Shown here: in pieces, positions 1-64,000 of the stretch
Position numbering within the stretch: the first letter of the stretch is position 1
How the letters are laid out: each line of letters begins with the position of its first letter
Origin: Candidatus Parvarchaeota archaeon
GTDB taxonomy: Archaea > Nanobdellota > Nanobdellia > WJKC01
NCBI GenBank assembly: GCA_030615175.1
Contig: JAUWZX010000001.1
Coordinates: 588,044-652,043, forward strand
Reading direction: 5' to 3'
DNA length: 64,000 nt
Position numbers and translations under genes: made by a program
Notes under the pieces: model-generated
What the model saw: only the letters and a program-made list of their open reading frames with translations
Databases searched by the model: none
What the model was told of the DNA's origin: nothing

Positions 1-155
1 ATAATCCAAACCTCAGCACGGTGCTTAGAAAACTTGAAATGGAGCACGGCTTAATTTACCAAGTATTCACTAAGGAAGGGAGTTATTATGAGATAAGTCC
101 TGTTGGAAAAGAGATTAATAAACTCTTGAATTATGATTCACTCAATACTCTCTAA
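1..155 (+). CDS. winged-helix transcriptional regulator, C-terminal fragment (5' end outside window)
   Basis: Frame 3 is open from the window edge to TAA 153-155. ..STVLRKLEMEHGLIYQVFTKEGSYYEISPVGKEINKLL shows a recognition-helix plus wing pattern, laid out like the wHTH ORF at 27377..27637. Below the ORF-track size cut-off. Confidence 0.4.
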   Translation, partial: NPNLSTVLRKLEMEHGLIYQVFTKEGSYYEISPVGKEINKLLNYDSLNTL

Positions 156-416
156 GAACTCTATCAACAACAAGCCATGCTTCTTTAAATCCGCAACAGA
201 ATAATAATCCAGCACATTAACAGCACTAACATTCTTAACAACCTTCCTGACGCTGCGCCCTGTGTAACGCTTCTTCACTGGATCCCATTCCTTGAATACT
301 ATGATGTTGCCTTCAGAAACCTTGAAGTCATTAATTCGCAAATCACAACTCCTTTCACCCATTAATAAGGACTTAAAATTCTCAGGCCAAACCTTCTTCA
401 TAATCTCGCGAACCAT
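138..416 (-). CDS. ASCH/PUA-like domain protein (DUF3850-like)
   Basis: 92-aa ORF. CDLRINDFKVSEGNIIVFKEWDP..YTGRSVRKVV fits my memory of small ASCH/DUF3850 beta-barrel proteins. Not verified by search. Confidence 0.45.
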   Translation of the reverse strand: MVREIMKKVWPENFKSLLMGERSCDLRINDFKVSEGNIIVFKEWDPVKKRYTGRSVRKVVKNVSAVNVLDYYSVADLKKHGLLLIEFLESIE

Positions 417-494
417 TGAATAAAGAATAACATATAATTAAAATTAAAGCTTTTCCATAAGACTTAAATAAGCATTAAAATAATTATAATAATT

Positions 495-872
495 ATGGAA
501 ATAAATGACATAATTGAACGCATTAAGGCTCATCCAGGTTACAGACTAAAGGAACAGGATAAGTTATTATTATTCGACCTGCTTAAATGGCACGCGCACA
601 GACTGAATTTTAATGAAGGTATGGAAAAAAATCATGTCCTTTATAATCAGGCAGTAAGTGATTTTGAAAAAATAGGCATATCATTACTTTATAACCAATC
701 AAATTTAAATGCTAAATTAGAGAGAATAGAAACGTCAAGATTTGAAGATAAAATAAGAATAAAAATGCTATACTTGGCTAATAATATTAAGCAACAATAC
801 ATCCAAAATGAATTACGTAAAATGGTAAGCTGTAAATATGATTATTATAATGAATTACTTGAAAAAAACTAA
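495..872 (+). CDS. hypothetical protein
   Basis: 125-aa ORF filling an otherwise ORF-free gap, with an AT-rich promoter-like region upstream. No recognisable motif. Confidence 0.4.
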   Translation: MEINDIIERIKAHPGYRLKEQDKLLLFDLLKWHAHRLNFNEGMEKNHVLYNQAVSDFEKIGISLLYNQSNLNAKLERIETSRFEDKIRIKMLYLANNIKQQYIQNELRKMVSCKYDYYNELLEKN

Positions 873-908
873 CGTTGATGGAAAAAAGAATGGACTAAAC
901 AAAATGAC

Positions 909-1048
909 GGGGCTGTAGTCTAGCCTGGTCTAGGACCCGTGGTTTGGGACCAACCCTTTTCTCGCTTCGCTCCAAAAGCGTTGACGGAAAAGGATTTAAA
1001 ACGTTGGCAGAATACCGCGAGACCCCGGTTCAAATCCGGGCAGCCTCA
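909..1048 (+). tRNA. tRNA-Pro (anticodon UGG) with 65-nt intron at canonical 37/38 position (949..1013)
   Basis: Hand-folded cloverleaf. Acceptor GGGGCTG (909-915) pairs with CAGCCTC (1041-1047, one G-U). D arm GTCT..GGAC. Anticodon stem CGTGG (938-942) pairs with CCGCG (1015-1019). Loop TT-TGG-G gives the anticodon. T arm CCCGG-TTCAAAT-CCGGG (1024-1040), discriminator A1048. The anticodon stem closes only if 949..1013 is removed. Confidence 0.85.
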
Positions 1049-2035
1049 TACTTCACGACCAGCCAAGAAATTAATGAAACCCTTCAACAAATCCTTATCA
1101 GAATTAGAAATCTTAAATTCACTAATAATGCTTAACGCCTCCTGCACATGATTCTTAATCTCACTGACAACGTATTCATGCGCACCAGTCTCTTCAACAA
1201 ACATGGTAGCCTTACTAACATCCTCATCACTAACACAATCCTTACTAAGAATATCCTTCAACATGCCTGAATCATCACTCTTTAATGCATGAAGAATCAC
1301 TAAGTTGCCCATCTTATGCTCAATGAAATCCTTGCCAATCTTCTTACCAAACTTGGATTCATCACCAAAAACGTCAAGCAAGTCATCAGTTAACTGTAAA
1401 ATCAAACCAAACTCCCTGCCAAAACGCTTGCATAACCCTAACTGAGTCTTAGAAGCGTTAGCAAGCAGGGCGCCGAGAAAACAAGCCTCCTCAAAAATGA
1501 CAGCTGACTTAAGATAAATCATATTATAATAATCATCAACACTAATCTTGCTAAAGCGCTGCTTAACAGCGAATTTCTCATGCCCTGACTGCTCAAACAA
1601 TATGTCAAACATTTCTCCCTGACTGACAAGTGAAAGAATCCTCTGAAAAGAATCAGTAACGCTCATAACACCAGACTTCAATGCCGCCCTCACTACAGCT
1701 GAAGCATAATAAAAATGAACGCATTCAGTGATTGAATTGCCAAACTTTTCAATAACAGTCTCCTTGCCCCTCCTAATCACGCCATGGTCAATAATGTCAT
1801 CAACTATTAAAGAATACTGATGAATAAGTTCAATGCCGGCAGCAGGAATCAAAGCCCTGTCAACATCCCCTCCAAAGGCCTTGCAGAGGAAAAGAAGCAG
1901 GGCAGGCCTCAACCTCTTGCCGCCAGTCCTGACACAGTAAAGAATTAAATCATGAAAAAAAGGGTCAAGAGTCTCTAATAATAATTCTTCTATCACATGA
2001 TTAACGCGCGAACCCAGTTCAGCAAATTCGTCCAT
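1046..2035 (-). CDS. idsA: polyprenyl (geranylgeranyl) diphosphate synthase
   Basis: 329 aa. GGKRLRP near the N-terminus and both Asp-rich prenyltransferase motifs (LIVDDIIDHG and LTDDLLD). Confidence 0.85.
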   Translation of the reverse strand: MDEFAELGSRVNHVIEELLLETLDPFFHDLILYCVRTGGKRLRPALLLFLCKAFGGDVDRALIPAAGIELIHQYSLIVDDIIDHGVIRRGKETVIEKFGNSITECVHFYYASAVVRAALKSGVMSVTDSFQRILSLVSQGEMFDILFEQSGHEKFAVKQRFSKISVDDYYNMIYLKSAVIFEEACFLGALLANASKTQLGLCKRFGREFGLILQLTDDLLDVFGDESKFGKKIGKDFIEHKMGNLVILHALKSDDSGMLKDILSKDCVSDEDVSKATMFVEETGAHEYVVSEIKNHVQEALSIISEFKISNSDKDLLKGFINFLAGREV

Positions 2036-2036
2036 T

Positions 2037-2882
2037 TTATTTCAACTCATGCAATAACTTAGTAATATCATTCTTGATTCCTTGCTTGATTAAAGGCGTC
2101 TTCTTAATGACCGGGTAACGCTCCTGATAAGTTTTCTCCCTTACCTTGTAGAAAACCCCTATTGGAATGCGCTTACCCCACTCCATTGCACGCTTAACAG
2201 CCTTAATCCTTGTAGGCTCAGGATTCCTTAACTTGTAAACCCTCTTATTGTACCAGTCATAAGTATTCTTCTTGTTAAGAGTAACGCATGGCTGTAAAAT
2301 GTCAATCACTGCAGCGCCCTTATGCATCACCGCCTTCTTCATTAAACCTTTAAGGTGATTAACATCGCCTGCAAAGCCGCGGGCAACGAATGTGGCGCCA
2401 GCACTCAAGGCCAATAATAATGGATTAACTGCCTTCTCAATAACGCCGTAAGGAGTCGTCTTAGTAATAAAGCCCTCATCACTCGTAGGGGAAGCCTGCC
2501 CCTTAGTTAAGGCATAAATCTGGTTATCATGAACAAAGTAAGCAACATTAATATTGCTTCTGCAGAAGTGAATGAAGTGATTAGTGCCCTCAGCATAACC
2601 GTCACCATCACCGCCGCAGGCAATGACTTTAAGCTCGTGATTAGTTAATTGAATGCCCTTAGCTAGAGGCAGGAGTCTGCCATGCAGCCCGTTAAAAGCG
2701 TAAGTCCTGACCCATTGAGGAATCTTGCTTGAGCAACCAATACCTGAAGTGAGGACGACTTCATGAGATTTTAATCCAAGCTCTGCCAGCGCCGCCTTTA
2801 AAGCCACAAGTATTGAAAAATTGCCGCAGCCAGGGCACCAGTTAGGGCGTTCCCTAGTTTTTAAGTAATCAGTGTCAATCAT
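2037..2882 (-). CDS. 2-oxoacid:ferredoxin oxidoreductase, beta (TPP-binding) subunit
   Basis: 281 aa. N-terminal WCPGCGNF cysteine motif and GGDGDGYAEG TPP-binding motif. 4-nt overlap with the upstream alpha gene. Confidence 0.85.
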   Translation of the reverse strand: MIDTDYLKTRERPNWCPGCGNFSILVALKAALAELGLKSHEVVLTSGIGCSSKIPQWVRTYAFNGLHGRLLPLAKGIQLTNHELKVIACGGDGDGYAEGTNHFIHFCRSNINVAYFVHDNQIYALTKGQASPTSDEGFITKTTPYGVIEKAVNPLLLALSAGATFVARGFAGDVNHLKGLMKKAVMHKGAAVIDILQPCVTLNKKNTYDWYNKRVYKLRNPEPTRIKAVKRAMEWGKRIPIGVFYKVREKTYQERYPVIKKTPLIKQGIKNDITKLLHELK

Positions 2883-4627
2883 GCAATCCTCCTTAACTTA
2901 TCATTAATGTCTTCAGGATTAAAGGGTCTGCCATCATACTTTAACAAGTAATGATTAATCCTTAAATCAGTATGCTCTTTCACAAGGCTTCCGAGCTGTG
3001 ATGAACTATTATTCTCGATAACAACTAACTTATCATAAGAGCCTAACTTCCTTAATAACTCCTTTTCAGGAAAAGGGTGTAATATTTTGAATTGCAGGAA
3101 CTTTGTTTTAACGCCTGCACTCCTAAGGAATTCCTGTGCTTGAATTATTACTCCTTTGGTTGAACCCCATGCAAGAATAGCAATCCTTGCATTCTTATCA
3201 CCGAAGACTTCAATGCATGAATCATTCAAGTACTTGCGCAACAACTTAACCTTGCGTTCACGCTTATCAGCCATTGCAACGCGCTGCCCTGATGACTCAA
3301 TAATATTACCTTCCTCATCATGCTCGTCTCCAATAGCGCAGTGAAAACCGTTAGGAACTCCTGGTATTGGTCTGGGCGAAACCCCTGACTCAGTTATTCT
3401 ATAACGCTTGAATTTATTGCCAGCGCCAGGATTCTTGCATGATTTTAATAATAATTCACCTTTATCAATACTGTAATTACTGGCATTGAATTCATTAATA
3501 GTGTTATACGAAACTGCTAAGTACTTGTCAGTAAGCATTATTACTGGAATCTGGAATTTACTGGCAATATTAAAGGATTTAAGAGTTAAGTGAAAGCAGT
3601 CATAAGCATCGCCTGGCGCTATCACGCACCGCTGGAATTCCCCGTGACCAGCATGAATAACGTGCCTTAAGTCGCCCTGCTCAGTCCTCGTCGGCAGTCC
3701 TGTAGCGGGTCCAGCCCTCTGAGCAAGTATTATTACTACAGGGGTTTCTGACGAGCCTGCAAGACTTAATGATTCATTCATTAACGCGAATCCTCCGCCG
3801 CTAGTGCAAGTCATTGCTTTCACTCCAGCAAACGAGGCTCCTAAAGCCATGTTAAGAGCTGAAATCTCATCCTCTGACTGGAAAGCGAGTACGCCATGCT
3901 CCTTTGACTTAAGTGATAAGTATTCTAGAATGCTTGTTGCAGGAGTCATTGGGTATGCTGAAATGAACTTGCATCCTGCAGCGATGGCGCCAATACTAAT
4001 CGCTTGATTTCCATTAACCAGTATTTTCTTATTATTAACCGGCTTCTTCTCCATGATAATCTTAAACTTTAATTTATAATTACTCTTCAGGAAGTTATAA
4101 CCTGATTTAATTGCCTTGAAATTTTCATTAATTACTTTCTTGCCTTTCTTCTTGAAAATCCTTGTTATTACTTCCTTAATCATTGACAGTTCAAAACCAA
4201 CTAACGCTGCTGTTGCTCCAATAATTATTGAAGCCATCATTACCTTCTTATTAGAGTACTTGCTTGCCAGACTGCTTAATGGCACTGGAAAATATTGTAT
4301 GCCTCTTTTCTTCTTGCTAATCTTTATTTTTGAATCATAAATTAATGCTCCGCCACTAATTAATTCACTTAAGTGTTCATTAATTGTTAATTCATCAAGA
4401 GCTGCCAGCACGTCAATGAATTTTAAATGAGAGGTTAATTCATCTTCTTCAATTCTTATTGTGAAAGTGTTATGCCCTCCCCTAATCAGGCTCGGGTACT
4501 CAGTGACTCCGTAAGCATTTAATCCATGGCGCTTGGCGATAAAGGAGAATAATTTACCTGCAGTCATTATGCCATAACCAGCTTCACCGCCTATCTTCCA
4601 TGCAAGCTTGTTAATCACATTCACCAT
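2879..4627 (-). CDS. 2-oxoacid:ferredoxin oxidoreductase, alpha subunit (gamma-alpha fusion)
   Basis: 582 aa. N-terminal gamma-like domain (KIGGEAGYGI..EYPSLIRGGHN) is followed by an alpha domain (AISIGAIAAGCKFISAYPMTPATSI). This is the two-subunit OFOR architecture. Confidence 0.85.
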   Translation of the reverse strand: MVNVINKLAWKIGGEAGYGIMTAGKLFSFIAKRHGLNAYGVTEYPSLIRGGHNTFTIRIEEDELTSHLKFIDVLAALDELTINEHLSELISGGALIYDSKIKISKKKRGIQYFPVPLSSLASKYSNKKVMMASIIIGATAALVGFELSMIKEVITRIFKKKGKKVINENFKAIKSGYNFLKSNYKLKFKIIMEKKPVNNKKILVNGNQAISIGAIAAGCKFISAYPMTPATSILEYLSLKSKEHGVLAFQSEDEISALNMALGASFAGVKAMTCTSGGGFALMNESLSLAGSSETPVVIILAQRAGPATGLPTRTEQGDLRHVIHAGHGEFQRCVIAPGDAYDCFHLTLKSFNIASKFQIPVIMLTDKYLAVSYNTINEFNASNYSIDKGELLLKSCKNPGAGNKFKRYRITESGVSPRPIPGVPNGFHCAIGDEHDEEGNIIESSGQRVAMADKRERKVKLLRKYLNDSCIEVFGDKNARIAILAWGSTKGVIIQAQEFLRSAGVKTKFLQFKILHPFPEKELLRKLGSYDKLVVIENNSSSQLGSLVKEHTDLRINHYLLKYDGRPFNPEDINDKLRRIA

Positions 4628-5018
4628 TAAGTATTCGTGTTATTATTAAGTTTACTTCATTTGCAATCTCATCAAGCTTTTCATTAAGAATTCTTGATAA
4701 ACCCTGCTTGTAATTAATTGAGTGCGGTTGGATTCCAATAAGGAATAACTTGCTTACTAATCTCTTAATTAAACTCAGTGAAGGATTATGCGTTGTGCTG
4801 AATGCCTGCTTAACTACTTCCTCTTCATTAATTAACTTAACACTGCCAGGCTCCGCGTTAAAATTCACTGCATCAATAATTATTACTGAATCACCTTCAT
4901 TAATGAAGTTTTCAGGGCACGTGCCTGCATTAATCACTTCATGCTTTAACTTCTTTAAAATCATTAATGCTGCAGCATCATCCTCTCTTAATTCACTGCC
5001 AACAGCGAGTATTTTCAT
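4611..5018 (-). CDS. hycI: hydrogenase maturation endopeptidase (HycI/HybD-like)
   Basis: 135 aa. Size and motifs (ILAVGSELREDD, IIIDAV, TTHNPSL) fit Ni-dependent hydrogenase C-terminal proteases. Overlaps the OFOR alpha start by 17 nt. Confidence 0.55.
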   Translation of the reverse strand: MKILAVGSELREDDAAALMILKKLKHEVINAGTCPENFINEGDSVIIIDAVNFNAEPGSVKLINEEEVVKQAFSTTHNPSLSLIKRLVSKLFLIGIQPHSINYKQGLSRILNEKLDEIANEVNLIITRILNGECD

Positions 5019-5110
5019 TAATTATTTAATATTGCTTGATGATTTATTAAACTTGATGAAAAACGGTGAAGGAAGATTTTTTAATAAATTCATTTATTAT
5101 TAATTAATTA

Positions 5111-5515
5111 ATGAAGCAAGAGCGTTCAATTGGTGCAGTCGTTTTCCATGATGATGAATTCTTAATGTTAAAGTATGGTCTTGGTCACTGGGGTCTTGTT
5201 AAAGGGCATGTTGAAGAAGGCGAGAGTGATGAGGAGACTATACGCAGGGAGTTAGAGGAGGAGACTGGAATCACTGATGCTGAAATAATTAATGGTTTTG
5301 AAGAAGAAATTCATTACTTCTATAAACATGAAGGGCGTACGATTTCGAAAACAGTTACTTACTTGTTAATAAAAGTTAACAGTAATGAAGTAAGGCTTAG
5401 TTACGAGCACACTGATTATAAGTGGCTTCCTTACGAGGAGGCCTTAAGGTTAGTAACGCATGCAAGCGTTAAGGAATTAATTAAGAAAGCAATGGCTTTC
5501 ATATCAAGTAATTGA
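5111..5515 (+). CDS. Nudix hydrolase
   Basis: Nudix box GHVEEGESDEETIRRELEEETGI (GX5EX7REUXEEXGU). Confidence 0.85.
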   Translation: MKQERSIGAVVFHDDEFLMLKYGLGHWGLVKGHVEEGESDEETIRRELEEETGITDAEIINGFEEEIHYFYKHEGRTISKTVTYLLIKVNSNEVRLSYEHTDYKWLPYEEALRLVTHASVKELIKKAMAFISSN

Positions 5516-5585
5516 TTCCGCGCCAAAAATCTATTTTCCACCACCATTATTTTTATAAATTCATTTTTAGTTATTATTCGTTGCA

Positions 5586-6320
5586 ATGGATAGTTTTAAA
5601 TTAAAAGTCAGGCAAGCACTTTGTGAGAGGGATAGGGATAAATTCCGCAACTACTTAAATAATCATCCTGAACTTAAGGATAAATTAAACTACTTTAATA
5701 AGAAAATAAAGAAGGATTTAAAGGATTTTGCTGATAAATTAGTTAAGGATTATGAAAATATCTTAGGCGGCATTAAATTCAATAAGATAAAATCAAAAGA
5801 ATTAATAACAAAAGTTTCTGAGTTAATGTTTAATAAAAATGAAGATTCCTTCACATTAAATGGCATTATTAATTCTTTTGGCAACATATACCTTACTGAT
5901 AGTTCTATTTTCGCGGAATTAAATGATTTAACTGATGAAAAAATTACAGTGCTGGGGTATAGTTCTGATGCTCTTAATGACTATTTTTTAACTTACGAGA
6001 GGATTGTTAGGGAAGTTGTATGGTCTGCTAATGTGTACGGCATCGAGAAAGTCTTAAAGGATGATTTTATCAACATTATTATTAGAAAAGTCATTCCATC
6101 AAAGGAGGATTATAGAAAGCATTTTGAGATGCAGAGGGACTTAGGCAGTAAGTTAATTTCAAAAACCTTAAGTGAAGGTTTGCCTGACATTAATGATAAG
6201 TCTGAATTGAATGCTGTTGCAACTTCAGTCTTTTCTGATTTTAAAAGTATTTACAGCATTATTGAAGAATACTTAGAGAAAATTGTTGAAAAAGACATAG
6301 AACAGATTTATAAATCTTGA
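5586..6320 (+). CDS. hypothetical protein
   Basis: 244-aa ORF, Lys/Asp-rich and helical-looking. No recognisable motif. Confidence 0.45.
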   Translation: MDSFKLKVRQALCERDRDKFRNYLNNHPELKDKLNYFNKKIKKDLKDFADKLVKDYENILGGIKFNKIKSKELITKVSELMFNKNEDSFTLNGIINSFGNIYLTDSSIFAELNDLTDEKITVLGYSSDALNDYFLTYERIVREVVWSANVYGIEKVLKDDFINIIIRKVIPSKEDYRKHFEMQRDLGSKLISKTLSEGLPDINDKSELNAVATSVFSDFKSIYSIIEEYLEKIVEKDIEQIYKS

Positions 6321-6329
6321 AGCGAGATA

Positions 6330-8024
6330 TCAAGTAATTTTAAATGCTTTTAAGAGATTGCTCAAGCTAAGAGTATTAATGACATCCTTCTCCCTTGCCC
6401 AGGCGCGTCGGGCAGTGCCAATGCCTAAACGCATGAATTCAAGATGGCTTGCAGAGTGAGCGTCAGTATTAATGGCTAATTTACATCCTGCCTTTAACGC
6501 CTCCCGCGCGTCAGCATCACTTAAGTCCAGTCGCGCAGGGCAAGCATTAACCTCTAAGTAAGTGCTGGCCCTCTTAGAAGCCTCGAAAACCCTAGGCCAG
6601 TCAAACTCGCAGCCAGTTTTTTGCAGGATTTTCCTTCCAGTAGGGTGAGCAATAATTTTAACGTAAGGATTCTCCATTGCCCTGATTAACCTGTCAGTCA
6701 TTGCCTTACTATTAAGAGAGAATTTAGCGTGGATGCCTGCAACAACGAAGTCAAGCACTTTTAATACCCTGTCATGAACGTCAAGAGAGCCGTCCTCTAA
6801 AATATTAACTTCAGCTCCACGCAGCAATCTGATTCCTGGAATACTCATTTTCTTAATCTCATGCGCTTGCTTAATTAGCTTCCTTTCATTCATGCTGTTA
6901 GCAATCCTTAACTTCCCTGCATGGTCTGTGATTCCGATATACTCATAATTAAGTGACTTGGCTTTCAAAGCCATCTCCTTAATTGAGTTAGCGCCGTCAC
7001 TATAATTAGTATGGCAATGCAAGTCGCCTTTAATAGAGTTATAAGGTATTAATTCAGGGATTTTTTTCATCCGCGCTGCCTGAATCTCACCATGATTCTC
7101 GCGCAGTTCTGGAGGAATGAATTGTAATCCTAATTTATTATAAATTCCTTTTTCAGTCCTGCCGGCAATCATTTTATTATTCTCGAATAAGCCGTACTCT
7201 GATAGTTTAAGCCCTTTTAATTTTGAAATAATTCTTAAAGCAATGTTATGGTCTTTCGAGCCTGTGAAGTACTGTAAGGCAGCTCCGAATGATTCTTCTT
7301 TAATAATTCTTAAATCTGAATTAATGCCTGACTCAAGGCGCACGGAGCACTTGGTTTTACCGCTCGCGATTACTCTGCCAAGCTTTAAGAATGCTTTAAC
7401 AGCATTATCATTCCTCGGGCATACTAGTATGTCAATATCCGCAACTGACTCCTTCATCCTCCTGATAGAACCTGCTATTTCAATTAATTTAGAGTAAGGA
7501 CTTAATTCTTCTTTAATGAATTCTGCTTCTTTTAAGGCATTTAATAATAAGCTTCTTTTCTTCTTCACGTAAGCCATTTTAATGTTTTCTAAAATCAGCT
7601 GTTCTTTACGCTCCTTAAATCCTGAAATCTTCTTAATCCTGCCTTCCTTGGCTGCCTTCTCCAAATCCTTTAATGATTTAATGCCCAGTTCAGCGTGTAA
7701 TTTCTTAACAGTTTTTGGTCCGATTCCTTGAATGTTCATTAAGTCAATGAAGTTGAAAGGAATTTTCTTCATTAACCTGTCATGATGCCTTGACCTGCCT
7801 GTCTTTATTATTTCCTCAATCATTAATGAGATGTTGCGTCCGACGCCTGGAATCTCGTCCAATGCCTTAAGTCCTCCATGTTCATAAATTTTTGAAACAT
7901 CCTCTGACAATCCTTCAATTGACCTTGCAGCGCGAGCGTAAGCCATGGGCTTGAATTGCATGTCAAGGATTTCAAAGGCGTATGAAATTTCTTGAAGAAT
8001 TTTAGAGACAAGAACGTTCTTCAT
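6330..8024 (-). CDS. polX: family X DNA polymerase with C-terminal PHP domain
   Basis: 564 aa. Helix-hairpin-helix motifs (GVGRNISLMI, GIGPKTVKKL), pol-beta nucleotidyltransferase Asp pair (VADIDILV), PHP motifs (GDLHCHTNYSDG, ITDHAG, NTDAHS). Confidence 0.85.
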   Translation of the reverse strand: MKNVLVSKILQEISYAFEILDMQFKPMAYARAARSIEGLSEDVSKIYEHGGLKALDEIPGVGRNISLMIEEIIKTGRSRHHDRLMKKIPFNFIDLMNIQGIGPKTVKKLHAELGIKSLKDLEKAAKEGRIKKISGFKERKEQLILENIKMAYVKKKRSLLLNALKEAEFIKEELSPYSKLIEIAGSIRRMKESVADIDILVCPRNDNAVKAFLKLGRVIASGKTKCSVRLESGINSDLRIIKEESFGAALQYFTGSKDHNIALRIISKLKGLKLSEYGLFENNKMIAGRTEKGIYNKLGLQFIPPELRENHGEIQAARMKKIPELIPYNSIKGDLHCHTNYSDGANSIKEMALKAKSLNYEYIGITDHAGKLRIANSMNERKLIKQAHEIKKMSIPGIRLLRGAEVNILEDGSLDVHDRVLKVLDFVVAGIHAKFSLNSKAMTDRLIRAMENPYVKIIAHPTGRKILQKTGCEFDWPRVFEASKRASTYLEVNACPARLDLSDADAREALKAGCKLAINTDAHSASHLEFMRLGIGTARRAWAREKDVINTLSLSNLLKAFKIT

Positions 8025-8090
8025 AGAAGTTATTTAAACAAGCAAAGGATAAAAAAGTTTTTAGGTTACCATTAATTAAATAATAAGGTT

Positions 8091-8552
8091 ATGGGCATTA
8101 CTATCAGGCCTTCAAGGATTCGGAACATTAATAATTACTTATTATCAGGGGCATTGCTTACAGGAAGCATATTCCTTCACACGATTAATCCATTACTGAC
8201 GATTGCAGGAAGCATTCTGAGCTTGTTACCAACCATTAAGGCTGAAGTCTGGCGCTTAAGCAGGAAGTGCGTTATGCATGACACTGAATTAATCTTTGAG
8301 CAGGGACTCCTCAGGAGGAATAAGAAGAACATCCTGATTTCTAATCTGTACTCAGTGAGCGTGAAGCAGGGCTTGATTGAAAGATTATTTAATTATGGCA
8401 CAGTCACTCTTGGCTCATGGGTTGATGATAACATGGTTCCTACAGAGTTATTCAAGGTCCGGAGGCCTGAAGAAGTCGCTGACCATTTGAACTTTCTTTT
8501 AAAGAAGAATTACTCAGCGCACGTGGAGAAGAGCAGGAAAAGGCAATACTGA
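8091..8552 (+). CDS. membrane protein with bacterial-type PH (bPH_2/YdbT-like) domain
   Basis: 153 aa. Two N-terminal hydrophobic helices, then ..LIFEQGLLRRNKKNILISNLYSVSVKQGLIERLFNYGTVTL, which is typical of bPH_2 domains. Confidence 0.55.
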   Translation: MGITIRPSRIRNINNYLLSGALLTGSIFLHTINPLLTIAGSILSLLPTIKAEVWRLSRKCVMHDTELIFEQGLLRRNKKNILISNLYSVSVKQGLIERLFNYGTVTLGSWVDDNMVPTELFKVRRPEEVADHLNFLLKKNYSAHVEKSRKRQY

Positions 8553-8606
8553 ATGCATGAAGAAGCAGGGGAAAAAATTAAAGCAGAGAAACACTAATAA
8601 TAATTA

Positions 8607-9257
8607 ATGAGGGATTACATTATCTTCATATTATTCCTGGGTTTCAGCACTTTAATAGTGTTTTACGCTGGATTAATTAATCCTTTAGCGTCATTAATAA
8701 TTTCAGTATTACTCATAATAATTAGCAGTTTATTAGGAATCATGACTGAGTCAGTGAGCAAGTTCTTAATAAGTCATCACTTAATTCAGGCTGGTTACGT
8801 GCTGCTTGATGTTGGAGTCGCCGGGTTATCAGGCAAGAACGCCTTGCTATCACTGGTGCAATTAATGAATTACGCGATAGCAGGCACGTTATTATTAGTA
8901 GCTAAGAGTGATTCGAGAATGATTAATGGCATTAAAGTAAGTAAGTCAGGGCTTATTGGTTTAACAATTGCTGCATTAAGTCTTGGAGGACTGCCATTGT
9001 TTAACTTATTCGTAAGCGAGTTCCCAATTTACGCTTTATCATATGAAATTAATCCATTGCTTACTGGATTCCTGCTCTTAACTTCATTAATAGTGCTGCT
9101 TAATTATGTAAAAATACTTTTGCCGGCTTATTATAATTCAAGGATTAAGGAATCCAGTGCTGCCAGGAAGTTCATTACTTACGCTTTAAGCGCTACCTGC
9201 CTGTTATTAGGCGTTATCCCTCAATTAGAATTAACCTTATTCGAGGCTTTATCATGA
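8607..9257 (+). CDS. half-size antiporter-like (NuoL/M/N, MbhH-like) membrane subunit
   Basis: 216 aa and all hydrophobic. LISHHLIQAGY and LSLGGLPLFNLFVSEFPIY resemble the second half of the Proton_antipo_M domain (LAYSSIxHxGY, lslaGlPPlxGFxsK). The N-terminal half of that domain is absent. Confidence 0.6.
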   Translation: MRDYIIFILFLGFSTLIVFYAGLINPLASLIISVLLIIISSLLGIMTESVSKFLISHHLIQAGYVLLDVGVAGLSGKNALLSLVQLMNYAIAGTLLLVAKSDSRMINGIKVSKSGLIGLTIAALSLGGLPLFNLFVSEFPIYALSYEINPLLTGFLLLTSLIVLLNYVKILLPAYYNSRIKESSAARKFITYALSATCLLLGVIPQLELTLFEALS

Positions 9258-9373
9258 AATCAGGTAAGCAGGAGTTATACGTTGGAGGCGAGAAGCCTGA
9301 TTTAAAGGAGCAGTCATTCAGCATTGTAATCTACTTAAAGCAGTTAATAAAGGACCTGGTGAGGCGAAGATGA
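9254..9373 (+). CDS. 39-codon ORF between membrane subunit and NuoB-like gene
   Basis: Its ATG overlaps the upstream TGA (ATGA). MKSGKQELYVGGEKPDLKEQSFSIVIYLKQLIKDLVRRR. Its last 24 nt are the left copy of the junction duplication. Coding status uncertain. Confidence 0.25.
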   Translation: MKSGKQELYVGGEKPDLKEQSFSIVIYLKQLIKDLVRRR

Positions 9374-9444
9374 ACTCATTATATACTCAAGGGGGTTGCT
9401 CAAGGGGGCTTGCCCCCGAGAAGGACCTGGTGAGGCGAAGATGA
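9350..9444 (+). repeat. 24-bp direct repeat pair (9350..9373, 9421..9444) flanking a 47-bp G/C-run insert
   Basis: AAGGACCTGGTGAGGCGAAGATGA occurs twice. The insert 9374..9420 contains tandem CTCAAGGGGG(C)TTG and the palindrome GGGGGCTTGCCCCC (9404..9417). Confidence 0.85.
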
Positions 9445-9839
9445 TTAGGAAGTCGCCGTGGGTTACTTTTTATGATATTGGAGGATGCAACGGGTGCACG
9501 CTTGAATGGAATGCCGCTATAAGCCCTGTCTACGACCTTGAACGCTTCGGCATTAAATTAGTTGACAGCCCTAAGCATGCTGACATAGTAATAATTGCCG
9601 GCACAATAACCACTCAGTCACTTGAAAGCCTTAGGAGAATATTAAAGAATACTCCTAAGCCGAGAAAAATAATTGCTCTTGGCTCGTGCGCTATTTCAGG
9701 AGGATTATTCAAGCAGTCATATAATTCAAAAGGTCCTCTAGACCATTTAGTGAATGTTGACATGTACATTCCTGGCTGCCCTCCAAAGCCTGAAGCAATC
9801 ATTCACGGCTTGCTGAAAGCACTCGGGAGGAAGGAATGA
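9441..9839 (+). CDS. [NiFe]-hydrogenase small subunit, NuoB/MbhJ/EchC-like
   Basis: MIRKSPWVTFYDIGGCNGC..GSCA..GCPPKPE carries the four Cys of the proximal [4Fe-4S] cluster. Start set to ATG 9441, preceded by GGTGAGG. The track's TTG 9396 lies inside the insert. Confidence 0.85.
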   Translation: MIRKSPWVTFYDIGGCNGCTLEWNAAISPVYDLERFGIKLVDSPKHADIVIIAGTITTQSLESLRRILKNTPKPRKIIALGSCAISGGLFKQSYNSKGPLDHLVNVDMYIPGCPPKPEAIIHGLLKALGRKE

Positions 9840-10147
9840 AAGAGTTTTCAGAAAGAGTAAAGAAGCATAAAGGAGAGAGATTAATTTCAATAGTCTGCAC
9901 TGACATGCCTAATAGTTTTGAATTAAAATACTTCTTTGATGATAAAGGCGTTGTGTCAGTAGATGAGTTCAGGATTCCTAAGAAGAGACCTGTCATTCAT
10001 TCAATTATTAAATCATTCCCTGTTGCATCCTTTTACGAAAGAGAGATATTTGAAGGCTTTGGAGTTAAGTTCAGGGGTCATGAATTAAAGAAATTATTCC
10101 TTGCTGATAATTTTGAAACAAAATACCCTATGCGGAGGTATGATTAA
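9836..10147 (+). CDS. NuoC/MbhK-like hydrogenase subunit (short)
   Basis: 103 aa. Sits between the NuoB-like and NuoD-like genes with ATGA overlap. ..SFYEREIFEGFGVKFRGH.. resembles the NuoC core motif (E.E..d.fGi.f.gH). Confidence 0.65.
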   Translation: MKEFSERVKKHKGERLISIVCTDMPNSFELKYFFDDKGVVSVDEFRIPKKRPVIHSIIKSFPVASFYEREIFEGFGVKFRGHELKKLFLADNFETKYPMRRYD

Positions 10148-11299
10148 ATGCATAATCTTAAATTCCCTATTGGACCGCAGCATCCGGGAGTTAAGGAGCC
10201 TATTTACTTGAAAGTGTTTGCTGAAGGCGACACTGTTACAAAGGCTGAGTTCAGAGGAGGGTACGTTCACAGGGGGATGGAGAAATTAATGGAAGGGCAG
10301 GAAACTATTACTGCAATGCATAGTGCTGAAAAGATTTGCGGTATTTGCAGTTATGCTCATAATTCATGCCTTACTAATGCGATTGAAGGCATTCTAAGGA
10401 TTAACCCTTCATTAAGCGTTAAGATGACTCGCAACGTTATCGGCGAACTTGAGAGGATTCATTCTCACTTAATGTGGCTTGGATTCTTATTCCATGATGC
10501 TGGATTCGACACTTTATTCATGTATTACTGGCGTGAGAGGGAGAAAGTATTGGAATTATTTGAAAAGATTACCGGGCAGAGAGTTCACCACGCTATTAAC
10601 TTCATTGGCACGACAAAGATTAATATCAGCGAGTCTGACAAGTTATGGATTAATAAGACTCTTAGAGGCATTAAAGAAAAAGTGAATGATTATTATAAGG
10701 ATTTAATTAATAATTCAGTGATTAAGGAAAGATTCAGTGGAGTGGGATTCATCAGTAAGGATTACGCATCACTCTATAATACTGTTGGCCCGACTGCTCG
10801 CGCGTCAGGCATTCAATGGGATACAAGGCTTACTGGTTATTCAGGATTTAATGAATTAAGTTTTGAAGCAATAACTAGCAGGGATTGTGATGTTTACGCC
10901 AGGACTATTGTCAGAATTAAAGAGATTACTGAATCAATTAATATTATTGAACAAGCATTGGAGAAGATTACTAAGCCAGCGCCTGCGTGGAAGGAAACAT
11001 GGATTAAGAGGGGTGAGGGTTACGCGCGCGTTGAAGCTCCTCGCGGAGAATTATTTTATTACATTTCTGTTAAGAAGAATCATTTGCTGCGCGTCAAGGT
11101 TAAGACGCCTACTTTTAATAATTTCCCAGTACTGCTTAAAATACTTGAAGGCGAGAAGTTGTCTAATATTCCATTAATTGTTGCAAGCATTGACCCGTGC
11201 ATTAGTTGCATGGAGCGCTTACTATTAGTTAAGGATGGGAGGAGTAATATTCTTTCAAAGCATGAATTCCTGAGGAGGTATTGCGGTCATGGGCATTAA
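10148..11299 (+). CDS. group 4 [NiFe]-hydrogenase large subunit (MbhL/EchE/NuoD-like)
   Basis: 383 aa. N-terminal Ni-Fe ligand motif AEKICGICSYAHNS (RxCGxCxxxH type) and C-terminal DPCISCMER (DPCxxCxxR). Confidence 0.85.
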   Translation: MHNLKFPIGPQHPGVKEPIYLKVFAEGDTVTKAEFRGGYVHRGMEKLMEGQETITAMHSAEKICGICSYAHNSCLTNAIEGILRINPSLSVKMTRNVIGELERIHSHLMWLGFLFHDAGFDTLFMYYWREREKVLELFEKITGQRVHHAINFIGTTKINISESDKLWINKTLRGIKEKVNDYYKDLINNSVIKERFSGVGFISKDYASLYNTVGPTARASGIQWDTRLTGYSGFNELSFEAITSRDCDVYARTIVRIKEITESINIIEQALEKITKPAPAWKETWIKRGEGYARVEAPRGELFYYISVKKNHLLRVKVKTPTFNNFPVLLKILEGEKLSNIPLIVASIDPCISCMERLLLVKDGRSNILSKHEFLRRYCGHGH

Positions 11300-12119
11300 G
11301 TTAGTGTTAACAGCTCTTCCAGTTGCAGTATTACTTGAAGGCGTCAGGCGCAAGTTAATGGCTCGCTTTCAGGGCAGGAAGGGTCCTCCAGTCATCCAGC
11401 CTTTCTATGATTTAATCAAGTTATTCAATAAAGAAAGGACTGAGGCAAGCGAGAGCAGGAACTTGATTTTCTATGCAGCGCCAGTAATTAGTCTTGCAAT
11501 AATGATTTTTAATTATTTAATACTCTTCGGAGTGCTTGGTTTTAATTATGATTTCGTGTTATTCATTTACTTATTCACTACTGCAGGCGTGATATTAATT
11601 ATTGGTTCATTGTCAAGCAAGTCGCCATTGTCATTCGTTGGCGGCGTGAGAGAGATTCTTTACTTAATTGCTTATGAAGTTATTTTCATCTTCACTGCCC
11701 TGAATCTTATTTCAAAGTCAGGTGAGTTAATGCTATCAAATTATAATAATGCAGGATTATTTATTGCTCCTGTTTCATCAGTGCTATTATTAATTGCTGG
11801 TTTCGCTATTCTGAAAGTAACTCCTTTTGACTCGCCTGCAGCGAGTGCTGAGATTAGTTCATCAATGACTGCTGAGTATAGCGGCAAGTTATTATTCGCT
11901 TATGAGTTAGCTGACTTCTTTAAGAATGGCTTGTTCTACTTTACTGCTGCAATATTATTGTTCGGCAGGAATACTTATTCATTAATCTTTATTCCTGCAT
12001 TACTGCTGTTCTATGCTTTAATGAATGCTACAACGCCTCGCTATTCTTTCATTAGGAGTACAAGTCACTTATTATTCATTGCTTTATTATCAATTATTAG
12101 TGGTGGTCTCGGTGTTTGA
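11289..12119 (+). CDS. NuoH/MbhM/EchB-like integral membrane subunit
   Basis: 276 aa. N-terminal ..RRKLMARFQGRKGPPVIQPFYDLIKLFNKE is the NuoH/HycD signature, followed by multiple TM segments. Confidence 0.8.
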   Translation: MGIKLVLTALPVAVLLEGVRRKLMARFQGRKGPPVIQPFYDLIKLFNKERTEASESRNLIFYAAPVISLAIMIFNYLILFGVLGFNYDFVLFIYLFTTAGVILIIGSLSSKSPLSFVGGVREILYLIAYEVIFIFTALNLISKSGELMLSNYNNAGLFIAPVSSVLLLIAGFAILKVTPFDSPAASAEISSSMTAEYSGKLLFAYELADFFKNGLFYFTAAILLFGRNTYSLIFIPALLLFYALMNATTPRYSFIRSTSHLLFIALLSIISGGLGV

Positions 12120-12438
12120 AATCATTAAGGAAGCGCTTAAGCATTTATTCAGTAAGCCTGACACTATTAATTACCCGTTAAGTAAGCGTGAAGTAGGACA
12201 TGAATTCAGGGGCAGGCACGTGTTCATGGAGGAGCGCTGCACTGCTTGCGGTTTATGCGAGGAGCGGTGCCCGAGCCAGTGCATTAAGTTATTAGAGGAT
12301 GAGAAGCGCATAATCATTGACCTTGACGCTTGCATGTTCTGCGGTTTATGCAGGGATGTCTGCCCTGTTGATGCAATCCAATTCAGCGATGAATACGAAC
12401 TCGCAACCAGTAATAAGGAAGAATTATTCGTTGATTAA
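12100..12438 (+). CDS. NuoI/MbhN/EchF-like 2x[4Fe-4S] ferredoxin subunit
   Basis: CTACGLCEERCP and CMFCGLCRDVCP motifs. Start placed at in-frame GTG 12100 (alternatives 12103, 12112). The track's 12025 start would overlap the NuoH-like gene by about 95 nt. Confidence 0.75.
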   Translation: MVVSVFEIIKEALKHLFSKPDTINYPLSKREVGHEFRGRHVFMEERCTACGLCEERCPSQCIKLLEDEKRIIIDLDACMFCGLCRDVCPVDAIQFSDEYELATSNKEELFVD

Positions 12439-12648
12439 AGTACTTGAAGAAGGGTTTAATAATAATTCATTAATCATTACTGCTTCCTCTTCACTGACTT
12501 TCTTAATGACTAAGTCATTGAATGTTATTACATAATCATCTTCTTTTAATTCCATTGTAGTCCCGCATTCCTTCCTGCCGTAAGGGCTTAGAATAGTAAC
12601 TGAGTCACCATTAACTTTCAGCACTTTGCCAGGCACGCCAATGCACAT
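12424..12648 (-). CDS. hypC: hydrogenase assembly chaperone HypC/HupF
   Basis: 74 aa starting MCIGVPGKV, the conserved N-terminal Cys motif. Convergent with the hydrogenase operon, 15-nt end overlap. Confidence 0.8.
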   Translation of the reverse strand: MCIGVPGKVLKVNGDSVTILSPYGRKECGTTMELKEDDYVITFNDLVIKKVSEEEAVMINELLLNPSSSTLINE

Positions 12649-12655
12649 TGAATTA

Positions 12656-13570
12656 TTAAGAAACTGTTTCAGTATATAAATTATCAGATTCGCTTTTAAC
12701 TAATTTTTTAATGAACGCGTTAATCCTGTACTCCCAATCCCGATAATTATCCCTCATCTTCTTGCGCTCCTCCTTGGTTTTTTCTTTATTATTAAAGAAC
12801 ATGGTTAGTGCCTTATCATCAGCAACTAATTTATCCTTCCATTTATAAGAATTTAATGCTTCCTCAAGCTCGTCGTACCCTATTTCACCATCAATAATCT
12901 TCTTTTTTAACAATGTTCTTTTAGGAATCATGCGTTCGGTTAATTTCTTAGAGCTATAATTAATTGATTTACCTCCAAGCAAGCCAGCACCTGCAAGACC
13001 AAGCTCCCAAAGATAGAATTCAAGTGTTGTTATTGTACCCGTATTCATTTTTAAACCAAAAAAGTACACTTCCGCGTTAGCCAGGTTAGGCCATACTCCG
13101 AACAAGTCAGGAATCGGCCTGCCCATTATAGGATACCATATAGTGTCATGTATGAAGAATGCAAGCCCTATAGACCCAGCAAGATAAAAAGCTTTTCTTG
13201 CAAAGTCAACAGGATTCTTAGGCTTACTGCCTACCAGGAAAGCAATGCCAACAGTTGTTGGCAGGAATAAATTAAGATAATGAACTGGACTGATTAATTC
13301 ATGACCATCAACTATTTTTTGCCCAAGAGTGAATAATATCTGGTCAACTGACAGGCTTGACAGCAAAAAAGCTGCAGTGCCGCCAGCAAGATAAGGCATG
13401 GCTTTCCTTAAATTACTCTTCTTTTTTTCAGGCTTGTATATCCCTGGTTTATCAAGCACTTCAACCATGTGCTCCATCAGGGTTGCGTACTCTCCTTCAA
13501 ATTTAACGGTTTTATTAGTGAAATCAACAGTTTCTTCATTAAGCATGGATTCTAATTTTTTACTGACCAT
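12656..13570 (-). CDS. membrane protein with C-terminal charged helical tail
   Basis: 304 aa. Several hydrophobic segments in the middle and a Lys/Glu-rich C-terminal region. Divergent from the ArsA-like pair. Confidence 0.5.
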   Translation of the reverse strand: MVSKKLESMLNEETVDFTNKTVKFEGEYATLMEHMVEVLDKPGIYKPEKKKSNLRKAMPYLAGGTAAFLLSSLSVDQILFTLGQKIVDGHELISPVHYLNLFLPTTVGIAFLVGSKPKNPVDFARKAFYLAGSIGLAFFIHDTIWYPIMGRPIPDLFGVWPNLANAEVYFFGLKMNTGTITTLEFYLWELGLAGAGLLGGKSINYSSKKLTERMIPKRTLLKKKIIDGEIGYDELEEALNSYKWKDKLVADDKALTMFFNNKEKTKEERKKMRDNYRDWEYRINAFIKKLVKSESDNLYTETVS

Positions 13571-13656
13571 AACTTAATCCCTATTGAGAGAGGATATTTA
13601 AGATTTATTGCAATAGAGAAAAATATTTATTCTTGATTGCCTCTTCACTTGACAAT

Positions 13657-15126
13657 ATGAGTTTGGAAAAATTGTTAGATTCAGGGATTAAATTATTATT
13701 ATTCGGCGGTAAAGGAGGTGTTGGCAAGACAACGTGCGCGGTTGCCTGCGGGTTCTACGCTGCTAAGAATAAAGGTCTTAAAACGCTTGTAATATCAACT
13801 GACCCTGCTCACTCGCTCACTGACTCGCTTGACATGCCATATGATAAAGGAATAATAACCAGGGTAATTGATAACTTCTATGCCATACAGTTAGACCCGC
13901 AAAAGAGTTTATGGGACCAGTCATACTTCATGAACCTTCAGATGATTAAGATGTCAATGAATCCTTCATTAAATGAAGCTTACGTGAATTCATCATTAAT
14001 AACTGAAGATAAGATTAAGGAATTAATGGATGAGTTCAGGGATATTGATTTAATCACAATCACTTATTCATTAATCCTTAATAAAGGAGAAATTGATAAT
14101 GCAAAGAAATTAATAAAATACGCTGACAGTAAAGCCGATGAACTTGCTGAAAAAATTAATAATCCTAATTATAAGAGGAATCATGCCATGGCAACCTTAA
14201 TCATGTCTGGAGAGGATTATTCCACTGCAGAAGAAATCAGCAAGGATATCCTTAAGTGCATGCCAATAAACTGTAAGGACTTCTCATTAACTCCAGGGCA
14301 AATGGAGAGGCACTCTTTCAACGTGATTTACTCAATGACTAAATCAATTGATTCAGGTAAAGCGGATTATGACCTTGTTATTATAGACACGGCTCCAACA
14401 GGGCATACTCTTGAAATGCTTTCTCAGGCGCATTTGCTGCGGGATGAAGATGGTTATAGATGGATGATGAAGACTCTTCTTCCTGTTTCATGGACAATAA
14501 TGAAGACTGTTAGGGGCGTGAAAGTAGTTAATAAATTCTTTAAGCGATTACTTGGCAGGGATTCTAAAAAAACAATAGATAAAATACCAGGATTAAGAGA
14601 GCAGTATAAACAATTAAAAGTTCTTGCAGAGGAATTCGCTCCTGTAATGGACTGGTTTTCTGATTGCACGAAAAGTTATTTCATACCAGTAGTGATACCA
14701 ACTGAAATGGCTTTTGAGGAAACACTTGACTTGGTGGGAAGGTTAAGTGAATTTGAATTAGGTTGTTATAAACTCATGGCTCCAAAATCCTATTATGATA
14801 AAAGCATAGGAGAGCATGATTCCTTAAAGTTATTCCATAAGGATTATCCAAGGTATATTATCATGAACTCCCTGCTCTGTAATGAAACAATTGATATAAT
14901 GAAGAGGATAGGAGTCAAGGAATTACCCTCTGAGGACTGCGGGTTCTGCCGGATGCAGGTTTCAGAACATGAATCCATGCTTAAAAAAGTACTTGATTAT
15001 GATTATGACTTAGGCGACACCGTGATATTAATACCAGACCTCCCATGGGAAGTTAGGGGTCTTGAAAGAATCGAGTTATTCTCAAAACTGCTTGTAGAGG
15101 GGGGGGAATTAATTGCCTTTAAGTGA
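13657..15126 (+). CDS. ArsA/Get3-family ATPase, paralog 1 (long helical insert)
   Basis: GGKGGVGKTT P-loop, STDPAHSL, IDTAPTGHTLEM, C-terminal CGFC. ATG 13657 is preferred over the track's TTG 13633. Confidence 0.8.
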   Translation: MSLEKLLDSGIKLLLFGGKGGVGKTTCAVACGFYAAKNKGLKTLVISTDPAHSLTDSLDMPYDKGIITRVIDNFYAIQLDPQKSLWDQSYFMNLQMIKMSMNPSLNEAYVNSSLITEDKIKELMDEFRDIDLITITYSLILNKGEIDNAKKLIKYADSKADELAEKINNPNYKRNHAMATLIMSGEDYSTAEEISKDILKCMPINCKDFSLTPGQMERHSFNVIYSMTKSIDSGKADYDLVIIDTAPTGHTLEMLSQAHLLRDEDGYRWMMKTLLPVSWTIMKTVRGVKVVNKFFKRLLGRDSKKTIDKIPGLREQYKQLKVLAEEFAPVMDWFSDCTKSYFIPVVIPTEMAFEETLDLVGRLSEFELGCYKLMAPKSYYDKSIGEHDSLKLFHKDYPRYIIMNSLLCNETIDIMKRIGVKELPSEDCGFCRMQVSEHESMLKKVLDYDYDLGDTVILIPDLPWEVRGLERIELFSKLLVEGGELIAFK

Positions 15127-16255
15127 ATTACTGGATAAGAAGCTTGTCGTATTCTGCGGTAAAGGAGGTGTTGGGAAAACCACTATTGCATCATCCTTTT
15201 CAGTTGGTGCTAGTGATGAAGGCAGGAAAACCCTTATAGTGTCAATAGACCCTGCTCACTCGCTTAGCGACTGCTTCGGAGTTAAATTAGACCACACGAT
15301 AAGGAATGTGAAGGATAACTTGGATGCTGTTGAACTTGAGTCGAGAGTTCAATTCTGGGAGCAGTTAAAGGATTTCAAGAATGAGGTTGGATTAACAGAT
15401 AAGGAGTTCCCAATCCCCAAGAACTGGAGAGAAGTTAAGATAGGAGTCGGTCAGAATGAGTCCCATGCTTTCATGGCAATATCTGACTTGCTTTTAAGCA
15501 GTTCATTAAGCAAGGAGTATGACTTATTCATTATTGACACTGCACCAACAGGTCACACTCTCAAATTGCTTGGCTTAACTAAATACTTCTCAACATATCA
15601 GGGAAGAGTTGAACTGCGCTCATGGAAGAGAGGGGATGCGTGGAGGAAGATGACTAAAAGGAAATCCAACCCGCACGCGTATAAGCTTAGAGTTGATAAT
15701 ACATTAAAAAATTTAATGAACTACTTCTCTAATCCTGAATTAACATGTTTTATTCCAGTATTCATTCCAACTGAAATGGCAATAAATGAAACCTTAAGGC
15801 TTATTGAAGAATTATTTGACATCTTTACTAATTATAGGTCATTACTTGATGGAGAGGATTATGATTTCATCGCTCCTTTTGACCCTATGTTCATGGCAGC
15901 TAAAGTGCATTTTGGAAGGTTTGACTTGTTGAATGGCGCGACTGTTGGAGAATTAATAAATGAAATTATAGAGGATAAGAATAAGAAAGAGCCAAGGAAG
16001 TATTTCATTTTGAACATGATGAGTGGCGGCGAGGAGGATGGAATTCTTGAATCCTTTGGCTTTCCAGGAAGATGTTCATGTACTTACTGTGATTCAAAGA
16101 AGCGTGACGCGGAGAAAAACTTGAAGTACTTTATAGAAAACTTTAATGAATTATCTGATAATCATGAATTAATAAGGGTGCCTTACTTCCCAAGAGAAGT
16201 TAAGGGTATTAACATGCTCAGAACCTGCTACAAAGTCCTGTCAGGTGAAGTTTAA
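15113..16255 (+). CDS. ArsA/Get3-family ATPase, paralog 2
   Basis: GKGGVGKTT, SIDPAHSL, IDTAPTGHTLKL, C-terminal CSCTYC. TTG start overlaps paralog 1 by 14 nt. Confidence 0.75.
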   Translation: MPLSELLDKKLVVFCGKGGVGKTTIASSFSVGASDEGRKTLIVSIDPAHSLSDCFGVKLDHTIRNVKDNLDAVELESRVQFWEQLKDFKNEVGLTDKEFPIPKNWREVKIGVGQNESHAFMAISDLLLSSSLSKEYDLFIIDTAPTGHTLKLLGLTKYFSTYQGRVELRSWKRGDAWRKMTKRKSNPHAYKLRVDNTLKNLMNYFSNPELTCFIPVFIPTEMAINETLRLIEELFDIFTNYRSLLDGEDYDFIAPFDPMFMAAKVHFGRFDLLNGATVGELINEIIEDKNKKEPRKYFILNMMSGGEEDGILESFGFPGRCSCTYCDSKKRDAEKNLKYFIENFNELSDNHELIRVPYFPREVKGINMLRTCYKVLSGEV

Positions 16256-16281
16256 ATACGCGCTTTCATTAATTATAAGTT

Positions 16282-17424
16282 ATGCATTCAATAATCATTC
16301 ATTATGCTGAAATAGGATTAAAGAAAGGCAAGAGAGCTTTTTTTGAGAATAAATTAATGCATAACATTGAGAAAAAAACAGGGTTCAGGCCTGAAAGGCA
16401 TTATGGTAGTTTAATAATTGATGGCGTAAGCCAGAAAAAGTATGAATTAATTAAGAATGAATTAAGTAACACGCCGGGCATAGCATACTTCTGCCATGCA
16501 TTAAAGGCAACTTTAACAATTAATTCAATCATTAATAAAGCAGGCAAATTATTAGGTAAGAATAAAACATTCAAGGTAGTAACCAAGCGCTCTAATAAGG
16601 CATTCAAGCATACTTCAATTGAAGTGAATAAATTAGTCGGCGAGCACTTCTATAACAAAGGATTTAAAGTTGACGTTCACAATCCAGAGCAGAGATTATA
16701 CATTGAAGTGATTGAGAGGAATGCTTATGTTTATATTGAGAAAATCAGTGGGTTGGGCGGGCTGCCTGTCGGCTCAAGCGGCAAGTTATTATTACTTGTT
16801 TCTGGAGGCATTGACTCGCCAGTAAGTGCTTATTACATGATGAAGCGCGGGTGCAGGATTGAATTCATTCACTTTTATAATGAGAAGGCAGGCGTTAAGG
16901 AAAAAATAATTGAATTAGTTAAAATACTGTCAAAATTTCAGGGCAGGTCAATTATTTACTTAATTCCATTCAGGGACATTCAGAAGGAAATCATTCTTAA
17001 GACTCCTAGTGATAAGCGCATGATTATTTACAGGCGCTTAATGCTCAGGATTGCTGAAAGAATTGCAGAGCAAATAAAAGCCAAGGGACTCATTACTGGC
17101 GACAGCGCAGGACAAGTCGCCAGCCAGACGCTTGATAACCTGAGAGTTATTTGGAATGCAGCGTCCCTGCCTGTTTACGCTCCACTCATCGGCTTTGATA
17201 AGGAGGAAATAATTAATATTGCGAGGAGGATTGGGACTTATGAAACGAGCATACTGCCTTACAGTGACTGCTGCAGTTACCTCGTCGCCAAGCATCCTGA
17301 GACAAGAGCTAAGTTAGAAGACATAGAGAGAATTGAGAAGAGATTAAACATAGAAAGGTTAGTGAATAAAGGACTGAGAAATAAGGAAATCATTCATACC
17401 AGATTGCTTCCAACCCTTTTATGA
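16282..17424 (+). CDS. thiI: tRNA 4-thiouridine synthase ThiI
   Basis: 380 aa. THUMP-type N-terminal half and PP-loop LLVSGGIDSPV. The last codons and the stop lie in the repeat/insert at 17392..17459. Confidence 0.85.
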   Translation: MHSIIIHYAEIGLKKGKRAFFENKLMHNIEKKTGFRPERHYGSLIIDGVSQKKYELIKNELSNTPGIAYFCHALKATLTINSIINKAGKLLGKNKTFKVVTKRSNKAFKHTSIEVNKLVGEHFYNKGFKVDVHNPEQRLYIEVIERNAYVYIEKISGLGGLPVGSSGKLLLLVSGGIDSPVSAYYMMKRGCRIEFIHFYNEKAGVKEKIIELVKILSKFQGRSIIYLIPFRDIQKEIILKTPSDKRMIIYRRLMLRIAERIAEQIKAKGLITGDSAGQVASQTLDNLRVIWNAASLPVYAPLIGFDKEEIINIARRIGTYETSILPYSDCCSYLVAKHPETRAKLEDIERIEKRLNIERLVNKGLRNKEIIHTRLLPTLL

Positions 17425-17478
17425 AAAGCGTTGACGGAAAAAAAGAAAGGAAAGATTCTATTCATACCAGATTGCTTC
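17392..17478. repeat. 19-bp direct repeats (17392..17410, 17460..17478) flanking a 49-bp intron-like insert
   Basis: ATTCATACCAGATTGCTTC occurs twice. The insert 17411..17459 begins CAACCCTTTTATGAAAAGCGTTGACGGAAAA, the core shared with the tRNA-Pro and tRNA-Ser introns. Confidence 0.85.
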
Positions 17479-18723
17479 TATTGGGTCCAGCTTCGCTGCC
17501 TTGCGGGCAGGGAGTAATCCTGAAATAACGCCGATTCCAACACTGAAGGATAATGCTAAAACAATTAATTCAGTTGTTATTGAAATTGCAATCTGTACGC
17601 CTGACGGCATATCAGTAATAACGCCAGCATTAATTACAAAGGCTAATCCATTTGCAATAAGCAGTCCTAAGCTAATGCCGACCAAGCCGCCAATCAAGCT
17701 CATAATACCTGCTTCAGTAATGAATAATAATAAAATGTCATTACTTTTAGCGCCAACAGCCTTCATAATGCCAATCTCGCGAGTGCGTTCATAAACACTA
17801 GTGAACATTGAGTTAGCAATGCCGACAGCACCGACTAATAAACTAATAGCGGCGATGCCAGCAAGGAAGGAAGTAAACAAGCCAGTGATTGATAGAACAG
17901 TTTCCATAATGCTTGCATAAGTAAAAACTTGGAAGTCATCCTCCTTCGTTTTATGAAGCCTTCTTAAAGTCTTAGTAATACTCTCCACTAATGCTGGCAC
18001 GTCATCAACAGTCTTAGCTTTTACTTCAATAACGTCAAATGTGTCATCAAACTCAGGAACAAACTTCTTTACAACATTAAGATTAATAAAAATGTAATTA
18101 TCAATAGTGACAAATCCGCCACCCTCCTCTTCTAAAATGCCAATAACCCGCACATTACTTCCTTCAATATTGAAAACATCACCAACATGAAGTTCATTAG
18201 TGAAGAATTCATGAGCCGCTTTGTAACCAAGCAGGGCAACGAACTGGTCTGACTTGGAGAGCAAGCGCCCGTCAATAACTTTAGGGTCTTCAAGAGCCTT
18301 GAAAGCGTCTGGATCTACAAAAGTTGTTGTGACTCCAGCAACCTCACCTCTATAAGTAATTTCAAACTCTTCCTGCACAGTGTAACCAACAGCCTCGACT
18401 TTAGGAAGTTTTGATATTGCTTGAACATCCTTTAATGTTAAAGTACTCTTACCAGCCGTCATTGTAAACTGCGCTTCACCAATCCCATGAGGGTCCATAC
18501 TCCTTCCTATAACCCTGCTTGAACCGCCAGGGGATATAATTATATTCTCAGAACCAAGAGCGCCTAATTGACTAAGAATTACTTCCTGAATCCCTCCGCC
18601 AAAAGAGATTAAACCAACCACTGAGGCAATGCCAATGACGATGCCGATAATTGTTAACCAACTCTTAAGCCTGCGGTAAGCTAAGTTCTTAAAAGTAATT
18701 GTTAAGACATCATCAAACTTCAT
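17458..18723 (-). CDS. ABC transporter permease, FtsX/MacB type
   Basis: N-terminal TM, large extracytoplasmic domain, three C-terminal TMs. Start moved to ATG at 18721-18723 (MKFDDVL..), 2 nt after the upstream stop. Confidence 0.8.
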   Translation of the reverse strand: MKFDDVLTITFKNLAYRRLKSWLTIIGIVIGIASVVGLISFGGGIQEVILSQLGALGSENIIISPGGSSRVIGRSMDPHGIGEAQFTMTAGKSTLTLKDVQAISKLPKVEAVGYTVQEEFEITYRGEVAGVTTTFVDPDAFKALEDPKVIDGRLLSKSDQFVALLGYKAAHEFFTNELHVGDVFNIEGSNVRVIGILEEEGGGFVTIDNYIFINLNVVKKFVPEFDDTFDVIEVKAKTVDDVPALVESITKTLRRLHKTKEDDFQVFTYASIMETVLSITGLFTSFLAGIAAISLLVGAVGIANSMFTSVYERTREIGIMKAVGAKSNDILLLFITEAGIMSLIGGLVGISLGLLIANGLAFVINAGVITDMPSGVQIAISITTELIVLALSFSVGIGVISGLLPARKAAKLDPIEAIWYE

Positions 18724-18725
18724 CT

Positions 18726-19982
18726 TCACTTCCTCTTCCTTTTTGACTTTAAGAAGAAGTAAAGAAGCATTACGATTACAGCGATTAATATTATTGCACC
18801 TGAATTCCCGAGTAACCATTCAGGCAGCCAGGCGAATCTGATTCCACTAGCATCCATTACCGGCGCGTAACCTAAGTAAATACTCTCAGTGAAATTATAA
18901 TTAATCCTCTCACCTAACTGGTTAGTGTAACTGAGTTCAAAGATTAATTCAATGCTTCCTTGCTTTTCAGGAATGAATGAGAAACTCGAGCTCGTGAAGT
19001 CACCAGAGTCTAAGTCACCAATGTAATCCTCACGAACATTCTTCAACGCAATATCTTGACTGGAGTGTAATTTAATACTAACTGAATCTGCATCCATGAT
19101 GCCTGTATTAGCAATGCTTAGTATAACTGCAGTGTCAGTGCCATTAACGATTAATTCAGGATCAATATCCTGAATAAAGACTTCAAAAGTTGAGTTGCCT
19201 CCAACAATGACTCCGAAATCACCAAGTAATGAGTAATGATTATCACTATCCTTATCATAAGTTAAGTTAATGGCTATTGCGTGAACGCCTGGCAGTAAGG
19301 ACTTGTCAGAAACAAGTTCGAAAAGGACTTCCTTCACTTCTGAAATGCTTAGGTTGCCAATGCTTGCAATGTTAGGTGCGCTGTAAGTACTGAATGAAGT
19401 GGAATTAATCCTCACTTTTGTATTGCTTGCATTAAAACTGCCTGAGTTCTCAATACTTAGTGTCGCGTTAAACTTCTGCCCTGGATTAATTACTTCAGGA
19501 TTAGTGACTGCCTTATTAATAATTAAGTCAGGCTTTATCTCATTATTCTCAATCCTTAGGATTTCATGCTTGTAAACGTACTTTGTCAGTTCAGTGCTAG
19601 AAGTACTATTATAAGAAATGTAACGTATTAGGAATTCAGCAAGGTAGTACCCGGTACTAATATTGACTGGGATGCTAATCTCGTAAGTTATGTCTTTAGC
19701 GTCGTTACCGTAGACGTCGCCCATTTGATAATAACATTCCTGCGCGTAATTAAGGCAGAACTTCCTTGTAGTACTGTATACCATACAATTAGTGCATACC
19801 CTGCTGGAGCTTAATGGCTCGTCAAGTCTTGTGAAACTTATTTCAGTGCTGTACGCTGGCTGGGCTCCGTCATTACTTAAACTAATGGTTATGTAGCCAG
19901 TTTCTCCTGGCTTCATATTAGTTGTTGATGAGTTAACTTGGATTACCGGGTATACGGGCGTTGCTGCAAGAGCGCAACTCAT
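18726..19982 (-). CDS. cell-surface protein with repeated beta-sandwich (COG1361/CARDB-like) domains and C-terminal TM anchor
   Basis: 418 aa, Ser/Thr/Asn-rich repeats, C-terminal hydrophobic helix plus KSKRKRK. The true N-terminus is uncertain (see finding at 19983..20027). Confidence 0.6.
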   Translation of the reverse strand: MSCALAATPVYPVIQVNSSTTNMKPGETGYITISLSNDGAQPAYSTEISFTRLDEPLSSSRVCTNCMVYSTTRKFCLNYAQECYYQMGDVYGNDAKDITYEISIPVNISTGYYLAEFLIRYISYNSTSSTELTKYVYKHEILRIENNEIKPDLIINKAVTNPEVINPGQKFNATLSIENSGSFNASNTKVRINSTSFSTYSAPNIASIGNLSISEVKEVLFELVSDKSLLPGVHAIAINLTYDKDSDNHYSLLGDFGVIVGGNSTFEVFIQDIDPELIVNGTDTAVILSIANTGIMDADSVSIKLHSSQDIALKNVREDYIGDLDSGDFTSSSFSFIPEKQGSIELIFELSYTNQLGERINYNFTESIYLGYAPVMDASGIRFAWLPEWLLGNSGAIILIAVIVMLLYFFLKSKRKRK

Positions 19983-20001
19983 TAATACCAGTCCAATAAT
20001 A

Positions 20002-20700
20002 CTAATTATGATTTTTCTTATCTGAAATCACCTTACCGTCAAGCATTCTAATGGTGCGCGGAGCTTCTTCCGCTATTATCGGGTCATGTGTTACAATGAT
20101 TAATGTATTCCCTTTATGCCATAATTCCTTAAATACTTTAACAATTCCTCTCCCTGTCTTTGAGTCAAGGTTGCCTGTCGGCTCGTCAGCAAGTATTATC
20201 TTTGGTTCATTAGCGAGTGCGCGTGCAATTGCTATCCTCTGCCTCTCACCGCCTGATAATTGGTAAGGCAGGTGGTGAATCCTTTTACTTAAGCCGACTA
20301 AGTCCAGCAACTTCTTTGCTGATTCATACCTGCTCTTCTCCTCCTTGTTTGCGAATATCATTGGTAATTCAATGTTTTCAACTGCTGTTAAGTTAGGCGT
20401 TAAGTAGAAGAATTGGAATATGAATCCAATATTTTCATTCCTCAGTCTTGTTCTTTCGTTATCATTTAATTCTGAATGGTTTAAGCCGTTAAGCATTACT
20501 TTGCCGTGAGTTGGCTTGTCCAGTAATCCAATTACGTGCATTAATGTGCTCTTGCCGCACCCTGAAGGGCCGAAGATTGTTACGAATTCTCCTTCATAAA
20601 TCTTTAAGTTAACGCCGTCAACTGCTTTAACAATATTATCCTCTCCTAAGGAGAAGTGCCTTTTCACATTCTTTAATTCAATTATTAGCTTTCCTTTCAT
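20002..20700 (-). CDS. ABC transporter ATP-binding protein (MacB/LolD-like)
   Basis: Walker A GPSGCGKST, signature LSGGERQR, Walker B ILADEPT. Confidence 0.9.
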   Translation of the reverse strand: MKGKLIIELKNVKRHFSLGEDNIVKAVDGVNLKIYEGEFVTIFGPSGCGKSTLMHVIGLLDKPTHGKVMLNGLNHSELNDNERTRLRNENIGFIFQFFYLTPNLTAVENIELPMIFANKEEKSRYESAKKLLDLVGLSKRIHHLPYQLSGGERQRIAIARALANEPKIILADEPTGNLDSKTGRGIVKVFKELWHKGNTLIIVTHDPIIAEEAPRTIRMLDGKVISDKKNHN

Positions 20701-21119
20701 AAATCAAGCACTACCTGCACAGTGAATCCTTGCTTTGTTTTCTTTATTTCCATGTCAAAGTAAGTTATTGCTTTAACACTGCTCCTGCGTTCATGAGCAT
20801 CCTTTACTCTCTCTCCTTTAACGATTGCCTTTAATGAATAATTTTTTTCATCTAATTCAACGCTGAACTTGCTTAGGAATACGTTTCTGGCTTCATGCAG
20901 GTATAATAATTCCTCCAGGAAGTCGTATAATAATGATTTCAAGTCTTCTGATTTCTTCTTAAAAGTGAATTTTAATTCAGGCTTCACTGCCTTAATATCA
21001 GTCATTATTTCAGACATTGCGTAGCCCGCGTTCTCAAATGCTTGTGCAATGGTTTTACCGTAAGCCCTGAACATCAGGTCCGCAGTTGCGAGTTCTGAAT
21101 CAATTTCAAATCGTTTCAT
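20697..21119 (-). CDS. archease
   Basis: About 140 aa from ATG 21117-21119 (MKRFEIDSELATADLMFRAYGKT..KAITYFDMEI..). Size and motifs fit archease, the RtcB cofactor. ATGA overlap with the ABC ATPase gene. Confidence 0.7.
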   Translation of the reverse strand: MKRFEIDSELATADLMFRAYGKTIAQAFENAGYAMSEIMTDIKAVKPELKFTFKKKSEDLKSLLYDFLEELLYLHEARNVFLSKFSVELDEKNYSLKAIVKGERVKDAHERRSSVKAITYFDMEIKKTKQGFTVQVVLDL

Positions 21120-21206
21120 AAAGAGTAACAAAGCAATTCCTGATTATTAAGTTTATACCATTGCTTAGCGAAAAGTATTAAAATCCATTATTTTAATTAT
21201 CATTAC

Positions 21207-21740
21207 ATGTCAATGTATAAGGTAAATCATAGAGATTTATTTTACAAAACACTGGAGAGATACTTAAAGCCAGTTATGAACTTAAAAGATTTGAATGCTC
21301 TTGATTTAGGATGCGAAACATGGTTCTATAAGGATTCATTATTTAATTTTTTAAATCAATTCAGATGCAATTACTTATTAGGAGTTGATTGTAATGAACG
21401 CTTAATAACTTCATCCTTGAAGTTAGTTCAGAAGCCATTAGAATTCAAGTTAACAAAAGTTGAAGATTTAGGAGAAGAATTTAATGAATCTTTTGATTTA
21501 ATAACGAATTTCAGGCCTTATTGTAAAAACCTTTCATTATTCATAAAAGAGCAGTATAAAAAATGTTATGAATTACTAAAAAAGGAAGGAGTATACTTCG
21601 GAACAACGTATGATGAAGAAGAAAAGAATGATTTGGTGCCTGTTATTAAAGATTCTGGTTTAAAAATTATTAGTGTTGACAAAAATGAATTAGACCCTAT
21701 GGAATTACAGCATGGGTGGGTAATAATTGCTAAAAAGTAA
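21207..21740 (+). CDS. hypothetical protein, possible SAM-dependent methyltransferase
   Basis: 177 aa. ALDLGCE resembles methyltransferase motif I. Weak call. Confidence 0.35.
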   Translation: MSMYKVNHRDLFYKTLERYLKPVMNLKDLNALDLGCETWFYKDSLFNFLNQFRCNYLLGVDCNERLITSSLKLVQKPLEFKLTKVEDLGEEFNESFDLITNFRPYCKNLSLFIKEQYKKCYELLKKEGVYFGTTYDEEEKNDLVPVIKDSGLKIISVDKNELDPMELQHGWVIIAKK

Positions 21741-21778
21741 ACGATAAATTTTTAAAAATAGAATCCACTAATTAATTA

Positions 21779-23209
21779 ATGAAAATCAGTAATATGAAAT
21801 CAACTTCCCTTAAGGAGTGGAGGCTGCTGCCTGGTTTAACAAGGGCTGGTAAGGAAATAATTCTGAAAACTAAGATTGCAAAAGGATTCAGCATTAATAT
21901 TCCATTTATTAGTTCAAGCATGCAGGCAGTCACTGGTTCTAGAATGGCAATAGCCCTGGCAAAGCAGGGAGGTATTGGAATAATATTTACAAGCCAGTCA
22001 ATAAAGGAAGAAGCGGAAATGGTAAGGAAAGTTAAGTCTTACAAGGCAGGATTCATTGAGAACCCGTTAACAGTGAAGCCTGAAACAAAGGTGAAGGAGT
22101 TAAAAAGGATTAATGAAGTGACTGGTTACAGCACTTTTCCAGTAACAATTAATGGCGATCCTAAAGGTGTGTATAAGGGTTTAATAACTGCAGAGGATTT
22201 CGTGCTTGAGGATGATGATAAGAAAGCAATTGAATTAATAATAAATAATAAGAAATTCATTGATAGGAATGTAACTTTTAATGAGGCAAGGAATCACTTA
22301 AAGGAGTTCAGGCAGAAATGCCTGCCAATAGTTATTAACGGCAAACTAAAATCCCTTGTATTCAGAAAGGATATTCTTGATGAGAAGAATTATCCGCTGC
22401 AATTAATTGATAAGCAGAAGCGTTTAATGGTTGGCGCAGCAGTTAACACTCATGATTATGAGAATAGAGTTAAGGCTTTGGTTGATGCGGGAGTTGACTT
22501 GTTGGTAATTGACTCGTCAGATGGTTTCTCAGAATACCAGAAGAGAACGATTAATTTCATTAAGAAGAATCATCCTGGAATCCCTTTGATTGGAGGGAAC
22601 GTTGTTTCATCAGAAGGTTTTAATTTCCTGGTTAACGCAGGTGTTGACGGCGTGAAGATTGGGATGGGTATAGGCTCCACGTGCATAACTCAGGAAGTTA
22701 AGGGGGTTGGCAGGGGTCAGGCAACTACTATAATGAGATGCAGGAAGGCGAGGGATGATTTATATGAGAAGACAGGTGATTATCATCCATTAATATCTGA
22801 CGGCGGAGTGAGTACTAGTAAGGATATTATTATTGCATTAGCGCTCGGCGCTGATGCTGTCATGATGGGCCGCTACTTCACTGGTTTTGATGAAAGCCCT
22901 ACAAGGATTATTGAAAGAGGAGGGAATAAGTACAAGCCTTTCTGGGGTGAGGGTTCTAATAAAGCGAAGAACTGGCAGAGGTATAATAAGAGTATTTCGC
23001 AGTTCATTGAGGAAGGAGTTGAGGGTTATGTGCCTTATGCTGGAAGGCTTGAGGATGGCGTGAAGAAGGCGTTATTAACTATTACTTCAGCAATGAATAA
23101 TGTAGGTTCATGTAATATTAAGGAACTGCATGAATTAGCTCATCTCGAGTACGTAACTGGCGGAGCGTTAAAAGAAGGAATGGCTCATGACTTGAAATTA
23201 GAATTATAG
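21779..23209 (+). CDS. guaB: IMP dehydrogenase
   Basis: 476 aa. NIPFISSSMQAVTGSRMAIALAKQGGIGII, an inserted CBS-like region, catalytic-loop GMGIGSTCITQEV, and GGVSTSKDIIIALALGADAVMMG. Confidence 0.8.
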   Translation: MKISNMKSTSLKEWRLLPGLTRAGKEIILKTKIAKGFSINIPFISSSMQAVTGSRMAIALAKQGGIGIIFTSQSIKEEAEMVRKVKSYKAGFIENPLTVKPETKVKELKRINEVTGYSTFPVTINGDPKGVYKGLITAEDFVLEDDDKKAIELIINNKKFIDRNVTFNEARNHLKEFRQKCLPIVINGKLKSLVFRKDILDEKNYPLQLIDKQKRLMVGAAVNTHDYENRVKALVDAGVDLLVIDSSDGFSEYQKRTINFIKKNHPGIPLIGGNVVSSEGFNFLVNAGVDGVKIGMGIGSTCITQEVKGVGRGQATTIMRCRKARDDLYEKTGDYHPLISDGGVSTSKDIIIALALGADAVMMGRYFTGFDESPTRIIERGGNKYKPFWGEGSNKAKNWQRYNKSISQFIEEGVEGYVPYAGRLEDGVKKALLTITSAMNNVGSCNIKELHELAHLEYVTGGALKEGMAHDLKLEL

Positions 23210-23257
23210 GAATCCAGAACCATATTATACGATAAATATAATAGCAAACCTTATAAA
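23209..23257 (+). repeat. 49-bp direct repeat, copy A (left island boundary)
   Basis: GGAATCCAGAACCATATTATACGATAAATATAATAGCAAACCTTATAAA. Starts on the last base of the guaB stop codon. 46/49 identical to 30781..30829. Confidence 0.85.
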
Positions 23258-23439
23258 ATTTCTTGCAATTAAATAGCGGAAAGGCTTGATTGTTCTACAG
23301 GATAGAGCTCTTTAAAGTTTTTCAATAAAAATTCCATACATCCTCAATTTTGAAGAATTAATTAACTTTACTATTTCAAGAGGTCTTTAATTAATATGTT
23401 TGGTCAGCATAGTCTTCCACTTCCATAAAATATCATAGA

Positions 23440-24258
23440 TTACGTTCCATTACTTTTTTTATTTTGTTTTTGATTTAATATAACTAAAACAATTGGTATT
23501 GCCGCTGGAATTATTATAACTAATCTTGATTCAATCGACATAGTAATTAAAAATGCATTTGGAATATTCCAAACAAAAAAAGCATAAATAATATAAACTA
23601 ATATAGCAAAAATTAATTTATTTTCATATAAATATGTTTTACAAAATTTCCTTAAACTAAATCTTAGTTTAGATATGTTAATATCAATTTTATTTAAATT
23701 TTCAATAAGATTAACATGTGTTTCGGAAAATTTATCCTTTTTATGAAATTCTTCATATAACAATTTATAATTTGTTTGTAAAGAAACCTTTTTATTTTTA
23801 TTTAATTCAAAATTCTTAAAGAAAGAATAAATTTTTTCATTTTGTTCTTTTAATTTATTTAAATTATAAATTATCCTTTCATAATCAAAATCCATTACAG
23901 TTTCTTTTCTTTTTCTTTTAATATAATCAATTATATCTGAATTAATTGCATTAATATAGCCAAAACATTCTTCTTGGAAGTGTTTATTTTTTCCATTATA
24001 TTTTTTTATATTTACATATATCTGATAAAGGTCATATGCTAAAATTTCTGAAAAAGACAGTTGAATTGACTTAGGAACTATAAGCAAGCTCATTAATAAG
24101 CATATAAATATCACTCCGCCCAAAATTATTTGTCCAAAAAACAAAGATACAATAAGAATAATCTCGCCTAGGATGAATAAGAAGACCTTAAGATCTCCTC
24201 TTTTATTATTTTTACCTATAATATTCTCTATATCTGTTATCCATTCTGGAACACTCAT
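23440..24258 (-). CDS. membrane protein (2+2 TM with central coiled region)
   Basis: 272 aa. Hydrophobic helices at both ends and a Lys/Asn-rich middle. No family recognised. Confidence 0.5.
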   Translation of the reverse strand: MSVPEWITDIENIIGKNNKRGDLKVFLFILGEIILIVSLFFGQIILGGVIFICLLMSLLIVPKSIQLSFSEILAYDLYQIYVNIKKYNGKNKHFQEECFGYINAINSDIIDYIKRKRKETVMDFDYERIIYNLNKLKEQNEKIYSFFKNFELNKNKKVSLQTNYKLLYEEFHKKDKFSETHVNLIENLNKIDINISKLRFSLRKFCKTYLYENKLIFAILVYIIYAFFVWNIPNAFLITMSIESRLVIIIPAAIPIVLVILNQKQNKKSNGT

Positions 24259-24835
24259 TATTTAAGATAATTTATTAACTTCTATTTAATGTTTGTGTTT
24301 CCTCTTTTAATTCAATGTCCGTTGTCTTTTCCATTTCCTCCTTTGATAAAGCTCTTTAGGAGTTAAATAATATACAAATGTTTGTCCATGGACGGGTACT
24401 GGTAATAAATGTGTCAGACCGCCAATCAAGGCTGGAACTGACACATAAACGCAGACTGTTAAAAATTGATGTGTCCGTTCGCCCCTTCATTTTTAGGCTT
24501 CTAATTCATGGATGGTGTCAATCTAAAGACTTTTTAACTTTTTCAATGAGTTAAAAATAAAGATTACTATTCATTAAGGATTTGTACATGAATTTTGAAC
24601 TTCTTCTATATGAGCATCATCAAAATCTTTAAGAGAAATTCTATTGTACAAATTTCCTGTAGCCCATCCTAACTTTTCTTTCCAAGGAGATTTTAATGTG
24701 ATAAATTCTTTTGTATGTATAAATTTTTCTATTTCAAAAACCCACCTAATTTTTAACCTTTTATTCAAATACTAAAGCAACAAAAAACAATCGTTCCAAA
24801 AGCAAGTGATTATGAAACAATAAAATTTAACAAAT

Positions 24836-25729
24836 TTAATTTAATAGATTAAAAATATCAATTATGGATTTGTTATCTTTGTTTAACAAGAGAATAATGA
24901 GGATTATAACACCAATAATTAATGCCTTATATTCAAAAACAATTTTAGTTATGAAAGGATGACTTCTTTTTAAAAATGGAGGATTATGTTTAACTACATC
25001 GTCTAAAGATATTTCAGAATCTTTTTCTGGTAAATTAAATATATCTTTTATAAAATCTTTCTTATCATCATTATTAATAAATATTTTAAATTGTTTCCTA
25101 ACGATTTTAGCAGTTTTATATATGTAGTCGTTACCAATGTAATCTTTTATTTTATTAATACTCGTTTTTAAATCCTGTTTAAACATTAAACTTTTTTCAA
25201 GGGCAAATTGCTTTAGGATTTTCATAAAATATTTAATAGCTTCAATTCTCTTCTTTGTTGTATTTGATTGATAAAATTTTTTATCTTCTAATTGTCTGTT
25301 TATAAGTTTAAATAGAAATTTTATGTCCTCTCTTTTAACTTTTTTTTCCGAAATTATTTTTAATAACTCTAAAAAACAGTCAGTTAGCCTTTTTTTATCC
25401 GTCAAAAGATATTGTAACAAAAAAAAGGGAAAAATGATTATTGAAAAAAATATCACTGAAAAAAAAGTTATGACGAAAGCGGTTGATTGTATATAGTTAG
25501 AATAATAACTTACCGAGGATAATATTACTACAAAAAAAGTAAACCAAATAAATCTATTTAGAACACTATTTATTTTTATTAAAAATATTAGGTCTGTCTT
25601 TTTGTAAAAAATGTAAAGAACAGAAAAAATTATTAAAGATGTATAAAATAAAATAAATCTCTTGAAAATGAAATTTATAATTAATATAAATCCTGTTAAT
25701 ATTATAAATTTGCCCTTTGTTAGTTTCAT
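24836..25729 (-). CDS. multi-pass membrane protein with C-terminal soluble region and terminal TM
   Basis: 297 aa. At least four N-terminal hydrophobic helices, a charged helical middle, and one C-terminal helix. Confidence 0.5.
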   Translation of the reverse strand: MKLTKGKFIILTGFILIINFIFKRFILFYTSLIIFSVLYIFYKKTDLIFLIKINSVLNRFIWFTFFVVILSSVSYYSNYIQSTAFVITFFSVIFFSIIIFPFFLLQYLLTDKKRLTDCFLELLKIISEKKVKREDIKFLFKLINRQLEDKKFYQSNTTKKRIEAIKYFMKILKQFALEKSLMFKQDLKTSINKIKDYIGNDYIYKTAKIVRKQFKIFINNDDKKDFIKDIFNLPEKDSEISLDDVVKHNPPFLKRSHPFITKIVFEYKALIIGVIILIILLLNKDNKSIIDIFNLLN

Positions 25730-25813
25730 TAGATTATTTTAGACTCTTCTTATTTAAAAATCATTATTTTACTATTTGGTAATCTTACTCAGTCTTCTTG
25801 TATCAAGTATGGT

Positions 25814-27298
25814 TTAAGTTAACTTATTTATCTCTTTAATATTTTTAATAATTACTCTTTTGTACTTTGGAATGGGATAAAAATCTCGAACAATAATTAA
25901 TCCTTTTACAATAGCTTTTTTTGGCAAACCGTAAGTATTCAGATTATCCTTTATGTACTGAACCTTTTCCACTAGACTAACAACTTCCTTAGGTTTTCTG
26001 TCAGTATATTTTTTACCGTCAACAATTCCTTTTAAATCCCTTTCTAAGTATTCATGAAATCTTTTGTGTTCCATTAAATGACGGATTCCCCAATGTTTAC
26101 ATTCTGTAACATAAATAGTTTTTCCTTTCCATGCGACAGCATCAATTTGTAAACTTCTGGTTTTAATCTCTTTAGCTTTAAACCCATTGCTTTTGAATTC
26201 ATCAATCATTTTTTCCCTTTCAAAGTTGTATGATACTTCATTCTTTTTCTTATCAAATAATTCTTTGTGCAAAAAAATGTGTAAGAAAAGATAGAATAAA
26301 AAACAAGTTCTTGGGAATATAATAACCATGTCTCCAAATTCTAAAAAGAAAGGAAATGAAGTTATATTATAATCTCCTACAACAAGCAAATTATACAATT
26401 CTTTATATTTTTTTGGAAACAAATTTGTAAGAACTCCAATAAATTCTTTAATATGAACTCCTATTGGATATGGTGGTTTATAAGGAATTTTTAATTTTGT
26501 TATTATTTGATTACATATTCTTGTTAAATCTGAAGGTTCTATTTTATTTTTAAGATAAAAAAAGTCTAATGTTTCAGCAAATAATAAATTTCTACCAAAT
26601 GCTATATCAAGTTGAATTAACAATCTAAAAAAATTATCATTTTCAAAAAACGACTTTGGTGTATAATGTATTTTTTTAATAGGTCTTTTTAGAATTTTCT
26701 CATACTCTGCCTTGTATTTAGCAATTACCTTTTCTGCTTCTTTTGAGTTATAAACCCCATAATCTCTATAATATTTAAAGATTTCTTTTAAGTCTACAGA
26801 AGTAATTAAATAAAAGTTACTTAATAGATCTTTTGCTTTTTTAAGATTGTACCTTCTTTTTTTGTATGCTAACAGACCAAAACCTTCATTTATTTTTAGT
26901 GTTTCTTCTTTAATTCTTAAAAATTCTGCGAACAGTTCTAAAATCCTTTTACTATCTACAGGGTTTAAGTCTTTACTTCCAAATCTAACTTTATCTCTTA
27001 TCTTTATTAAAAGATAATTTGTTGCCAAAAACTTATATGTTTCTAATAGAGGCACTTTTTCTAAAAAGGAATAAGCTAGTTCTTCTCTCCAATTAGCAAA
27101 ATGAACCAATAATGCGCCTTTTTTATGTTTAGAAAGGAATGACCAAAACATTTTTTCAAGATATTGTGCTCTTTTTTTTGATATATCTAAAGATTTTTCT
27201 TTACTTAATATATTTAATTTAGAACATTTAGGACAAACAGTCTTTGAATTAATAATAAATAATTTTCCATTACATTGTTTACAATAATATCTTTTCAT
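25814..27298 (-). CDS. zinc-ribbon protein with C-terminal PD-(D/E)xK nuclease-fold domain
   Basis: N-terminal CKQC..CPKC zinc ribbon. C-terminal ..LQIDAVAWKGKTIYVTECKHW.. gives the D..E-x-K pattern of restriction-endonuclease/Hjc-like folds. ATG 27296-27298 is preferred over the track's GTG. Confidence 0.55.
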   Translation of the reverse strand: MKRYYCKQCNGKLFIINSKTVCPKCSKLNILSKEKSLDISKKRAQYLEKMFWSFLSKHKKGALLVHFANWREELAYSFLEKVPLLETYKFLATNYLLIKIRDKVRFGSKDLNPVDSKRILELFAEFLRIKEETLKINEGFGLLAYKKRRYNLKKAKDLLSNFYLITSVDLKEIFKYYRDYGVYNSKEAEKVIAKYKAEYEKILKRPIKKIHYTPKSFFENDNFFRLLIQLDIAFGRNLLFAETLDFFYLKNKIEPSDLTRICNQIITKLKIPYKPPYPIGVHIKEFIGVLTNLFPKKYKELYNLLVVGDYNITSFPFFLEFGDMVIIFPRTCFLFYLFLHIFLHKELFDKKKNEVSYNFEREKMIDEFKSNGFKAKEIKTRSLQIDAVAWKGKTIYVTECKHWGIRHLMEHKRFHEYLERDLKGIVDGKKYTDRKPKEVVSLVEKVQYIKDNLNTYGLPKKAIVKGLIIVRDFYPIPKYKRVIIKNIKEINKLT

Positions 27299-27376
27299 TA
27301 ACACATATTAGTTTATTATTAATAATAATTGTTTTGATTAAGTTGATTTAAGGATTCTATATTTTTCAGGTATTTT

Positions 27377-27637
27377 TTATTTACTTAATAATTTTAATAT
27401 CTCTTTTCCTAATTCAGTTATCTTAAACATTTTACTCTTCCTTGCCTGTGGAGTTAAGCATTTTATTAGTTTTAATTCCTCTAATTGTCTTAATGCCCTA
27501 CTAACATGTGAAAGTTTAATCTTGGAATCATTCATCAACTTAGTGGGTGTCTTAAATCCTTCTCCTAGTAATTTAAGTATTTTAGTTCTGTAAGTGCTTG
27601 AATGAACTTCTGATAGTAATTCCCACTTACTTACCAC
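27377..27637 (-). CDS. winged-helix (ArsR-like) transcriptional regulator
   Basis: 86 aa. ..RTKILKLLGEGFKTPTKLMNDSKIKLSHVSRALRQLEELKLIKCL..KMFKITELG. First gene of the minus-strand cluster. Confidence 0.65.
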   Translation of the reverse strand: MVSKWELLSEVHSSTYRTKILKLLGEGFKTPTKLMNDSKIKLSHVSRALRQLEELKLIKCLTPQARKSKMFKITELGKEILKLLSK

Positions 27638-27731
27638 ATTATTATAATGGTTGTGGGTATTTTAGGACTTAGTTCCCACATTATTACCATCACAGAAAAC
27701 TTTAAAAAAGGGTTATAAATAATAGTAAACC

Positions 27732-28862
27732 ATGAATAAAATTTATTTCATAATACTAGGAGTGCTATTGTTGGCTGGTTGTAGTACTGGATACCATCAA
27801 GCAGAAAAAGTTGCTGCTGGAGAATCAACACCAACACCAAATCTCACCACATTCAAGATTGGAGAAACCGCTACAGATGGCAAAGTAAGGGTAACTATAC
27901 ATGATGTAGGTTATCAAAAGAGTATCGCCGAATCAGATAATATATATTCACATGTAGAAGCAAGCGAAGGTAAGGTTTTTGCAATAATTGATATGACTGT
28001 TGAGAATGTCCAACCAAATGATATATCTTATGTAAGTACAATACTACAAGTTGAACTTATTGATTTAGATGGTTATCACTATGATTGGTCTTTTTCAGGA
28101 CTGGGCGCACTAGCAGAAAAGCAATGGTCTGATGGTGACCTATCTCCTGGCGGTAAAAGAAGAGGAAGAAATGTTTTTGAAGTTGCTGAAGATGCTAACG
28201 GTTTGCAATTTAAATTTAAGTTTGATGTTATTGGTACAACTACTGCAATTTTTGAGTTAGGAAATGTAACAACATTAATTACTTCATCTGGTTGTATAAC
28301 AAAGTGGGAATGTGAAGAGTGGAGTAACTGTTCTTTAGAAGGCATACAAACAAGAATTTGCGAAGATACAAACAAGTGCGGAGAGGAGACTGGCAAACCA
28401 TCGGAGTTACAGAGTTGCACTTTATCTGGTGAAGAAAAGGCAGCCATATATGAGGAATTATATGCAGAATCTTCTATTTTGGTGAACAAAGTAATTGATG
28501 CAGGTAATTTTGAGGTCAAAGTTGTCGATATGGGCAATTATAAGGGGTTGAAATATATAACTTGGGGAGATGAAATCGAACAGTTTAGGTTAAGTCTAGA
28601 AGTCAAGAATGTCGGTTCTGAAGCAGATTATTTTTGGGGCAGTGACATAACTCTTGTTGATGACTTAGGGAATCAATATGAATGGGATTATGAGGACAAG
28701 GGCTTTGGTAATGTTTTCCCATCAGCTACTAAAAAAGGATATATTCTTTTTGACAAAATTCTTGCTGAAGGAGTTTCTACCATTACAATAATAGTTGATA
28801 CAGGAGAATATGACGAATCGTGGAATACAATATACACTCAACTAGAGGTTGATTTAACATAA
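27732..28862 (+). CDS. lipoprotein with two DUF4352-like Ig-fold domains separated by a 6-Cys module
   Basis: Signal peptide plus lipobox-like LLAGC. FKIGETATDGKVRVTIHDV..GKVFAIIDMTVEN is DUF4352-like. Cys module at aa 188-229. Confidence 0.6.
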   Translation: MNKIYFIILGVLLLAGCSTGYHQAEKVAAGESTPTPNLTTFKIGETATDGKVRVTIHDVGYQKSIAESDNIYSHVEASEGKVFAIIDMTVENVQPNDISYVSTILQVELIDLDGYHYDWSFSGLGALAEKQWSDGDLSPGGKRRGRNVFEVAEDANGLQFKFKFDVIGTTTAIFELGNVTTLITSSGCITKWECEEWSNCSLEGIQTRICEDTNKCGEETGKPSELQSCTLSGEEKAAIYEELYAESSILVNKVIDAGNFEVKVVDMGNYKGLKYITWGDEIEQFRLSLEVKNVGSEADYFWGSDITLVDDLGNQYEWDYEDKGFGNVFPSATKKGYILFDKILAEGVSTITIIVDTGEYDESWNTIYTQLEVDLT

Positions 28863-28953
28863 TTCTAGAAAAAGAATTTACACTCAAGAATGTAATGGCA
28901 GATAAGTAATCCTTTTATTTAAATAAATTTTTAGCGAGGAACAGAAGAAGATA

Positions 28954-28988
28954 GGAATCCCCATAACCATATTATATGATACGTATAA
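28954..28988 (+). repeat. partial copy B of the island repeat
   Basis: GGAATCC..AACCATATTATATGATACGTATAA. The 24-mer at 28965..28988 is identical to 30790..30813. The promoter-like half is missing. Confidence 0.75.
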
Positions 28989-29151
28989 AGGATTAGAACA
29001 GAATTGCATGATTACAAAGAACATTCTTCATTTGACATGAATTTTAAATATTCCGAAAAAATGTAAGGGCAAGGTATATAAATATTAAAAAGTATATACT
29101 TTATCAATGACCGATAATTTCGGGGCAGAGTTTAAAAATTGAAATAATAAA

Positions 29152-29757
29152 GTGATAAAAACGAAATTACAGCAGATTAAGAGGGCTAATGGAAGTCTTG
29201 TCCATAGTGTTAATATTCCCTTAGAATTAATTGGAAGGATAGGATGGGAGAAAGGGGAGAAACTCACTGTTGAAGTTGAACCTGCGGATTATGGCATTCA
29301 TAAAATCATAATATTCAAAGAGGAAGATATGAAGAAGACAGGAATTAAGGACATCAGCAATTATAAAGGACCTCCAGTCGGAAACGTGCCAAAAGCAGTG
29401 AAGAAAGAACCCGTGAAGCAGGAGGGATGTAAAATGGGGAAAGAATTAATACAGGAAGAAATTGTAGAAGAAACTGTAGATGAGGATTTAATAAGGATAA
29501 AGGAAAGATTAATCCCTGGTCTTGAGTTCGCATGCAAACATGAACTTACCAGGAAAGAAACTGAGATATTAATTCATTTCCTTGAAGGGCCACGAACAAG
29601 ATTAAAACTCGCTGAAGAACTTAAAATGAAGCCATCAACCCTGCATCATACAATAATGAGATTGAAGTTGAAGAGATTATTAGTTTTAAAAAAACGGGAT
29701 TCAATAGGAAATAACTTGTATGAATTCAACAAAAAAACAGATGAAGCAGATATATGA
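29152..29757 (+). CDS. AbrB/SpoVT-like domain fused to winged-helix domain regulator
   Basis: GTG start. N-terminal ..SLVHSVNIPLELIGRIGWEKGEKLTVEVEP (AbrB swapped-hairpin pattern). C-terminal ..LTRKETEILIHFLEGPRTRLKLAEELKMKPSTLHHTIMRL (wHTH). Confidence 0.55.
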   Translation: MIKTKLQQIKRANGSLVHSVNIPLELIGRIGWEKGEKLTVEVEPADYGIHKIIIFKEEDMKKTGIKDISNYKGPPVGNVPKAVKKEPVKQEGCKMGKELIQEEIVEETVDEDLIRIKERLIPGLEFACKHELTRKETEILIHFLEGPRTRLKLAEELKMKPSTLHHTIMRLKLKRLLVLKKRDSIGNNLYEFNKKTDEADI

Positions 29758-29951
29758 AGTTAGTTATTTGTATTAAATTCACTGTTTTAACGCAAGAAGT
29801 TTTGATTGAACTAACTCCTTTGAACCCAATTCACTAAGAATATCCTTAATAACGTCTATTTTATCATTAAATGCTTCCTTTATGAGTTAAAGAAATTGGA
29901 TACTCCTTAATATAAACCTTTATTTAAGCGAGGATTAATCAACATTATTTA

Positions 29952-30740
29952 ATGAACATTGAATTTATCACGAGGACTGATTTTCAATCGTGTGATACTA
30001 TTGAGCACGCTTTAAGGTTATTCCATGAATTGAATCACGCTATTTGTAAAGAAACAGCCACGAAGAGAGAACCTGATTATAAGAAGGATTATATGAAAAA
30101 AGCTACGCACTTATTATTCGCTAATAATGTACTGAAGTTAATCTCTGCGTTTAGGAATGCAGTTACTGGTTTTTACCCGTCATGCATGTCCTTACTTAGG
30201 GATGTGTATGAAGCAACCCTAACAATTAGATATATGAAGATTAAACCTGAGATGGCTGAACGATGGATTAAAGAACCTGATAGATTCCAATTTAATAACC
30301 ATGATTTTAGTGAAGTAATTTTTAGAGGGGATGAAGAACTGAAAGAACAGTTTAATGCTTTTTATAGAAAAATTTCGGAATATGTTCATCCTTTGAGAGA
30401 TGGTAGTATTGGTTGTGTTATCCCTCTTACTAAGGATAAGGCAGGCATTATAACAATGCCGATGTATAAACCGCTTAGTGTTAATGATTGTCTTGGAACA
30501 ATGATTTTCATAATCAAGCATTTAGGCAGACCAGTTATTGAATTATTCACAGATTACATTAAAGATTATGAGGATTTAATAGAAGACCTTAATGAAATTG
30601 CTATGGAATTAGACGAAGAATATGACCGATTAGGGGAAGATTATAATGAAACAATTAAGGAAATTAAAGAAAAATTTAAGGTATATAAGGAAGTAATAGA
30701 GAAAATGCGTTCTGAAAATAAGAAATCTGGAAAAACATGA
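29952..30740 (+). CDS. hypothetical helical protein (possible HEPN-like)
   Basis: 262 aa. Contains RKISEYVH (R-x6-H) in a helical context. No secure family call. Confidence 0.45.
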   Translation: MNIEFITRTDFQSCDTIEHALRLFHELNHAICKETATKREPDYKKDYMKKATHLLFANNVLKLISAFRNAVTGFYPSCMSLLRDVYEATLTIRYMKIKPEMAERWIKEPDRFQFNNHDFSEVIFRGDEELKEQFNAFYRKISEYVHPLRDGSIGCVIPLTKDKAGIITMPMYKPLSVNDCLGTMIFIIKHLGRPVIELFTDYIKDYEDLIEDLNEIAMELDEEYDRLGEDYNETIKEIKEKFKVYKEVIEKMRSENKKSGKT

Positions 30741-30780
30741 TTGCTCGTGTTTGCATAAATAAGTCAAATCATTACTTAAT

Positions 30781-30829
30781 GGAATCCAGAACCATATTAT
30801 ATGATACGTATAATAGCAAACCTTATAAA
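30781..30829 (+). repeat. 49-bp direct repeat, copy C (right island boundary, promoter-bearing)
   Basis: GGAATCCAGAACCATATTATATGATACGTATAATAGCAAACCTTATAAA. Palindrome arms TATTATA (30795..30801) and TATAATA (30809..30815). Ends in the TATA-like CCTTATAAA. Confidence 0.85.
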
Positions 30830-30868
30830 GAATTACTACTTATTAGTGAATAATCTGGTGTGTTTTTT

Positions 30869-31231
30869 ATGAATAATCGCGGCTTCGTGTTCAGAGAAGG
30901 AATCATTGATATTGATTTAATCAAGAGGCATGCTAGAAGGCGCAGGGCAGTGTTCATGGATTTGCGAAGGATTGGTTTCACAGATATTAAGCAGTTGGAG
31001 TCATTATTATCAAGGTACGTGTCATACATGTTTAATAGGCCGATGAGGATTAAGACTGAATTCTTTTTTGATGGAGTTCATAATGATAAGCCGTTCTTTG
31101 CTGTATTGCCTTATAATTTTTTAAATGAACTAACAAAATCTAATCCTGATAAGAGATTACTAATTGAATTAACGGAGAAGCTGCTTGTTAATGAGGAATC
31201 ATGTACTGGTTTAATAAAAAGAATTAAATAA
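30869..31231 (+). CDS. hypothetical protein
   Basis: ORF with ATG 30869 (the track uses GTG 30860), about 40 nt downstream of the TATA-like element in repeat copy C. Confidence 0.45.
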   Translation: MNNRGFVFREGIIDIDLIKRHARRRRAVFMDLRRIGFTDIKQLESLLSRYVSYMFNRPMRIKTEFFFDGVHNDKPFFAVLPYNFLNELTKSNPDKRLLIELTEKLLVNEESCTGLIKRIK

Positions 31232-31317
31232 TAAAGTTTATATATGCTTTCATCATCAAAAATTGAAGGGTAGAATCCCTAAAGACTTCGGTTTTGAACC
31301 ATGTATTGGACTTCGGT

Positions 31318-32544
31318 TCAATATCTCTGGGGAGAATTCTGCCCTTTCCTTAATTTCTTCACTGAATCCCACGAATCCTTCAGCCTCTTTAATGCAATAA
31401 TGTAAGAAGCTGTTCTTAAGTCAACATTTCTCTCCTTTGACACTCTAAGCACTTCTTCATAAGCTGGCAGTATTTGCTCCTTTAACTTGTTGAAAACTTT
31501 CTTCTCACTCCATGACTCCTCATACATGTTCTGGTACCATTCAAAGTAACTTACGATTACTCCTCCAGCGTTAGCGAGTATGTCAGGGATAATGGTCACG
31601 CCCTTACTTTTTAAGTATTCATCAGCACCGCTTGTTACAGGGCCATTAGCTATTTCAATGATTAATTTTGCCTTAACGCCTTTCACGTTATCATCATTAA
31701 TCATGCCTCCAAGAGCTGCAGGGATTAAGATATCTGCTTCATGATGAAGTAATTCATTATTAGTAACTGTCAGGGCGCCATTAAAATTAATAACTGAACC
31801 AGTTCCTTCTTTGTGTTTAATGACTTCACTGACATTAAGCCCTTCTTCATTAATGACGCCTCCTTTTGAGTCAGAAACGCCGATGACTTTATAACCATCA
31901 TTGCTTAATGATTCAGCAAGTTTTGAACCAGCATTGCCGAAACCCATCACCAGCACTTTACAGGGCTTAGCATGCTTTTTAATAATGTAATAAGCACCCA
32001 TTGCGGTTGCCTGACTCCTGCCTTTAGAACCTCCTTTACCAACTGATTTGCCTGTAATAACTGCAGGTGCTTTACTGCCTGTTACCTTCTCATACTCGTC
32101 TCGCATCAAGTCCATTATTTCATGGTTAGTGTAAACGTCAGGTGCCGGCACGTCCTTCTCCGGTCCAATAACGTCGCTAATAACCCTAATGTAAGCCCTG
32201 CTTATTAACTCAACATCCTCTTTTGAGTACTTTTTAGGGTTAAAGGCAACGCCTCCCTTGCTCCCGCCGAAAGGGATGCCTGCAAGAGCGCATTTTAAAG
32301 CCATTAGTAATGCAAGGTTCTTAACTTCCTCTAAATCCACTTCAGGATGATACCTGATGCCTCCCTTGTAAGGTCCAAGCCAGTTATTATACTGTACTCT
32401 GTAGCCGTGAAATAATTCCACTCTGCCAGAAGATAATTTTACAGGGAAGTGAACGTCAATAATCCGGTTGGGGTTGCTTAAAAGCCTTAGCAGTTCTTCA
32501 TCATTAATAATACTTATCGCATTCTTTAAGTAATGTAAACTCAT
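31318..32544 (-). CDS. gdhA: glutamate dehydrogenase (Glu/Leu/Phe/Val dehydrogenase family)
   Basis: 408 aa. Catalytic-Lys motif IPFGGSKGGV, NAD(P) fold VMGFGNAGS, conserved ..GPYKGGIRYHP. Confidence 0.85.
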   Translation of the reverse strand: MSLHYLKNAISIINDEELLRLLSNPNRIIDVHFPVKLSSGRVELFHGYRVQYNNWLGPYKGGIRYHPEVDLEEVKNLALLMALKCALAGIPFGGSKGGVAFNPKKYSKEDVELISRAYIRVISDVIGPEKDVPAPDVYTNHEIMDLMRDEYEKVTGSKAPAVITGKSVGKGGSKGRSQATAMGAYYIIKKHAKPCKVLVMGFGNAGSKLAESLSNDGYKVIGVSDSKGGVINEEGLNVSEVIKHKEGTGSVINFNGALTVTNNELLHHEADILIPAALGGMINDDNVKGVKAKLIIEIANGPVTSGADEYLKSKGVTIIPDILANAGGVIVSYFEWYQNMYEESWSEKKVFNKLKEQILPAYEEVLRVSKERNVDLRTASYIIALKRLKDSWDSVKKLRKGQNSPQRY

Positions 32545-32562
32545 GCAATTGCTGATGCCTTG

Positions 32563-32970
32563 CTATTTTTTAAATATTTTCGCAAGCCAGGCACCGAATA
32601 CTGCAAAAGTTATGTAAATTATGGAGTTTAAAGGAATGCTTATTGAGAAACTAATTAATTTATAGATTAATGAGGCTTCTGGAATAAGGATGAATAAGGC
32701 AGGGATTGTATAACAACTTCCTGCAATGAATAATAGTAATCCAACCATCACTGCATGCTTTAATTTAAACTTGTGTTTTCTTACAACAACCCATCCAGCT
32801 ATGATGATTAAAACCATTTTCAAAAGGCCGAAAGGGTCAACAGGCATGAGGTCCAGCAGATTAAGTAAAAGCAGTAATAATTGTATTACTGATAAGGCGA
32901 GAACGGTTAGTAAGAACTTGCGCGTTGCATTAACATAGTCCTTGAATGATTTGCCGAAAACCTTCATCAA
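32563..32970 (-). CDS. small membrane protein
   Basis: 135 aa with four hydrophobic segments. Confidence 0.5.
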   Translation of the reverse strand: MMKVFGKSFKDYVNATRKFLLTVLALSVIQLLLLLLNLLDLMPVDPFGLLKMVLIIIAGWVVVRKHKFKLKHAVMVGLLLFIAGSCYTIPALFILIPEASLIYKLISFSISIPLNSIIYITFAVFGAWLAKIFKK

Positions 32971-33017
32971 TAAATAATAACAATCTCTGCATTTAAAAAA
33001 CTTTTTTTATTCTAAAA

Positions 33018-33398
33018 TTATTTAAGTATTTTATCAACTAGTTTGTTCATTGAATTACTGAATCTCTCCATGTACTTTACCGGGTCATTTTTAGGTTTGA
33101 AGTCTTCTCCTGCTTTTATCTTTGGCATTATCTGTTCTATTTCCTCTTTGAATCCTTCCATTTCACTCTGCCACTTCTGGTAAAAATTCATTAATTCCTC
33201 AAAATCCTGTTTCCCTGCTTCTAATTCAACTGCTTTTTCTGGTATTTCTGTTAATTCTTTTGCATTCCAGAGAGGAGTTTTTCCATAAACTTCCAGTCCG
33301 TAATCTGGTATGTAAAAATGAAGAGTCTCAACAGTCCTCTTTAACCTGTTATCAAGAAGATAGTTTATTGATTCATTCTTTTCATAATAAACTTTCAT
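33018..33398 (-). CDS. hypothetical protein
   Basis: 126-aa Glu/Lys-rich ORF. No motif. Confidence 0.4.
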   Translation of the reverse strand: MKVYYEKNESINYLLDNRLKRTVETLHFYIPDYGLEVYGKTPLWNAKELTEIPEKAVELEAGKQDFEELMNFYQKWQSEMEGFKEEIEQIMPKIKAGEDFKPKNDPVKYMERFSNSMNKLVDKILK

Positions 33399-33519
33399 GT
33401 TAATATGCTAAGAGCATTCCCTTTTTTTTAAGGCTTTCTAGTGGTTTTAGACGCTTGGACAATCTGGTTTGGGTTTTGCCTTAGAAAGATTAATAAAGCA
33501 ATAAACAACATAGAATGTA

Positions 33520-34971
33520 ATGAATTTCAAAATTGGCGGGTTAATATTAACTCATAACGGTGGGAATCCGATTACAAGTGCATTCAGTGATTCATTCATT
33601 AATAAATATTACCCAAGTAATGAATTAAAAAAGGATGACTTAGAATTAACTCTCACTAATCTTGAACACTTAAGCAATAAAGAAGAAGTTATTAATAACT
33701 TACTCAATAACTACTTCATTCATGAGGAAGAATGTGAAGGATTAATTGATAAACTTGATGAATACAAAGAAGTTATTAAAGAATTAACAAATAACTCTCA
33801 TAAGATTGAAATTAACACAGTTCTAATCTCAGGATTAACATCTCTCTTTAACATGTTCTTAAAAGAGAAATTAAAATTAAAATTAAATAACATAATTTAC
33901 TTAAGGGATAATGGAAAAACCCTGAATGGCACAGCACTTAATATTACAGAAGTACTTGATTATAACTTAATACACTTTATTGACGTGAACACGCGTGAGG
34001 GAGACATATTAAACATTAAGCCAAGCAATGAATTAATTAATGAAATAAAAAAACAGTCAGATTCTATCCAATCTAAAATAAGGAGCATCAAAAACTTAAA
34101 AGAAGTTAAGGCAGACAAAGAATTACTAAGCGCCAACGGCCTAATAGAATTACTAGACCATTCTTATAAACACCCAATAAACATAGAGGATATAATCCCT
34201 ATTAATGATGATAACACTACTATTAAGATTACAGAATCATTCTACAATGCCTTACAAAAAGCAGTTAAGGAAAACAATTTAGGGTTAAAGAATAACCAGG
34301 AAGGAATCAGCGTCAAAAAAGATACATGGACTTCATGGGGTGATGGAGAAGATGATGGAGTCATAGGACTTAAAGCACCAAACATACACGAAACACTCAT
34401 GAATGAAATAAATCACATTACTAAAATCATTATTAATGAAAATGGTAAGAACAAGTCATATTCAAGAAAACAGGGATTTAATCACATACTTAATAAGGCA
34501 TTAGAAGGGGAATTAAAAAGTGATGAAATAAATTATAAAGACATAAAACTAGTTTTTTATTATAATAAAATTAATTCAATAATAGAGGATGGTTCTGAAA
34601 AAGAAAAGATTAATGATTACTTTGAACTAATGAATCACTTCAGGGATACACAATTATTATTTCTTGACAAAGATGTAAAGAATAATAATGACTACTTCTT
34701 AACTGCTAAATTATCAAATAAGGATGAGGATTACATCTTCTTTGAATACAACAGTAAAGTTAATGAATCCCTTAACAGGATAGGATTCTTATTAAAAGCG
34801 AGTAAGAGCAGTAAAGGACTAAAATCTTATGAAATAATAACTAATTTAATGCCAAAAATAAAAAGTCTGTCAAATAAAATAATAAAATCAAATGCCGAAG
34901 GAAATAATAAGGAATTAATTGACTCAATTATTTCAGGTAAATTAAATAGACTCGTCAATGAATTAAAATAG
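33520..34971 (+). CDS. hypothetical Asn/Lys-rich protein
   Basis: 483-aa ORF with low-complexity helical character. No motif. Confidence 0.45.
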   Translation: MNFKIGGLILTHNGGNPITSAFSDSFINKYYPSNELKKDDLELTLTNLEHLSNKEEVINNLLNNYFIHEEECEGLIDKLDEYKEVIKELTNNSHKIEINTVLISGLTSLFNMFLKEKLKLKLNNIIYLRDNGKTLNGTALNITEVLDYNLIHFIDVNTREGDILNIKPSNELINEIKKQSDSIQSKIRSIKNLKEVKADKELLSANGLIELLDHSYKHPINIEDIIPINDDNTTIKITESFYNALQKAVKENNLGLKNNQEGISVKKDTWTSWGDGEDDGVIGLKAPNIHETLMNEINHITKIIINENGKNKSYSRKQGFNHILNKALEGELKSDEINYKDIKLVFYYNKINSIIEDGSEKEKINDYFELMNHFRDTQLLFLDKDVKNNNDYFLTAKLSNKDEDYIFFEYNSKVNESLNRIGFLLKASKSSKGLKSYEIITNLMPKIKSLSNKIIKSNAEGNNKELIDSIISGKLNRLVNELK

Positions 34972-35024
34972 AAATAGACTTATTAATTCATTAAAAAATA
35001 GAAATAGACTTATTAATTCATTAA
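34965..35024 (+). repeat. perfect 30-bp tandem duplication
   Basis: AAAATAGAAATAGACTTATTAATTCATTAA x2 (34965..34994, 34995..35024). The first copy contains the stop codon of the upstream ORF. Confidence 0.85.
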
Positions 35025-35039
35025 TTCTAAATTAGAAGC

Positions 35040-36500
35040 ATGCAATGGCAAACAAGTGAGGGAATTGAATTAAAAGAGGTTTCAGAACATAAATGGATGA
35101 TTCCTAAGTCAGGTAAGATGAAGGTTCCTGCAGTAGTATTCGCATCAAAAAAATTGCTCGGCCAGATAAGGAAGGATAGGACGCTCGCTCAGTTGAGGAA
35201 CATGACTGAATTACCAGGGATTTACAAGCACGCAATATGCCTTCCAGACGGGCATCAAGGATACGGTTTCCCGATTGGAGGAGTCGCTGCATTAGATTTC
35301 CATAACGGAGGCATTAGTCCTGGCGGCATTGGGTATGACATTAATTGCGGCGTCAGGATGTTCAGAACTAATTTGAGGAAGGAAGATGTAGTGCCGAGAA
35401 TTAATGAATTAATTAATATTATTTATAATAATGTGCCTTCAGGCGTTGGAGTGGGCGGAAAGCTTGGCAGGATACCGGTCAATGAATTAAACAAAGTTCT
35501 GGATTACGGTGCTAAATGGGCGCTTGATAAAGGGTATGCCTGGAAGGAGGACTTAATGTGTACAGAGGATAATGGTTCACTGGAGGGAGATCATAATCTT
35601 GTTTCGCGGAGAGCGATTGAGCGCGGCAGACCTCAACTTGGCAGTTTAGGGGCTGGCAATCACTTCCTTGAAATCCAAGTAATTGATAAAATATATAATC
35701 CTGAAGTCGCCAGGGCATTCGGCATTGAGAGTGAGGGGCAGGTGACTGGAATGATTCACTGCGGTTCAAGAGGTTTAGGGCATCAAGTGTGCAGTGACTA
35801 CTTAAGGATGATGGAGCGCGCTCAGCCTGAAATAGTTAAATCCTTGCCTGACAGGGAGTTAATTTATGCTCCAGCAGGCAGTAAGATGGCTGGTGATTAC
35901 TTCAAAGCGATGAATGCAGCGGCTAATTACGCCTGGACTAACAGGCAGTTAATACTTCACTGGGTCAGGGAGTCATTCGAATCAGTGTTTAAGAAGAAGG
36001 CTGAGGATTTAGGAATGCATCAAATCTATGATGTGTGCCATAATATCTGCAAGGTTGAAGAGCATGAAGTGGACGGCAGGAAAATTAAAGCATTCGTTCA
36101 CAGGAAGGGAGCGACGAGGGCGATGCCTAAGGGGCACCCGTTAGTTCCTAAAGTTTATGAGGGTGTTGGGCAGCCAGTACTGATTCCCGGCACCATGGGC
36201 ACTGCCAGTTACTTACTGGTTGGCGGTGAGGAGTCGCTTAAGGAAACTTTCGGCTCAACTGCTCACGGAGCTGGAAGAATCATGTCAAGGCATGCAGCAG
36301 CCAAGAAGTACTGGGGTGAGAATATTAAGAAAGAGTTAATGAGTAAGGGAATAATTGTTAAGGCGCGCAGCATGAGAGGCGTTTCCGAAGAGTCGCCTGG
36401 AGCGTATAAGGATATTGATGAAGTAGTGAGAGTCAGTGATGCTTTAGGCATTGGCAGATTAGTGGCAAGAGTTGTTCCTGTAGGAGTTATTAAGGGTTAA
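35040..36500 (+). CDS. rtcB: RNA-splicing ligase RtcB
   Basis: 486 aa. GYDINCGVRM, HCGSRGLGHQ, PGTMGTASY, STAHGAGR motifs. Confidence 0.9.
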   Translation: MQWQTSEGIELKEVSEHKWMIPKSGKMKVPAVVFASKKLLGQIRKDRTLAQLRNMTELPGIYKHAICLPDGHQGYGFPIGGVAALDFHNGGISPGGIGYDINCGVRMFRTNLRKEDVVPRINELINIIYNNVPSGVGVGGKLGRIPVNELNKVLDYGAKWALDKGYAWKEDLMCTEDNGSLEGDHNLVSRRAIERGRPQLGSLGAGNHFLEIQVIDKIYNPEVARAFGIESEGQVTGMIHCGSRGLGHQVCSDYLRMMERAQPEIVKSLPDRELIYAPAGSKMAGDYFKAMNAAANYAWTNRQLILHWVRESFESVFKKKAEDLGMHQIYDVCHNICKVEEHEVDGRKIKAFVHRKGATRAMPKGHPLVPKVYEGVGQPVLIPGTMGTASYLLVGGEESLKETFGSTAHGAGRIMSRHAAAKKYWGENIKKELMSKGIIVKARSMRGVSEESPGAYKDIDEVVRVSDALGIGRLVARVVPVGVIKG

Positions 36501-37707
36501 TCATTTGTTCAATTCTTAACAGCCTGTTATACTTGCTGGTGCGCTCTCCTCTGCATGGAGCTCCTGACTTAATGAATCCGCAGCCCAAACCTACTGCGAG
36601 GTCTGCAATAAAGTCATCGCAAGTCTCGCCTGAGCGGTGGGAGACAATCACTTTTAACTTACTTCTCATTGCAGTTCTTGCAACGCTTAATGTTTCAGTT
36701 AATGTTCCAGCTTGATTTGGTTTAAGTATTATTGCACTGCATGATTCATTATTAACTGCCTGCTTTAACCTTTCCTGGTTAGTGGCTATTAAGTCATCAC
36801 CAACCACGTCAATATTTTTTAATCTTCTTTTAAGGTCTGTAAAAGCCCCCCAGTCATCCTCCTGGAATGGGTCTTCAATACTAATGATTGGATAATCATT
36901 AACTAGTTTCTCATAGTAATCCATTAATTTACCAGTGCTTAACTTCTTCCCGTTAACCAAGTACTTGTCTTTACTGTAAAATGATGAGGCTGCAACGTCA
37001 AGAGCGATTGAAGCGTTACTGCCTGAACCGTAAACTGCTTTCATGATTAAGTCAAGCGGTTCAGTAACTTTCTTAAATGGAGGAGCGAATCCTCCTTCAT
37101 CGCCAACATTAATGGATGCTTTGCCGTAATTAGTTAAGAACATTGATTTCAGTGAGTTGTAAATCCCGACTCCTGAACGCAGGCATTCTGCAAAACTCTT
37201 TGCTTTAGGAACTATCATGAATTCCTGGAATGCAAGTTCATTCCCTGCATGCATTCCTCCGTTAATAATGTTAAAGTAAGGTATTGGCAATTTCTCTCTG
37301 CCAAGCAATTCATAAGGTTCTTTGCCTTTAATCTTCGCGTTTAATTTAAAGCATGCAATACTAACTGCTATTACAGCGTTAGCTCCGAGCCGCGACTTAT
37401 CATTGGTTCCGTCAAGCTTGATTAAGGCCTTATCAATTAATTCCTGTTTACCAAGGTTCATGCCTTTTATTTCCGGCAGCATTAGTTCCTTAACATTCCT
37501 CACTGCCTTCAGCACTCCTAAGCCGCCGTACCTTTTGCCTCCATCCCTTAACTCAACTGCTTCATGGCTGCTTTTGCTGGCTCCTGAAGGCGCGCTTGCC
37601 TTTGCAAAGTGTTTTCCGGAGTAAGCAGTGACTTCAATGGTGGGGTTGCCTCTTGAGTCAATAATCTCTAATGCTTTCAAGTTTGTTAACTTTATTAACT
37701 TCACCAT
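36490..37707 (-). CDS. eno: enolase
   Basis: 405 aa. ..LEIIDSRGNPTIEVT.., SHRSGET. Confidence 0.9.
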   Translation of the reverse strand: MVKLIKLTNLKALEIIDSRGNPTIEVTAYSGKHFAKASAPSGASKSSHEAVELRDGGKRYGGLGVLKAVRNVKELMLPEIKGMNLGKQELIDKALIKLDGTNDKSRLGANAVIAVSIACFKLNAKIKGKEPYELLGREKLPIPYFNIINGGMHAGNELAFQEFMIVPKAKSFAECLRSGVGIYNSLKSMFLTNYGKASINVGDEGGFAPPFKKVTEPLDLIMKAVYGSGSNASIALDVAASSFYSKDKYLVNGKKLSTGKLMDYYEKLVNDYPIISIEDPFQEDDWGAFTDLKRRLKNIDVVGDDLIATNQERLKQAVNNESCSAIILKPNQAGTLTETLSVARTAMRSKLKVIVSHRSGETCDDFIADLAVGLGCGFIKSGAPCRGERTSKYNRLLRIEQMINP

Positions 37708-37775
37708 TAACTTCTAATACGTCTTTTATGATTATTAAAGTTTTTATATTAGAACATTTAGTAGATTTATTATAC

Positions 37776-38852
37776 ATGATTAATGAACCATTGATTGTTG
37801 GTGCAGGACCTGTCGGGTTAAGGATTGCTAATAACTTAGCAAGAGCTGGTTTTGAACCGTTAATTCTTGAAGAGCATGATGAGATTGGCAGTCCTGTGCA
37901 GTGCGCCGGGCTCATAAGCACTAATATTCTGGGAGTTCATAAACCTCCTGCTGAAAGCATTCTGAACAGGGTTTATGGTGCTAAATTCATTTCAAGTAAT
38001 AATTCAGTATTAATGATTTCAAAAAAAGTCAGGGCATTCGTTATTGACAGAGAGTTATTTGACAAGTCATTCATTAATGATTCATTAAATATTCTTAGAG
38101 GGCATAAAGTGTTAAGACATGATTACACGAGGAAAGGAGTGAGAATTAAGACTGAGCGCTCAGCTTTTTCAGCCAGAATGCTTGTTGACTGTTCAGGACC
38201 TAAGAGTGATTTAAAATTATTAACTGGCATTCAGGCCAGAGTAAGATTAAAGCATGATTCGCGCTATGTTGAATTACACTTTAATGCTTGCAGGGATTTT
38301 TTCGGGTGGGTGGTGCCTGAGAGTGATGAAGTGGTAAGGATTGGACTGGCAACTGCTTACAAGCCAAGAGAACACTTTAATGCTTTCCTGAAGAAGTTAG
38401 GGGTTAATGAAGTCATTGAATTAAATGCTGGAATGATTCCAATGAGTATTGCATCTTTCTGTGATAATAATTTCATCAGGGTTGGTGACAGTGCAGGGCA
38501 GGTTAAGGCAACTACTGGCGGTGGAGTCATTACAGGGTTATTAAGCGCTGATGTTGCGTCAAGAGCTGTGATTAAAGCGTATGAAGAGAATAATTTTAGC
38601 CGGAAGTTCTTCATTAATAATTATTATAAACCGTTCAATAAGTCTGTTGGCAGAGGGTTAAGGATTCATCATAGGATAAGGAGTGTTATGAATAATTTCA
38701 GTGATAAGGATTTTGATGAATTAATCAGTTTCTTAGAAAAGAATAAGAAAACATTATTGAAATATGGGGATATGGATTTCCCTGCTAAGTGCTTGATGAA
38801 GATGTTATTGAAGCCTGGTAATTGGAGTTTTATTTTAAAAGCCATAAAATAA
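37776..38852 (+). CDS. geranylgeranyl reductase family FAD-dependent oxidoreductase
   Basis: Start moved to ATG 37776 (MINEPLIVGAGPVGLRIANNLARAG, a Rossmann GxGxxG). ..RVGDSAGQVKATTGGG.. is typical of this family. Confidence 0.8.
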   Translation: MINEPLIVGAGPVGLRIANNLARAGFEPLILEEHDEIGSPVQCAGLISTNILGVHKPPAESILNRVYGAKFISSNNSVLMISKKVRAFVIDRELFDKSFINDSLNILRGHKVLRHDYTRKGVRIKTERSAFSARMLVDCSGPKSDLKLLTGIQARVRLKHDSRYVELHFNACRDFFGWVVPESDEVVRIGLATAYKPREHFNAFLKKLGVNEVIELNAGMIPMSIASFCDNNFIRVGDSAGQVKATTGGGVITGLLSADVASRAVIKAYEENNFSRKFFINNYYKPFNKSVGRGLRIHHRIRSVMNNFSDKDFDELISFLEKNKKTLLKYGDMDFPAKCLMKMLLKPGNWSFILKAIK

Positions 38853-40218
38853 TTCCAACAGCATTCATCATTACATGGGCTGAGATGGCGCTTTCAAGCC
38901 CCCACTTGCTTCTTAAGTAGCCAAGGATTAACCCTATTATGAAGGTGGGGATTAAGCTTAGGAATAGTAGTGGATTATTAATTAATGACATGTTAATGCT
39001 GATAACAGTGAACATTAATGCTTGAGTTATTATTGCCTTATGCTTGGTCATGCGTGCCCTGAGACTTCTTAGTATAACACCTCTGAATAATAATTCACAG
39101 CCTAAGGGCAGGATTAAGGCGTTGCTGGCAATCACTAAGATAATGCTTAACGTGGTGTAATCAAATGAGTAGTCAAGCGTGACAGTGGTTAGTGATGATA
39201 GTATTAAATTAATTGTTCCGTAAATAATTAATATCACTAACCCGAATGCCAGTCCAGTAATCCATTCCTTTAATTCGCCGTCATAATTCAGGTTATTAAT
39301 GTTTAAATTCCTCTTCTTAAGGTATATTATGGAAGCCGTGATTAATACTGTTCCCTGGATTAATGGCATGAGCCAGAAAGCAGCAGAGTAATCATTAATC
39401 ACGAGTATTTCGAAGAATATTAATCCTGTGACGAGCAGTATTACTGCAATGAAGGCTATGAACGCGTCTTTGTATGCCGCGTCAGCTGCCCTTGCCTGCC
39501 TTAATTCCATTTTCTCAAGCCATAACTTTTTTCTTAACTCATTCTTTTTCTGCACTTGAACATACTGCTCTGCTGTCTGAGTCATTGGAGTTAATCTCCT
39601 GATTAACCTAAATATGCCAACCAGTATTACCAGCAGGATTCCTGATACTATGAGTGTTGCTATGTCTAGCGGGATTAACGTGTACACGAAGATTATGGCA
39701 AGGTATGATATTAAGTTGGTTGATATTGATGAATTAATGAAGAAGGCGACTTTTTTGGATATTGCGTGGAAGTAATTAATGATTAATTGAGTTATGCTCA
39801 TCGCGCCTAATCCTATTACTAGCCATATCTTGTAGGTTGGCGGTGTGATGAGGTTAATAATGCTTAACCCATGCTTATTGTATAGGAATTGAAGCAGGTT
39901 AATGCTTACGAATATTAATACTATTGAATTACCGAAGGCTGTATTCCAGCCTAATTCTTCTTCCCTGTGCCTGCCGAAGTATAATTGCATTAGGACCATT
40001 GCTATTAGTAGTGGTGTGACTATCCACATGACGTTTGGTTCTGTGAATGGGGCTGTGATTACTTCAACCATTCTCGGCGCAAGGTCGTTTGTTATGAAAT
40101 TCAGGAAGTTAACGGCAACGTCATTTAGTACTGGCGTGATTGGTGAATTAATGCCTGGAATAGGATTCTGGACAGTAATGTTCTGTATAGTGGCATTAAT
40201 CGTTTCATTCAATACCAT
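38830..40218 (-). CDS. polytopic membrane protein with C-terminal CPBP (CAAX-type) intramembrane protease domain
   Basis: 462 aa. ..LPLGCELLFRGVILRSL.. (EExxxR-type motif) and ..SAHVMMNAV.. (His motif) in the last third. Confidence 0.65.
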   Translation of the reverse strand: MVLNETINATIQNITVQNPIPGINSPITPVLNDVAVNFLNFITNDLAPRMVEVITAPFTEPNVMWIVTPLLIAMVLMQLYFGRHREEELGWNTAFGNSIVLIFVSINLLQFLYNKHGLSIINLITPPTYKIWLVIGLGAMSITQLIINYFHAISKKVAFFINSSISTNLISYLAIIFVYTLIPLDIATLIVSGILLVILVGIFRLIRRLTPMTQTAEQYVQVQKKNELRKKLWLEKMELRQARAADAAYKDAFIAFIAVILLVTGLIFFEILVINDYSAAFWLMPLIQGTVLITASIIYLKKRNLNINNLNYDGELKEWITGLAFGLVILIIYGTINLILSSLTTVTLDYSFDYTTLSIILVIASNALILPLGCELLFRGVILRSLRARMTKHKAIITQALMFTVISINMSLINNPLLFLSLIPTFIIGLILGYLRSKWGLESAISAHVMMNAVGIILWLLK

Positions 40219-40414
40219 TTAAGGATTAATGAATACATCAGGGTTATTTAAAAATAACTTTATTTTAGCAGGTTATTATTAAACCAAAAACTTAAAAAAG
40301 GATATGGGCTAAAAAAATAATAGCCTTATTCTGTAATGGCTGAGAGGGTTTTTCCAACTTTTTAATATAATAATTCTTATTTACTTTTTATCAAAGAAAG
40401 CGGACAAAAAGTAC

Positions 40415-40564
40415 ATGTCATTATCAATTGTTAATGTTGGCGTATTAATTTTTTTAATAATTTTAATATTCGGTCAATTTTTATGGCCTTGTAATTATTT
40501 AATAAGCATGATAATTTGTTTATTGGCTTTATTTTTTACTCTTTATGTTAAATGGAGCAAATAA
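40415..40564 (+). CDS. 49-codon hydrophobic ORF
   Basis: MSLSIVNVGVLIFLIILIFGQFLWPCNYLISMIICLLALFFTLYVKWSK with two TM-like segments. Below the track cut-off. Could be non-coding. Confidence 0.25.
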   Translation: MSLSIVNVGVLIFLIILIFGQFLWPCNYLISMIICLLALFFTLYVKWSK

Positions 40565-40628
40565 AGTTATTTCTTGCCATAAAAAGTAATTTGTAGAATC
40601 ATGGTTGAGGACTTAATAGATAGTTAAA

Positions 40629-40637
40629 CTTATAAAG
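40629..40637 (+). promoter_or_regulatory. BRE/TATA-like element
   Basis: AAACTTATAAAG sits about 22 nt upstream of ATG 40659, which is leaderless-type spacing. The same AAAnnTTATAAA pattern recurs upstream of other ORFs in this window. Confidence 0.45.
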
Positions 40638-40658
40638 TCTTTTTTAATACGAAATTGC

Positions 40659-41186
40659 ATGGTTACACAAAAAGATGACAATGTAGTTGGAAAGGCTGAT
40701 GATTATCGTTTATGCGATATTTGTGGAAGGAATCGTCCTATAAAAGAAATAGCTGGAAAATGTACATATACAGGATGTGGTGCTTGGGTTTGTAATGACT
40801 GTGTCTTAAAATGTGAAGAATGTAATAAAATATATTGTCCAATCCACGCAAGAAAATTATCTGAACGGGAATTAAGAAAAGGAAAAGAAGATAAAGTAGG
40901 TAAAACCGCATGTCATACCTGTATACCTAAAAAAAAGAAAGGATGCTTTATAGCAACTGCTGCATATGGTACACCCTTTGCGAAAGAAATTGATACTTTA
41001 AGATTTTGGAGAGATAAAACTCTTTCCAATAATGTTTTTGGAAGAAAATTTATAAGTTTCTATTATTTTGTAAGTCCACCGATTGCTGATTTTATTGCGG
41101 ATAAACCAAAGATAAGAAAATTTGTAAGAACATGTTTAAATCCTTATGTAAAGTTTCTACAAAGTAAGTATAAACTCAGGAATTAA
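40659..41186 (+). CDS. Cys-rich zinc-ribbon protein with CFI-box-type C-terminal domain
   Basis: N-terminal CDICG..CTYTGCGAWVCNDCVLKCEECNKIYCPIH..CHTC. C-terminal CFIATAAYGTPFAKEIDTLRFWRDKTL..VSPPIADFI matches the CFIATAAYG-type (CFI-box-CTERM) motif as I remember it. Confidence 0.55.
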   Translation: MVTQKDDNVVGKADDYRLCDICGRNRPIKEIAGKCTYTGCGAWVCNDCVLKCEECNKIYCPIHARKLSERELRKGKEDKVGKTACHTCIPKKKKGCFIATAAYGTPFAKEIDTLRFWRDKTLSNNVFGRKFISFYYFVSPPIADFIADKPKIRKFVRTCLNPYVKFLQSKYKLRN

Positions 41187-41259
41187 GCAGTTGAAGTCCA
41201 TGATATATGGAACATTAACATGAATAAAGTTTATTTAGTTCTTCTTAATTATTAAGATT

Positions 41260-41769
41260 ATGAAAGAAAAAGAGTTATATGAACCTGCTAAAAAAGCAAT
41301 AATTAAATGGTTTAATAATGAATATTCTGCTATTAATAAATCAAAAAGGGTCGGCATGATAAAGGCTTGGATTTCAGCTAATAAAATTCCAAGGGAATTT
41401 AAAAGGAATGTAAGTGATGATACATTACTTATCTTTAGTAAAGAAAAAGACAGACCAGATATTGTGGGAACTGTTTATATAAATAATACTTGTGATATTT
41501 TTACTGCAGAAGTTAAAAATAGAGAAATAAAAGTAAAAGACATTTACCAACTTAAAAGATACGCAGAATTGCTGAAAGCAAAGCACGCTTTTCTTATTTC
41601 ACCAGAGCCTCTTCCTGAGGAAATAAGAAGAGTTATAAAAAGGAATCCTTCAATTACTTCGTATTCAGCAGGACACCATGTGATGCACATTCCGAGATTT
41701 GACGTAGAAAAACAAAGGATTACTGAAATTGAAGCAGAAATTACAAATATTGAGATTCGAAGTGGTTAA
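41260..41769 (+). CDS. PD-(D/E)xK nuclease-fold protein
   Basis: 169 aa. ..RPDIVGTVYINNTCDIFTAEVKNREIKVKDIYQLKRYA.. gives the D..E-x-K pattern. Confidence 0.45.
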   Translation: MKEKELYEPAKKAIIKWFNNEYSAINKSKRVGMIKAWISANKIPREFKRNVSDDTLLIFSKEKDRPDIVGTVYINNTCDIFTAEVKNREIKVKDIYQLKRYAELLKAKHAFLISPEPLPEEIRRVIKRNPSITSYSAGHHVMHIPRFDVEKQRITEIEAEITNIEIRSG

Positions 41770-41784
41770 AAACAACTCTTTTTA

Positions 41785-42012
41785 TTGACTTTTATTATTA
41801 ATCCTAAAAAACTAACAGATTACGAATTATGCAACAACGCTTATTTTTTAGGCAGTGCCTCCGAAGAGCAAAGTATCTACAACGTAGAAGGAAGTAGAGT
41901 TGACAAGTCATTAAAAAGCAGGATTACGAGTAATTATAGGTGTCACCAATATATGACTACGATTTACATGTCAAAGCGGTTGAGGGAATATTTGAAATCC
42001 TTAATTCAGTAA
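41785..42012 (+). CDS. hypothetical small protein
   Basis: 75-aa ORF with TTG start. No motif. Confidence 0.25.
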   Translation: MTFIINPKKLTDYELCNNAYFLGSASEEQSIYNVEGSRVDKSLKSRITSNYRCHQYMTTIYMSKRLREYLKSLIQ

Positions 42013-42073
42013 TCTCGTTTCTTACCATTATTTTCAATTTACTTGTTGCTTTTATTGATGGTTTATTCAGGAC

Positions 42074-42616
42074 GTGTTTTCAATGACTGAAATTGATTTT
42101 ACTAAAAAAAGTATTATTTTCGGCTTTAAGCCATCCCGCTTGCAAAACCATTATTTCCCGTCGGGTGGTGCTCCAGGAGTAATTATTAATATTGATGAGA
42201 TTATGATACCTAACTGGTCTTTTGATAGCCTACGGGATTTTAAGGACTGGCTCTATGAAGAATTTTATGATTTGGCTGACGGAAAATATTTTATACAATG
42301 TGTAAGCAAGGAGATACCTTACTGGAAAAGAAATGCGAAAAGACCTAATTACAAAGTTGACTTAATCACGCTAATTGTCTTTGAGATACAGCATGGAGTT
42401 TTTAGGTTGCGTGAAATTAATAAACGGACTGGGCGGAAATTCCCACTCTATAAGATTATTAAAGGAAACGATTGGATGCAAAAAACAGTCAATTTGCTTG
42501 ATAATGATGATTATGCTTATTATTGTAGCCAACCCCAAGAACTCCACAGACAAGTATTGAAGCAATTTGCTATTAAATATGGGGTTTTGGAACGTCCAGT
42601 AAGGTCGCAGTACTGA
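42074..42616 (+). CDS. hypothetical protein
   Basis: 180-aa ORF (GTG start, possible ATG at codon 4). No motif. Confidence 0.4.
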   Translation: MFSMTEIDFTKKSIIFGFKPSRLQNHYFPSGGAPGVIINIDEIMIPNWSFDSLRDFKDWLYEEFYDLADGKYFIQCVSKEIPYWKRNAKRPNYKVDLITLIVFEIQHGVFRLREINKRTGRKFPLYKIIKGNDWMQKTVNLLDNDDYAYYCSQPQELHRQVLKQFAIKYGVLERPVRSQY

Positions 42617-42711
42617 GAAAACAGGTTACTTTAATCAAATAAGTAGGTATCTATTAGTGTTAGGATACTCTAAGGAAAATAAGCCTTTATTGAATATTAA
42701 GGTTGATTAAA

Positions 42712-42720
42712 CTTATAAAT
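42712..42720 (+). promoter_or_regulatory. BRE/TATA-like element
   Basis: TTAAACTTATAAAT sits about 24 nt upstream of ATG 42745. Confidence 0.45.
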
Positions 42721-42744
42721 AACTTAAGTAATAAGTAATTTGTA

Positions 42745-44346
42745 ATGGAATATGATTTGCCCAAACGCTCTAAGGCGCAAAAAGTTGGAACACAAGGACA
42801 AGTAGATTTTTATGGTCAAATGAATCCTTTCTTCATTCTTACACAAACTTATCAAGACAGTGATTACGGAATTGATTTTATGAGTCAATTAGAAATTGAT
42901 AATCAAGTTACAGGAAATTACGCAAATTTTCAAATAAAAAGCAGTGAAGATAAATGTTCTGAAACAAAAGATTATTTTTCCATTAAAATCAAAAGAAAAA
43001 CTATTGAATTATGGAGGCAATCCGACCCCGCTTTTTTAGTATTTTTTGACACTAAAAATAAAATTGGTTATTGGGTTTATGTTAATCCAATAATTAATGA
43101 AAATTATTCTTTATTAAAAAAGACTTTTACATTTAGAGTATACAAAAAAAATTTATTAATTATAAATAATGATTTAAATGAAATTTTAAAGAACATAATT
43201 CTTGAACAAAATAAAAAAAGGCTTTCAACTGAACCAGCTCTTATTTATTTAGAATTTCAAGATATTTCTTTAGATTATAAAGAAATTACTAATAGAAATA
43301 TTGAAACAGCTAAAAAAGCCTTTAAAAGTAAAGAATATGATAAAGCAAAAAAATTATATGATAAAATAATTAAAACCAGTAAATTAAGTAAAAAACATAC
43401 TTTTAATTGTTTTAATAATCTTGCTGCTTGTTATTTGGAATTAAATAATTTAGAGCAAGCATTTAATTATTTAAATAAGTGTTTAAAGTTTGGTTTAAGA
43501 AAGAGATTAATTTTATCTAATTTGTCTCAAATCTGCGTAAAAATATCCGAAACTAAAAAACAGTTTTTGAAGAAAGCAAGAGATTACGCAGTTATGGCAT
43601 TAAAACTTGATAAAAAGGATATTTTAGCTAACATAACTTTATCAGGGATTAATAATAATTATAGTAATTTATTGCCTTTATTAAAATTAGAAATGAAAGA
43701 TGAATTAAAAGCTTTTTTAAATTATTCAATTGCTTATATAAAAGATAATAAAAATGAAAAAGATTCGTTTGAATATGCAGAAAAAGCGCTTTCTATCGAT
43801 AAAGATAATCATGGATTCAATTCATTTTTAGGGTGTTTGCATTTAAAAAGAACTAATACTCCTTTAACAGGAAACTTAGATGAAATTAGAAAAAATATAA
43901 AAATTGATGATGTAACTAAAGCAATTAAATACTATAAAAAAAGTCTTGAGTTAATGAAAAAACAAGGACTTAATAAAGCACAAATGGAAACAACAAGAAA
44001 TAATTTATTAACTGTTTATTCGCTTATTTGTTTGTATGACCCATTAAATGTTAAATCTTATAAAAGTAAAGTTATAGCAATTTATAATTCACTTCTTAAA
44101 AAAGATTATTATGCTCATCTAAATTTAGCAAATATATACTTATTAGATAAGGATTTTGATAGCGCATTAAAAATACTTAATTTGTTACCAGAAGATAATA
44201 TTGTGTTGCCTAATAAACTAAAATGTTATGTTTCACAAAAAAATTACGTTACTGCATTAAAAAAAATTAATGAAAATTTTGAAAGATTTGAAGATGATGA
44301 AGAAATAATGAAACTACATTCATGGCTAACATCTAAGATTAAATAA
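42745..44346 (+). CDS. DUF4365-like (restriction-endonuclease fold) N-terminal domain fused to TPR repeats
   Basis: 533 aa. N-terminal ..GTQGQVDFYGQM..DSDYGIDFMSQLEIDNQVTGNYANFQIKSS.. matches the DyGiD..vQvKss signature of DUF4365 as I remember it. The C-terminal two-thirds has repeated A/Y/L-spaced helices (..AKKLYDKII.., ..EQAFNYLNKCL.., ..AIKYYKKSLEL..). Confidence 0.55.
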   Translation: MEYDLPKRSKAQKVGTQGQVDFYGQMNPFFILTQTYQDSDYGIDFMSQLEIDNQVTGNYANFQIKSSEDKCSETKDYFSIKIKRKTIELWRQSDPAFLVFFDTKNKIGYWVYVNPIINENYSLLKKTFTFRVYKKNLLIINNDLNEILKNIILEQNKKRLSTEPALIYLEFQDISLDYKEITNRNIETAKKAFKSKEYDKAKKLYDKIIKTSKLSKKHTFNCFNNLAACYLELNNLEQAFNYLNKCLKFGLRKRLILSNLSQICVKISETKKQFLKKARDYAVMALKLDKKDILANITLSGINNNYSNLLPLLKLEMKDELKAFLNYSIAYIKDNKNEKDSFEYAEKALSIDKDNHGFNSFLGCLHLKRTNTPLTGNLDEIRKNIKIDDVTKAIKYYKKSLELMKKQGLNKAQMETTRNNLLTVYSLICLYDPLNVKSYKSKVIAIYNSLLKKDYYAHLNLANIYLLDKDFDSALKILNLLPEDNIVLPNKLKCYVSQKNYVTALKKINENFERFEDDEEIMKLHSWLTSKIK

Positions 44347-44749
44347 TAAATTAATCATGGTTTGTTAAAATAAATATTTAATACAATTCTGTTTTAATTT
44401 AGCATAATGCCTGTACTTAATTGGATGGGATAAATTATGATGAACGTTTGGTTAGAAATCAGTGAGAAAACACTAAATCTTACGCATAATGTAGGGTATT
44501 CTGTTAAGGGTTCTGTAAACCTTAATTAGACGGCTTGAAATTGGGTTTTAACCTATGTTTTTTTGAGGAGTCAATGAAATAGGCTTGGATTTAATATAGA
44601 AAGGTTTAAAAAGATAGTGGAAACTTTTATAACATCATAATATATATAATAATATGTTATAATACCAGTCAAGCTGGTAATCCATATCCACCCACCACAA
44701 CTTCTATGAATTTTATGCCACTGTCAGTGTTAACAGCAACTATTCCCAC

Positions 44750-45046
44750 TTAACCATCAATAGTTCTAGAATTATTGAGTGATATCGCTGGGGAACCAGC
44801 CTGACCATAATTTAATCTATTTAATTGATCTCTAAGGTGTAAGATTTTTTCATTTAATTTATCTATATTATCTTGAGATGCCTTTAATATTTGAAGGTCG
44901 CCGTTTGCTATGACGATTACAGAACTGCCGGCACTTAAGTCATTTTCCTTAAGCCATTTTTGGGGTAAAGATATAACTACTGAAGCACCTGACCTTACAA
45001 GGTTTCTTCGTTCAACGGATGGTGGATATTTTAATTTAATTTCCAT
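44750..45046 (-). CDS. AbrB/SpoVT-family DNA-binding protein
   Basis: 98 aa. ..VRSGASVVISLPQKWLKENDLSAGSSVIVIANGDLQI.. followed by a coiled C-terminal tail. Confidence 0.6.
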   Translation of the reverse strand: MEIKLKYPPSVERRNLVRSGASVVISLPQKWLKENDLSAGSSVIVIANGDLQILKASQDNIDKLNEKILHLRDQLNRLNYGQAGSPAISLNNSRTIDG

Positions 45047-45291
45047 GATGTAAAATCAATCTTCCCACCTATTTAAGTCTTACTATTGTATGATTATCGT
45101 CGTATTTCACTAAGAAGCAAACATTTCTTACTAACTTTTCATCAGCCGAGATGTAACACCTGTTATTTAACGCCCACAGATTAACCAGAACCATGGTGAA
45201 CAAACCATTATAAATAACTCTTAATTTCTAATACCTAAGTCTTCAGAAAAGGTTTAATAATAATTTGCTAACTAAAAATAACTTTTAAGGT

Positions 45292-46101
45292 TTAATTCAT
45301 TTTTATTCCTGCTTTCTTCAATGCTTCAATAATGTTTAATGAAAGGTCATTACGAACAGGCCAGTAATCCTTAATACTCATCATGGGCTTCACAGTGATG
45401 TAAGAAACGAAACGATCAATCTTGGATACAAAAACATCAGGAGAAGGCTCTTTTAGTATTCTTTCATCCTTGTCAAGCAATTTTTTAATAACTTTTATCG
45501 CTTCCTTAATATTATAAGCATGCGAGACAGGAATCACAAACTCCTTTCTCAACTTCTTAAGAGCAGTTAAGTTCTTAATAGCGCTGCTCCAAATCTTTGC
45601 GTTAGGAATAGTAACTTTAGTGTTATTAGTGGTTCTGAATGTAGTTGCTGCAATGCCAAGTATTTTAACTTTGCCAGTCACGCCTGACACTTCAACCCAA
45701 TCACCAATTTTAAACGGTTTAAAAAATAATATGAACAGGCCTGCTGCTAAATTACTGAGCGTATCTTTCAAAGCGAAACCTATGATGAAACCCATTATTC
45801 CAAAACCAGCGAGGATGCCAGTCAAGTCCACGCCTAACGTGCCTAGAATAGTTGTTATTAGTACAGCCCAGAAGATGATGCCAATCGCTTTCTCAAGGAA
45901 AGTCTTAATAGTGTATTCAATCTTCACTTTGTCAAAGAATTTGCTAATCATTTTCTGAGCGATTTTAATAATTATGAATCCGACAGCGAGAATCACGCAG
46001 ACAGCTCCGAGTTTAGGAATGAGGTCCGTAACTTGTGATTCAATGTTTACAAAATTGCCTGTTAAAATACTAAAGACGTCAGCCATATAGAGAGAAATCA
46101 A
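45292..46101 (-). CDS. small-conductance mechanosensitive channel (MscS family)
   Basis: 269 aa. Three N-terminal TMs, then ..FKIGDWVEVSGVTGKVKILGIAATTFRTTNNTKVTIPNAKI. Confidence 0.8.
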   Translation of the reverse strand: MISLYMADVFSILTGNFVNIESQVTDLIPKLGAVCVILAVGFIIIKIAQKMISKFFDKVKIEYTIKTFLEKAIGIIFWAVLITTILGTLGVDLTGILAGFGIMGFIIGFALKDTLSNLAAGLFILFFKPFKIGDWVEVSGVTGKVKILGIAATTFRTTNNTKVTIPNAKIWSSAIKNLTALKKLRKEFVIPVSHAYNIKEAIKVIKKLLDKDERILKEPSPDVFVSKIDRFVSYITVKPMMSIKDYWPVRNDLSLNIIEALKKAGIKMN

Positions 46102-46172
46102 TTAAGTATGTATTTAAAAACTTTTTACTAATCATAATGATTGGCGCGTCAGTACTGACAGCCCTGATAAGA

Positions 46173-46418
46173 TTATTCTTGGAAGAATGCTATTTTCCTG
46201 ATTCTGTTCATTTTCTTAATCCTTAATTCCAGTTTCATTGCATTACTTCTTGACAGGCATTTCTTGGAATTAACTAGTTTCACTGGTCTCCTGGCTTTAG
46301 TGTACTTCGCTCCCCTGCCAGAATTATGCTCCTTAACCCTTCTATCAAGATTACTCGTTATACCGCAATAAAATGAATCATCCCTGCACTGCAGTAAATA
46401 TATCCACCAAGCACTCAT
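46173..46418 (-). CDS. GIY-YIG nuclease family protein
   Basis: MSAWWIYLLQCRDDSFYCGITSNLDRRVKEHNSGRGAKYTKARRP (GIY..YIG..R..H/E..N pattern). Start moved to the internal ATG. Confidence 0.8.
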   Translation of the reverse strand: MSAWWIYLLQCRDDSFYCGITSNLDRRVKEHNSGRGAKYTKARRPVKLVNSKKCLSRSNAMKLELRIKKMNRIRKIAFFQE

Positions 46419-46460
46419 AAAACATATATAAAGCATCACTTCTTTAATTACTTTTTAATA

Positions 46461-46613
46461 ATGGATTCCGCGGTTGAACAGAAAATGTGCAAGAAGTGTG
46501 GCAATCAAGAGGCTACTCTAACTAAATCAGATTGGGTTGAAGGCAAGGGATTTACTTTTTTCGTCTTCAATTGTAATAAATGCAATCTGAAAAGGAAATG
46601 GCAAAGCAAATGA
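46461..46613 (+). CDS. 50-aa zinc-ribbon protein
   Basis: MDSAVEQKMCKKCGNQ..FNCNKCNLKRKWQSK with two CxxC pairs. Below the track cut-off. Confidence 0.4.
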   Translation: MDSAVEQKMCKKCGNQEATLTKSDWVEGKGFTFFVFNCNKCNLKRKWQSK

Positions 46614-46620
46614 TTTAATC

Positions 46621-47886
46621 CTAAATGTGATCTGAATACCTGCCTTCATCAAGTTTAGACTGTTTAAGAGAATCATAAATGCATGAATCCTTTAATGACT
46701 GGTCAGACAGCAGGCTGCAGGAATCCATGTCACAAGTCTTCCAATTATACGTCAGGCACGCGGTTAATAAACCATAAGTATACCTGTTACGCTGTGTTGT
46801 ATCACTTATCCTATTGCAAAAATTTATGTCCTCCAAGTAATTGCATCCAATAAGAGTGCAGTTAGCATAATTAGTCGCGTCCCTGCATAGAAGAGGGTCA
46901 CTTCTCAAGTAAGCAAAGTTTGCAAAACAATTATCCCTTCTCGTTTCATTAAATGCATAGCAATAATTTATGTTATTCTCAACTAATGCATTGCATTCAT
47001 CGTAAAAAACAGTTGTTAAATTAACAACATTCTTAACGCTTTCACAAGGGTTAACGCCTTCCTTAACGTGATAGGCAAAGCAGGCTAATATCTGCTGATA
47101 ATCAGTATTATTTGAATCATAATAATATCTTTCACAGATAGTATAATTATTCAAGTGATTAAGGAATGCGTCGCTTTTTATTATGTTCAAGCAGCTTGAC
47201 GTCTTAGTTGTATTAGTGATTAAGTTACAGTAATAAACCTTTTTTTCAATGCGCGCCCTGTTTTCAAGAAAGCTGTCAATACTGTTATAACAATCCTGCC
47301 TTAATGCTGGTTCAAGGATATTGCAGGAAACCTTACTATTGCTTAATATTGCTTTACAGGAATTCCTGGTGTATGAAGTGTTTATTAATTCGCAAAGCGT
47401 TAAGTTAAAACTTATTTTAGCGAATTCGAACACGCAGGCTTCATAAATTGAATCTAAACAGTAAGATACATCTTCAAATAATAATGTGTTGCAGCGTGAT
47501 TTAATGCTTCCTGAACTTATTGCATCGCAAGGATTCGCGTACGTGCAGGCCTGCGATTCGCTTGGCTTATCAGTTGTTACATTACAGTCATTTAAGTCAG
47601 TGCACGTTCTTGTCTGCAAACTCTGGATTGAGCAGTCAGTCCAGTTAGTGCACGTCCAATTAGTAGTGCATTCCACTTCATCATCAGTAACTACATCTTC
47701 AGTACACGTCCATGTGCAATTACAATTAGGGTATTCACCAACATCACCCCAGGACCCTGAACAGTCAGTATGGTTTCTTTCACTGCAGTAATCAATGCAT
47801 TGAATCTCAGTTCCATTTTCCTGGGTGCATCCAAGGATTACTGAAAGAGATATTAATGCAATTATGAACATAATCTGTTTTAACAT
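46621..47886 (-). CDS. Cys-rich secreted lipoprotein
   Basis: 421 aa. Signal peptide plus ILGC lipobox-like site and very many Cys. Shares the 6-Cys module (aa 73-114) with ORF 27732..28862. Confidence 0.6.
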   Translation of the reverse strand: MLKQIMFIIALISLSVILGCTQENGTEIQCIDYCSERNHTDCSGSWGDVGEYPNCNCTWTCTEDVVTDDEVECTTNWTCTNWTDCSIQSLQTRTCTDLNDCNVTTDKPSESQACTYANPCDAISSGSIKSRCNTLLFEDVSYCLDSIYEACVFEFAKISFNLTLCELINTSYTRNSCKAILSNSKVSCNILEPALRQDCYNSIDSFLENRARIEKKVYYCNLITNTTKTSSCLNIIKSDAFLNHLNNYTICERYYYDSNNTDYQQILACFAYHVKEGVNPCESVKNVVNLTTVFYDECNALVENNINYCYAFNETRRDNCFANFAYLRSDPLLCRDATNYANCTLIGCNYLEDINFCNRISDTTQRNRYTYGLLTACLTYNWKTCDMDSCSLLSDQSLKDSCIYDSLKQSKLDEGRYSDHI

Positions 47887-47940
47887 TTAATGTATATGTA
47901 ATATAAAGTCCTGTTTTATAATATTTTTGAAGAATAATTA

Positions 47941-49116
47941 TTATTTAAAAATAGTTTTTAGTGCATGCCTGCTTACTTTCTTAACATGTTTCTTGTTGCT
48001 GATGATTCTCATGCGCCACGTGTTATTGTAAGTTTCATTAATCACTTTAGCCATTAAACTAATCCTTGTTATAGGCTTCAAGCCATTCTTAGTTAATACT
48101 TTTATTCTTGACTCCTTCATGACTGGCAGTTTAGGCAGGTCAATTAATACATCACCGCTCCTTGCTCCTGCAAGACTTGTTAATTCCTTTTCCTTTTCCT
48201 CCTTTAACTTCCAATTAACAGCCATCCTCTTAATCACTGGTTTCTCATCATCACTTAACTCCCTGTACTCCCTGACAACCGCCTGTTTCAGTAAATTCCT
48301 CTCAATCAACCTGCCAGCCTGCCTTTTAATCTCCTTATCACCTGAATTAATAAGTGAGTTAATAACCTCTGAATCATTCATCCTGAACAAGTCATTCTTC
48401 TTAAAAACTTTATTCTTCAACGCTTTTGACAGGCAATAGCACAGCATTGCGTCGCAAATTCTTCCAATCTTATGATTATAAACTGTCTCGCGCATAATGT
48501 ACCTCGCGAATAATAATGCTTCAGCAGCCCTTAACCCCTTCCTATCTAAGACTATGCTTCCTTTATGATTCACTAAAGTGTACAGTAACCTGTCAGCGTC
48601 AACGCCTTTACCGTAAGCCACTCCGCAGTGATGAGCATCCCTTATTAAGTAATCAATCCGGTCAACATCTATGTCATTATCAATTACTTGATGGCTGATG
48701 CACTTATCATTCAGTATTATGTTAATCACGCTCTTAACATTGATACCATGCTTCTCCATTATGCTTGAAATCCTTGACTCATTAATCATATTGACTGACA
48801 TGGTTTCATGATTTGATTTTAAGAATATTTCAGCTAAGTGGGAGAAAGCTGGATGCCCGATATCATGCAGTAGAGCGGCAATCCTTAACCCTGTTAACTC
48901 TTCCCCCTTAATGCCTAACCCGATGCCTGCCTTGTTAGCTAAGTGCATGGTGCCTAGTGAGTGCTCGAAGCGTGAGTGCATTGCTCCAGGGTATACTAAG
49001 TAAATCATTGATAATTGCTTGATGTACTGAAGCCTCTGGAATACTTTGGTCTTAATTAGGGCCTGTTCAGCATTAGTTAATTCAATATTCCCATGAATCG
49101 GGTCCCTGATAATCAT
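47941..49116 (-). CDS. HD-domain phosphohydrolase (dNTPase/SAMHD1-like)
   Basis: 391 aa. HSRFEHSLG, LLHDIGHPAFSH, DVDRIDYLIRD. Confidence 0.75.
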   Translation of the reverse strand: MIIRDPIHGNIELTNAEQALIKTKVFQRLQYIKQLSMIYLVYPGAMHSRFEHSLGTMHLANKAGIGLGIKGEELTGLRIAALLHDIGHPAFSHLAEIFLKSNHETMSVNMINESRISSIMEKHGINVKSVINIILNDKCISHQVIDNDIDVDRIDYLIRDAHHCGVAYGKGVDADRLLYTLVNHKGSIVLDRKGLRAAEALLFARYIMRETVYNHKIGRICDAMLCYCLSKALKNKVFKKNDLFRMNDSEVINSLINSGDKEIKRQAGRLIERNLLKQAVVREYRELSDDEKPVIKRMAVNWKLKEEKEKELTSLAGARSGDVLIDLPKLPVMKESRIKVLTKNGLKPITRISLMAKVINETYNNTWRMRIISNKKHVKKVSRHALKTIFK

Positions 49117-49173
49117 TGATTTATCATAGAATAAACAAATATTTAAATGATTATATAAATTAATAGTAATTAA

Positions 49174-50424
49174 ATGGGTTTTTTTGATTTCTTTAAAAAA
49201 GAAGAAGCAGTAGTTGAATTAGAGTTAAGCATTGATGAATTAAGCACTAAGATTAAGGATGAACTTCTTGAACTTGAACAAGTGAAGCCTGAACTTATTG
49301 AAGGCATTAACTCTGAACTCGGTGAATTAAAAAAATCAATAAACATTCTTATTAATGCCAAAGTTAATGAAGAAGTAAGCATGGCATTATTAATCGGGGT
49401 TAATAATTCAAGAAGAGTGTTATGCAATTTAATTGATTCAGGTATTATCATAAAAAACCCTGACACGTTGACAGGGCTTAATGAATACTTAAAATTAGTT
49501 AATAACTTAATTAATAAGGCTCATAAAGCTTTTAACAGGCATGGAGGCAGGGTTACCTTCATTTATAAGAAGGAAACTTCAAAACTAACTACTGCACTGG
49601 ATAATTTAAGTCTTGAACTAAAATCCTGCACTGAGAAGATTAATGAAGGTTTAGCGCGGATTAAATCACTTAAGAGTGTTGAAGAATTAATCTTAAAGTA
49701 TGAATCATTATTAAACAAGTTAAGCGATTTAAAAGAGGATTCATCACTTAATCATGAATCATTAATCGAGTTAAAAGGCAGGGAGAAAGAGCTGCAAAGC
49801 GAGTTAAAAAATTTATCAGGCAGTAATGAATTAATAAAGGCAGAGGAGAATAAGGAACGAATTAATGAGTTAAGAGATGAATTAAAGAATTTAGAGCGCA
49901 GGGCTGATTTCATAATATCTGACTTCTCAAAAGCGTTGAAAAGGTTCTCGCATGGCTCTAAAAACAAGATTTTCAATTTATTACTGTCAGAGCCATTAAT
50001 GACTATATCAGAGTTCACGGATGATTTCATAAAAGTCAGGGATGCAGTGCTCCGTGAATTAGAGAGCGGGGCTATTGCATTAAAGGATAAGCAGTTAAGC
50101 AAGACTAAGGAATCATTATCAAGCAATGAATTAATTGAATTAGCTGGTAATTATTCAAGAATTAATAATGAATTAAAAACGTTAAGCAGTAAGACTGGGG
50201 CGATAAGCGTTAAGTCAGGCATTGAAAGCAGTATTAATAAGTTAACCAGGAGAAGGGAGTTAGCGGAGAAAGAAGGTTATGGATTAAAGGCAGACATTAA
50301 TTCAGTTAATAAGGAATTAAGTGAATTATTGGAAAGAGTTAAGGGCAAGGCAGGCAGTGTTTTTAATTCAGTCATTACTTTAAAAAACATCATTATAGTA
50401 AGGAATATTACTAAAAAAAAATGA
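49174..50424 (+). CDS. coiled-coil protein
   Basis: 416 aa, Glu/Lys/Leu-rich heptad-like sequence throughout. Confidence 0.5.
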   Translation: MGFFDFFKKEEAVVELELSIDELSTKIKDELLELEQVKPELIEGINSELGELKKSINILINAKVNEEVSMALLIGVNNSRRVLCNLIDSGIIIKNPDTLTGLNEYLKLVNNLINKAHKAFNRHGGRVTFIYKKETSKLTTALDNLSLELKSCTEKINEGLARIKSLKSVEELILKYESLLNKLSDLKEDSSLNHESLIELKGREKELQSELKNLSGSNELIKAEENKERINELRDELKNLERRADFIISDFSKALKRFSHGSKNKIFNLLLSEPLMTISEFTDDFIKVRDAVLRELESGAIALKDKQLSKTKESLSSNELIELAGNYSRINNELKTLSSKTGAISVKSGIESSINKLTRRRELAEKEGYGLKADINSVNKELSELLERVKGKAGSVFNSVITLKNIIIVRNITKKK

Positions 50425-50442
50425 GTCTTGAATAATATTAAG

Positions 50443-50452
50443 TTTTATAAAT
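50443..50452 (+). promoter_or_regulatory. BRE/TATA-like element upstream of tbp
   Basis: AAGTTTTATAAAT sits about 40 nt upstream of ATG 50493, with a GGAG (50482..50485) Shine-Dalgarno-like site in between. Confidence 0.4.
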
Positions 50453-50492
50453 AAGTATCTTATACTTTAAAAAAAAATAAAGGAGTTAATTC

Positions 50493-51038
50493 ATGAGTGT
50501 TGATGTAAAAATAGTTAACGTTGTTGCAAGCGTCACAACATTTATGGATATTCCATTAGATAAACTGGCAGCAACACTGCCTAACACTGAATATAATCCG
50601 GAACAGTTTCCAGCACTCGTGTTAAGGCTTAAACCCTTGAAGGTTACTGCGCTTGTTTTTAGTACAGGTAAATTAGTATGCACTGGCGCTAAGTCAGAAA
50701 AAATACTTAAGGAAGGAGTAAAGGAGATACTGGCTGAATTTAAAAAAATAGGGTTAAGCACTAATAAGAAACCTGAGATAAAAATACAGAACATGGTTGC
50801 ATCAGGCAACTTGCACATGAATTTTAATTTAAACACCCTGGCATTTAAATTAGATAACGCTGAGTACGAGCCAGAGCGATTCCCAGGATTAGTGTATAAA
50901 GTGCCTAACAGTCACACATCATTCTTAATATTCGGTACTGGCAAGATTGTAGTAACAGGAGCAAGGAGTGTTGAGGAAGTTGAAACAAGTGTTAAAGAAC
51001 TCACAATCAAGCTTAAAAAAATAGTTAAATCAAAATAA
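50493..51038 (+). CDS. tbp: TATA-box binding protein
   Basis: 181 aa with two direct repeats: IVNVVASV..YNPEQFPALVLRL..ALVFSTGKLVCTGAKS and IQNMVASG..YEPERFPGLVYKV..FLIFGTGKIVVTGARS. Confidence 0.95.
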   Translation: MSVDVKIVNVVASVTTFMDIPLDKLAATLPNTEYNPEQFPALVLRLKPLKVTALVFSTGKLVCTGAKSEKILKEGVKEILAEFKKIGLSTNKKPEIKIQNMVASGNLHMNFNLNTLAFKLDNAEYEPERFPGLVYKVPNSHTSFLIFGTGKIVVTGARSVEEVETSVKELTIKLKKIVKSK

Positions 51039-51049
51039 AAAAGGACACT

Positions 51050-51841
51050 ATGACGCTAACAATACTTAAAATAGGAGGCTCGATAATAACAAAGAAGAAT
51101 TCAATAGAGCCGGAAATTAATCATGCAGAACTAAAGAGGGTATGCAGGGAAATCAAAGAAGGAAAAAACGGAAAGTTAATACTAATACATGGAGCAGGCA
51201 GTTACGGGCACCCGATAGTGAATCGGACTGGAATACATAAAGGCATAAGTAATGAAGAACAATTAAAAGCGTTCGGGGAAACGCAGGCATTGCAGAATGA
51301 ATTAAATAGTATGGTATGCAAGGAATTAAAAAAAACAGGTTTGCCGGCAATACCAATACAGGCATCAAGCAGTGCAGTGATGGAAAAAGGACAATTATTA
51401 TACATTGATACTAGAGTGATAAAGGGGTTGCTTGACTTAGGCATGGTGCCAGTATTATATGGTGTACCAGCTTATGATGTTGAGCAGGGGTGCAGTATTC
51501 TGTCAGGTGATGTGATAATCACTTACTTGGCGCTTGAATTAAATGCGGATAACGTTATACACGCTTCAGACGTTGACGGGGTATATGATAAAGACCCTAA
51601 AAAGCATGAAGATGCCGTCCTGTTAAAGGAATTATTAACGCTTGACAATTTGAATGTTACTGGCTCGAATCACGTGGATGTGACTGGAGGAATGCGTAAG
51701 AAAATCAGTCAATTACTGAATGCAGGTGTCACAGCACGGATAATAAATGGTTTAAAGGAAGGAATGATAACGCTTGCATTAAAAGGTGAGAAGGGTATTG
51801 GAACCATAATAAAGTCAGGCAGGGTGCAAAACCATTTATAA
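51050..51841 (+). CDS. isopentenyl phosphate kinase
   Basis: 263 aa, amino-acid-kinase fold. ILKIGGSIITKK, LIHGAGSYGH, ..DVDGVYDKDP. Confidence 0.8.
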   Translation: MTLTILKIGGSIITKKNSIEPEINHAELKRVCREIKEGKNGKLILIHGAGSYGHPIVNRTGIHKGISNEEQLKAFGETQALQNELNSMVCKELKKTGLPAIPIQASSSAVMEKGQLLYIDTRVIKGLLDLGMVPVLYGVPAYDVEQGCSILSGDVIITYLALELNADNVIHASDVDGVYDKDPKKHEDAVLLKELLTLDNLNVTGSNHVDVTGGMRKKISQLLNAGVTARIINGLKEGMITLALKGEKGIGTIIKSGRVQNHL

Positions 51842-51868
51842 TTAAAGAACACTTATTTTAGATGTTTT

Positions 51869-53083
51869 ATGAATAATATTGAAGACATAATTAAAGGATT
51901 AATTGAGAATAAGATTAAATTCTATGAGGTTGAAAAACTTGTTAATAATGATAAGGGATTAGCAACTCATATTAGGGCGCAGGCAATAGAGGAAATGTGG
52001 GGTGTTAAGATTCCATCAATTAAGTCAACATGTATTAAAGAATATCCTTCAATGCCAGCGTCTCCTACTATTGGAAGCACACAAATACCTGTCTCTATTA
52101 CAGGTCCTGTCAGGATTAACGGTGACTATGCTTATGGGTTATTCCCAATCCTTCTTGCAACAACTGAAGGAGGCTTAACAGAGAGTATTGGAAGGGGTTG
52201 TAAGATTATTAACCTTAATGGAGGGGTTAACACACAGATTAGAGAAGACCTTGTTGGTATTGCAAGAGCGCCTTGCATAAAAACAATTGGCATCCGCGAG
52301 GCAGAGAATACAAGGAAATGGATTAAGAATAATTATGATGAAATAAAGAAAGTTGTTGAATCAACAAGCAATCATTTAAGTCTTAAAAAAATTGATACTT
52401 ACGTGTCAACAAGGTATGTTTACCCAAGATTCATTGCATACACTAACAAGGCGTGTGGAATGAACATGATTACTATTGGTGCAAGAAAGGGTGTTGATTA
52501 TATTATTGATAAAATAGGGGATAAGTATGGTCTTAAACTGCTTGCAATGAGCGGTAATGTCTGCGTTGATAAGAAGTCAAGCAGTATGAACTTAATTGAA
52601 CATATTGGTTTCCCAGTATCTGCAGAGGTAAGAATTAATAATCAGTCAATTAAGCATTTTCTTAAGACAAGTATTGACGCCATGCTTGAAACTTATCATG
52701 GCAAGAATGTTATTGGCAGTTTCACTGCTGGAGTTATTGGTAATAACTCTCAAGTCGCGAACGTGATTGCAGCAATTAACGCAGTTACTGGACAGGATCT
52801 TGCTCATGTTGTTGAAGGAAGTCATGCAATACTTGACATGCAGAGAGAAAATGATGATTTATATGTTGCTCTTGAAATCCCTGCTTTAAAGATTGGAATT
52901 GTTGGTGGAGGTACTCCTTATCCTACGATGAGGGAGGCAAGGGAGCTCATGGATTGTGATGAGAATATTAGGAAGTTGCCTGAAATTATTAGTGCTGCAG
53001 CTCTTGCTGGAGAAATTTCACTTAATGCAGCTCTTTCTAGCGGGACTCTTGCTTCATCTCATAAAAGACTGGGGCGCTTGTAA
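51869..53083 (+). CDS. hmgA: hydroxymethylglutaryl-CoA reductase (class I type)
   Basis: 404 aa. ..LATTEGGLTESIGRGCK.., ..KACGMNMIT.., ..GIVGGGTPYP... Confidence 0.85.
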   Translation: MNNIEDIIKGLIENKIKFYEVEKLVNNDKGLATHIRAQAIEEMWGVKIPSIKSTCIKEYPSMPASPTIGSTQIPVSITGPVRINGDYAYGLFPILLATTEGGLTESIGRGCKIINLNGGVNTQIREDLVGIARAPCIKTIGIREAENTRKWIKNNYDEIKKVVESTSNHLSLKKIDTYVSTRYVYPRFIAYTNKACGMNMITIGARKGVDYIIDKIGDKYGLKLLAMSGNVCVDKKSSSMNLIEHIGFPVSAEVRINNQSIKHFLKTSIDAMLETYHGKNVIGSFTAGVIGNNSQVANVIAAINAVTGQDLAHVVEGSHAILDMQRENDDLYVALEIPALKIGIVGGGTPYPTMREARELMDCDENIRKLPEIISAAALAGEISLNAALSSGTLASSHKRLGRL

Positions 53084-53119
53084 TGAATTTCCTAATTGGC
53101 TCTGATACTCAGAATAATA

Positions 53120-53256
53120 CGCCAGGGGCAGGATTTTCCCAACCATTTGTTCTTTTCCGTCAACGCTTTTTTTAAAAGGGTTGTTTTGAACCTGCGCGAG
53201 ATTTCTCTCACTCGCTTTCGAGGCGAGCGCCTTAAACCGGGCTTGGCTACCCTGGC
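53120..53256 (-). tRNA. tRNA-Ser (anticodon CGA) with 51-nt intron in the T-loop (53134..53184)
   Basis: Reverse complement folds as acceptor GCCAGGG/CCCTGGC, D arm GCC..GGC, anticodon arm CTCGC-CTCGAAA-GCGAG, long variable arm TGAGAGAAATCTCG, T stem GCAGG/CCTGC, discriminator G. The T-loop TTCAAA[51 nt]T is interrupted at about position 59/60. Confidence 0.8.
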
Positions 53257-53281
53257 GTGATTAGTAATATCAGGCATAAAG

Positions 53282-53289
53282 TTTATAAA
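53282..53289 (+). promoter_or_regulatory. BRE/TATA-like element
   Basis: ATAAAGTTTATAAAT sits about 26 nt upstream of ATG 53315. Confidence 0.45.
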
Positions 53290-53314
53290 TGATTTGCCCT
53301 CATTATCCTTTTTA

Positions 53315-53590
53315 ATGATTAAGCAATCAAAATTATTTAATGACTTGTACAGTAATATTCAAAACTCAGTTAGTGATGATGAATTAATTGACGGGATTAA
53401 TGAATTAATAATTTTTAATGAAAAAACAAGCGCGTTAAATGACAGTTACTTAATTGACTGCGTTAAGAACGCTAAGAAAACACTTGAATACTTCAGTAAG
53501 TTTAAACAAGTTTTTTACTTAAATATCATTGATGTTAAGTATAGTATTAAAGAAAGTTATGAAGCTGACTTAAAAAACCAGGAATATTAA
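53315..53590 (+). CDS. hypothetical protein
   Basis: ORF from ATG 53315 (the track uses TTG 53294). About 91 aa and helical. First gene of the HerA-like/SWIM cluster. Confidence 0.4.
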   Translation: MIKQSKLFNDLYSNIQNSVSDDELIDGINELIIFNEKTSALNDSYLIDCVKNAKKTLEYFSKFKQVFYLNIIDVKYSIKESYEADLKNQEY

Positions 53591-53635
53591 CTAAACACTA
53601 TTTTTTTATATTCAATCATCATTAATTAATAATTA

Positions 53636-54964
53636 ATGGTTCATGACATAATTCTCGGACGAACTGAAGATGACTTGGCGAAGTATGGTTCGCGCGGCGC
53701 ATTAGTCATAGGCAAGCAGTACATTACTATGGGCAAGACGATAAGTCTTGCTAACAGAATACTATTAGACGTTGCCAAACCACACTTAGTGCTAATAAGC
53801 GGTAAGCGCGGCAGCGGCAAGTCTTACACTCTTGGAGTTATTACTGAAGCAATGGTTCAGATGCCTGAAGAAGTGGCGTTTAACATGGCAGCAATCATTT
53901 TTGATACAATGGGTATTTACTGGACAATGAAGTATCCTAATTACAGGGATGAAAAATTACTCGCTGAATGGGGTCTTGAACCAACTGGTCTTGAAGATAA
54001 AGTAATAATTTATGTTCCTAAAGGATTATTTAATAAGTTTAAGGAAGCTGGAATACCGGTTGACCACGCGTTCAGCATTGCGTGCAGTGAAATAAGTAGC
54101 ATGGAATGGTGCATGCTGTTCAATGTTAAAGTCACCGGATTATTAGGGATATTAATTACAAGACTTATCGGTGAATTCATGGAGGCAGGCCTGCCTTACA
54201 GTATTGATGACGTAATCAAGAAAGTTGAGGCTGATAAGAAAGCAGATAAGACGACCAGGGAAGCAGTTACTAATTTATTCTCAAGCATTAAGCCGTGGGG
54301 ATTATTCTCAAAGGGGGGCTCTAAGACTATTGATTTATTAAAGAGGGGTAAGACAAGTGTTCTTGACATCTCAGGCTACGCTCACATGCAGGGCGGCTTC
54401 AGTATCCGCGCATTAGTTATTGGCTTAATAAGCAAGAAGATACTGGAGGAAAGAATGATTGCCCGCAAGATGGAGGAATTAGCATTAATCCAGAAGGGTT
54501 ACAGGGCTTTAGAGGAAATGTATAAAGATAAGGATAAAGCAACGAATATTCCTCAAGTATGGATATTCATTGATGAGGCTCATGAGTTCCTGCCAAGGGA
54601 AGGTGAAACCCTTGCGTCAGGCGCTTTAATTCAGGTTATTAGGGAGGGCAGGCAGCCAGGCGTGTGCCTTGTACTAGCCACACAGCAGCCTGGCAAGGTT
54701 CACACTGATGTCATAACTCAGTCTGACATAGTGTTAAGTCATCGCTTAACAGCGCGCATTGACATTCAGGCATTAAATCAGGTAATGCAGACTTATCTTG
54801 CTGGTGACATTCAGAAGTACATTGACCAATTGCCAAAGATTAGAGGAACAGCAATAGTTCTTGATGACAAGTTAGAGAGGATTTACCCAATACAGATTAG
54901 GCCAAGAGTAACGTGGCATGGAGGCGCTGAACCTGAAATCCTAAAGCCTGAAGAAGAAAAGTGA
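53636..54964 (+). CDS. HerA/FtsK-class (COG0433-like) P-loop ATPase
   Basis: 442 aa. Walker A LISGKRGSGKSYT, Walker B VWIFIDEAHEFLP, ..VLATQQPGKV.. arginine-finger-region-like motif. Confidence 0.65.
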   Translation: MVHDIILGRTEDDLAKYGSRGALVIGKQYITMGKTISLANRILLDVAKPHLVLISGKRGSGKSYTLGVITEAMVQMPEEVAFNMAAIIFDTMGIYWTMKYPNYRDEKLLAEWGLEPTGLEDKVIIYVPKGLFNKFKEAGIPVDHAFSIACSEISSMEWCMLFNVKVTGLLGILITRLIGEFMEAGLPYSIDDVIKKVEADKKADKTTREAVTNLFSSIKPWGLFSKGGSKTIDLLKRGKTSVLDISGYAHMQGGFSIRALVIGLISKKILEERMIARKMEELALIQKGYRALEEMYKDKDKATNIPQVWIFIDEAHEFLPREGETLASGALIQVIREGRQPGVCLVLATQQPGKVHTDVITQSDIVLSHRLTARIDIQALNQVMQTYLAGDIQKYIDQLPKIRGTAIVLDDKLERIYPIQIRPRVTWHGGAEPEILKPEEEK

Positions 54965-55266
54965 TTATGTTAGAGCCCAGATTCCTAAAATTATCAGAGA
55001 TTAATGAGGTTAATTATAATAAGTCAAGCATTGAGCGAGCCAAGACCTTAACTGTTGATAAGTTATACGCGACTAAGAAGCATGTTGCGTACGTAGTCCG
55101 CGACTTATTCAAGGGCAGCGAGCACGTAGTCATTTACAAAAGTGAGAAGGAGCCTCCTTTTGACTGGGCATGCGACTGCAAGTGGTATACTGCTCGAGCC
55201 ATTAATACCGGGCGTTACTGCGCTCACGTACTGGCAGTTCACATTAAGAAGAAAGGATATAAGTGA
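54961..55266 (+). CDS. SWIM zinc-finger protein
   Basis: GTG start overlapping the upstream stop (GTGA). CDCKWYTARAINTGRYCAH fits CxCx(n)CxH. Confidence 0.6.
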   Translation: MIMLEPRFLKLSEINEVNYNKSSIERAKTLTVDKLYATKKHVAYVVRDLFKGSEHVVIYKSEKEPPFDWACDCKWYTARAINTGRYCAHVLAVHIKKKGYK

Positions 55267-55278
55267 ATGTTCGGTTAA

Positions 55279-55851
55279 TCACATTTTTTGAAAATATTCT
55301 TCAGCCTTTTTAATTAATCTTTTTAAGCATTTCTTGCCTGTAATTGTTTTAAATAATGGTGCTCTAACTTCTTTTTGGAATTTCATAAATTTTGAGTAGT
55401 TTTCTTTATTAAATGTTGGAGTTACATTTTCAACATCTAGTTTTGATAAATTATCTGCTTCAAATACTAGTTGTCTTTCATGAGTATCTAGTCCTTCTAA
55501 GTCATCATGATGTTTAATTAAATTTGTGATTATTTTTATTTCTTCACTTGAGAACTCTTTAAATTTCTTTAATACTTCTTCAGCTATTTTTGTCCCTTTC
55601 TCTGCGTGCATTGCTTTGTGTTTTTTTACTGTTCCAAAATTATATCCTTTCTTTATGTTTGGATATCCTGTATCATGCAAGTACATTGTTGTTATTAGGA
55701 TTTTTTCATTACCGCCTTCATGTTTTATTAGTTTTTTCATCCATTCTACAGAATTAAGTGTGTGTGGAATATCCCAACCTGTTCTTCCTTTTTCTAGTTG
55801 TTTTAATGCTGCTTCCCTTAATTTTTTCTCTAATTCAAGACTAAGTTTCAT
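55279..55851 (-). CDS. HD-domain protein
   Basis: 190 aa. ..TMYLHDTGY.., ..KAMHAEKG.., ..IKHHDDLEG... Confidence 0.65.
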   Translation of the reverse strand: MKLSLELEKKLREAALKQLEKGRTGWDIPHTLNSVEWMKKLIKHEGGNEKILITTMYLHDTGYPNIKKGYNFGTVKKHKAMHAEKGTKIAEEVLKKFKEFSSEEIKIITNLIKHHDDLEGLDTHERQLVFEADNLSKLDVENVTPTFNKENYSKFMKFQKEVRAPLFKTITGKKCLKRLIKKAEEYFQKM

Positions 55852-56061
55852 TTGATGATTTTTAATGAATTAATACTTATAAAATCAGCTATCTTAAATA
55901 TGCTGTAACAACCGGTCAAGCAGTTCGCAGAATCACGTGGTAGCCGAAGCCAAAATCCTAAATCAGTCCTTTTTGGGCATAAATTAATAGTTTTTTCTTC
56001 ACATACTACCTATTCCAAATATTATACTGGCAGTTCACTTAAAAGGGAAGGAGTAAGAACA

Positions 56062-56069
56062 TTTATAAA
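56062..56069 (+). promoter_or_regulatory. BRE/TATA-like element
   Basis: GAACATTTATAAAA sits 25 nt upstream of ATG 56095. Confidence 0.45.
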
Positions 56070-56094
56070 ATCATTAACGCATTCCTTATCTTTA

Positions 56095-56400
56095 ATGATT
56101 TTTTATCTTGGACTCCTAGACTTAATCACTGGCTTCTGCAGTTTATTATCATTTAATCTGGGCATTATTGCAGGCATTACTGGAGCCTTATTAACAATGC
56201 TCTTATTTAAGGGTTTGTGGAGTGTTTACACTGGCAGGACCTGTTTTCCAATTTTCGTTTTAGGCATTCTTGACTTAATCACTGCAGGAGCAGGATTATT
56301 ATTCATTAATTTTAAAGTATTATACAGCATTGCTTACTTATTCGCATTCATATTATTAGTTAAGGGACTCTGGACCACGTTCACAACACTGTTCAAGTAA
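56095..56400 (+). CDS. small membrane protein made of two homologous halves
   Basis: 101 aa. LGLLDLIT..LFKGLWSVYT (first half) against LGILDLIT..LVKGLWTTFT (second half). The 13-nt GACTTAATCACTG is shared at 56119..56131 and 56272..56284. Confidence 0.55.
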   Translation: MIFYLGLLDLITGFCSLLSFNLGIIAGITGALLTMLLFKGLWSVYTGRTCFPIFVLGILDLITAGAGLLFINFKVLYSIAYLFAFILLVKGLWTTFTTLFK

Positions 56401-56446
56401 AAACAGCAAACCTTAAAAGAAGAATACAGTTTTTATTTCTATTAAT

Positions 56447-56540
56447 GCCTCGGTAGCTCAGTTGGTCAGAGCGGTGGTCTTGTAAGAACCTTTTTTTTCA
56501 GGATAACCACAGGTCGCCGGTTCGAATCCGGTCCGGGGCT
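56447..56540 (+). tRNA. tRNA-Thr (anticodon UGU) with 20-nt intron at 37/38 (56485..56504)
   Basis: Acceptor GCCTCGG/CCGGGGC (one G-U), D arm GCTC-AGTTGGTCA-GAGC, anticodon stem GTGGT (56474-56478) / ACCAC (56506-56510), loop CT-TGT-A, T arm GCCGG-TTCGAAT-CCGGT, discriminator T. Confidence 0.85.
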
Positions 56541-56576
56541 TACTACCCTCGGTTCCAAATCCATAAGAGTTAGTTA

Positions 56577-56963
56577 TCATGACTTTTTTACTTCCTTTCC
56601 TTTTAGTTTTAATTCAGGGAGTTCGTGTATGCATTTTATTTCATTTTTTTGAAATCCTTCTAGAAACTCTTTAATCGTTATTGTCTTTCCCCCCCTGGAT
56701 TGAGGGTAAAAAGTAATTGGTTTATTATCTAAGAATATAACTAATTGAGGATAAAGGCGTTTACTCTTCTGTGTTTGTTTAATCCGGATTCTTTTTGATA
56801 CAGCTAAACTTAATAAAACGTTGAGTTTTAATTCTTGTTCTTCGCCTTGATTAATAATCCTTTTTTCATTAGTTAATTTTGAGTTAGATAGTAAAGAGGA
56901 AATCTGGTCGACTTCCGTGGATTTATAGTTTTCTCGAACATAAAAAACAGCGCGCACGTTCAT
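56577..56963 (-). CDS. hypothetical protein
   Basis: 128-aa ORF. No motif. Confidence 0.4.
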   Translation of the reverse strand: MNVRAVFYVRENYKSTEVDQISSLLSNSKLTNEKRIINQGEEQELKLNVLLSLAVSKRIRIKQTQKSKRLYPQLVIFLDNKPITFYPQSRGGKTITIKEFLEGFQKNEIKCIHELPELKLKGKEVKKS

Positions 56964-57015
56964 ACAAAATGTGAGTAAGAGGTTATTTAAATACCTTACC
57001 CTGCGGTAGTTTACA

Positions 57016-57522
57016 TTATAGTTGCGTATTAAACACTATTTTTATTCCTTTTATTTCCCCAAGTTTGAAGTTATGCTCCTCACGAAATAATCTTACTTCT
57101 TTTGACACTGCTCTTGCTATGTTTCTTCCGAGTATATTTTTAACAACCACATTAATTCCTTCTTCTGGAAGGGTAATTCCAAGAACAATAGTTCCTGTAT
57201 CTATTTGTTTACTAATTGTATCATCTTCTTCATACCATACTGGAATATGTGCTTCCTGAACCTTACCTTCTGTTGCTTTTTCAGTTAAAAAAGCTCCACC
57301 TCCTTTAGTTATTCTCCATCTTTTATCGGCTCCTAATACTGCAAAATTCTCATTTTGTAAATATTTTAGAATATTAGTTAGGGTATCTGATGAGAATTTA
57401 CCATATTTTAATAATTCTTTGACTCTCAACCCCGTAGGATATTTAGCAAGTAAGTCAAGAACTTTAAATTTTGTTGAATCATGTGGTGTATATTCATATT
57501 TTTTAACTTTTTTTATTGCCAT
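57016..57522 (-). CDS. winged-helix DNA-binding protein
   Basis: 168 aa. N-terminal ..FKVLDLLAKYPTGLRVKELLKYGKFSSDTLTNILKYLQNENFAV... Confidence 0.5.
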   Translation of the reverse strand: MAIKKVKKYEYTPHDSTKFKVLDLLAKYPTGLRVKELLKYGKFSSDTLTNILKYLQNENFAVLGADKRWRITKGGGAFLTEKATEGKVQEAHIPVWYEEDDTISKQIDTGTIVLGITLPEEGINVVVKNILGRNIARAVSKEVRLFREEHNFKLGEIKGIKIVFNTQL

Positions 57523-57560
57523 ACCTTATCAAAACCTCCGAAGTAAAAACTTCAATTTCG

Positions 57561-57590
57561 TGTTTTGTATTGTTTTGTATTGATTTGATA
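57561..57590 (+). promoter_or_regulatory. iteron-like 10-bp tandem repeats in divergent promoter region
   Basis: TGTTTTGTAT TGTTTTGTAT TGATTTGATA, between the divergent genes 57016..57522 (-) and 57617..57790 (+). Confidence 0.6.
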
Positions 57591-57616
57591 CTTATTAAAA
57601 TAATTATCGGTGAAAT

Positions 57617-57790
57617 ATGCCACATAGAGAAACGAGGAAAATTTTGAAAGCAGGTCAGCGAAGTTTTGCAGTGACTTTGCCAATAAGCTGGGTTAAATTC
57701 TTTAAATTAAAGGCAGGGGATGATGTTGAAGTAATTTCAAATGGACGAATAATAATCACGCCTAAGAAAAGTAAGGTGGAGAAGAAATGA
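57617..57790 (+). CDS. AbrB/SpoVT-family protein
   Basis: 57 aa. MPHRETRKILKAGQRSFAVTLPISWVKFFKLKAGDDVEVISNGRIIITPKK. Below the track cut-off. Confidence 0.6.
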   Translation: MPHRETRKILKAGQRSFAVTLPISWVKFFKLKAGDDVEVISNGRIIITPKKSKVEKK

Positions 57791-57912
57791 ATTTCAAGTC
57801 CTTCCAGAAATTGTATAAGTATTGTGAAGCACGTGCCAAGGAAGAATTAGAAGAGGAAGGCAAGCCTTCCCCGAGTCATGATAACGCCCCAAATAAGAGG
57901 CGAAAGTCATGA
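57787..57912 (+). CDS. 41-codon ORF
   Basis: ATGA overlaps with both neighbours (57787 and 57909). MNFKSFQKLYKYCEARAKEELEEEGKPSPSHDNAPNKRRKS. The coupling pattern suggests it is translated. Confidence 0.35.
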   Translation: MNFKSFQKLYKYCEARAKEELEEEGKPSPSHDNAPNKRRKS

Positions 57913-58151
57913 ACGCCGGGTGTTCTAAGGCGATTCCAATATTTAAAAACTACCCACGCCGAGAACGAGTGCTAAAAACCCTTGAAACCTTCGGGCCTGT
58001 GGGCGTTGACGTTTTACGAATCCTTCTTGGACTAACACGCTCTCAAGTATGGAAAATTTTAAAGTCGCTAGAAAGTCACTGCCAAGCCCAAGTCATCACA
58101 AAGAAGAAAGTAAGTTACTGGGGCGTTAATTCCGGAAAGGAGGTTAAGTGA
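57909..58151 (+). CDS. winged-helix protein
   Basis: 80 aa. ..RVLKTLETFGPVGVDVLRILLGLTRSQVWKILKSLESHCQAQVI... Confidence 0.5.
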   Translation: MNAGCSKAIPIFKNYPRRERVLKTLETFGPVGVDVLRILLGLTRSQVWKILKSLESHCQAQVITKKKVSYWGVNSGKEVK

Positions 58152-59767
58152 TGAATGACCGCCCTAAAAAGAAAGTGGAGTATACTAAAGAGCAAGTTAG
58201 CCTAGCAGTTTTAAAAGGTGATTTTAGAAAGGAACTCCATCCATTAACTGTTTGCGGCAGCTTAGTTGAACACCAACCACTATATTATGACAAGAACAAG
58301 CTTTGGTGGCTCTGGAATAAAAGACTATCCAAGTGGGAAATAATTGATGAAACAGACTTACTAAATTTAATAGCTGATGCTCTTGAATGGGGAGGAATAA
58401 TCAATTCAAGAACTAAAAATGAATACTTAACCGCGCTTCAAATGGTTGCTAGGAAGAATAAGCCGAAAGAAGCACCAGCCAATTGGATTCAATTCAGTAA
58501 TAAAATAGTTGACATTAAAACTGGTGAAGAATTCGAACCTAATTCAGAATACTTCTTCACTAATCCCTTGCCTTGGAGTTATAGTCCCCGCGCTGCAACG
58601 CCGACAATAGATAAATTATTTACTGACTGGGTGGGCGCTGAGCACGTGCAGGCACTTTATGAATTAGTTGCTTACTGCTTGCTCAGGGATTATCCTATTC
58701 AAAGAATATTCGCGTTAGTAGGGTCCGGCAGTAACGGTAAGGGTAGCTTCCTCCGATTATTAAGAAAATTCTTAGGGATTAATAATGTTTCCTCATCTGA
58801 ACTTGAAAGGTTATCTAAAGAACGATTTGAAAGCGTAAAACTGTATAAAAAATTACTATGCGAGATTGCTGAAACAAATGTTAATACCCTACGTTACACA
58901 AGTTTCCTTAAAAGAGCTTCTGGCGGTGACTTAATAGCAGCACAATTTAAAGGCAAACCATTATTTGACTTCGTAAACTACGCTAAACTAGTAATCTGCA
59001 CTAATTCATTACCCATGACACTTGATACAACTGACGGGTTCTACCGGCGCTTTAACATAATTGACTTCATTAATAAATTCCCTGACGGCGAAGAAATAAT
59101 TAATGTGATTAAAGACTCAGAGTACGCTAACTTAGCGCGTAAAAGCGTGGCCATACTAAAGAAATTATTAGAGAGGAAGGGTTTCATTAATGACGGGACC
59201 ATAGAATTCCGGAAAAGCAGGTACGAAGAGAAAAGTAATCCCATAAAGACATTCATTAATATTTTCTACCAGCGTGACCCTGAAGGTTATGCCATTAAAT
59301 ACGAGTTTAATGACTTGTTCTGGCAATTCTCAACTGATAATGGTTACAGGCATTTAAGCGCTAATGAGATAAATAAAGCGTTAAGGAGCATGGGTTATGA
59401 AGTTAAGGGTAAGAATGTGGGAGACAAGACAGTTAAGTGCGTTATTGGTTTAACAAAAGTTACCGAAATTACCAGTAATCCTACTCTTTCTTCTATATAT
59501 GAGAAAGTAAATAGAGATAGCGGTAATCTTGGTAATCTTGGTAACCCTAAAGAGTTTAGTGCTAGGAAAACCAAGAAACATGAGCAACAGGAGTTAGATA
59601 TAATTAAGTGTACGGGCGCCGAGCATTTCGGTAAGTGCAGCCAGTGCGAGAGGGATGATGTGTGGTTAGACCATGCCTTGAGTGAGGGGTTCGGCACTAG
59701 CGAGGAGAAATTCATTTGTGAAGACTGTGCTGGGGCACCTAACGATAATAAGGAGGGTTCTTCGTGA
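58148..59767 (+). CDS. phage/plasmid primase-helicase (P4/D5 family NTPase)
   Basis: 539 aa. Walker A VGSGSNGKGSF, ..LLCEIAET.. Walker B-like, ..LVICTNSLP.., ..RRFNIIDF... C-terminal Cys cluster CTGAEHFGKCSQC..FICEDC. Confidence 0.7.
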   Translation: MMNDRPKKKVEYTKEQVSLAVLKGDFRKELHPLTVCGSLVEHQPLYYDKNKLWWLWNKRLSKWEIIDETDLLNLIADALEWGGIINSRTKNEYLTALQMVARKNKPKEAPANWIQFSNKIVDIKTGEEFEPNSEYFFTNPLPWSYSPRAATPTIDKLFTDWVGAEHVQALYELVAYCLLRDYPIQRIFALVGSGSNGKGSFLRLLRKFLGINNVSSSELERLSKERFESVKLYKKLLCEIAETNVNTLRYTSFLKRASGGDLIAAQFKGKPLFDFVNYAKLVICTNSLPMTLDTTDGFYRRFNIIDFINKFPDGEEIINVIKDSEYANLARKSVAILKKLLERKGFINDGTIEFRKSRYEEKSNPIKTFINIFYQRDPEGYAIKYEFNDLFWQFSTDNGYRHLSANEINKALRSMGYEVKGKNVGDKTVKCVIGLTKVTEITSNPTLSSIYEKVNRDSGNLGNLGNPKEFSARKTKKHEQQELDIIKCTGAEHFGKCSQCERDDVWLDHALSEGFGTSEEKFICEDCAGAPNDNKEGSS

Positions 59768-59922
59768 ATAAGCGAGGCCGTCCCAGACTCAATCCAGAAC
59801 TCGTTAAAGCTGTTAAGGAAGAGTATGAGGGGGTTATAAGAATCAGTATTAGACAGTTAGCCAAGAAGTACCGCGTGTCTTACGGCAGCGCCTGGGCCGT
59901 ATGCAAAGGGCATTACAAATGA
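59764..59922 (+). CDS. small helix-turn-helix protein
   Basis: GTG start overlapping the primase stop (GTGA). VNKRGRPRLNPELVKAVKEEYEGVIRISIRQLAKKYRVSYGSAWAVCKGHYK. Below the track cut-off. Confidence 0.5.
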   Translation: MNKRGRPRLNPELVKAVKEEYEGVIRISIRQLAKKYRVSYGSAWAVCKGHYK

Positions 59923-59992
59923 AAAGGATTCGAAGCCTAGGCGTAAGAGTGCTTACTGGCAACGCTGGAGCAGTAACAGGTAACAGCAGTAG

Positions 59993-60041
59993 CAGTAAGT
60001 AGTACTGAAGGAAGTATAGGAAGGGGGGGGTACTACTACTG
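59993..60041. other. imperfect 12-bp hairpin with purine-rich 25-nt loop ending in G8
   Basis: CAGTAAGTAGTAC (59993..60005) pairs with GTACTACTACTG (60030..60041) with one bulged A. The loop TGAAGGAAGTATAGGAAGGGGGGGG contains a G8 run at 60023..60030. Confidence 0.6.
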
Positions 60042-60278
60042 TCATCATGTGACAACAGCCCTTACAGTGACTGTAATAGTATTGTAGTGATACCTGCAGT
60101 TGTAACAGTAGCGCCAGCAGCAGTCCTTATAATGCCCGCAGTGATGATGACAGTGACTGTAAGTAATGTCTGCTGTAGGCAAAAGATTTAAATACAGAGT
60201 TATTTAATAAATAATTGAGTTGTAGGTCTTAAGGTATGAGCCATAAGGCCGTTGCCTTAAGATTCGCCAATAACTCAC

Positions 60279-60298
60279 CTCCTGTCGCAAGACAGGAG
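60279..60298 (-). terminator. perfect 8-bp stem with GCAA tetraloop immediately after the stop of ORF 60299..60940
   Basis: CTCCTGTC-GCAA-GACAGGAG abuts the TAG (60299..60301 on minus). A second 8-bp inverted repeat, TCTTAAGG/CCTTAAGA, lies at 60227..60234 / 60255..60262. Confidence 0.5.
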
Positions 60299-60940
60299 CT
60301 ATTTTATTTTTCTAATAAAAAATTTTTTCCGATAAAACCGAGATTGTTTTTCTAGACAATAACCAAGGAACATATCAATAACTTGTATCTCTTTAGATTC
60401 TTTTATTGAAGAAGTTCTTCCATATAAATCTAAAATAAAACCATTAGGTTTTTTTATAGTCATTTTATATACTCTTCCTTCATGTCTGATAGTGGCTTCT
60501 TTATTTATTAATTTTAAAGAAAGTTGCATCATTAAATTTTTAATAAAGTGTTCAGTCCCATTTGGAAGATTCTTTATATTATAATCATTATCAACAATTA
60601 TCTGAACATTCCCTCTTTTAAATTTTAACCAAGGTTCGTAATGTTCAGAAATAATGTAAGGTACTTTTTTAAGGAAAAATTCTTTTCTTTCACATTTAGG
60701 TCTTCTTTCATGTTCAAATACATTAAAATTTAATTTGAAATCATTAACTAAATTATTAAAACCTTTTCTCGCCTTTCCCCTAACTTTTCTACTTATATTG
60801 TGCCAATGATATGGGGAATGTGTACCCGCCTTCATTAAAATTTTACCCATTGCTTTATAAAATTCATAGAGTTGCATGGAAGAACCAGAAACCACTCCAG
60901 TGTATCTCAATCCTTTAGCAGTATCAATAGCAATAAACAC
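60299..60940 (-). CDS. hypothetical protein
   Basis: 213-aa ORF (GTG start), very AT-rich. TATA-like TTATTTATAAATAAG sits upstream on the minus strand. No motif. Confidence 0.45.
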   Translation of the reverse strand: MFIAIDTAKGLRYTGVVSGSSMQLYEFYKAMGKILMKAGTHSPYHWHNISRKVRGKARKGFNNLVNDFKLNFNVFEHERRPKCERKEFFLKKVPYIISEHYEPWLKFKRGNVQIIVDNDYNIKNLPNGTEHFIKNLMMQLSLKLINKEATIRHEGRVYKMTIKKPNGFILDLYGRTSSIKESKEIQVIDMFLGYCLEKQSRFYRKKFFIRKIK

Positions 60941-61256
60941 AAGCAGTTTAAAGATTAACTTATTTATAAATAATCCCTCCCTACTATTTTCGGAGAACTC
61001 CGACTTCTATTTTATTAGGAAAACAATATTCTCGGAAACAAGAGTAATAATTAAGTGATTATTTAGTTCGCGCGCGGATTAAGTATTAAGTCAAGGGCGC
61101 GATGTGGTCGCACCAATAAGAATTTTGCACCCTTATCGAGTTTATTGAGAGAGTATTTTTTGATATAGCCCTAATTGCGTTTTATGGCGGTTCTGGAGGG
61201 TGGTTTTTGAAGAAGCAATCTTATTGTGTAAGATTTAGTGTTTTAGAGCAAAATTA

Positions 61257-61472
61257 TCAAAAAATCATTAGGAAAAAAGTTGGCTGGGATACATTCATTT
61301 TCTTCGCAGCCTCCTCCTGCTTTAACCCTAACGAGTCACTGAGCCTTACTGCCTCGAATTCATCAATTTTTAATTCAACTTCTTCAAGTTCTCTAATAGG
61401 CACGCCTGCAGGCTTGTAATAAGTAACTCCAGGACCAAACATTACTCTGCGCCTGATGCACGGCCTCGCCAT
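61257..61472 (-). CDS. DUF134/UPF0251-family protein, apparently short at the C-terminus
   Basis: MARPCIRRRVMFGPGVTYYKPAGVPIRELEEVELKIDEFEAVRLSDSLGLKQEEAAKKMNVSQPTF.. matches the DUF134 N-terminal pattern (CRR..P....FKP.G.P..L..V.L..DE.EA.RL.D..GL.QEEAA..M.VS..T). The ORF stops inside the expected HTH. Confidence 0.55.
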   Translation of the reverse strand: MARPCIRRRVMFGPGVTYYKPAGVPIRELEEVELKIDEFEAVRLSDSLGLKQEEAAKKMNVSQPTFFLMIF

Positions 61473-61516
61473 TGATTCTTATTAATTAATTACTAATACT
61501 TAAGAATTGCTTTTCT

Positions 61517-64000
61517 TTAAATGTTTAAGCCTGAAGCTTCACCCATTACTTCAAAGAATATCTTCATGAAGCTTGGAATCTTCCATATGACCCCGAAAGG
61601 ACTTACAGATATCTTTCCAGTAATCATCATTCCAACAACATTCCATGCAAGACCCGGCAATGACAGTATGAAATCTAATGGTCCTTCAGCATTCTTAAGC
61701 GAGGTCTCCCACCAATTCTTCAATGACATTAATGCTTCGAAGTCAAGGTCAATGAAGACATTACCATCATTCTCTCCTGCGCCGTCAGCAAGACCGTACT
61801 CAACCCAACTAATTAATCCATCCTCAGTCCTGAAACTAATCTCGAACACTGACTCATTCAAGTACTTCAACCTAATTGATGTTGTAACGTCACCCCACTC
61901 CCTTATCGCTTCACTAAGTGACGGGTACTTGTCAATCTCCCAGTTCATATTATAAATGATGTCCTCAAGCACGCCTGACGTTGCTAATTCATTCCACTTC
62001 TCCTTAACTTCTTCTGCAAGATTCTTTACTTCGCCAGTAGTCATTGAAACACTGTACTTAAGCCGTGGTTTAACACCGCTTATTAATAACCTGTCACCGC
62101 CTAACTCCATGCGCCTGCTAACCATTCTCCTGCTCTCAAAAATCTTATCCTCTTCCGCATACATTCTCTCAATGAATATTCTCTTATCATCCATTATCAT
62201 TGCTTTCTCCTCTTCAATTTCAATCATAATGTCATCATGGAATAACTCGCCGGCATCGCCCTCAATACTAATCAAGTCTCCTTTAGGAGAAATAATTATC
62301 TGCGCTATATCCATGTCATCCTTTTCTGTAATTACTACACCCTCACGCATTAGATTCCTTGCAATAACTGCCTCTGTCGTCTCCTCTAGTATCCTAGATT
62401 GAATTACTGCTCCGCCAGTAACTTCATCTCTTTCAGTTATCCCTCCACTTTCCATTACTCCCATAGGACCTGTTAACTCACCAATCATTCCAGTAGCTTT
62501 GATTTCAACAGCGTGGCGTTCGAATTCAGGAGCAAATCTTGCACCTCCAACCATAACTGCGCCACCAAAACGGTAATTAAAAGGATTCTCATATAAGTGG
62601 ATGAAAACATGAGCAGTTGTAATAACAATATTAACCGCTGTGAAATCAGGGAATGGATTCTCGCTTAATGCTGAAAGGTATGCAATTTCATTATCATAAC
62701 CCATTATCCTGTAATAAATTGCGTTAACACGCTCCTTTAACTCCCTCATCTTCAAAGTGCCCGCTTCATAAGAGTCAGCCAGTAACTGAAGAGTATCCTG
62801 AAGGTCAGAAGGCACTACCAAGTCCCTCTTAGCAATTAATTTAATGCGTCTAGCAGCAGCCTGCTCCCTCTCATACCTGTCATAAGCCCTGTCAACCGCG
62901 TCAGCAATGTCATCACTCCAGTCCTTCCATATTACGTCAATCTCGAACTCGTAATCCAATTCCTCCTCCACCTCAATGAAGAATGGCTTGAAAACCTCAT
63001 GATACATTACAAGTATTTCAAAATCATCAGTTGAGTACGCAAAGACTCCGCCAATACGCCCGCCTATAAAATCATACTCATGGAATCCATCTGTCTCAGC
63101 AATAGCTACTTCAGCAATCCTCTCATCACTTGCTTCATCAAGCTTATCATTCATCCTGTCTTTCTGCACGAGAACACTGTACACTAATTCCTCAACGCCG
63201 ATGCTGTCAAAATCCCCGCCAATGGATTTTAACCCTGCAATTAAGTCAACAACTGCTCCCTCAACTGCCTGATCGCTTAACGAATAAGTTGACTTTGAAT
63301 CAATAGCTGCCTGAATCTCATCAGCTAACTCTAACTCCCTCTTCTGCCTCCAGAATAACTCATTAGCCTTATCAAGTTCCTTTCTGACAAGACCCCAATC
63401 CCTCCAGTCAATTCTTAATTCAACATTGCACTCATCCTCGTACTCCCAGTCGCACCAGCTGTCAATGCTTGCGAAAATATCCTCGCTTGACCTGTTAAAC
63501 TCAATTAATTCCCTCCAACCGCCAACGTGAATATCTTCAAATTCCCATTCATACCAGATGTCAGGAGGTGGAATGTCATCACCTAAATCACTTACAAGTA
63601 TTGCATCCCTAGTGACTTTATCAATGTCCCTCATCTTATCACTGGTCTGCAAGCGTAATAATTCAAGGTCAAAAGCAGTTGCTTCTCCAGCAACGTATTT
63701 CTTAAGAAGGGTTATGAACTCCTTTAAATTATTAACCTGAGCAGTCACGTCAACTACTTCTTCAAGGTCGCGTCTTAACTTCTCTGCCATCCTTCGCTTC
63801 CTAATCTTCTCAGCCTCTCTCCACGCTTCCTTCTCAGCTCTCTTAAGATCTTCCTTGTAATTTATTCTTAACATGCCGAAATTCATCCACACGTGGAATC
63901 CTCCTTCATCCCTGTGCTCATCATACCATCTGTTAAAGCCGAATTCAATGTCATCGCCCCTGTAAACCTCAACATGGTCTCCTACTTCAACCCTGCCAAA
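61517..64000 (-). CDS. large acidic protein, N-terminus outside window
   Basis: The frame stays open upstream of the track's GVG start at 63892 all the way to the window edge (..FGRVEVGDHVEVYRGDDIEFGFNRWYDEHRDEGGFHVWMNFGML..). Asp/Glu/Trp-rich. No family recognised. Confidence 0.6.
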   Translation of the reverse strand, partial: FGRVEVGDHVEVYRGDDIEFGFNRWYDEHRDEGGFHVWMNFGMLRINYKEDLKRAEKEAWREAEKIRKRRMAEKLRRDLEEVVDVTAQVNNLKEFITLLKKYVAGEATAFDLELLRLQTSDKMRDIDKVTRDAILVSDLGDDIPPPDIWYEWEFEDIHVGGWRELIEFNRSSEDIFASIDSWCDWEYEDECNVELRIDWRDWGLVRKELDKANELFWRQKRELELADEIQAAIDSKSTYSLSDQAVEGAVVDLIAGLKSIGGDFDSIGVEELVYSVLVQKDRMNDKLDEASDERIAEVAIAETDGFHEYDFIGGRIGGVFAYSTDDFEILVMYHEVFKPFFIEVEEELDYEFEIDVIWKDWSDDIADAVDRAYDRYEREQAAARRIKLIAKRDLVVPSDLQDTLQLLADSYEAGTLKMRELKERVNAIYYRIMGYDNEIAYLSALSENPFPDFTAVNIVITTAHVFIHLYENPFNYRFGGAVMVGGARFAPEFERHAVEIKATGMIGELTGPMGVMESGGITERDEVTGGAVIQSRILEETTEAVIARNLMREGVVITEKDDMDIAQIIISPKGDLISIEGDAGELFHDDIMIEIEEEKAMIMDDKRIFIERMYAEEDKIFESRRMVSRRMELGGDRLLISGVKPRLKYSVSMTTGEVKNLAEEVKEKWNELATSGVLEDIIYNMNWEIDKYPSLSEAIREWGDVTTSIRLKYLNESVFEISFRTEDGLISWVEYGLADGAGENDGNVFIDLDFEALMSLKNWWETSLKNAEGPLDFILSLPGLAWNVVGMMITGKISVSPFGVIWKIPSFMKIFFEVMGEASGLNI

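Follow-up and report, generated by a model that had tools for sequence, protein, structure and literature searches.

A short hairpin sequence in archaeal tRNA introns, rRNA insertions and gene junctions is probably a miniature mobile element

How does one sequence come to lie in two unrelated tRNA genes, at different positions, and also between two protein genes? The question is raised by a 64,000-nt stretch of the forward strand of Candidatus Parvarchaeota archaeon (GCA_030615175.1, JAUWZX010000001.1, 588,044-652,043), hereafter the window, in which a core consisting of CAACCCTTTT, 3-13 nt and AAAAGCGTTGACGGAAAA occurs at exactly three sites. CAACCCTTTT matches exactly at 951-960, 17411-17420 and 53174-53183 (minus strand), and the 18-mer AAAAGCGTTGACGGAAAA at 974-991 (plus strand), 17424-17441 (plus strand) and 53153-53170 (minus strand). 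Copy i lies in a tRNA-Pro gene and has a 13-nt spacer; copies ii (tRNA-Ser) and iii (beside thiI) have 3-nt spacers, reading AAA and ATG, respectively, and are identical at 29 of 31 positions. When up to 3 mismatches were allowed, the 18-mer had 4 matches against 0.08 expected, and none of 100 shuffles gave 4, which rules out a chance or low-complexity origin. The three-site occurrence, the coordinates, the sequences and the hand alignment of the blocks in a preliminary description of this DNA hold on re-analysis. What that description overlooked is that the blocks are the arms of a hairpin, that a 19-nt direct repeat flanks copy iii, that tRNA-Thr has an intron too and that the element occurs in other genomes.

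ARAGORN with introns allowed and the Rfam tRNA model (39.9 bits) both bear out a tRNA-Pro(TGG) gene at 909-1048 (plus strand) with a 65-nt intron at position 37/38 (949-1013, plus strand), as previously proposed. The intron has a bulge-helix-bulge (BHB) score of 14/14, with an outer exon-exon helix (CGTGG 938-942/CCGCG 1015-1019), a central 4-bp helix (TTTG 943-946/CAGA 1008-1011), an intron-side helix (CCAAC 950-954/GTTGG 1003-1007; RNAfold likewise closes the intron with CCAAC/GUUGG) and two bulges of 3 nt each (GGA 947-949 and ATA 1012-1014). Copy i spans 951-991 on the plus strand, with the insert CTCGCTTCGCTCC between its blocks, and is followed by a degenerate second 3' arm, TAAAACGTTGGCAGAATA (997-1014, plus strand), which matches the 3' motif at 13 of 18 positions and provides the 3' half of the BHB; tandem 3' arms are seen also at two loci elsewhere (L030 and L103). 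The tRNA-Ser(CGA) gene (53119-53257, minus strand) is identified by ARAGORN once 53134-53184 is removed, which bears out the 51-nt intron placed in its T-loop (position 59/60, minus strand; BHB score 13/14). Its helices are the T-stem GCAGG/CCTGC on the outside, TTCA/GGAA in the centre (one A.G mismatch) and CAACC/GGTTG on the intron side, and it holds copy ii at 53153-53183 (minus strand; CAACCCTTTT AAA AAAAGCGTTGACGGAAAA). Brute-force deletion combined with ARAGORN was too permissive for mapping non-canonical introns except to confirm tRNA-Ser. The closing helices noted earlier in both genes are real and belong to near-perfect BHB motifs. The spliced sequences yield tRNA-Pro(tgg) and tRNA-Ser(cga), and both introns are presumably spliced in vivo. 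The presence of the element explains the failure of standard tRNA finders on two of the three tRNA genes of the window. All three carry introns, the third being tRNA-Thr(TGT) at 56447-56540, in which ARAGORN with introns allowed places a 20-nt intron, AGAACCTTTTTTTTCAGGAT (56485-56504, plus strand); going by resemblance, this could be a decayed copy keeping just a 5'-arm-like start. The RtcB tRNA-splicing ligase is confirmed at 35040-36500 (plus strand; Pfam PF01139, E=9e-166), and its cofactor archease is also present (Pfam PF01951, E=1.9e-38), at 20697-21131 on the minus strand instead of the 20697-21119 given before. Among the 63 ORFs of the window, none shows a domain of the splicing endonuclease EndA.

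Copy iii (17411-17441, plus strand; CAACCCTTTT ATG AAAAGCGTTGACGGAAAA) lies between thiI, confirmed as its neighbour, and an ABC permease gene. It is not an intron (its BHB score of 9 is at null level) and provides thiI with its final four codons and its TGA stop. An exact 19-bp repeat flanks it: the left copy, ATTCATACCAGATTGCTTC (17392-17410), forms the thiI C-terminus and, read on the minus strand, also encodes EAIWYE*, and the right copy (17460-17478) encodes the functional EAIWYE C-terminus of the permease on the minus strand. The 18 nt from the core to the right repeat (17442-17459) resemble a diverged continuation of the duplication, and with gapped alignment the repeat amounts to about 28 nt and begins 5 nt past the core. 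A more distant relative (L126) provides the empty site. There, no element is present, the ends of thiI and of the permease gene share 17 nt, and the 19-bp sequence from this overlap is single-copy, whereas in the window it flanks copy iii on both sides. The copy at 17411-17459 would have split two overlapping convergent genes, the 19-bp duplication giving each a separate 3' end.

The Pro intron, the other testable copy, has an empty site as well: L247/L248, with 96.0% DNA identity to the window over 1358 aligned bases, are missing exactly 949-1013 and nothing else. For the Ser intron, the search for an empty site found no close relative of the adjoining HMG-CoA reductase in the protein collection. 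These comparisons uphold the earlier claim that the sequence has moved, the one intron being present or absent between 96%-identical genomes and copy iii sitting within a target duplication where a relative is element-free. The Pro difference is precise and has no flanking duplication, and this intron may have originated by a different route than the duplicated copies. A 3-nt ACC repeat at both of its ends makes precise deletion possible, and with two genomes compared per site, loss in the relative would be as possible as gain in the window genome. For the tRNA copies only, the intron allele might spread by homologous recombination or allele replacement through the conserved exons, or the intron-less allele might be a precise loss. 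The precision without duplication and the ACC microhomology fit such events, as do the exon differences from the intron-less allele (three, two of them within 4 nt of the junction, resembling a co-conversion tract) and a Methanocellales MAG (L103) whose tRNA-Pro(UGG) has the element at the same position as the window. We nevertheless regard this account as rather unlikely, since it leaves unexplained why the core is the same in tRNAs that are unrelated and interrupted at different positions, in rRNA and at the thiI/permease junction.

A scan for the 18-mer, covering one genome per species, gave 117 loci, about 70 of which are archaeal with AACCC[TC]TT 2-82 nt upstream (the chance of that motif within 120 nt is about 0.004). 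The carriers belong to more than 10 archaeal lineages, including DPANN groups, ANME-1, Methanocellales, Methanosarcinales, Thermoplasmatales and Altiarchaeia. The ANME-1 assignment is upheld by a check independent of binning; some MAG labels are wrong, with contigs binned as Sulfurovum and Falkowbacteria. The core is unchanged across loci and genomes of 35-62% GC and conservation drops sharply beyond the two blocks, although conservation within the searched blocks arises partly by construction because copies were gathered by exact-match patterns. A Nanoarchaeia MAG (L019) has a copy that matches window positions 950-991 in all 42 nt. Most copies lie outside tRNA genes, and the contexts comprise tRNA introns, 16S and 23S rRNA insertions (copies in both from one Micrarchaeia MAG), gene ends and in-frame positions in ORFs, with read-through at L095, L057/L039 and L030. 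Outside RNA genes orientation is unbiased, with counts of 12 and 13 for the two directions at the 3' ends of genes and of 7 and 7 at the 5' ends. The roughly 70 further identical-core loci, many of them in introns of tRNAs that are unrelated in isotype and intron position, agree with the earlier suggestion of a mobile family with a copy outside tRNA genes. Of its label "mobile intron-like", mobility stands, and the conserved unit proves to be not an intron but a hairpin element of about 30 nt. A generic element at very many unrelated sites had been thought to speak against the idea; such an element was found, and it argues for mobility, not against. We infer that mobility underlies the distribution of the copies. 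The family is common to DPANN archaea and archaea of the kinds they live on, which suggests horizontal spread.

The two blocks pair as the arms of an imperfect hairpin, behind which comes an 8-nt tail. The unit of about 30 nt comprises the 5' arm CAACCCTTTT, a loop or insert of 2-80 nt, the 3' arm AAAAGCGTTG and the tail ACGGAAAA, and measures 31-41 bases at the window sites. A metagenome scan for variants at position 4 of the 5' arm yielded three main families with perfectly complementary arms: CAAGCCTTTT..AAAAGGCTTGAGCGAAAA (n=79), CAAGCCTTTT..GACCGAAAA (n=30) and CAAACCTTTT..AAAAGGTTTGATCGAAAA (n=22). Such sister families, with compensatory changes in the hairpin, are found in Methanosarcina, where copies form clusters and tandem arrays. 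Over 57 distinct cores, hairpin pairing holds in 94.9% of cells, a value equalled by 0 of 500 shuffles, and pair 4-20 is GC in 20, AU in 12, CG in 9 and GU in 4. A second small palindrome, yzT-TG-Axw, is kept (pair 19-26: GC 42, CG 11), and the tail follows the pattern "stem - 3 nt - GA - AAA" without exception in every family. Nothing is conserved 5' of the hairpin beyond a weak preference for A.

Such conservation could also be that of a functional RNA or DNA hairpin which is bound by a universal archaeal factor and was recruited and kept by selection, perhaps serving RNA processing, stability or chromosome organisation. A 28-nt core that is identical across distant phyla at 35-62% GC is in favour of this, as are the compensatory changes and the retention of the second palindrome and the tail pattern. 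We still consider it decidedly unlikely: copies are randomly oriented relative to neighbouring genes, are translated in frame and lie inside rRNA and at varied tRNA positions, they are present or absent between 96%-identical genomes and have target duplications, and a means of placing the sequence at new sites would be needed in any case. Nor does the motif turn out to be part of a known structured RNA, a possibility raised earlier. Rfam, at gathering and permissive thresholds, gave no family for the element at the window sites, the related loci or the Methanosarcina clusters, where only tRNA and rRNA models match. K-turn, C/D box, hammerhead and pistol motifs, compared by hand with their consensus sequences, fail at nucleotides that define them, in particular because there is no GA 5' of the stem. 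A purine triplex or mirror repeat formed by the A-rich tails was rejected, as these tails are better read as second 3' arms or diverged target duplications, and a fragment or complement of rRNA was rejected as well, there being no complementarity to the 16S and 23S rRNA of L003 (the check revealed the copies in rRNA insertions instead).

Seventeen copies lie in anticodon-loop introns of tRNAs of many isotypes, all in sense orientation; there is in addition one doubtful antisense call. When (C)CAACC was taken as the intron-side helix, a strict BHB score of at least 13/14 was reached by 10 copies compared with 4 of 270 controls. Highly similar introns therefore occur in non-homologous tRNAs at different positions, as in Pro (37/38) and Ser (59/60) of the window, and in intron copies the 5' boundary of the element is the first base past the 5' splice site. 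That boundary is what one would expect if an excised, possibly circular, intron or a processed core RNA were copied to DNA, which nicks or breaks would then capture; such a target-primed or repair-templated route would leave, in a SINE-like manner, a constant 5' end, a 3' end rich in A and duplications of variable length. Duplications at this family are indeed long and variable with occasional extra junction bases, the element ends in an A-run, duplicated flanks often begin A-rich, and host splicing enzymes, with RtcB and archease present, yield discrete intron RNAs. There is, however, no reverse transcriptase in the window or near other copies, and inserted copies consist of the core alone, lacking the tails of real excised introns. 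Read as a self-contained minimal BHB intron (GUUG helix, ACGG central helix, AAA bulge), the core finds no complementary upstream exon at any copy, the best having 7 of 9 pairs. We give spread through RNA little credence.

Flank duplications above the 99th percentile of controls were found at 11 of 64 copies, against 0.6 expected, a statistic that is uninformative in the Methanosarcina loci because their flanks are themselves repeats. In 9 of these 11 the upstream repeat ends 0-8 nt before the core, and the Methanosarcina loci L136 and L216 have repeats of 10 and 31 nt that mark off the core exactly. Duplication lengths are 10, 14, 15, 19, 21, about 30 and about 68 bp, at times with a few extra junction bases. 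An imperfect hairpin with a single-stranded tail and a TTGA resembles the right ends of IS200/IS605 elements and rolling-circle nick sites. In a mobilisation like that of REP/REPIN-RAYT, IS200/IS605 ends or PATE-like elements, a HUH/Y1 enzyme that recognises hairpins would move the element in single-stranded DNA form, with the conserved TTGA just beyond the stem as a cleavage or target motif; the conserved 8-nt tail with its invariant TTGA at the stem foot and the clusters and tandem arrays of Methanosarcina are compatible with this route. Such systems insert without target duplication, whereas here 10-68 bp are duplicated; the conserved tetranucleotide 5' of the hairpin is absent, and no Y1/HUH gene lies near the 68 loci or in the window, all of which makes this mode of transfer improbable. 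Stray or degenerate CRISPR-like repeats, brought to mind by the length of about 30 nt, the palindrome, the GAAAA end and tandem copies with 25-60-nt spacers (L003, L092 and L153), are effectively refuted by the contexts: spacing is irregular, the "spacers" are identical within arrays, single copies are dispersed, the loop varies up to 80 nt, copies lie in tRNA and rRNA introns and in ORFs, and the window has no cas genes.

The search for a mobilising enzyme or autonomous partner found none near 68 loci or among the window ORFs. No protein family recurs as a neighbour across the 68 loci, the 63 window ORFs contain no transposase, integrase, reverse transcriptase, Cas1 or HUH domain, and no ORF was found within the element. 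Plasmid and phage collections gave zero matches, and a viral origin was rejected, as the 8 IMG/VR matches have no 5' arm and are chance-like. Searches of open-access papers by sequence and by topic found no description of the element, which apparently constitutes a family of miniature mobile elements new to description.

Altogether, the three sites probably represent copies of one mobile element, which is miniature, non-coding and non-autonomous and is tolerated in RNA genes owing to its removal by splicing. The element would enter DNA at many kinds of sites, as the flanking target duplications and empty sites suggest, and its landing place would decide whether a copy survives. Sense copies would persist in tRNA and rRNA genes, where (C)CAACC pairs with a downstream GGTTG, often in a second, diverged 3' arm, to form the intron-side helix of a BHB directly beside the 5' splice site. 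Because this pairing builds the intron-side helix, the archaeal splicing endonuclease could excise the copy, and RtcB and archease, both encoded in the window, would rejoin the exons (and circularise the introns). Copies that fall between genes, at the end of a gene or in frame in a protein that tolerates them would simply remain in the DNA. Some observations speak against the mobile-element reading, among them the negative outcome of the search for a mobilising enzyme or autonomous partner. That an AT-rich core of 28 nt stays identical in different phyla and at different GC contents indicates strong purifying selection, which is at least as compatible with a functional RNA or protein-binding site as with selfish DNA, if not more so, and flank duplications are detectable in just about 17% of the copies. 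To our knowledge, no transposase leaves variable duplications of 10-68 bp with extra junction bases. The core might instead be the recognition module of a dedicated pathway that makes BHB introns de novo and moves the element between DPANN symbionts and host archaea, perhaps using products of the splicing endonuclease and RtcB or a repair polymerase; we put this forward tentatively, as an outside chance.

For the question of how archaeal BHB introns arise, the element offers a concrete, sequence-defined agent, with sharp ends, copies in and outside RNA genes, empty and filled sites in close relatives, and sister families in Methanosarcina, a cultivable and genetically tractable genus. It would rank among the smallest mobile elements known and among the few common to several archaeal phyla, and may serve as a marker for the exchange of DNA between DPANN symbionts and the archaea that host them. 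Were the de novo pathway true, the core would be the first identified "intron seed" for non-canonical tRNA and rRNA introns in Archaea, and Methanosarcina a tractable system in which to watch intron seeding.

Several known systems resemble the element in part. Rickettsia palindromic elements, reportedly described by Ogata et al. in 2000, are said to be 100-150 bp long, confined to one bacterial genus and not spliced out. The archaeal element resembles them as a short palindromic repeat found in frame in protein genes and in RNA genes, with no ORF or known transposase, and differs in being about 30 nt long, spread over many archaeal lineages and spliceable. With REP/REPIN-RAYT and IS200/IS605-derived palindromes it has in common imperfect 20-40-nt hairpins that are non-coding, clustered and in high copy number; unlike these, it has no GTAG/CGTC head and no RAYT or TnpA (Y1) in its loci or the window, and whereas REPs are species-specific its core is common to several phyla, with target duplications and within genes and introns. 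MITEs are likewise miniature and non-autonomous, with inverted-repeat ends (here the 10-nt CAACCCTTTT/AAAAGCGTTG) and flanking direct repeats, but this element is about 30 nt, in effect just two arms, with an 8-nt tail outside the 3' arm and no fixed duplication length. No MITE-type parent transposon with the same ends was found, the arms of the examined copies lying at most 82 nt from each other, with no transposase nearby. The mobile GC clusters of yeast mitochondria are very short selfish hairpins. Comparable hairpins in other organelle genomes, such as that of Volvox (PMC2670323), colonise intergenic DNA, introns and sometimes coding regions, as the archaeal element does, although hosts and sequences differ and the organelle repeats have no link to BHB splicing. 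Closest in context are the tRNA introns that have transposed in Thermoproteales (Fujishima et al. 2010, summarised by Yoshihisa 2014, PMC4090602), the frame in which the preliminary description had set the tRNA copies. Transposition of tRNA introns stands, in a family that is wider and extends to DPANN and Halobacteriota/Thermoplasmatota lineages. The Thermoproteales introns differ in that whole introns are shared (PMC4090602), whereas here the shared unit is a hairpin of about 30 nt that crosses phyla, reaches more than 10 lineages outside Thermoproteales and occurs also in rRNA, intergenic DNA and ORFs, with target duplications and empty sites. Similar introns in non-homologous tRNAs and BHB-dependent removal, predicted for the element, are common to both, and the Pro and Ser copies have what defines a BHB intron: two 3-nt bulges, a 4-bp helix and flanking helices, with removal restoring the RNA gene.

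The 18-mer AAAAGCGTTGACGGAAAA occurs exactly at 974-991(+), 17424-17441(+) and 53153-53170(-) of the window, each time with an exact CAACCCTTTT upstream at a distance of 13, 3 and 3 nt, respectively. The three sites named in the preliminary description, the tRNA-Pro intron (copy i, 951-991(+)), the tRNA-Ser intron (copy ii, 53153-53183(-)) and the junction between thiI and an ABC permease gene (copy iii, 17411-17441(+)), were thus exact in sequence and position. Allowing up to 3 mismatches, 4 matches to the 18-mer were observed in the window against 0.08 expected, a number reached by no shuffle, which bears out the claim that the repetition is not due to chance. Two isolated sites match the 3' motif in part and have no 5' arm: 872-889 (AACGTTGATGGAAAAAAG, approximately 20-37 nt upstream of tRNA-Pro and directly after a stop codon) and 48410-48427(-) (AAAAGCGTTGAAGAATAA, 3 mismatches).

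The default tRNA scan and the Rfam gathering scan detected a single tRNA in the window. When ARAGORN was run with introns allowed, it found tRNA-Pro(TGG) at 909-1048(+) with the 65-nt intron already proposed, at 949-1013; the Rfam tRNA model, run with permissive filters, gave this gene 39.9 bits. Removal of the 51-nt intron at 53134-53184(-) likewise restored a clean tRNA-Ser(CGA). ARAGORN with introns allowed also returned tRNA-Thr(TGT) at 56447-56540, labelled tRNA-Tyr in the default call, with a 20-nt intron at 56485-56504. The start of this intron (AGAACCTTTTTTTTCAGGAT), A followed by GAACC and a T-run, resembles the 5' arm described below, and by its sequence it may be a decayed copy. Pfam matches identified RtcB, ThiI and archease; all three had been named before, but archease lies on the minus and not the plus strand.

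CAACCCTTTT (5' arm) and AAAAGCGTTG (3' arm) pair into a 10-bp hairpin that has a single C.C mismatch, and the 8-nt tail ACGGAAAA directly follows the 3' arm; arms, loop or insert, and tail are referred to here as the core or element. The introns of the two tRNA copies begin one or two bases ahead of CAACC, and each interrupts a 7-nt loop on a 5-bp stem (the anticodon loop or the T-loop) after the 6th base of that loop. The junctions were examined for the bulge-helix-bulge (BHB) splicing motif, a check suggested earlier, by a scripted search with strict helix-bulge-helix-bulge-helix geometry in which 14 pairs were scored. tRNA-Pro formed 14/14 pairs (CGTGG / TTTG / bulge GGA / CCAAC ... GTTGG / CAGA / bulge ATA / CCGCG) and tRNA-Ser 13/14 (GCAGG / TTCA / AAA / CAACC ... 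GGTTG / GGAA / AAT / CCTGC). This geometry, together with the loop position of both introns, indicates that the 5' arm of the element provides the BHB helix on the intron side. The GGTTG that pairs with it is located in a non-conserved tail, which in the Pro intron resembles a second 3' arm in degenerate form. Copy iii scored at control level in the same strict search and is not a BHB intron. That the core is a complete BHB intron on its own was ruled out.

A perfect 19-bp repeat stands on either side of copy iii (17392-17410 and 17460-17478); its left copy forms the end of thiI, and its right copy encodes, on the other strand, the C-terminus of the permease (EAIWYE). A relative, L126 (permease 69% identical), has no element there: the tails of thiI and the permease gene overlap by 17 nt, and the repeat sequence is present once. 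Gapped alignment lengthened the duplication to approximately 28 nt, beginning 5 nt past the core, so the 18-nt 'tail' after the core of copy iii is probably a diverged duplicate. Similarity between upstream and downstream flanks exceeded the 99th percentile of a permutation control in 11 of 64 copies (0.6 expected), and in 9 of these 11 the upstream duplicate ended 0-8 nt ahead of the core. The duplicated targets included a gene 5' end with its ribosome-binding site and ATG (L028), tRNA 5' ends (L019 and L105), tRNA 3' ends in antisense orientation (L077 and L114) and a 68-nt segment (L067). At two Methanosarcina loci (L136 and L216), cores are bordered exactly by 10- and 31-nt repeats; in Methanosarcina, however, the flanks are repetitive in themselves, and tandem flank-plus-core arrays occur.

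An empty site was also found for copy i. Two short metagenomic contigs (L247 and L248) encode a 96%-identical homologue of the polyprenyl synthase that adjoins tRNA-Pro. Their DNA matches window 914-2339 with 96.0% identity over 1358 aligned bases and carries the same tRNA-Pro gene with bases 949-1013 exactly absent. Two of the 3 exon differences flank the junction, and one turns the anticodon into AGG. This AGG (A34) is unusual for Archaea, and the two independent contigs agree on it (L247 1290-1358, L248 1072-1128). Because the trinucleotide ACC is present at both ends of the Pro intron, precise loss is as possible as gain. This precise, duplication-free polymorphism suggests a second route, allele replacement or precise deletion, along which intron copies may spread or vanish.

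The motif search in other genomes, also proposed in the preliminary description, revealed a family with both blocks in many archaeal lineages. Scanning the 18-mer over one genome per species gave at least 117 loci. Among the matches listed, approximately 70 archaeal loci had AACCC[TC]TT 2-82 nt upstream of the 18-mer, and their alignment showed no conservation outside the C before AACCC or past the final A-run. Bacterial matches in the same list have no 5' arm, and several resemble promoter -35 regions. The listed carriers were labelled Micrarchaeia, Iainarchaeia, Aenigmatarchaeota, Woese-/Nanoarchaeia, Altiarchaeia, Burarchaeum, ANME-1, Syntrophoarchaeum, Methanocellales, Methanosarcinales, Thermoplasmatales, an uncultured haloarchaeon and Hydrothermarchaeaceae, with a locus GC of 35 to 62%. 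The ANME-1 assignment is backed by a locus CetZ that clusters with ANME-1 fosmid proteins, and the closest relatives of the window proteins are in Nanoarchaeia. Archaeal-type tRNAs on contigs labelled Sulfurovum or Falkowbacteria reveal binning errors; L085 and L114 (Sulfurovum bins) and L096 (Falkowbacteria bin), with a core and archaeal-type intron-containing tRNAs, probably represent DNA of archaea that was assigned to the wrong bin. The long-form insert (G)CTCGCT(T/A)(C/A)CGCTCGC, in the loop at 961-973, is common to cores of different phyla (L003, L005, L016, L019, L089, L093 and L103) and occurs in either orientation in the flanks of L036, L038, L042, L077 and L086; this insert may represent a further small repeat that lies nested within the loop.

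Seventeen copies sit in anticodon-loop introns (Gly, Arg, Ser, Thr, Tyr, Leu, Glu, Pro and other tRNAs), all sense, with one additional, doubtful antisense call, and more lie in T-loop or D-loop introns. Strict BHB scores of at least 13/14 were obtained for 10 copies versus 4/270 shifted controls. In one Micrarchaeia MAG, the 23S rRNA gene contains two tandem copies and a 53-nt insertion in the 16S rRNA gene is filled by a variant copy (CAACCTTTTTT...AAAAAACGTTGACGAAAAAAGGTT). The 47 copies outside RNA genes were oriented at random with respect to the ORFs beside them (3' ends, 12 sense and 13 antisense; 5' ends, 7 and 7). In-frame copies were found in a 1034-codon surface protein (..YNPFIKSVDGKE..), in a protein whose reading frame runs through three tandem 3' arms, and, as the same 33-nt insertion, in HEPN-like homologues from ANME-1 and Methanosarcinales (one each). 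In these HEPN/PaREP1-like homologues (L057 3600-3632, Methanosarcinales MAG; L039 1047-1079(-), ANME-1 MAG) the core adds 11 residues, QPFKKALTE[N/K]A, at the same position; either the insertion is old and shared, or the site is a hot spot for insertions.

A metagenome scan requiring a non-C base at 5'-arm position 4, with its partner unrestricted, gave at least 120 loci, among which three families predominated, CAAGCCTTTT..AAAAGGCTTGAGCGAAAA (79), CAAGCCTTTT..AAAAGGCTTGACCGAAAA (30) and CAAACCTTTT..AAAAGGTTTGATCGAAAA (22), all with perfectly complementary arms. Over 57 distinct 30-nt cores, hairpin pair 4-20 was GC in 20, AU in 12, CG in 9, GU in 4 and unpaired in 12, and 94.9% of all hairpin cells were paired, a value equalled by 0/500 shuffles. 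Judged from these sequences, the hairpin structure is under constraint. In the same cores a second, overlapping mini-palindrome, yzT TG Axw, covaries too (pair 19-26, GC 42 / CG 11); its 2-nt centre allows no RNA hairpin, so that it could instead be a DNA palindrome recognised by a protein, or reflect a tertiary contact. The ProRS beside one copy clusters at 90% identity with proteins of Methanosarcina, which places the G and A families in that genus. On Methanosarcina-type metagenome contigs (L149, L153, L171, L179 and L204), intergenic regions are crowded with several other kinds of short repeat, including CAACGGTTG mini-palindromes and modules such as GGCGTGATCAACCGGCGCAACGGTTGTGG, and hybrid cores (canonical 5' arm with G-family 3' arm) occur too.

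No Rfam family matched the element, no copies were found in viral, plasmid and phage collections, and no neighbour gene recurred around 68 loci. Transposase, integrase, reverse transcriptase, Cas1, HUH and EndA domains were absent from the 63 window ORFs. The window encodes a family-X DNA polymerase (6333-8024(-); Pol beta thumb, HhH and PHP domains), a gap-filling repair enzyme possibly relevant to fill-in of staggered insertion sites. The region just downstream of tRNA-Thr (58148-59764 and 60000-64000) contains a D5_N/DUF5906 primase-helicase-like ORF and several ORFs without Pfam match, with strongly negative GC skew (-0.26); this region may be an element integrated at tRNA-Thr. A stretch of very low GC (0.26) at 24001-28000 contains three sizeable ORFs without Pfam match (23443-24258, 24839-25729 and 25817-27304).

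The simplest account is that the element is a miniature, non-autonomous mobile hairpin that would enter DNA at many sites. Variable duplications of 10-68 bp, occasional extra junction bases and exact element ends suggest that a discrete small nucleic acid is inserted at staggered nicks or breaks, and not by classical transposase chemistry. Copies would persist where harmless: between genes, at gene ends, in tolerant protein loops and in tRNA or rRNA. At the thiI/permease junction the duplication would rescue both genes, and in tRNA and rRNA genes CAACC and a downstream GGTTG would form a BHB beside a pre-existing stem, so that, we propose, the host endonuclease and RtcB excise the copy. Core identity across phyla implies that some conserved partner, a mobilising enzyme or a binding factor, constrains the core. 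Altogether, the empty sites, the duplications and the archaeal loci with both blocks support and broaden the earlier notion of a mobile intron-like family with a copy outside tRNA. Among open-access papers, we found none with these sequences or with such a family, which appears undescribed and brings the question of how archaeal introns arise within reach of experiments. The known kinds with which the element can be classed are transposed BHB introns and miniature palindromic selfish elements.

Follow-up and report, generated by a model that had tools for sequence, protein, structure and literature searches.

A short hairpin module shared with archaeal tRNA introns lies in a duplicated target between convergent thiI and permease genes

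Similar introns found in unrelated tRNAs raised the question of how introns reach new positions. Transposing archaeal tRNA introns were described in the Thermoproteales (Fujishima et al. 2010, summarised in PMC4090602), and the 2014 review that treats them states the mechanism of archaeal intron movement as unknown (PMC4090602). A mobile-element model of tRNA gene disruption with a 1.8-kb recombinase-encoding element (Sugahara et al. 2012, PMC3293823) and a statistical survey of direct repeats at intron borders, without empty sites (Rogers and Bendich 2025, PMC11782384), share the argument that the introns of archaea are brought in by DNA insertion, which leaves direct repeats or tRNA fragments behind; neither describes the hairpin module reported here (hereafter E). 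Like the transposing introns, as far as these are summarised in the review, E is one module found in different tRNAs, namely at the canonical position (37/38) of a tRNA-Pro and in the T-loop of a tRNA-Ser. It differs from them in that only the 5′ 31 nt and not a whole intron are common, in its hosts (DPANN-like and ANME-1-like archaea instead of Thermoproteales), and in being present beyond RNA genes as well, where it comes with an empty site and a target duplication, whereas the summarised literature has intron-to-intron spread only.

Several families of mobile elements share individual traits with E. Eukaryotic introners are MITE-like DNA transposons that create spliceosomal introns and duplicate their target; the likeness would be that of a non-autonomous DNA element making new introns on landing in a transcribed gene. 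Introners have terminal inverted repeats and fixed-length duplications supplying the splice sites, whereas E has one internal hairpin, variable duplications, and BHB splicing. As in MITEs, E occurs in many dispersed copies with presence/absence polymorphism, but its arms are internal, with the conserved tail and then the variable spacer behind them, instead of forming terminal inverted repeats, and its target duplications have no fixed length (0, 19, 13 to >40 nt). With REP/REPIN sequences, which are served by RAYT (HUH Y1) enzymes, E shares the form of a short imperfect palindrome, one foot of which bears a conserved tetranucleotide, a large number of dispersed copies that often sit at the ends of genes or between convergent ones, and a non-autonomous state in which any enzyme would act in trans. 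REP sequences are bacterial, extragenic, and species-specific, and neither intron formation nor the duplication of long targets is known for them, in contrast to E; no RAYT-like gene was found in the 64 kb examined. Ogata and colleagues reportedly described, in 2000, Rickettsia palindromic elements (RPE) as small selfish elements lying in frame in protein genes and in RNA genes, to which the 33-nt E in PaREP1 genes and the E in the rpS4 tail can be compared; RPE differ in being 100–150 bp long, bacterial, and not linked to splicing. Insertion sequences of the IS1634/IS1549 type produce long, variable direct repeats and are a precedent for DNA transposition that duplicates tens to hundreds of target bases, but they are autonomous DDE elements of 1.5–2 kb with terminal inverted repeats.

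The window, i.e., the whole stretch of 64,000 nt that was analysed, contains the 19-mer ATTCATACCAGATTGCTTC exactly twice, both times on the plus strand (T1 and T2, Table 1), with a 49-nt insert between the copies. This direct duplication had been proposed from the sequence alone (hereafter the original prediction), and its coordinates were confirmed exactly; the chance expectation for the repeat is 0.03, and none of 100 shuffles contained two or more matches. The insert consists of E and an A/G-rich spacer (x), and it does begin with the tRNA-intron core, as had been proposed: a covariance model (R1) run over the window retrieved the E at the junction and the copies in the two tRNA introns at 47–52 bits (Table 1), the next best match reaching 13.9 bits. 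A derivation of x from the 3′ parts of the tRNA-Ser or tRNA-Pro introns was rejected, the similarity not being significant. Regarding a duplication longer than 19 nt, a comparison of x with the sequence preceding T1 was not significant (P = 0.55), and the similarity of x to the upstream flank of a related locus, L001, is suggestive only (P = 0.014). No useful microhomology was found at the junctions of the insert.

Table 1 Positions of the genes, target copies, and E copies in the window
Feature	Position	Strand	Basis or remark
Probable half-E remnant ACGTTGATGGAAAAAAGAATGG	872..893	+	By eye; like 3′ half of E plus spacer
E copy, 5′ end of 65-nt canonical (37/38) intron of tRNA-Pro(TGG)	951..991	+	47.4 bits; gene 909–1048, intron about 949–1013
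thiI, tRNA 4-thiouridine synthase, 380 aa	16282..17424	+	ORF and Pfam ThiI, E = 3.8e-71
T1, left target copy ATTCATACCAGATTGCTTC	17392..17410	+	Homologous to the single-copy overlap GTCACTCGTACCAAATAGCTTC of L001
E, conserved hairpin module	17411..17441	+	51.3 bits, E = 8.6e-14, covariance model R1
x, variable A/G-rich spacer AAAGAAAGGAAAGATTCT between E and right repeat	17442..17459	+	
T2, right target copy	17460..17478	+	Minus strand: functional last six permease codons
MacB/FtsX-type ABC permease, 453 aa	17458..18819	-	Pfam MacB_PCD and FtsX
E copy, 5′ end of roughly 51-nt T-loop intron of tRNA-Ser(CGA)	53153..53183	-	52.0 bits; gene 53256..53120, intron about 53184..53134

Both thiI and the permease gene are complete ORFs without removal of the insert, the exact removal of which would recreate a gene overlap and not repair any gene. 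The ORF call agrees with the original prediction in placing the end of thiI inside the insert: T1 now codes for the ThiI tail IHTRLL on the plus strand, and the protein ends ..HTRLLPTLL, with its last six residues (LLPTLL) arising by read-through from T1 into E and the stop TGA lying within E (17422–17424). On the minus strand, the permease, whose FtsX domain extends to residue 446 of 453 (Pfam), ends in EAIWYE plus TAG (cta, 17458–17460), the stop being made up of the last two bases of x and the first base of T2, while T1 holds an orphan permease end, again EAIWYE but followed by TGA (tca, 17390–17392). Both of these endings are as originally read.

Comparison of the thiI-permease junction in relatives, as recommended at the outset, revealed an empty site. 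The locus L001 (ThiI 70% identical) has the same gene order and no insert; its thiI and permease genes overlap by 17 nt, and its permease orthologue ends in the same EAIWYE. L158 (ThiI 94% identical) has the structure T-E-T-E-T, i.e., two repeat-E units and a further repeat, with a period of 62 and 97% identity, both E copies scoring 45–52 bits and the spacer (AGGGAAGGTTCT) having diverged from x. Its 94%-identical ThiI orthologue (P0001) has 374 aa and stops at a TAG inside T1. This TAG is present in L001 and in T1 and T2 of L158, and TTG stands in its place in T3 of L158 and in both window copies.

These alleles show that E with a short spacer entered the thiI/FtsX-permease overlap in an ancestor common to the window organism and L158, and that the insertion duplicated the overlapped 19–21 nt, so that each gene kept its own 3′ end, thiI in the left copy and the permease in the right copy. 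The permease-side copy later gained a synonymous GCT-to-GCA change, which reached the left copy in the window lineage, by mutation or by conversion between the repeats, and there turned the thiI TAG into TTG; ThiI therefore ends six codons later at the TGA inside E. In L158, amplification gave two repeat-E units in tandem. The insert had originally been held to rewrite the ThiI C-terminus, which is correct in that ThiI now ends inside it, but the cause was the later TAG-to-TTG change and not the insertion. Similarly, deleting the insert and one repeat in silico does extend thiI by the predicted 16 codons, up to a TAA, but this does not restore the ancestral state because the ancestral TAG lies inside the duplicated 19-mer. 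The thiI/permease empty site comes from a single outgroup, L001, where it could in principle be a secondary loss by recombination between two repeats.

A second empty/filled pair was found among PaREP1 alleles, which are 98–99% identical and differ by a clean 33-nt in-frame E with a target duplication of 0 nt. Three substitutions lie just 3′ of this insertion, and E could have spread here by gene conversion between paralogues rather than by transposition. The two pairs provide filled and empty sites for a module that heads archaeal introns. On the favoured reading, they show that E moves at the DNA level, independently of BHB splicing, and that its junctions are exact at the 5′ foot and vary on the 3′ side, where 0 to >40 nt of target are copied again; the question of how archaeal introns reach non-canonical positions thereby becomes testable. 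At the thiI/permease junction, the evolutionary consequence was that overlapping convergent genes were separated, ThiI received a new C-terminal tail, and a repeat-element unit started tandem amplification.

E is laid out as CAACCCTTTT, a variable stem top or loop, AAAAGCGTTG, and ACGGAAAA. The copy at the junction (31 nt) comprises a stem of CAACCCTTTT and AAAAGCGTTG with one C.C mismatch and the loop ATG (17411–17433), followed by the conserved tail ACGGAAAA (17434–17441). Across copies, E is a 10-bp stem with the C.C mismatch and an invariant ACGG(AAAA) tail; the stem top is variable in length (3 to about 60 nt) and includes covarying pairs. Covariation was detected in the upper stem (50 copies), and compensatory variants of the base stem occur (CAAG/CTTG, TAAC/GTTA, AGC/GCT). 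Stem pairing was found in 92.4% of cells compared to 85.6% in shuffles (reached in 0 of 500) and at most 51% when the stem was slid. At the junction, the hairpin is the minimum-free-energy fold, and its thermodynamic stability as RNA is low (−5.1 kcal/mol, z = −1.4). The suspicion that this copy is truncated or dead was not upheld, as no part of the conserved module is missing and its score is on a par with those of the intron copies; it is without the intron-specific 3′ part, as are most non-tRNA copies elsewhere.

For the distribution of E, metagenome contigs were scanned with the exact 18-mer and with the covariance model, yielding at least 60 copies in archaeal contigs. Among the matches listed, CAACC lies upstream of the 18-mer in 60 of 120, and 60 matches of at least 40 bits were obtained in the first 100 loci; conservation of the 18-mer part is by construction, since the metagenome sample was selected on it. 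Near-identical E sequences were found in very different archaea. Copies are located in tRNA and 16S introns, inside an archaeal SSU rRNA, in tRNAs or beside their ends, near an archaeal RNase P RNA, at the ends of genes, and, in frame, within PaREP1 genes. At 8 of 52 sites, E is directly flanked by a repeat of 13 nt or more, in contrast to 0 of 822 random control sites, with lengths from 13 to over 40 nt; the repeat ends 0–5 nt from CAACC, and the E tail is separated from the second copy by 11–70 nt. The intact gene copy is on the spacer side in 11 of the 12 metagenomic cases with an identifiable gene, a count that is small and partly by eye and has a counter-example in the tRNA-Ala of L100. 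Comparison of the T-E-x-T copies revealed no 3′ end that is conserved among them.

A kb-scale integrated element was rejected, as no distant second repeat copies were present on the contigs. A viral origin was likewise rejected: a scan of IMG/VR for the 18-mer returned eight matches, which are taken as chance because all of them are without the 5′ arm, and E had no blastn match in phage or plasmid collections. Rfam reported nothing at any E copy, at gathering thresholds or at E <= 1. No match for the E core sequence was found in a literature search, in which CAACCCTTTT alone returned unrelated primer matches only. Pfam searches of the 60 window ORFs detected no reverse transcriptase, transposase, integrase, tyrosine recombinase, or Y1_Tnp, and when the ORFs lying up to 3 kb from E at 58 loci were clustered all against all, no family was common except the PaREP1 genes with an in-frame E.

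Unlike the junction copy, both tRNA copies are parts of introns. For tRNA-Pro, a BHB can be read from the sequence (H = TTTG/CAGA, bulges GG|A and AT|A, h′ = CCAAC/GTTGG), and in the fold of tRNA-Ser both the acceptor stem and the T stem are closed, and CAACC is paired to the distal GGUUG. The distal GGTTG of both tRNA introns is absent from the thiI/permease insert, and folding of 17385–17485 on both strands yielded no closing helix, whose absence had been noted originally, and no BHB (z = +1.5 and +0.25). E at this junction is not an intron because no BHB can form; of the features of archaeal BHB introns, it has sequence kinship to bona fide introns, and neither a BHB nor a need for removal. 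The label intron-like thus holds for the core common to the tRNA introns, but the direction is probably the reverse: the tRNA introns probably contain a copy of a general hairpin element that is widely dispersed, and not vice versa.

We give about even chances to the reading that E is a tiny non-autonomous archaeal hairpin element, mobile at the DNA level, which inserted here and was mobilised in trans. A putative enzyme recognising the hairpin would mobilise it, the best guess being a hairpin-binding single-strand nuclease or transferase of the HUH type (RAYT or IS200/IS605 TnpA). This candidate is suggested by the architecture alone, i.e., the imperfect palindrome, the conserved 4-nt tail, and the one precise end; to our knowledge, HUH transposons make no target duplications. 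The process would be polar, with an exact joint between the target and the 5′ foot of the hairpin and an imprecise 3′ junction made via replication restart or repair, which may add the variable spacer and re-copy target (0 nt in PaREP1, 19–21 nt here, up to >40 nt elsewhere). Selection would retain only events leaving genes intact, which would be why duplications at protein and tRNA gene termini reach the gene end, and inside tRNA or rRNA genes only sense copies forming a BHB with a distal GGTTG would survive, as introns. Whether E is in addition the archaeal counterpart of eukaryotic introners, a roughly 30-nt hairpin DNA element that seeds BHB introns via polar mobilisation in trans, is a tentative proposal to which we lend somewhat less than even weight. 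If true, sense landings in tRNA or rRNA genes would create new BHB introns while protein genes and gene ends are also hit, and the thiI/permease copy, through its empty site and 19-nt duplication, would directly record how the ‘transposition’ of archaeal introns takes place.

Ahead of the other alternatives, and still unlikely, is retroposition, by which E RNAs with a defined 5′ end, made by tRNA processing (excised and possibly circularised introns, or RNase Z 3′ trailers), would be reverse-transcribed with target priming at nicked DNA. It predicts target duplications of varying length, a far end that likewise varies, and no protein encoded in cis, and the observed duplications of 0 to >40 nt with one sharp and one ragged end are those of non-LTR retroposons and SINE-like elements. 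Furthermore, E begins 0–3 nt past several tRNA 3′ ends and at 5′ splice sites, where processing makes RNA 5′ ends, the spacer after E is A/G-rich here, and RtcB and archease are encoded within the window. However, the 60 window ORFs include no reverse transcriptase, and target priming makes the junction of the RNA 3′ end precise, whereas here the sense-strand 5′ end is precise, so that the template would need to be antisense RNA. Antisense insertions adjoining tRNAs occur as well (L115, L122, L125, L144, L145), and the inserted piece is not a whole excised intron, its 3′ part having no relation to the tRNA introns.

Replicative template switching without a dedicated enzyme is quite unlikely. 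Hairpins are known to stall replication, and a nascent strand stalled in the thiI/permease overlap might have copied E, for example from a tRNA intron, switched back to a point upstream of the stall, and re-copied 19–21 nt, which would account for variable duplications, filler sequence, and the tandem T-E arrays. The 5′ boundary of E is nevertheless constant (CAACCC, within 3 nt) at dozens of unrelated sites and organisms, which random microhomology switches would not produce; the junctions offer no useful microhomology, the spacer does not come from the two in-window donors, and the conservation of E far exceeds that of passive filler.

A similarly low probability is assigned to E being a folded-hairpin site of a site-specific recombinase, comparable to an integron attC or a hairpin attP/dif-like site, with recombination at E instead of transposition. 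The attC-like inverted boxes (CAAC...GTTG), the unpaired C.C in the folded strand, a second conserved box pair, and the variable terminal structure of 3 to about 60 nt agree with it, as do arrays of T-E units and shuffled flanks, with upstream flanks common to L039 and L040 and to L061 and L075, and a downstream flank common to L040 and L075. In addition, a hybrid E in L064, with a GGAC 5′ arm and a GTTG 3′ arm, lies beside a GGAC/GTCC copy. The R boxes do not fit RYYYAAC/GTTRRRY, however: only the 4 bp of CAAC/GTTG are complementary, GTTGACG does not conform to GTTRRRY, and the sequence flanking E on the 5′ side is target, which varies. A location at cassette 3′ ends beside an integron integrase was not found either, as the window encodes no integrase, no tyrosine recombinase is present in the window or enriched near E, and copies reside in introns and coding sequences. 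Recombination at such a site does not by itself duplicate 19 nt of arbitrary target, and E also occurs as a clean 33-nt in-frame insertion.

That E is an immobile, host-selected motif is very improbable. It would be a bidirectional terminator or a 3′-end stabiliser un-overlapping convergent genes, duplicated locally, ancestral, and lost in L001. On the minus strand, E and x place TTTCTTTTTTT, from x, immediately after the permease stop, E is about twofold enriched just downstream of same-strand ORFs (22% vs 11% at random sites), and direct repeats permit precise loss. Against this stand the two independent empty/filled pairs, the copies within tRNA, rRNA, and coding sequences, where a terminator would harm, the near-identical sequence in very different archaea, and the fact that no bacterial-type terminator was called at the thiI/permease E. 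A chance repeat or an assembly artefact, the latter named as a possible refutation from the outset, is practically negligible in view of the shuffles and of the independent assembly from another sample (L158) with the same repeat-insert-repeat architecture.

Regarding the tRNA introns themselves, degenerate copies of the 5′ exon end were noted at intron 3′ ends; they are suggestive by eye for tRNA-Ser and the 16S intron and absent in canonical introns. The half-E remnant has an ORF stop on one side and the start of tRNA-Pro, at its 5′ end, on the other, and the call of this remnant is weak because it scores only 8.5 bits with R1. Both intron-bearing tRNAs of the window were missed by standard tRNA finders, and E is thus also a practical annotation problem.

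The 19-mer ATTCATACCAGATTGCTTC occurs in exactly two copies in the window (17392-17410 and 17460-17478, both on the plus strand), and allowing up to three mismatches yielded no further copy in the window. The copies are separated by 49 nt (CAACCCTTTTATGAAAAGCGTTGACGGAAAAAAAGAAAGGAAAGATTCT), in agreement with the positions and insert length of the original prediction, and a check of the open reading frames bore out its reading of both strands: thiI crosses the left copy and ends in the insert, the right copy encodes the end of the convergent FtsX-type permease on the minus strand, and the left copy encodes EAIWYE again on that strand, followed by TGA. The insert had also been described as starting with a tRNA-intron core, and its first 31 nt (17411-17441), henceforth called E, indeed recur inside two tRNA genes of the window. 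Pfam assigned ThiI/THUMP to the thiI product as well as MacB_PCD and FtsX to the permease, in which the FtsX domain reaches residue 446 of 453; the repeat therefore represents the canonical extreme C-terminus of the permease. Directly upstream of thiI, genes for two ArsA/Get3-like ATPases of 497 and 380 aa sit side by side (13633-16252), and a weak snoR98-like Rfam match at 13550-13682 (E = 0.18) is probably due to chance.

A chance repeat or artefact was rejected, as two matches were reached in 0 of 100 shuffles (expectation 0.03) and the same insertion is present in a relative. An empty site was found in L001, the closest genome in the species-representative collection (labelled Candidatus Parvarchaeota archaeon, ThiI 70% identical) and the sole empty-site outgroup for this locus. 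Its gene order is that of the window, and thiI (6001..7134) and the permease gene (7118..8380) overlap by 17 nt with no sequence in between (...GTCACTCGTACCAAATAGCTTCTATAGG...); 17 of 22 positions align with the left flank and repeat of the window, and no E was detected in 13 kb (covariance model R1, filters off). The L001 permease stop is TGA, as after the unused left copy of the window, and the thiI stop (TAG) falls inside the segment duplicated in the window. Hence, the predicted extension of thiI by 16 codons upon in-silico deletion is arithmetically correct but does not describe the ancestral state. The ENA contig L158 (protein P0001, 374 aa, ThiI 94% identical) carries the insertion at the same place as a tandem T1-E-T2-E-T3, T being the duplicated target (TRF: period 62, 2.3 copies, 97% identity; E copies with 51.5 and 45.2 bits in R1). 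Its T1 and T2 read ...CCAGATAGCTTC and so keep the ancestral TAG as thiI stop; the permease-side copy T3 has ...CCAGATTGCTTC, as do both window copies.

E thus entered a formerly continuous sequence, and the duplicated target comprises 19 nt, possibly 21 or more. The comparison of L001 and L158 leads to an order of four events: insertion and duplication took place once the L001 lineage had branched off and before window and L158 separated; a GCT to GCA change, synonymous for the permease, arose in the permease-side copy; in the window lineage, this change also came into the left copy via mutation or inter-repeat conversion, destroying the thiI stop and adding LLPTLL; and the repeat-E unit was amplified in L158.

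Coordinates of genes and loci associated with E (strand and remarks where available)
Feature	Position or locus	Strand	Remark
thiI	16282..17424	+	through left repeat copy; TGA 17422-17424; tail ..IHTRLLPTLL
Permease	17458..18819	-	end EAIWYE-TAG within right repeat copy
tRNA-Pro(TGG)	909-1048	+	65-nt intron at canonical 37/38 position, contains E
tRNA-Ser(CGA)	53256..53120	-	~51-nt intron in T-loop, contains E
Filled PaREP1 alleles	L163 512-540, L038 304-332
Empty PaREP1 alleles	L160/L161 around 826
Repeat to tRNA 3' end	L115, L122, L125, L144, L145
Repeat to tRNA 5' part	L081, L060
Repeat to start codon	L133, L136
Repeat to last codons of antisense ORF	L048, L086, window

In the E hairpin, a stem of CAACCCTTTT and AAAAGCGTTG, interrupted by one C.C mismatch, has a variable top and is followed by the invariant tail ACGGAAAA. 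R1 was built from an alignment of 50 distinct E copies, in which 92.4% of pair cells hold standard pairs vs 85.6% in shuffles (reached by 0 of 500), dropping to at most 51% once partners were slid. Both-side changes were observed in 51 cells (19.7 expected), all within the variable upper stem; diverged copies additionally show compensatory changes in the basal stem (CAAG/CTTG, TAAC/GTTA, AGC/GCT). With filters off, R1 gave three strong hits in the window and no more (52.0, 51.3, and 47.4 bits), everything else scoring at most 14 bits. The thiI copy (51.3 bits) is therefore a complete E and not the truncated copy that had been suspected; the 3' closing helix was correctly noted as absent, since this copy lacks only the intron-specific distal GGTTG, which forms the outer helix of the bulge-helix-bulge (BHB) motif with CAACC in the tRNAs. 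A half-E-like sequence (ACGTTGATGGAAAAAAGAATGG, 872-893), located after the stop of ORF 495-872 and ahead of the tRNA-Pro 5' end, resembles the E 3' half and the tRNA-Ser intron spacer, and is not significant (8.5 bits in R1).

Neither ARAGORN nor the Rfam gathering run picked up the tRNA-Pro gene, for which the Rfam E-value run alone gave a match (39.9 bits); its BHB, read by eye, is perfect (H = TTTG/CAGA, bulges GG|A and AT|A, outer helix CCAAC/GTTGG). The tRNA-Ser gene escaped ARAGORN as well as Rfam at either threshold and was recognised by sequence and fold, with acceptor and T stems closing (z = -2.3). At thiI/permease, an intron was rejected, given that no BHB can be drawn at the thiI copy, the insert region folds no better than shuffles on either strand, and both genes are intact without splicing. 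The window also encodes archease (20700-21131, on the minus strand like the permease and three genes downstream of it) and RtcB (35040-36497, plus strand), i.e., tRNA-splicing ligase cofactor and ligase; this, together with an archease gene next to E in L039/L040, is probably coincidence.

An exact scan of metagenome contigs with the 18-mer AAAAGCGTTGACGGAAAA returned at least 120 loci, and among the matches listed, 60 of 120 had CAACC(C)TTTT within 45 nt upstream; many of the remaining ones are E with a larger stem top according to R1. The first 100 loci gave 99 R1 matches at E <= 0.01, 60 of them at 40 bits or more. Matches on viral contigs were rejected as chance, being devoid of the 5' arm, and E had no match in phage or plasmid collections or in Rfam. 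Rfam annotation of 20 E loci identified archaeal SSU and LSU rRNA, one archaeal RNase P RNA, and many tRNAs; E is both widespread and archaeal. Within this set, preselected by the 18-mer and with gene contexts partly read by eye, E resides in tRNA introns (canonical, D-arm, and T-loop sites, always in sense orientation), 0-3 nt past the 3' ends of tRNAs or antisense to such ends, immediately behind the stops of protein genes (L039/L040, past the archease gene), and inside coding sequences. On the reverse strand of L100, an E-headed intron of ~138 nt lies inside archaeal 16S rRNA after ...GCAAGGCTGAAAC, and its end ..AAGGTTGGCGGCAAAC is a loose repeat of the end of the 5' exon (AAGGCTGAAAC); the operon holds additional E-like copies, one of them a diverged E after the spacer tRNA-Ala, and 75 nt beyond this E lies an orphan copy of the final 20 nt of that tRNA. 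Three diverged copies abut directly in L046 (2854-2947), three copies lie within 220 nt in L074 (2008-2231), and L064 (1682-1960) has three copies of GCAGAGGTAGCTAA with two differing E variants in between, one of which looks hybrid (5' arm GGAC, 3' arm GTTG). Since flanks are shuffled among four loci (upstream archease gene common to L039/L040, upstream tRNA to L061/L075, downstream flank to L040/L075), E sits at synteny breakpoints.

The search for further copies with flanking duplications succeeded in the metagenome contigs, with lengths from 13 to more than 40 nt. Among sites with full flanks, a direct repeat (score >=13, ending at most 5 nt from CAACC and recurring within 160 nt downstream) abutted E at 8 of 52 metagenomic sites vs 0 of 822 random control positions on the same contigs; additional cases were found among long-stem-top and diverged copies. 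The first repeat copy lies 0-5 nt from the hairpin 5' foot, and the tail ACGGAAAA is separated from the second by 11-70 variable nt, some being subfamily-specific second hairpins. Where a gene is recognisable, the repeat starts at the insertion point and extends approximately to the gene end (see table). In 11 of 12 metagenomic cases (a small count, partly read by eye), the intact gene is the one beyond the spacer, and the hairpin foot is touched by the orphan fragment, the L100 tRNA-Ala being the single mirror case. Tandem repeat-E arrays exist in L158, L133, and L064. Repeats in the flanks are a trait of the E family, and the arrangement is polar.

PaREP1-family genes (PF05942; source names indicate ANME-1/Methanophagales), which provide a further pair of filled and empty sites, hold E in frame (VQ[TQPFKKALTEN]ASQKLWGA). 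Alleles that are 98-99% identical differ solely by the 11-residue block, and R1 matches the filled alleles, not the empty ones. At the DNA level, the filled alleles have 33 nt cleanly inserted (ACA + 29-nt E + T) without target duplication, and three substitutions cluster within 6 nt directly 3' of it. E proper is consequently ~30 nt long, and target duplication is frequent, not obligatory. In more distant homologues the block is patchy, and more distant paralogues have it at the same position, perhaps through homing, through gene conversion, or because site-specific insertion recurred.

As a module, E is discrete, structured, and dispersed, with presence/absence polymorphism. The rival explanations considered were a non-mobile functional motif, attC-like hairpin recombination, replicative template switching, and target-primed retroposition of processed E RNAs. 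attC sites are defined by R boxes and integrase context, and E has neither; MITEs are defined by terminal repeats and fixed-length duplication, both likewise missing in E. We favour E as a non-autonomous DNA-level mobile element whose hairpin would be recognised by a trans-acting enzyme; no mobility gene was detected in cis among the window ORFs (Pfam) or near E in the metagenome loci. The 5' foot junction would be made precisely, and the other via repair or replication restart, with filler added and 0 to more than 40 nt of target re-copied; selection would then retain events regenerating intact genes and, in RNA genes, sense copies able to form a BHB. By analogy with REP/RAYT or IS200/IS605, an HUH-type hairpin-binding nuclease is our best guess at the enzyme class, because an imperfect palindrome is combined with a conserved tetranucleotide and one end alone is precise. 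HUH-class members are not known to make duplications. Functionally, E is like bacterial REP elements, Rickettsia palindromic elements, and eukaryotic introners, and we rate it as akin to small non-autonomous mobile elements and mobile archaeal introns, no prior description having been found in the searchable literature. Related ideas are direct repeats at intron borders (PMC11782384) and tRNA disruption by a recombinase-encoding element (PMC3293823). There is a realistic chance that E at thiI/permease is the footprint of the intron-gain mechanism itself. One might speculate that the locus benefits, the convergent genes being un-overlapped and a T-run following right after the permease stop.

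Elsewhere in the window, GC falls to 25-27% at 24-28 kb and 42-44 kb, where ORFs are without family match. The tRNA-Tyr gene (56447-56540) has a short, unrelated intron, and within 2 kb after it lie a D5_N/DUF5906 primase-helicase-like gene (58148-59764) and several ORFs without Pfam match; this region may be an integrated element.
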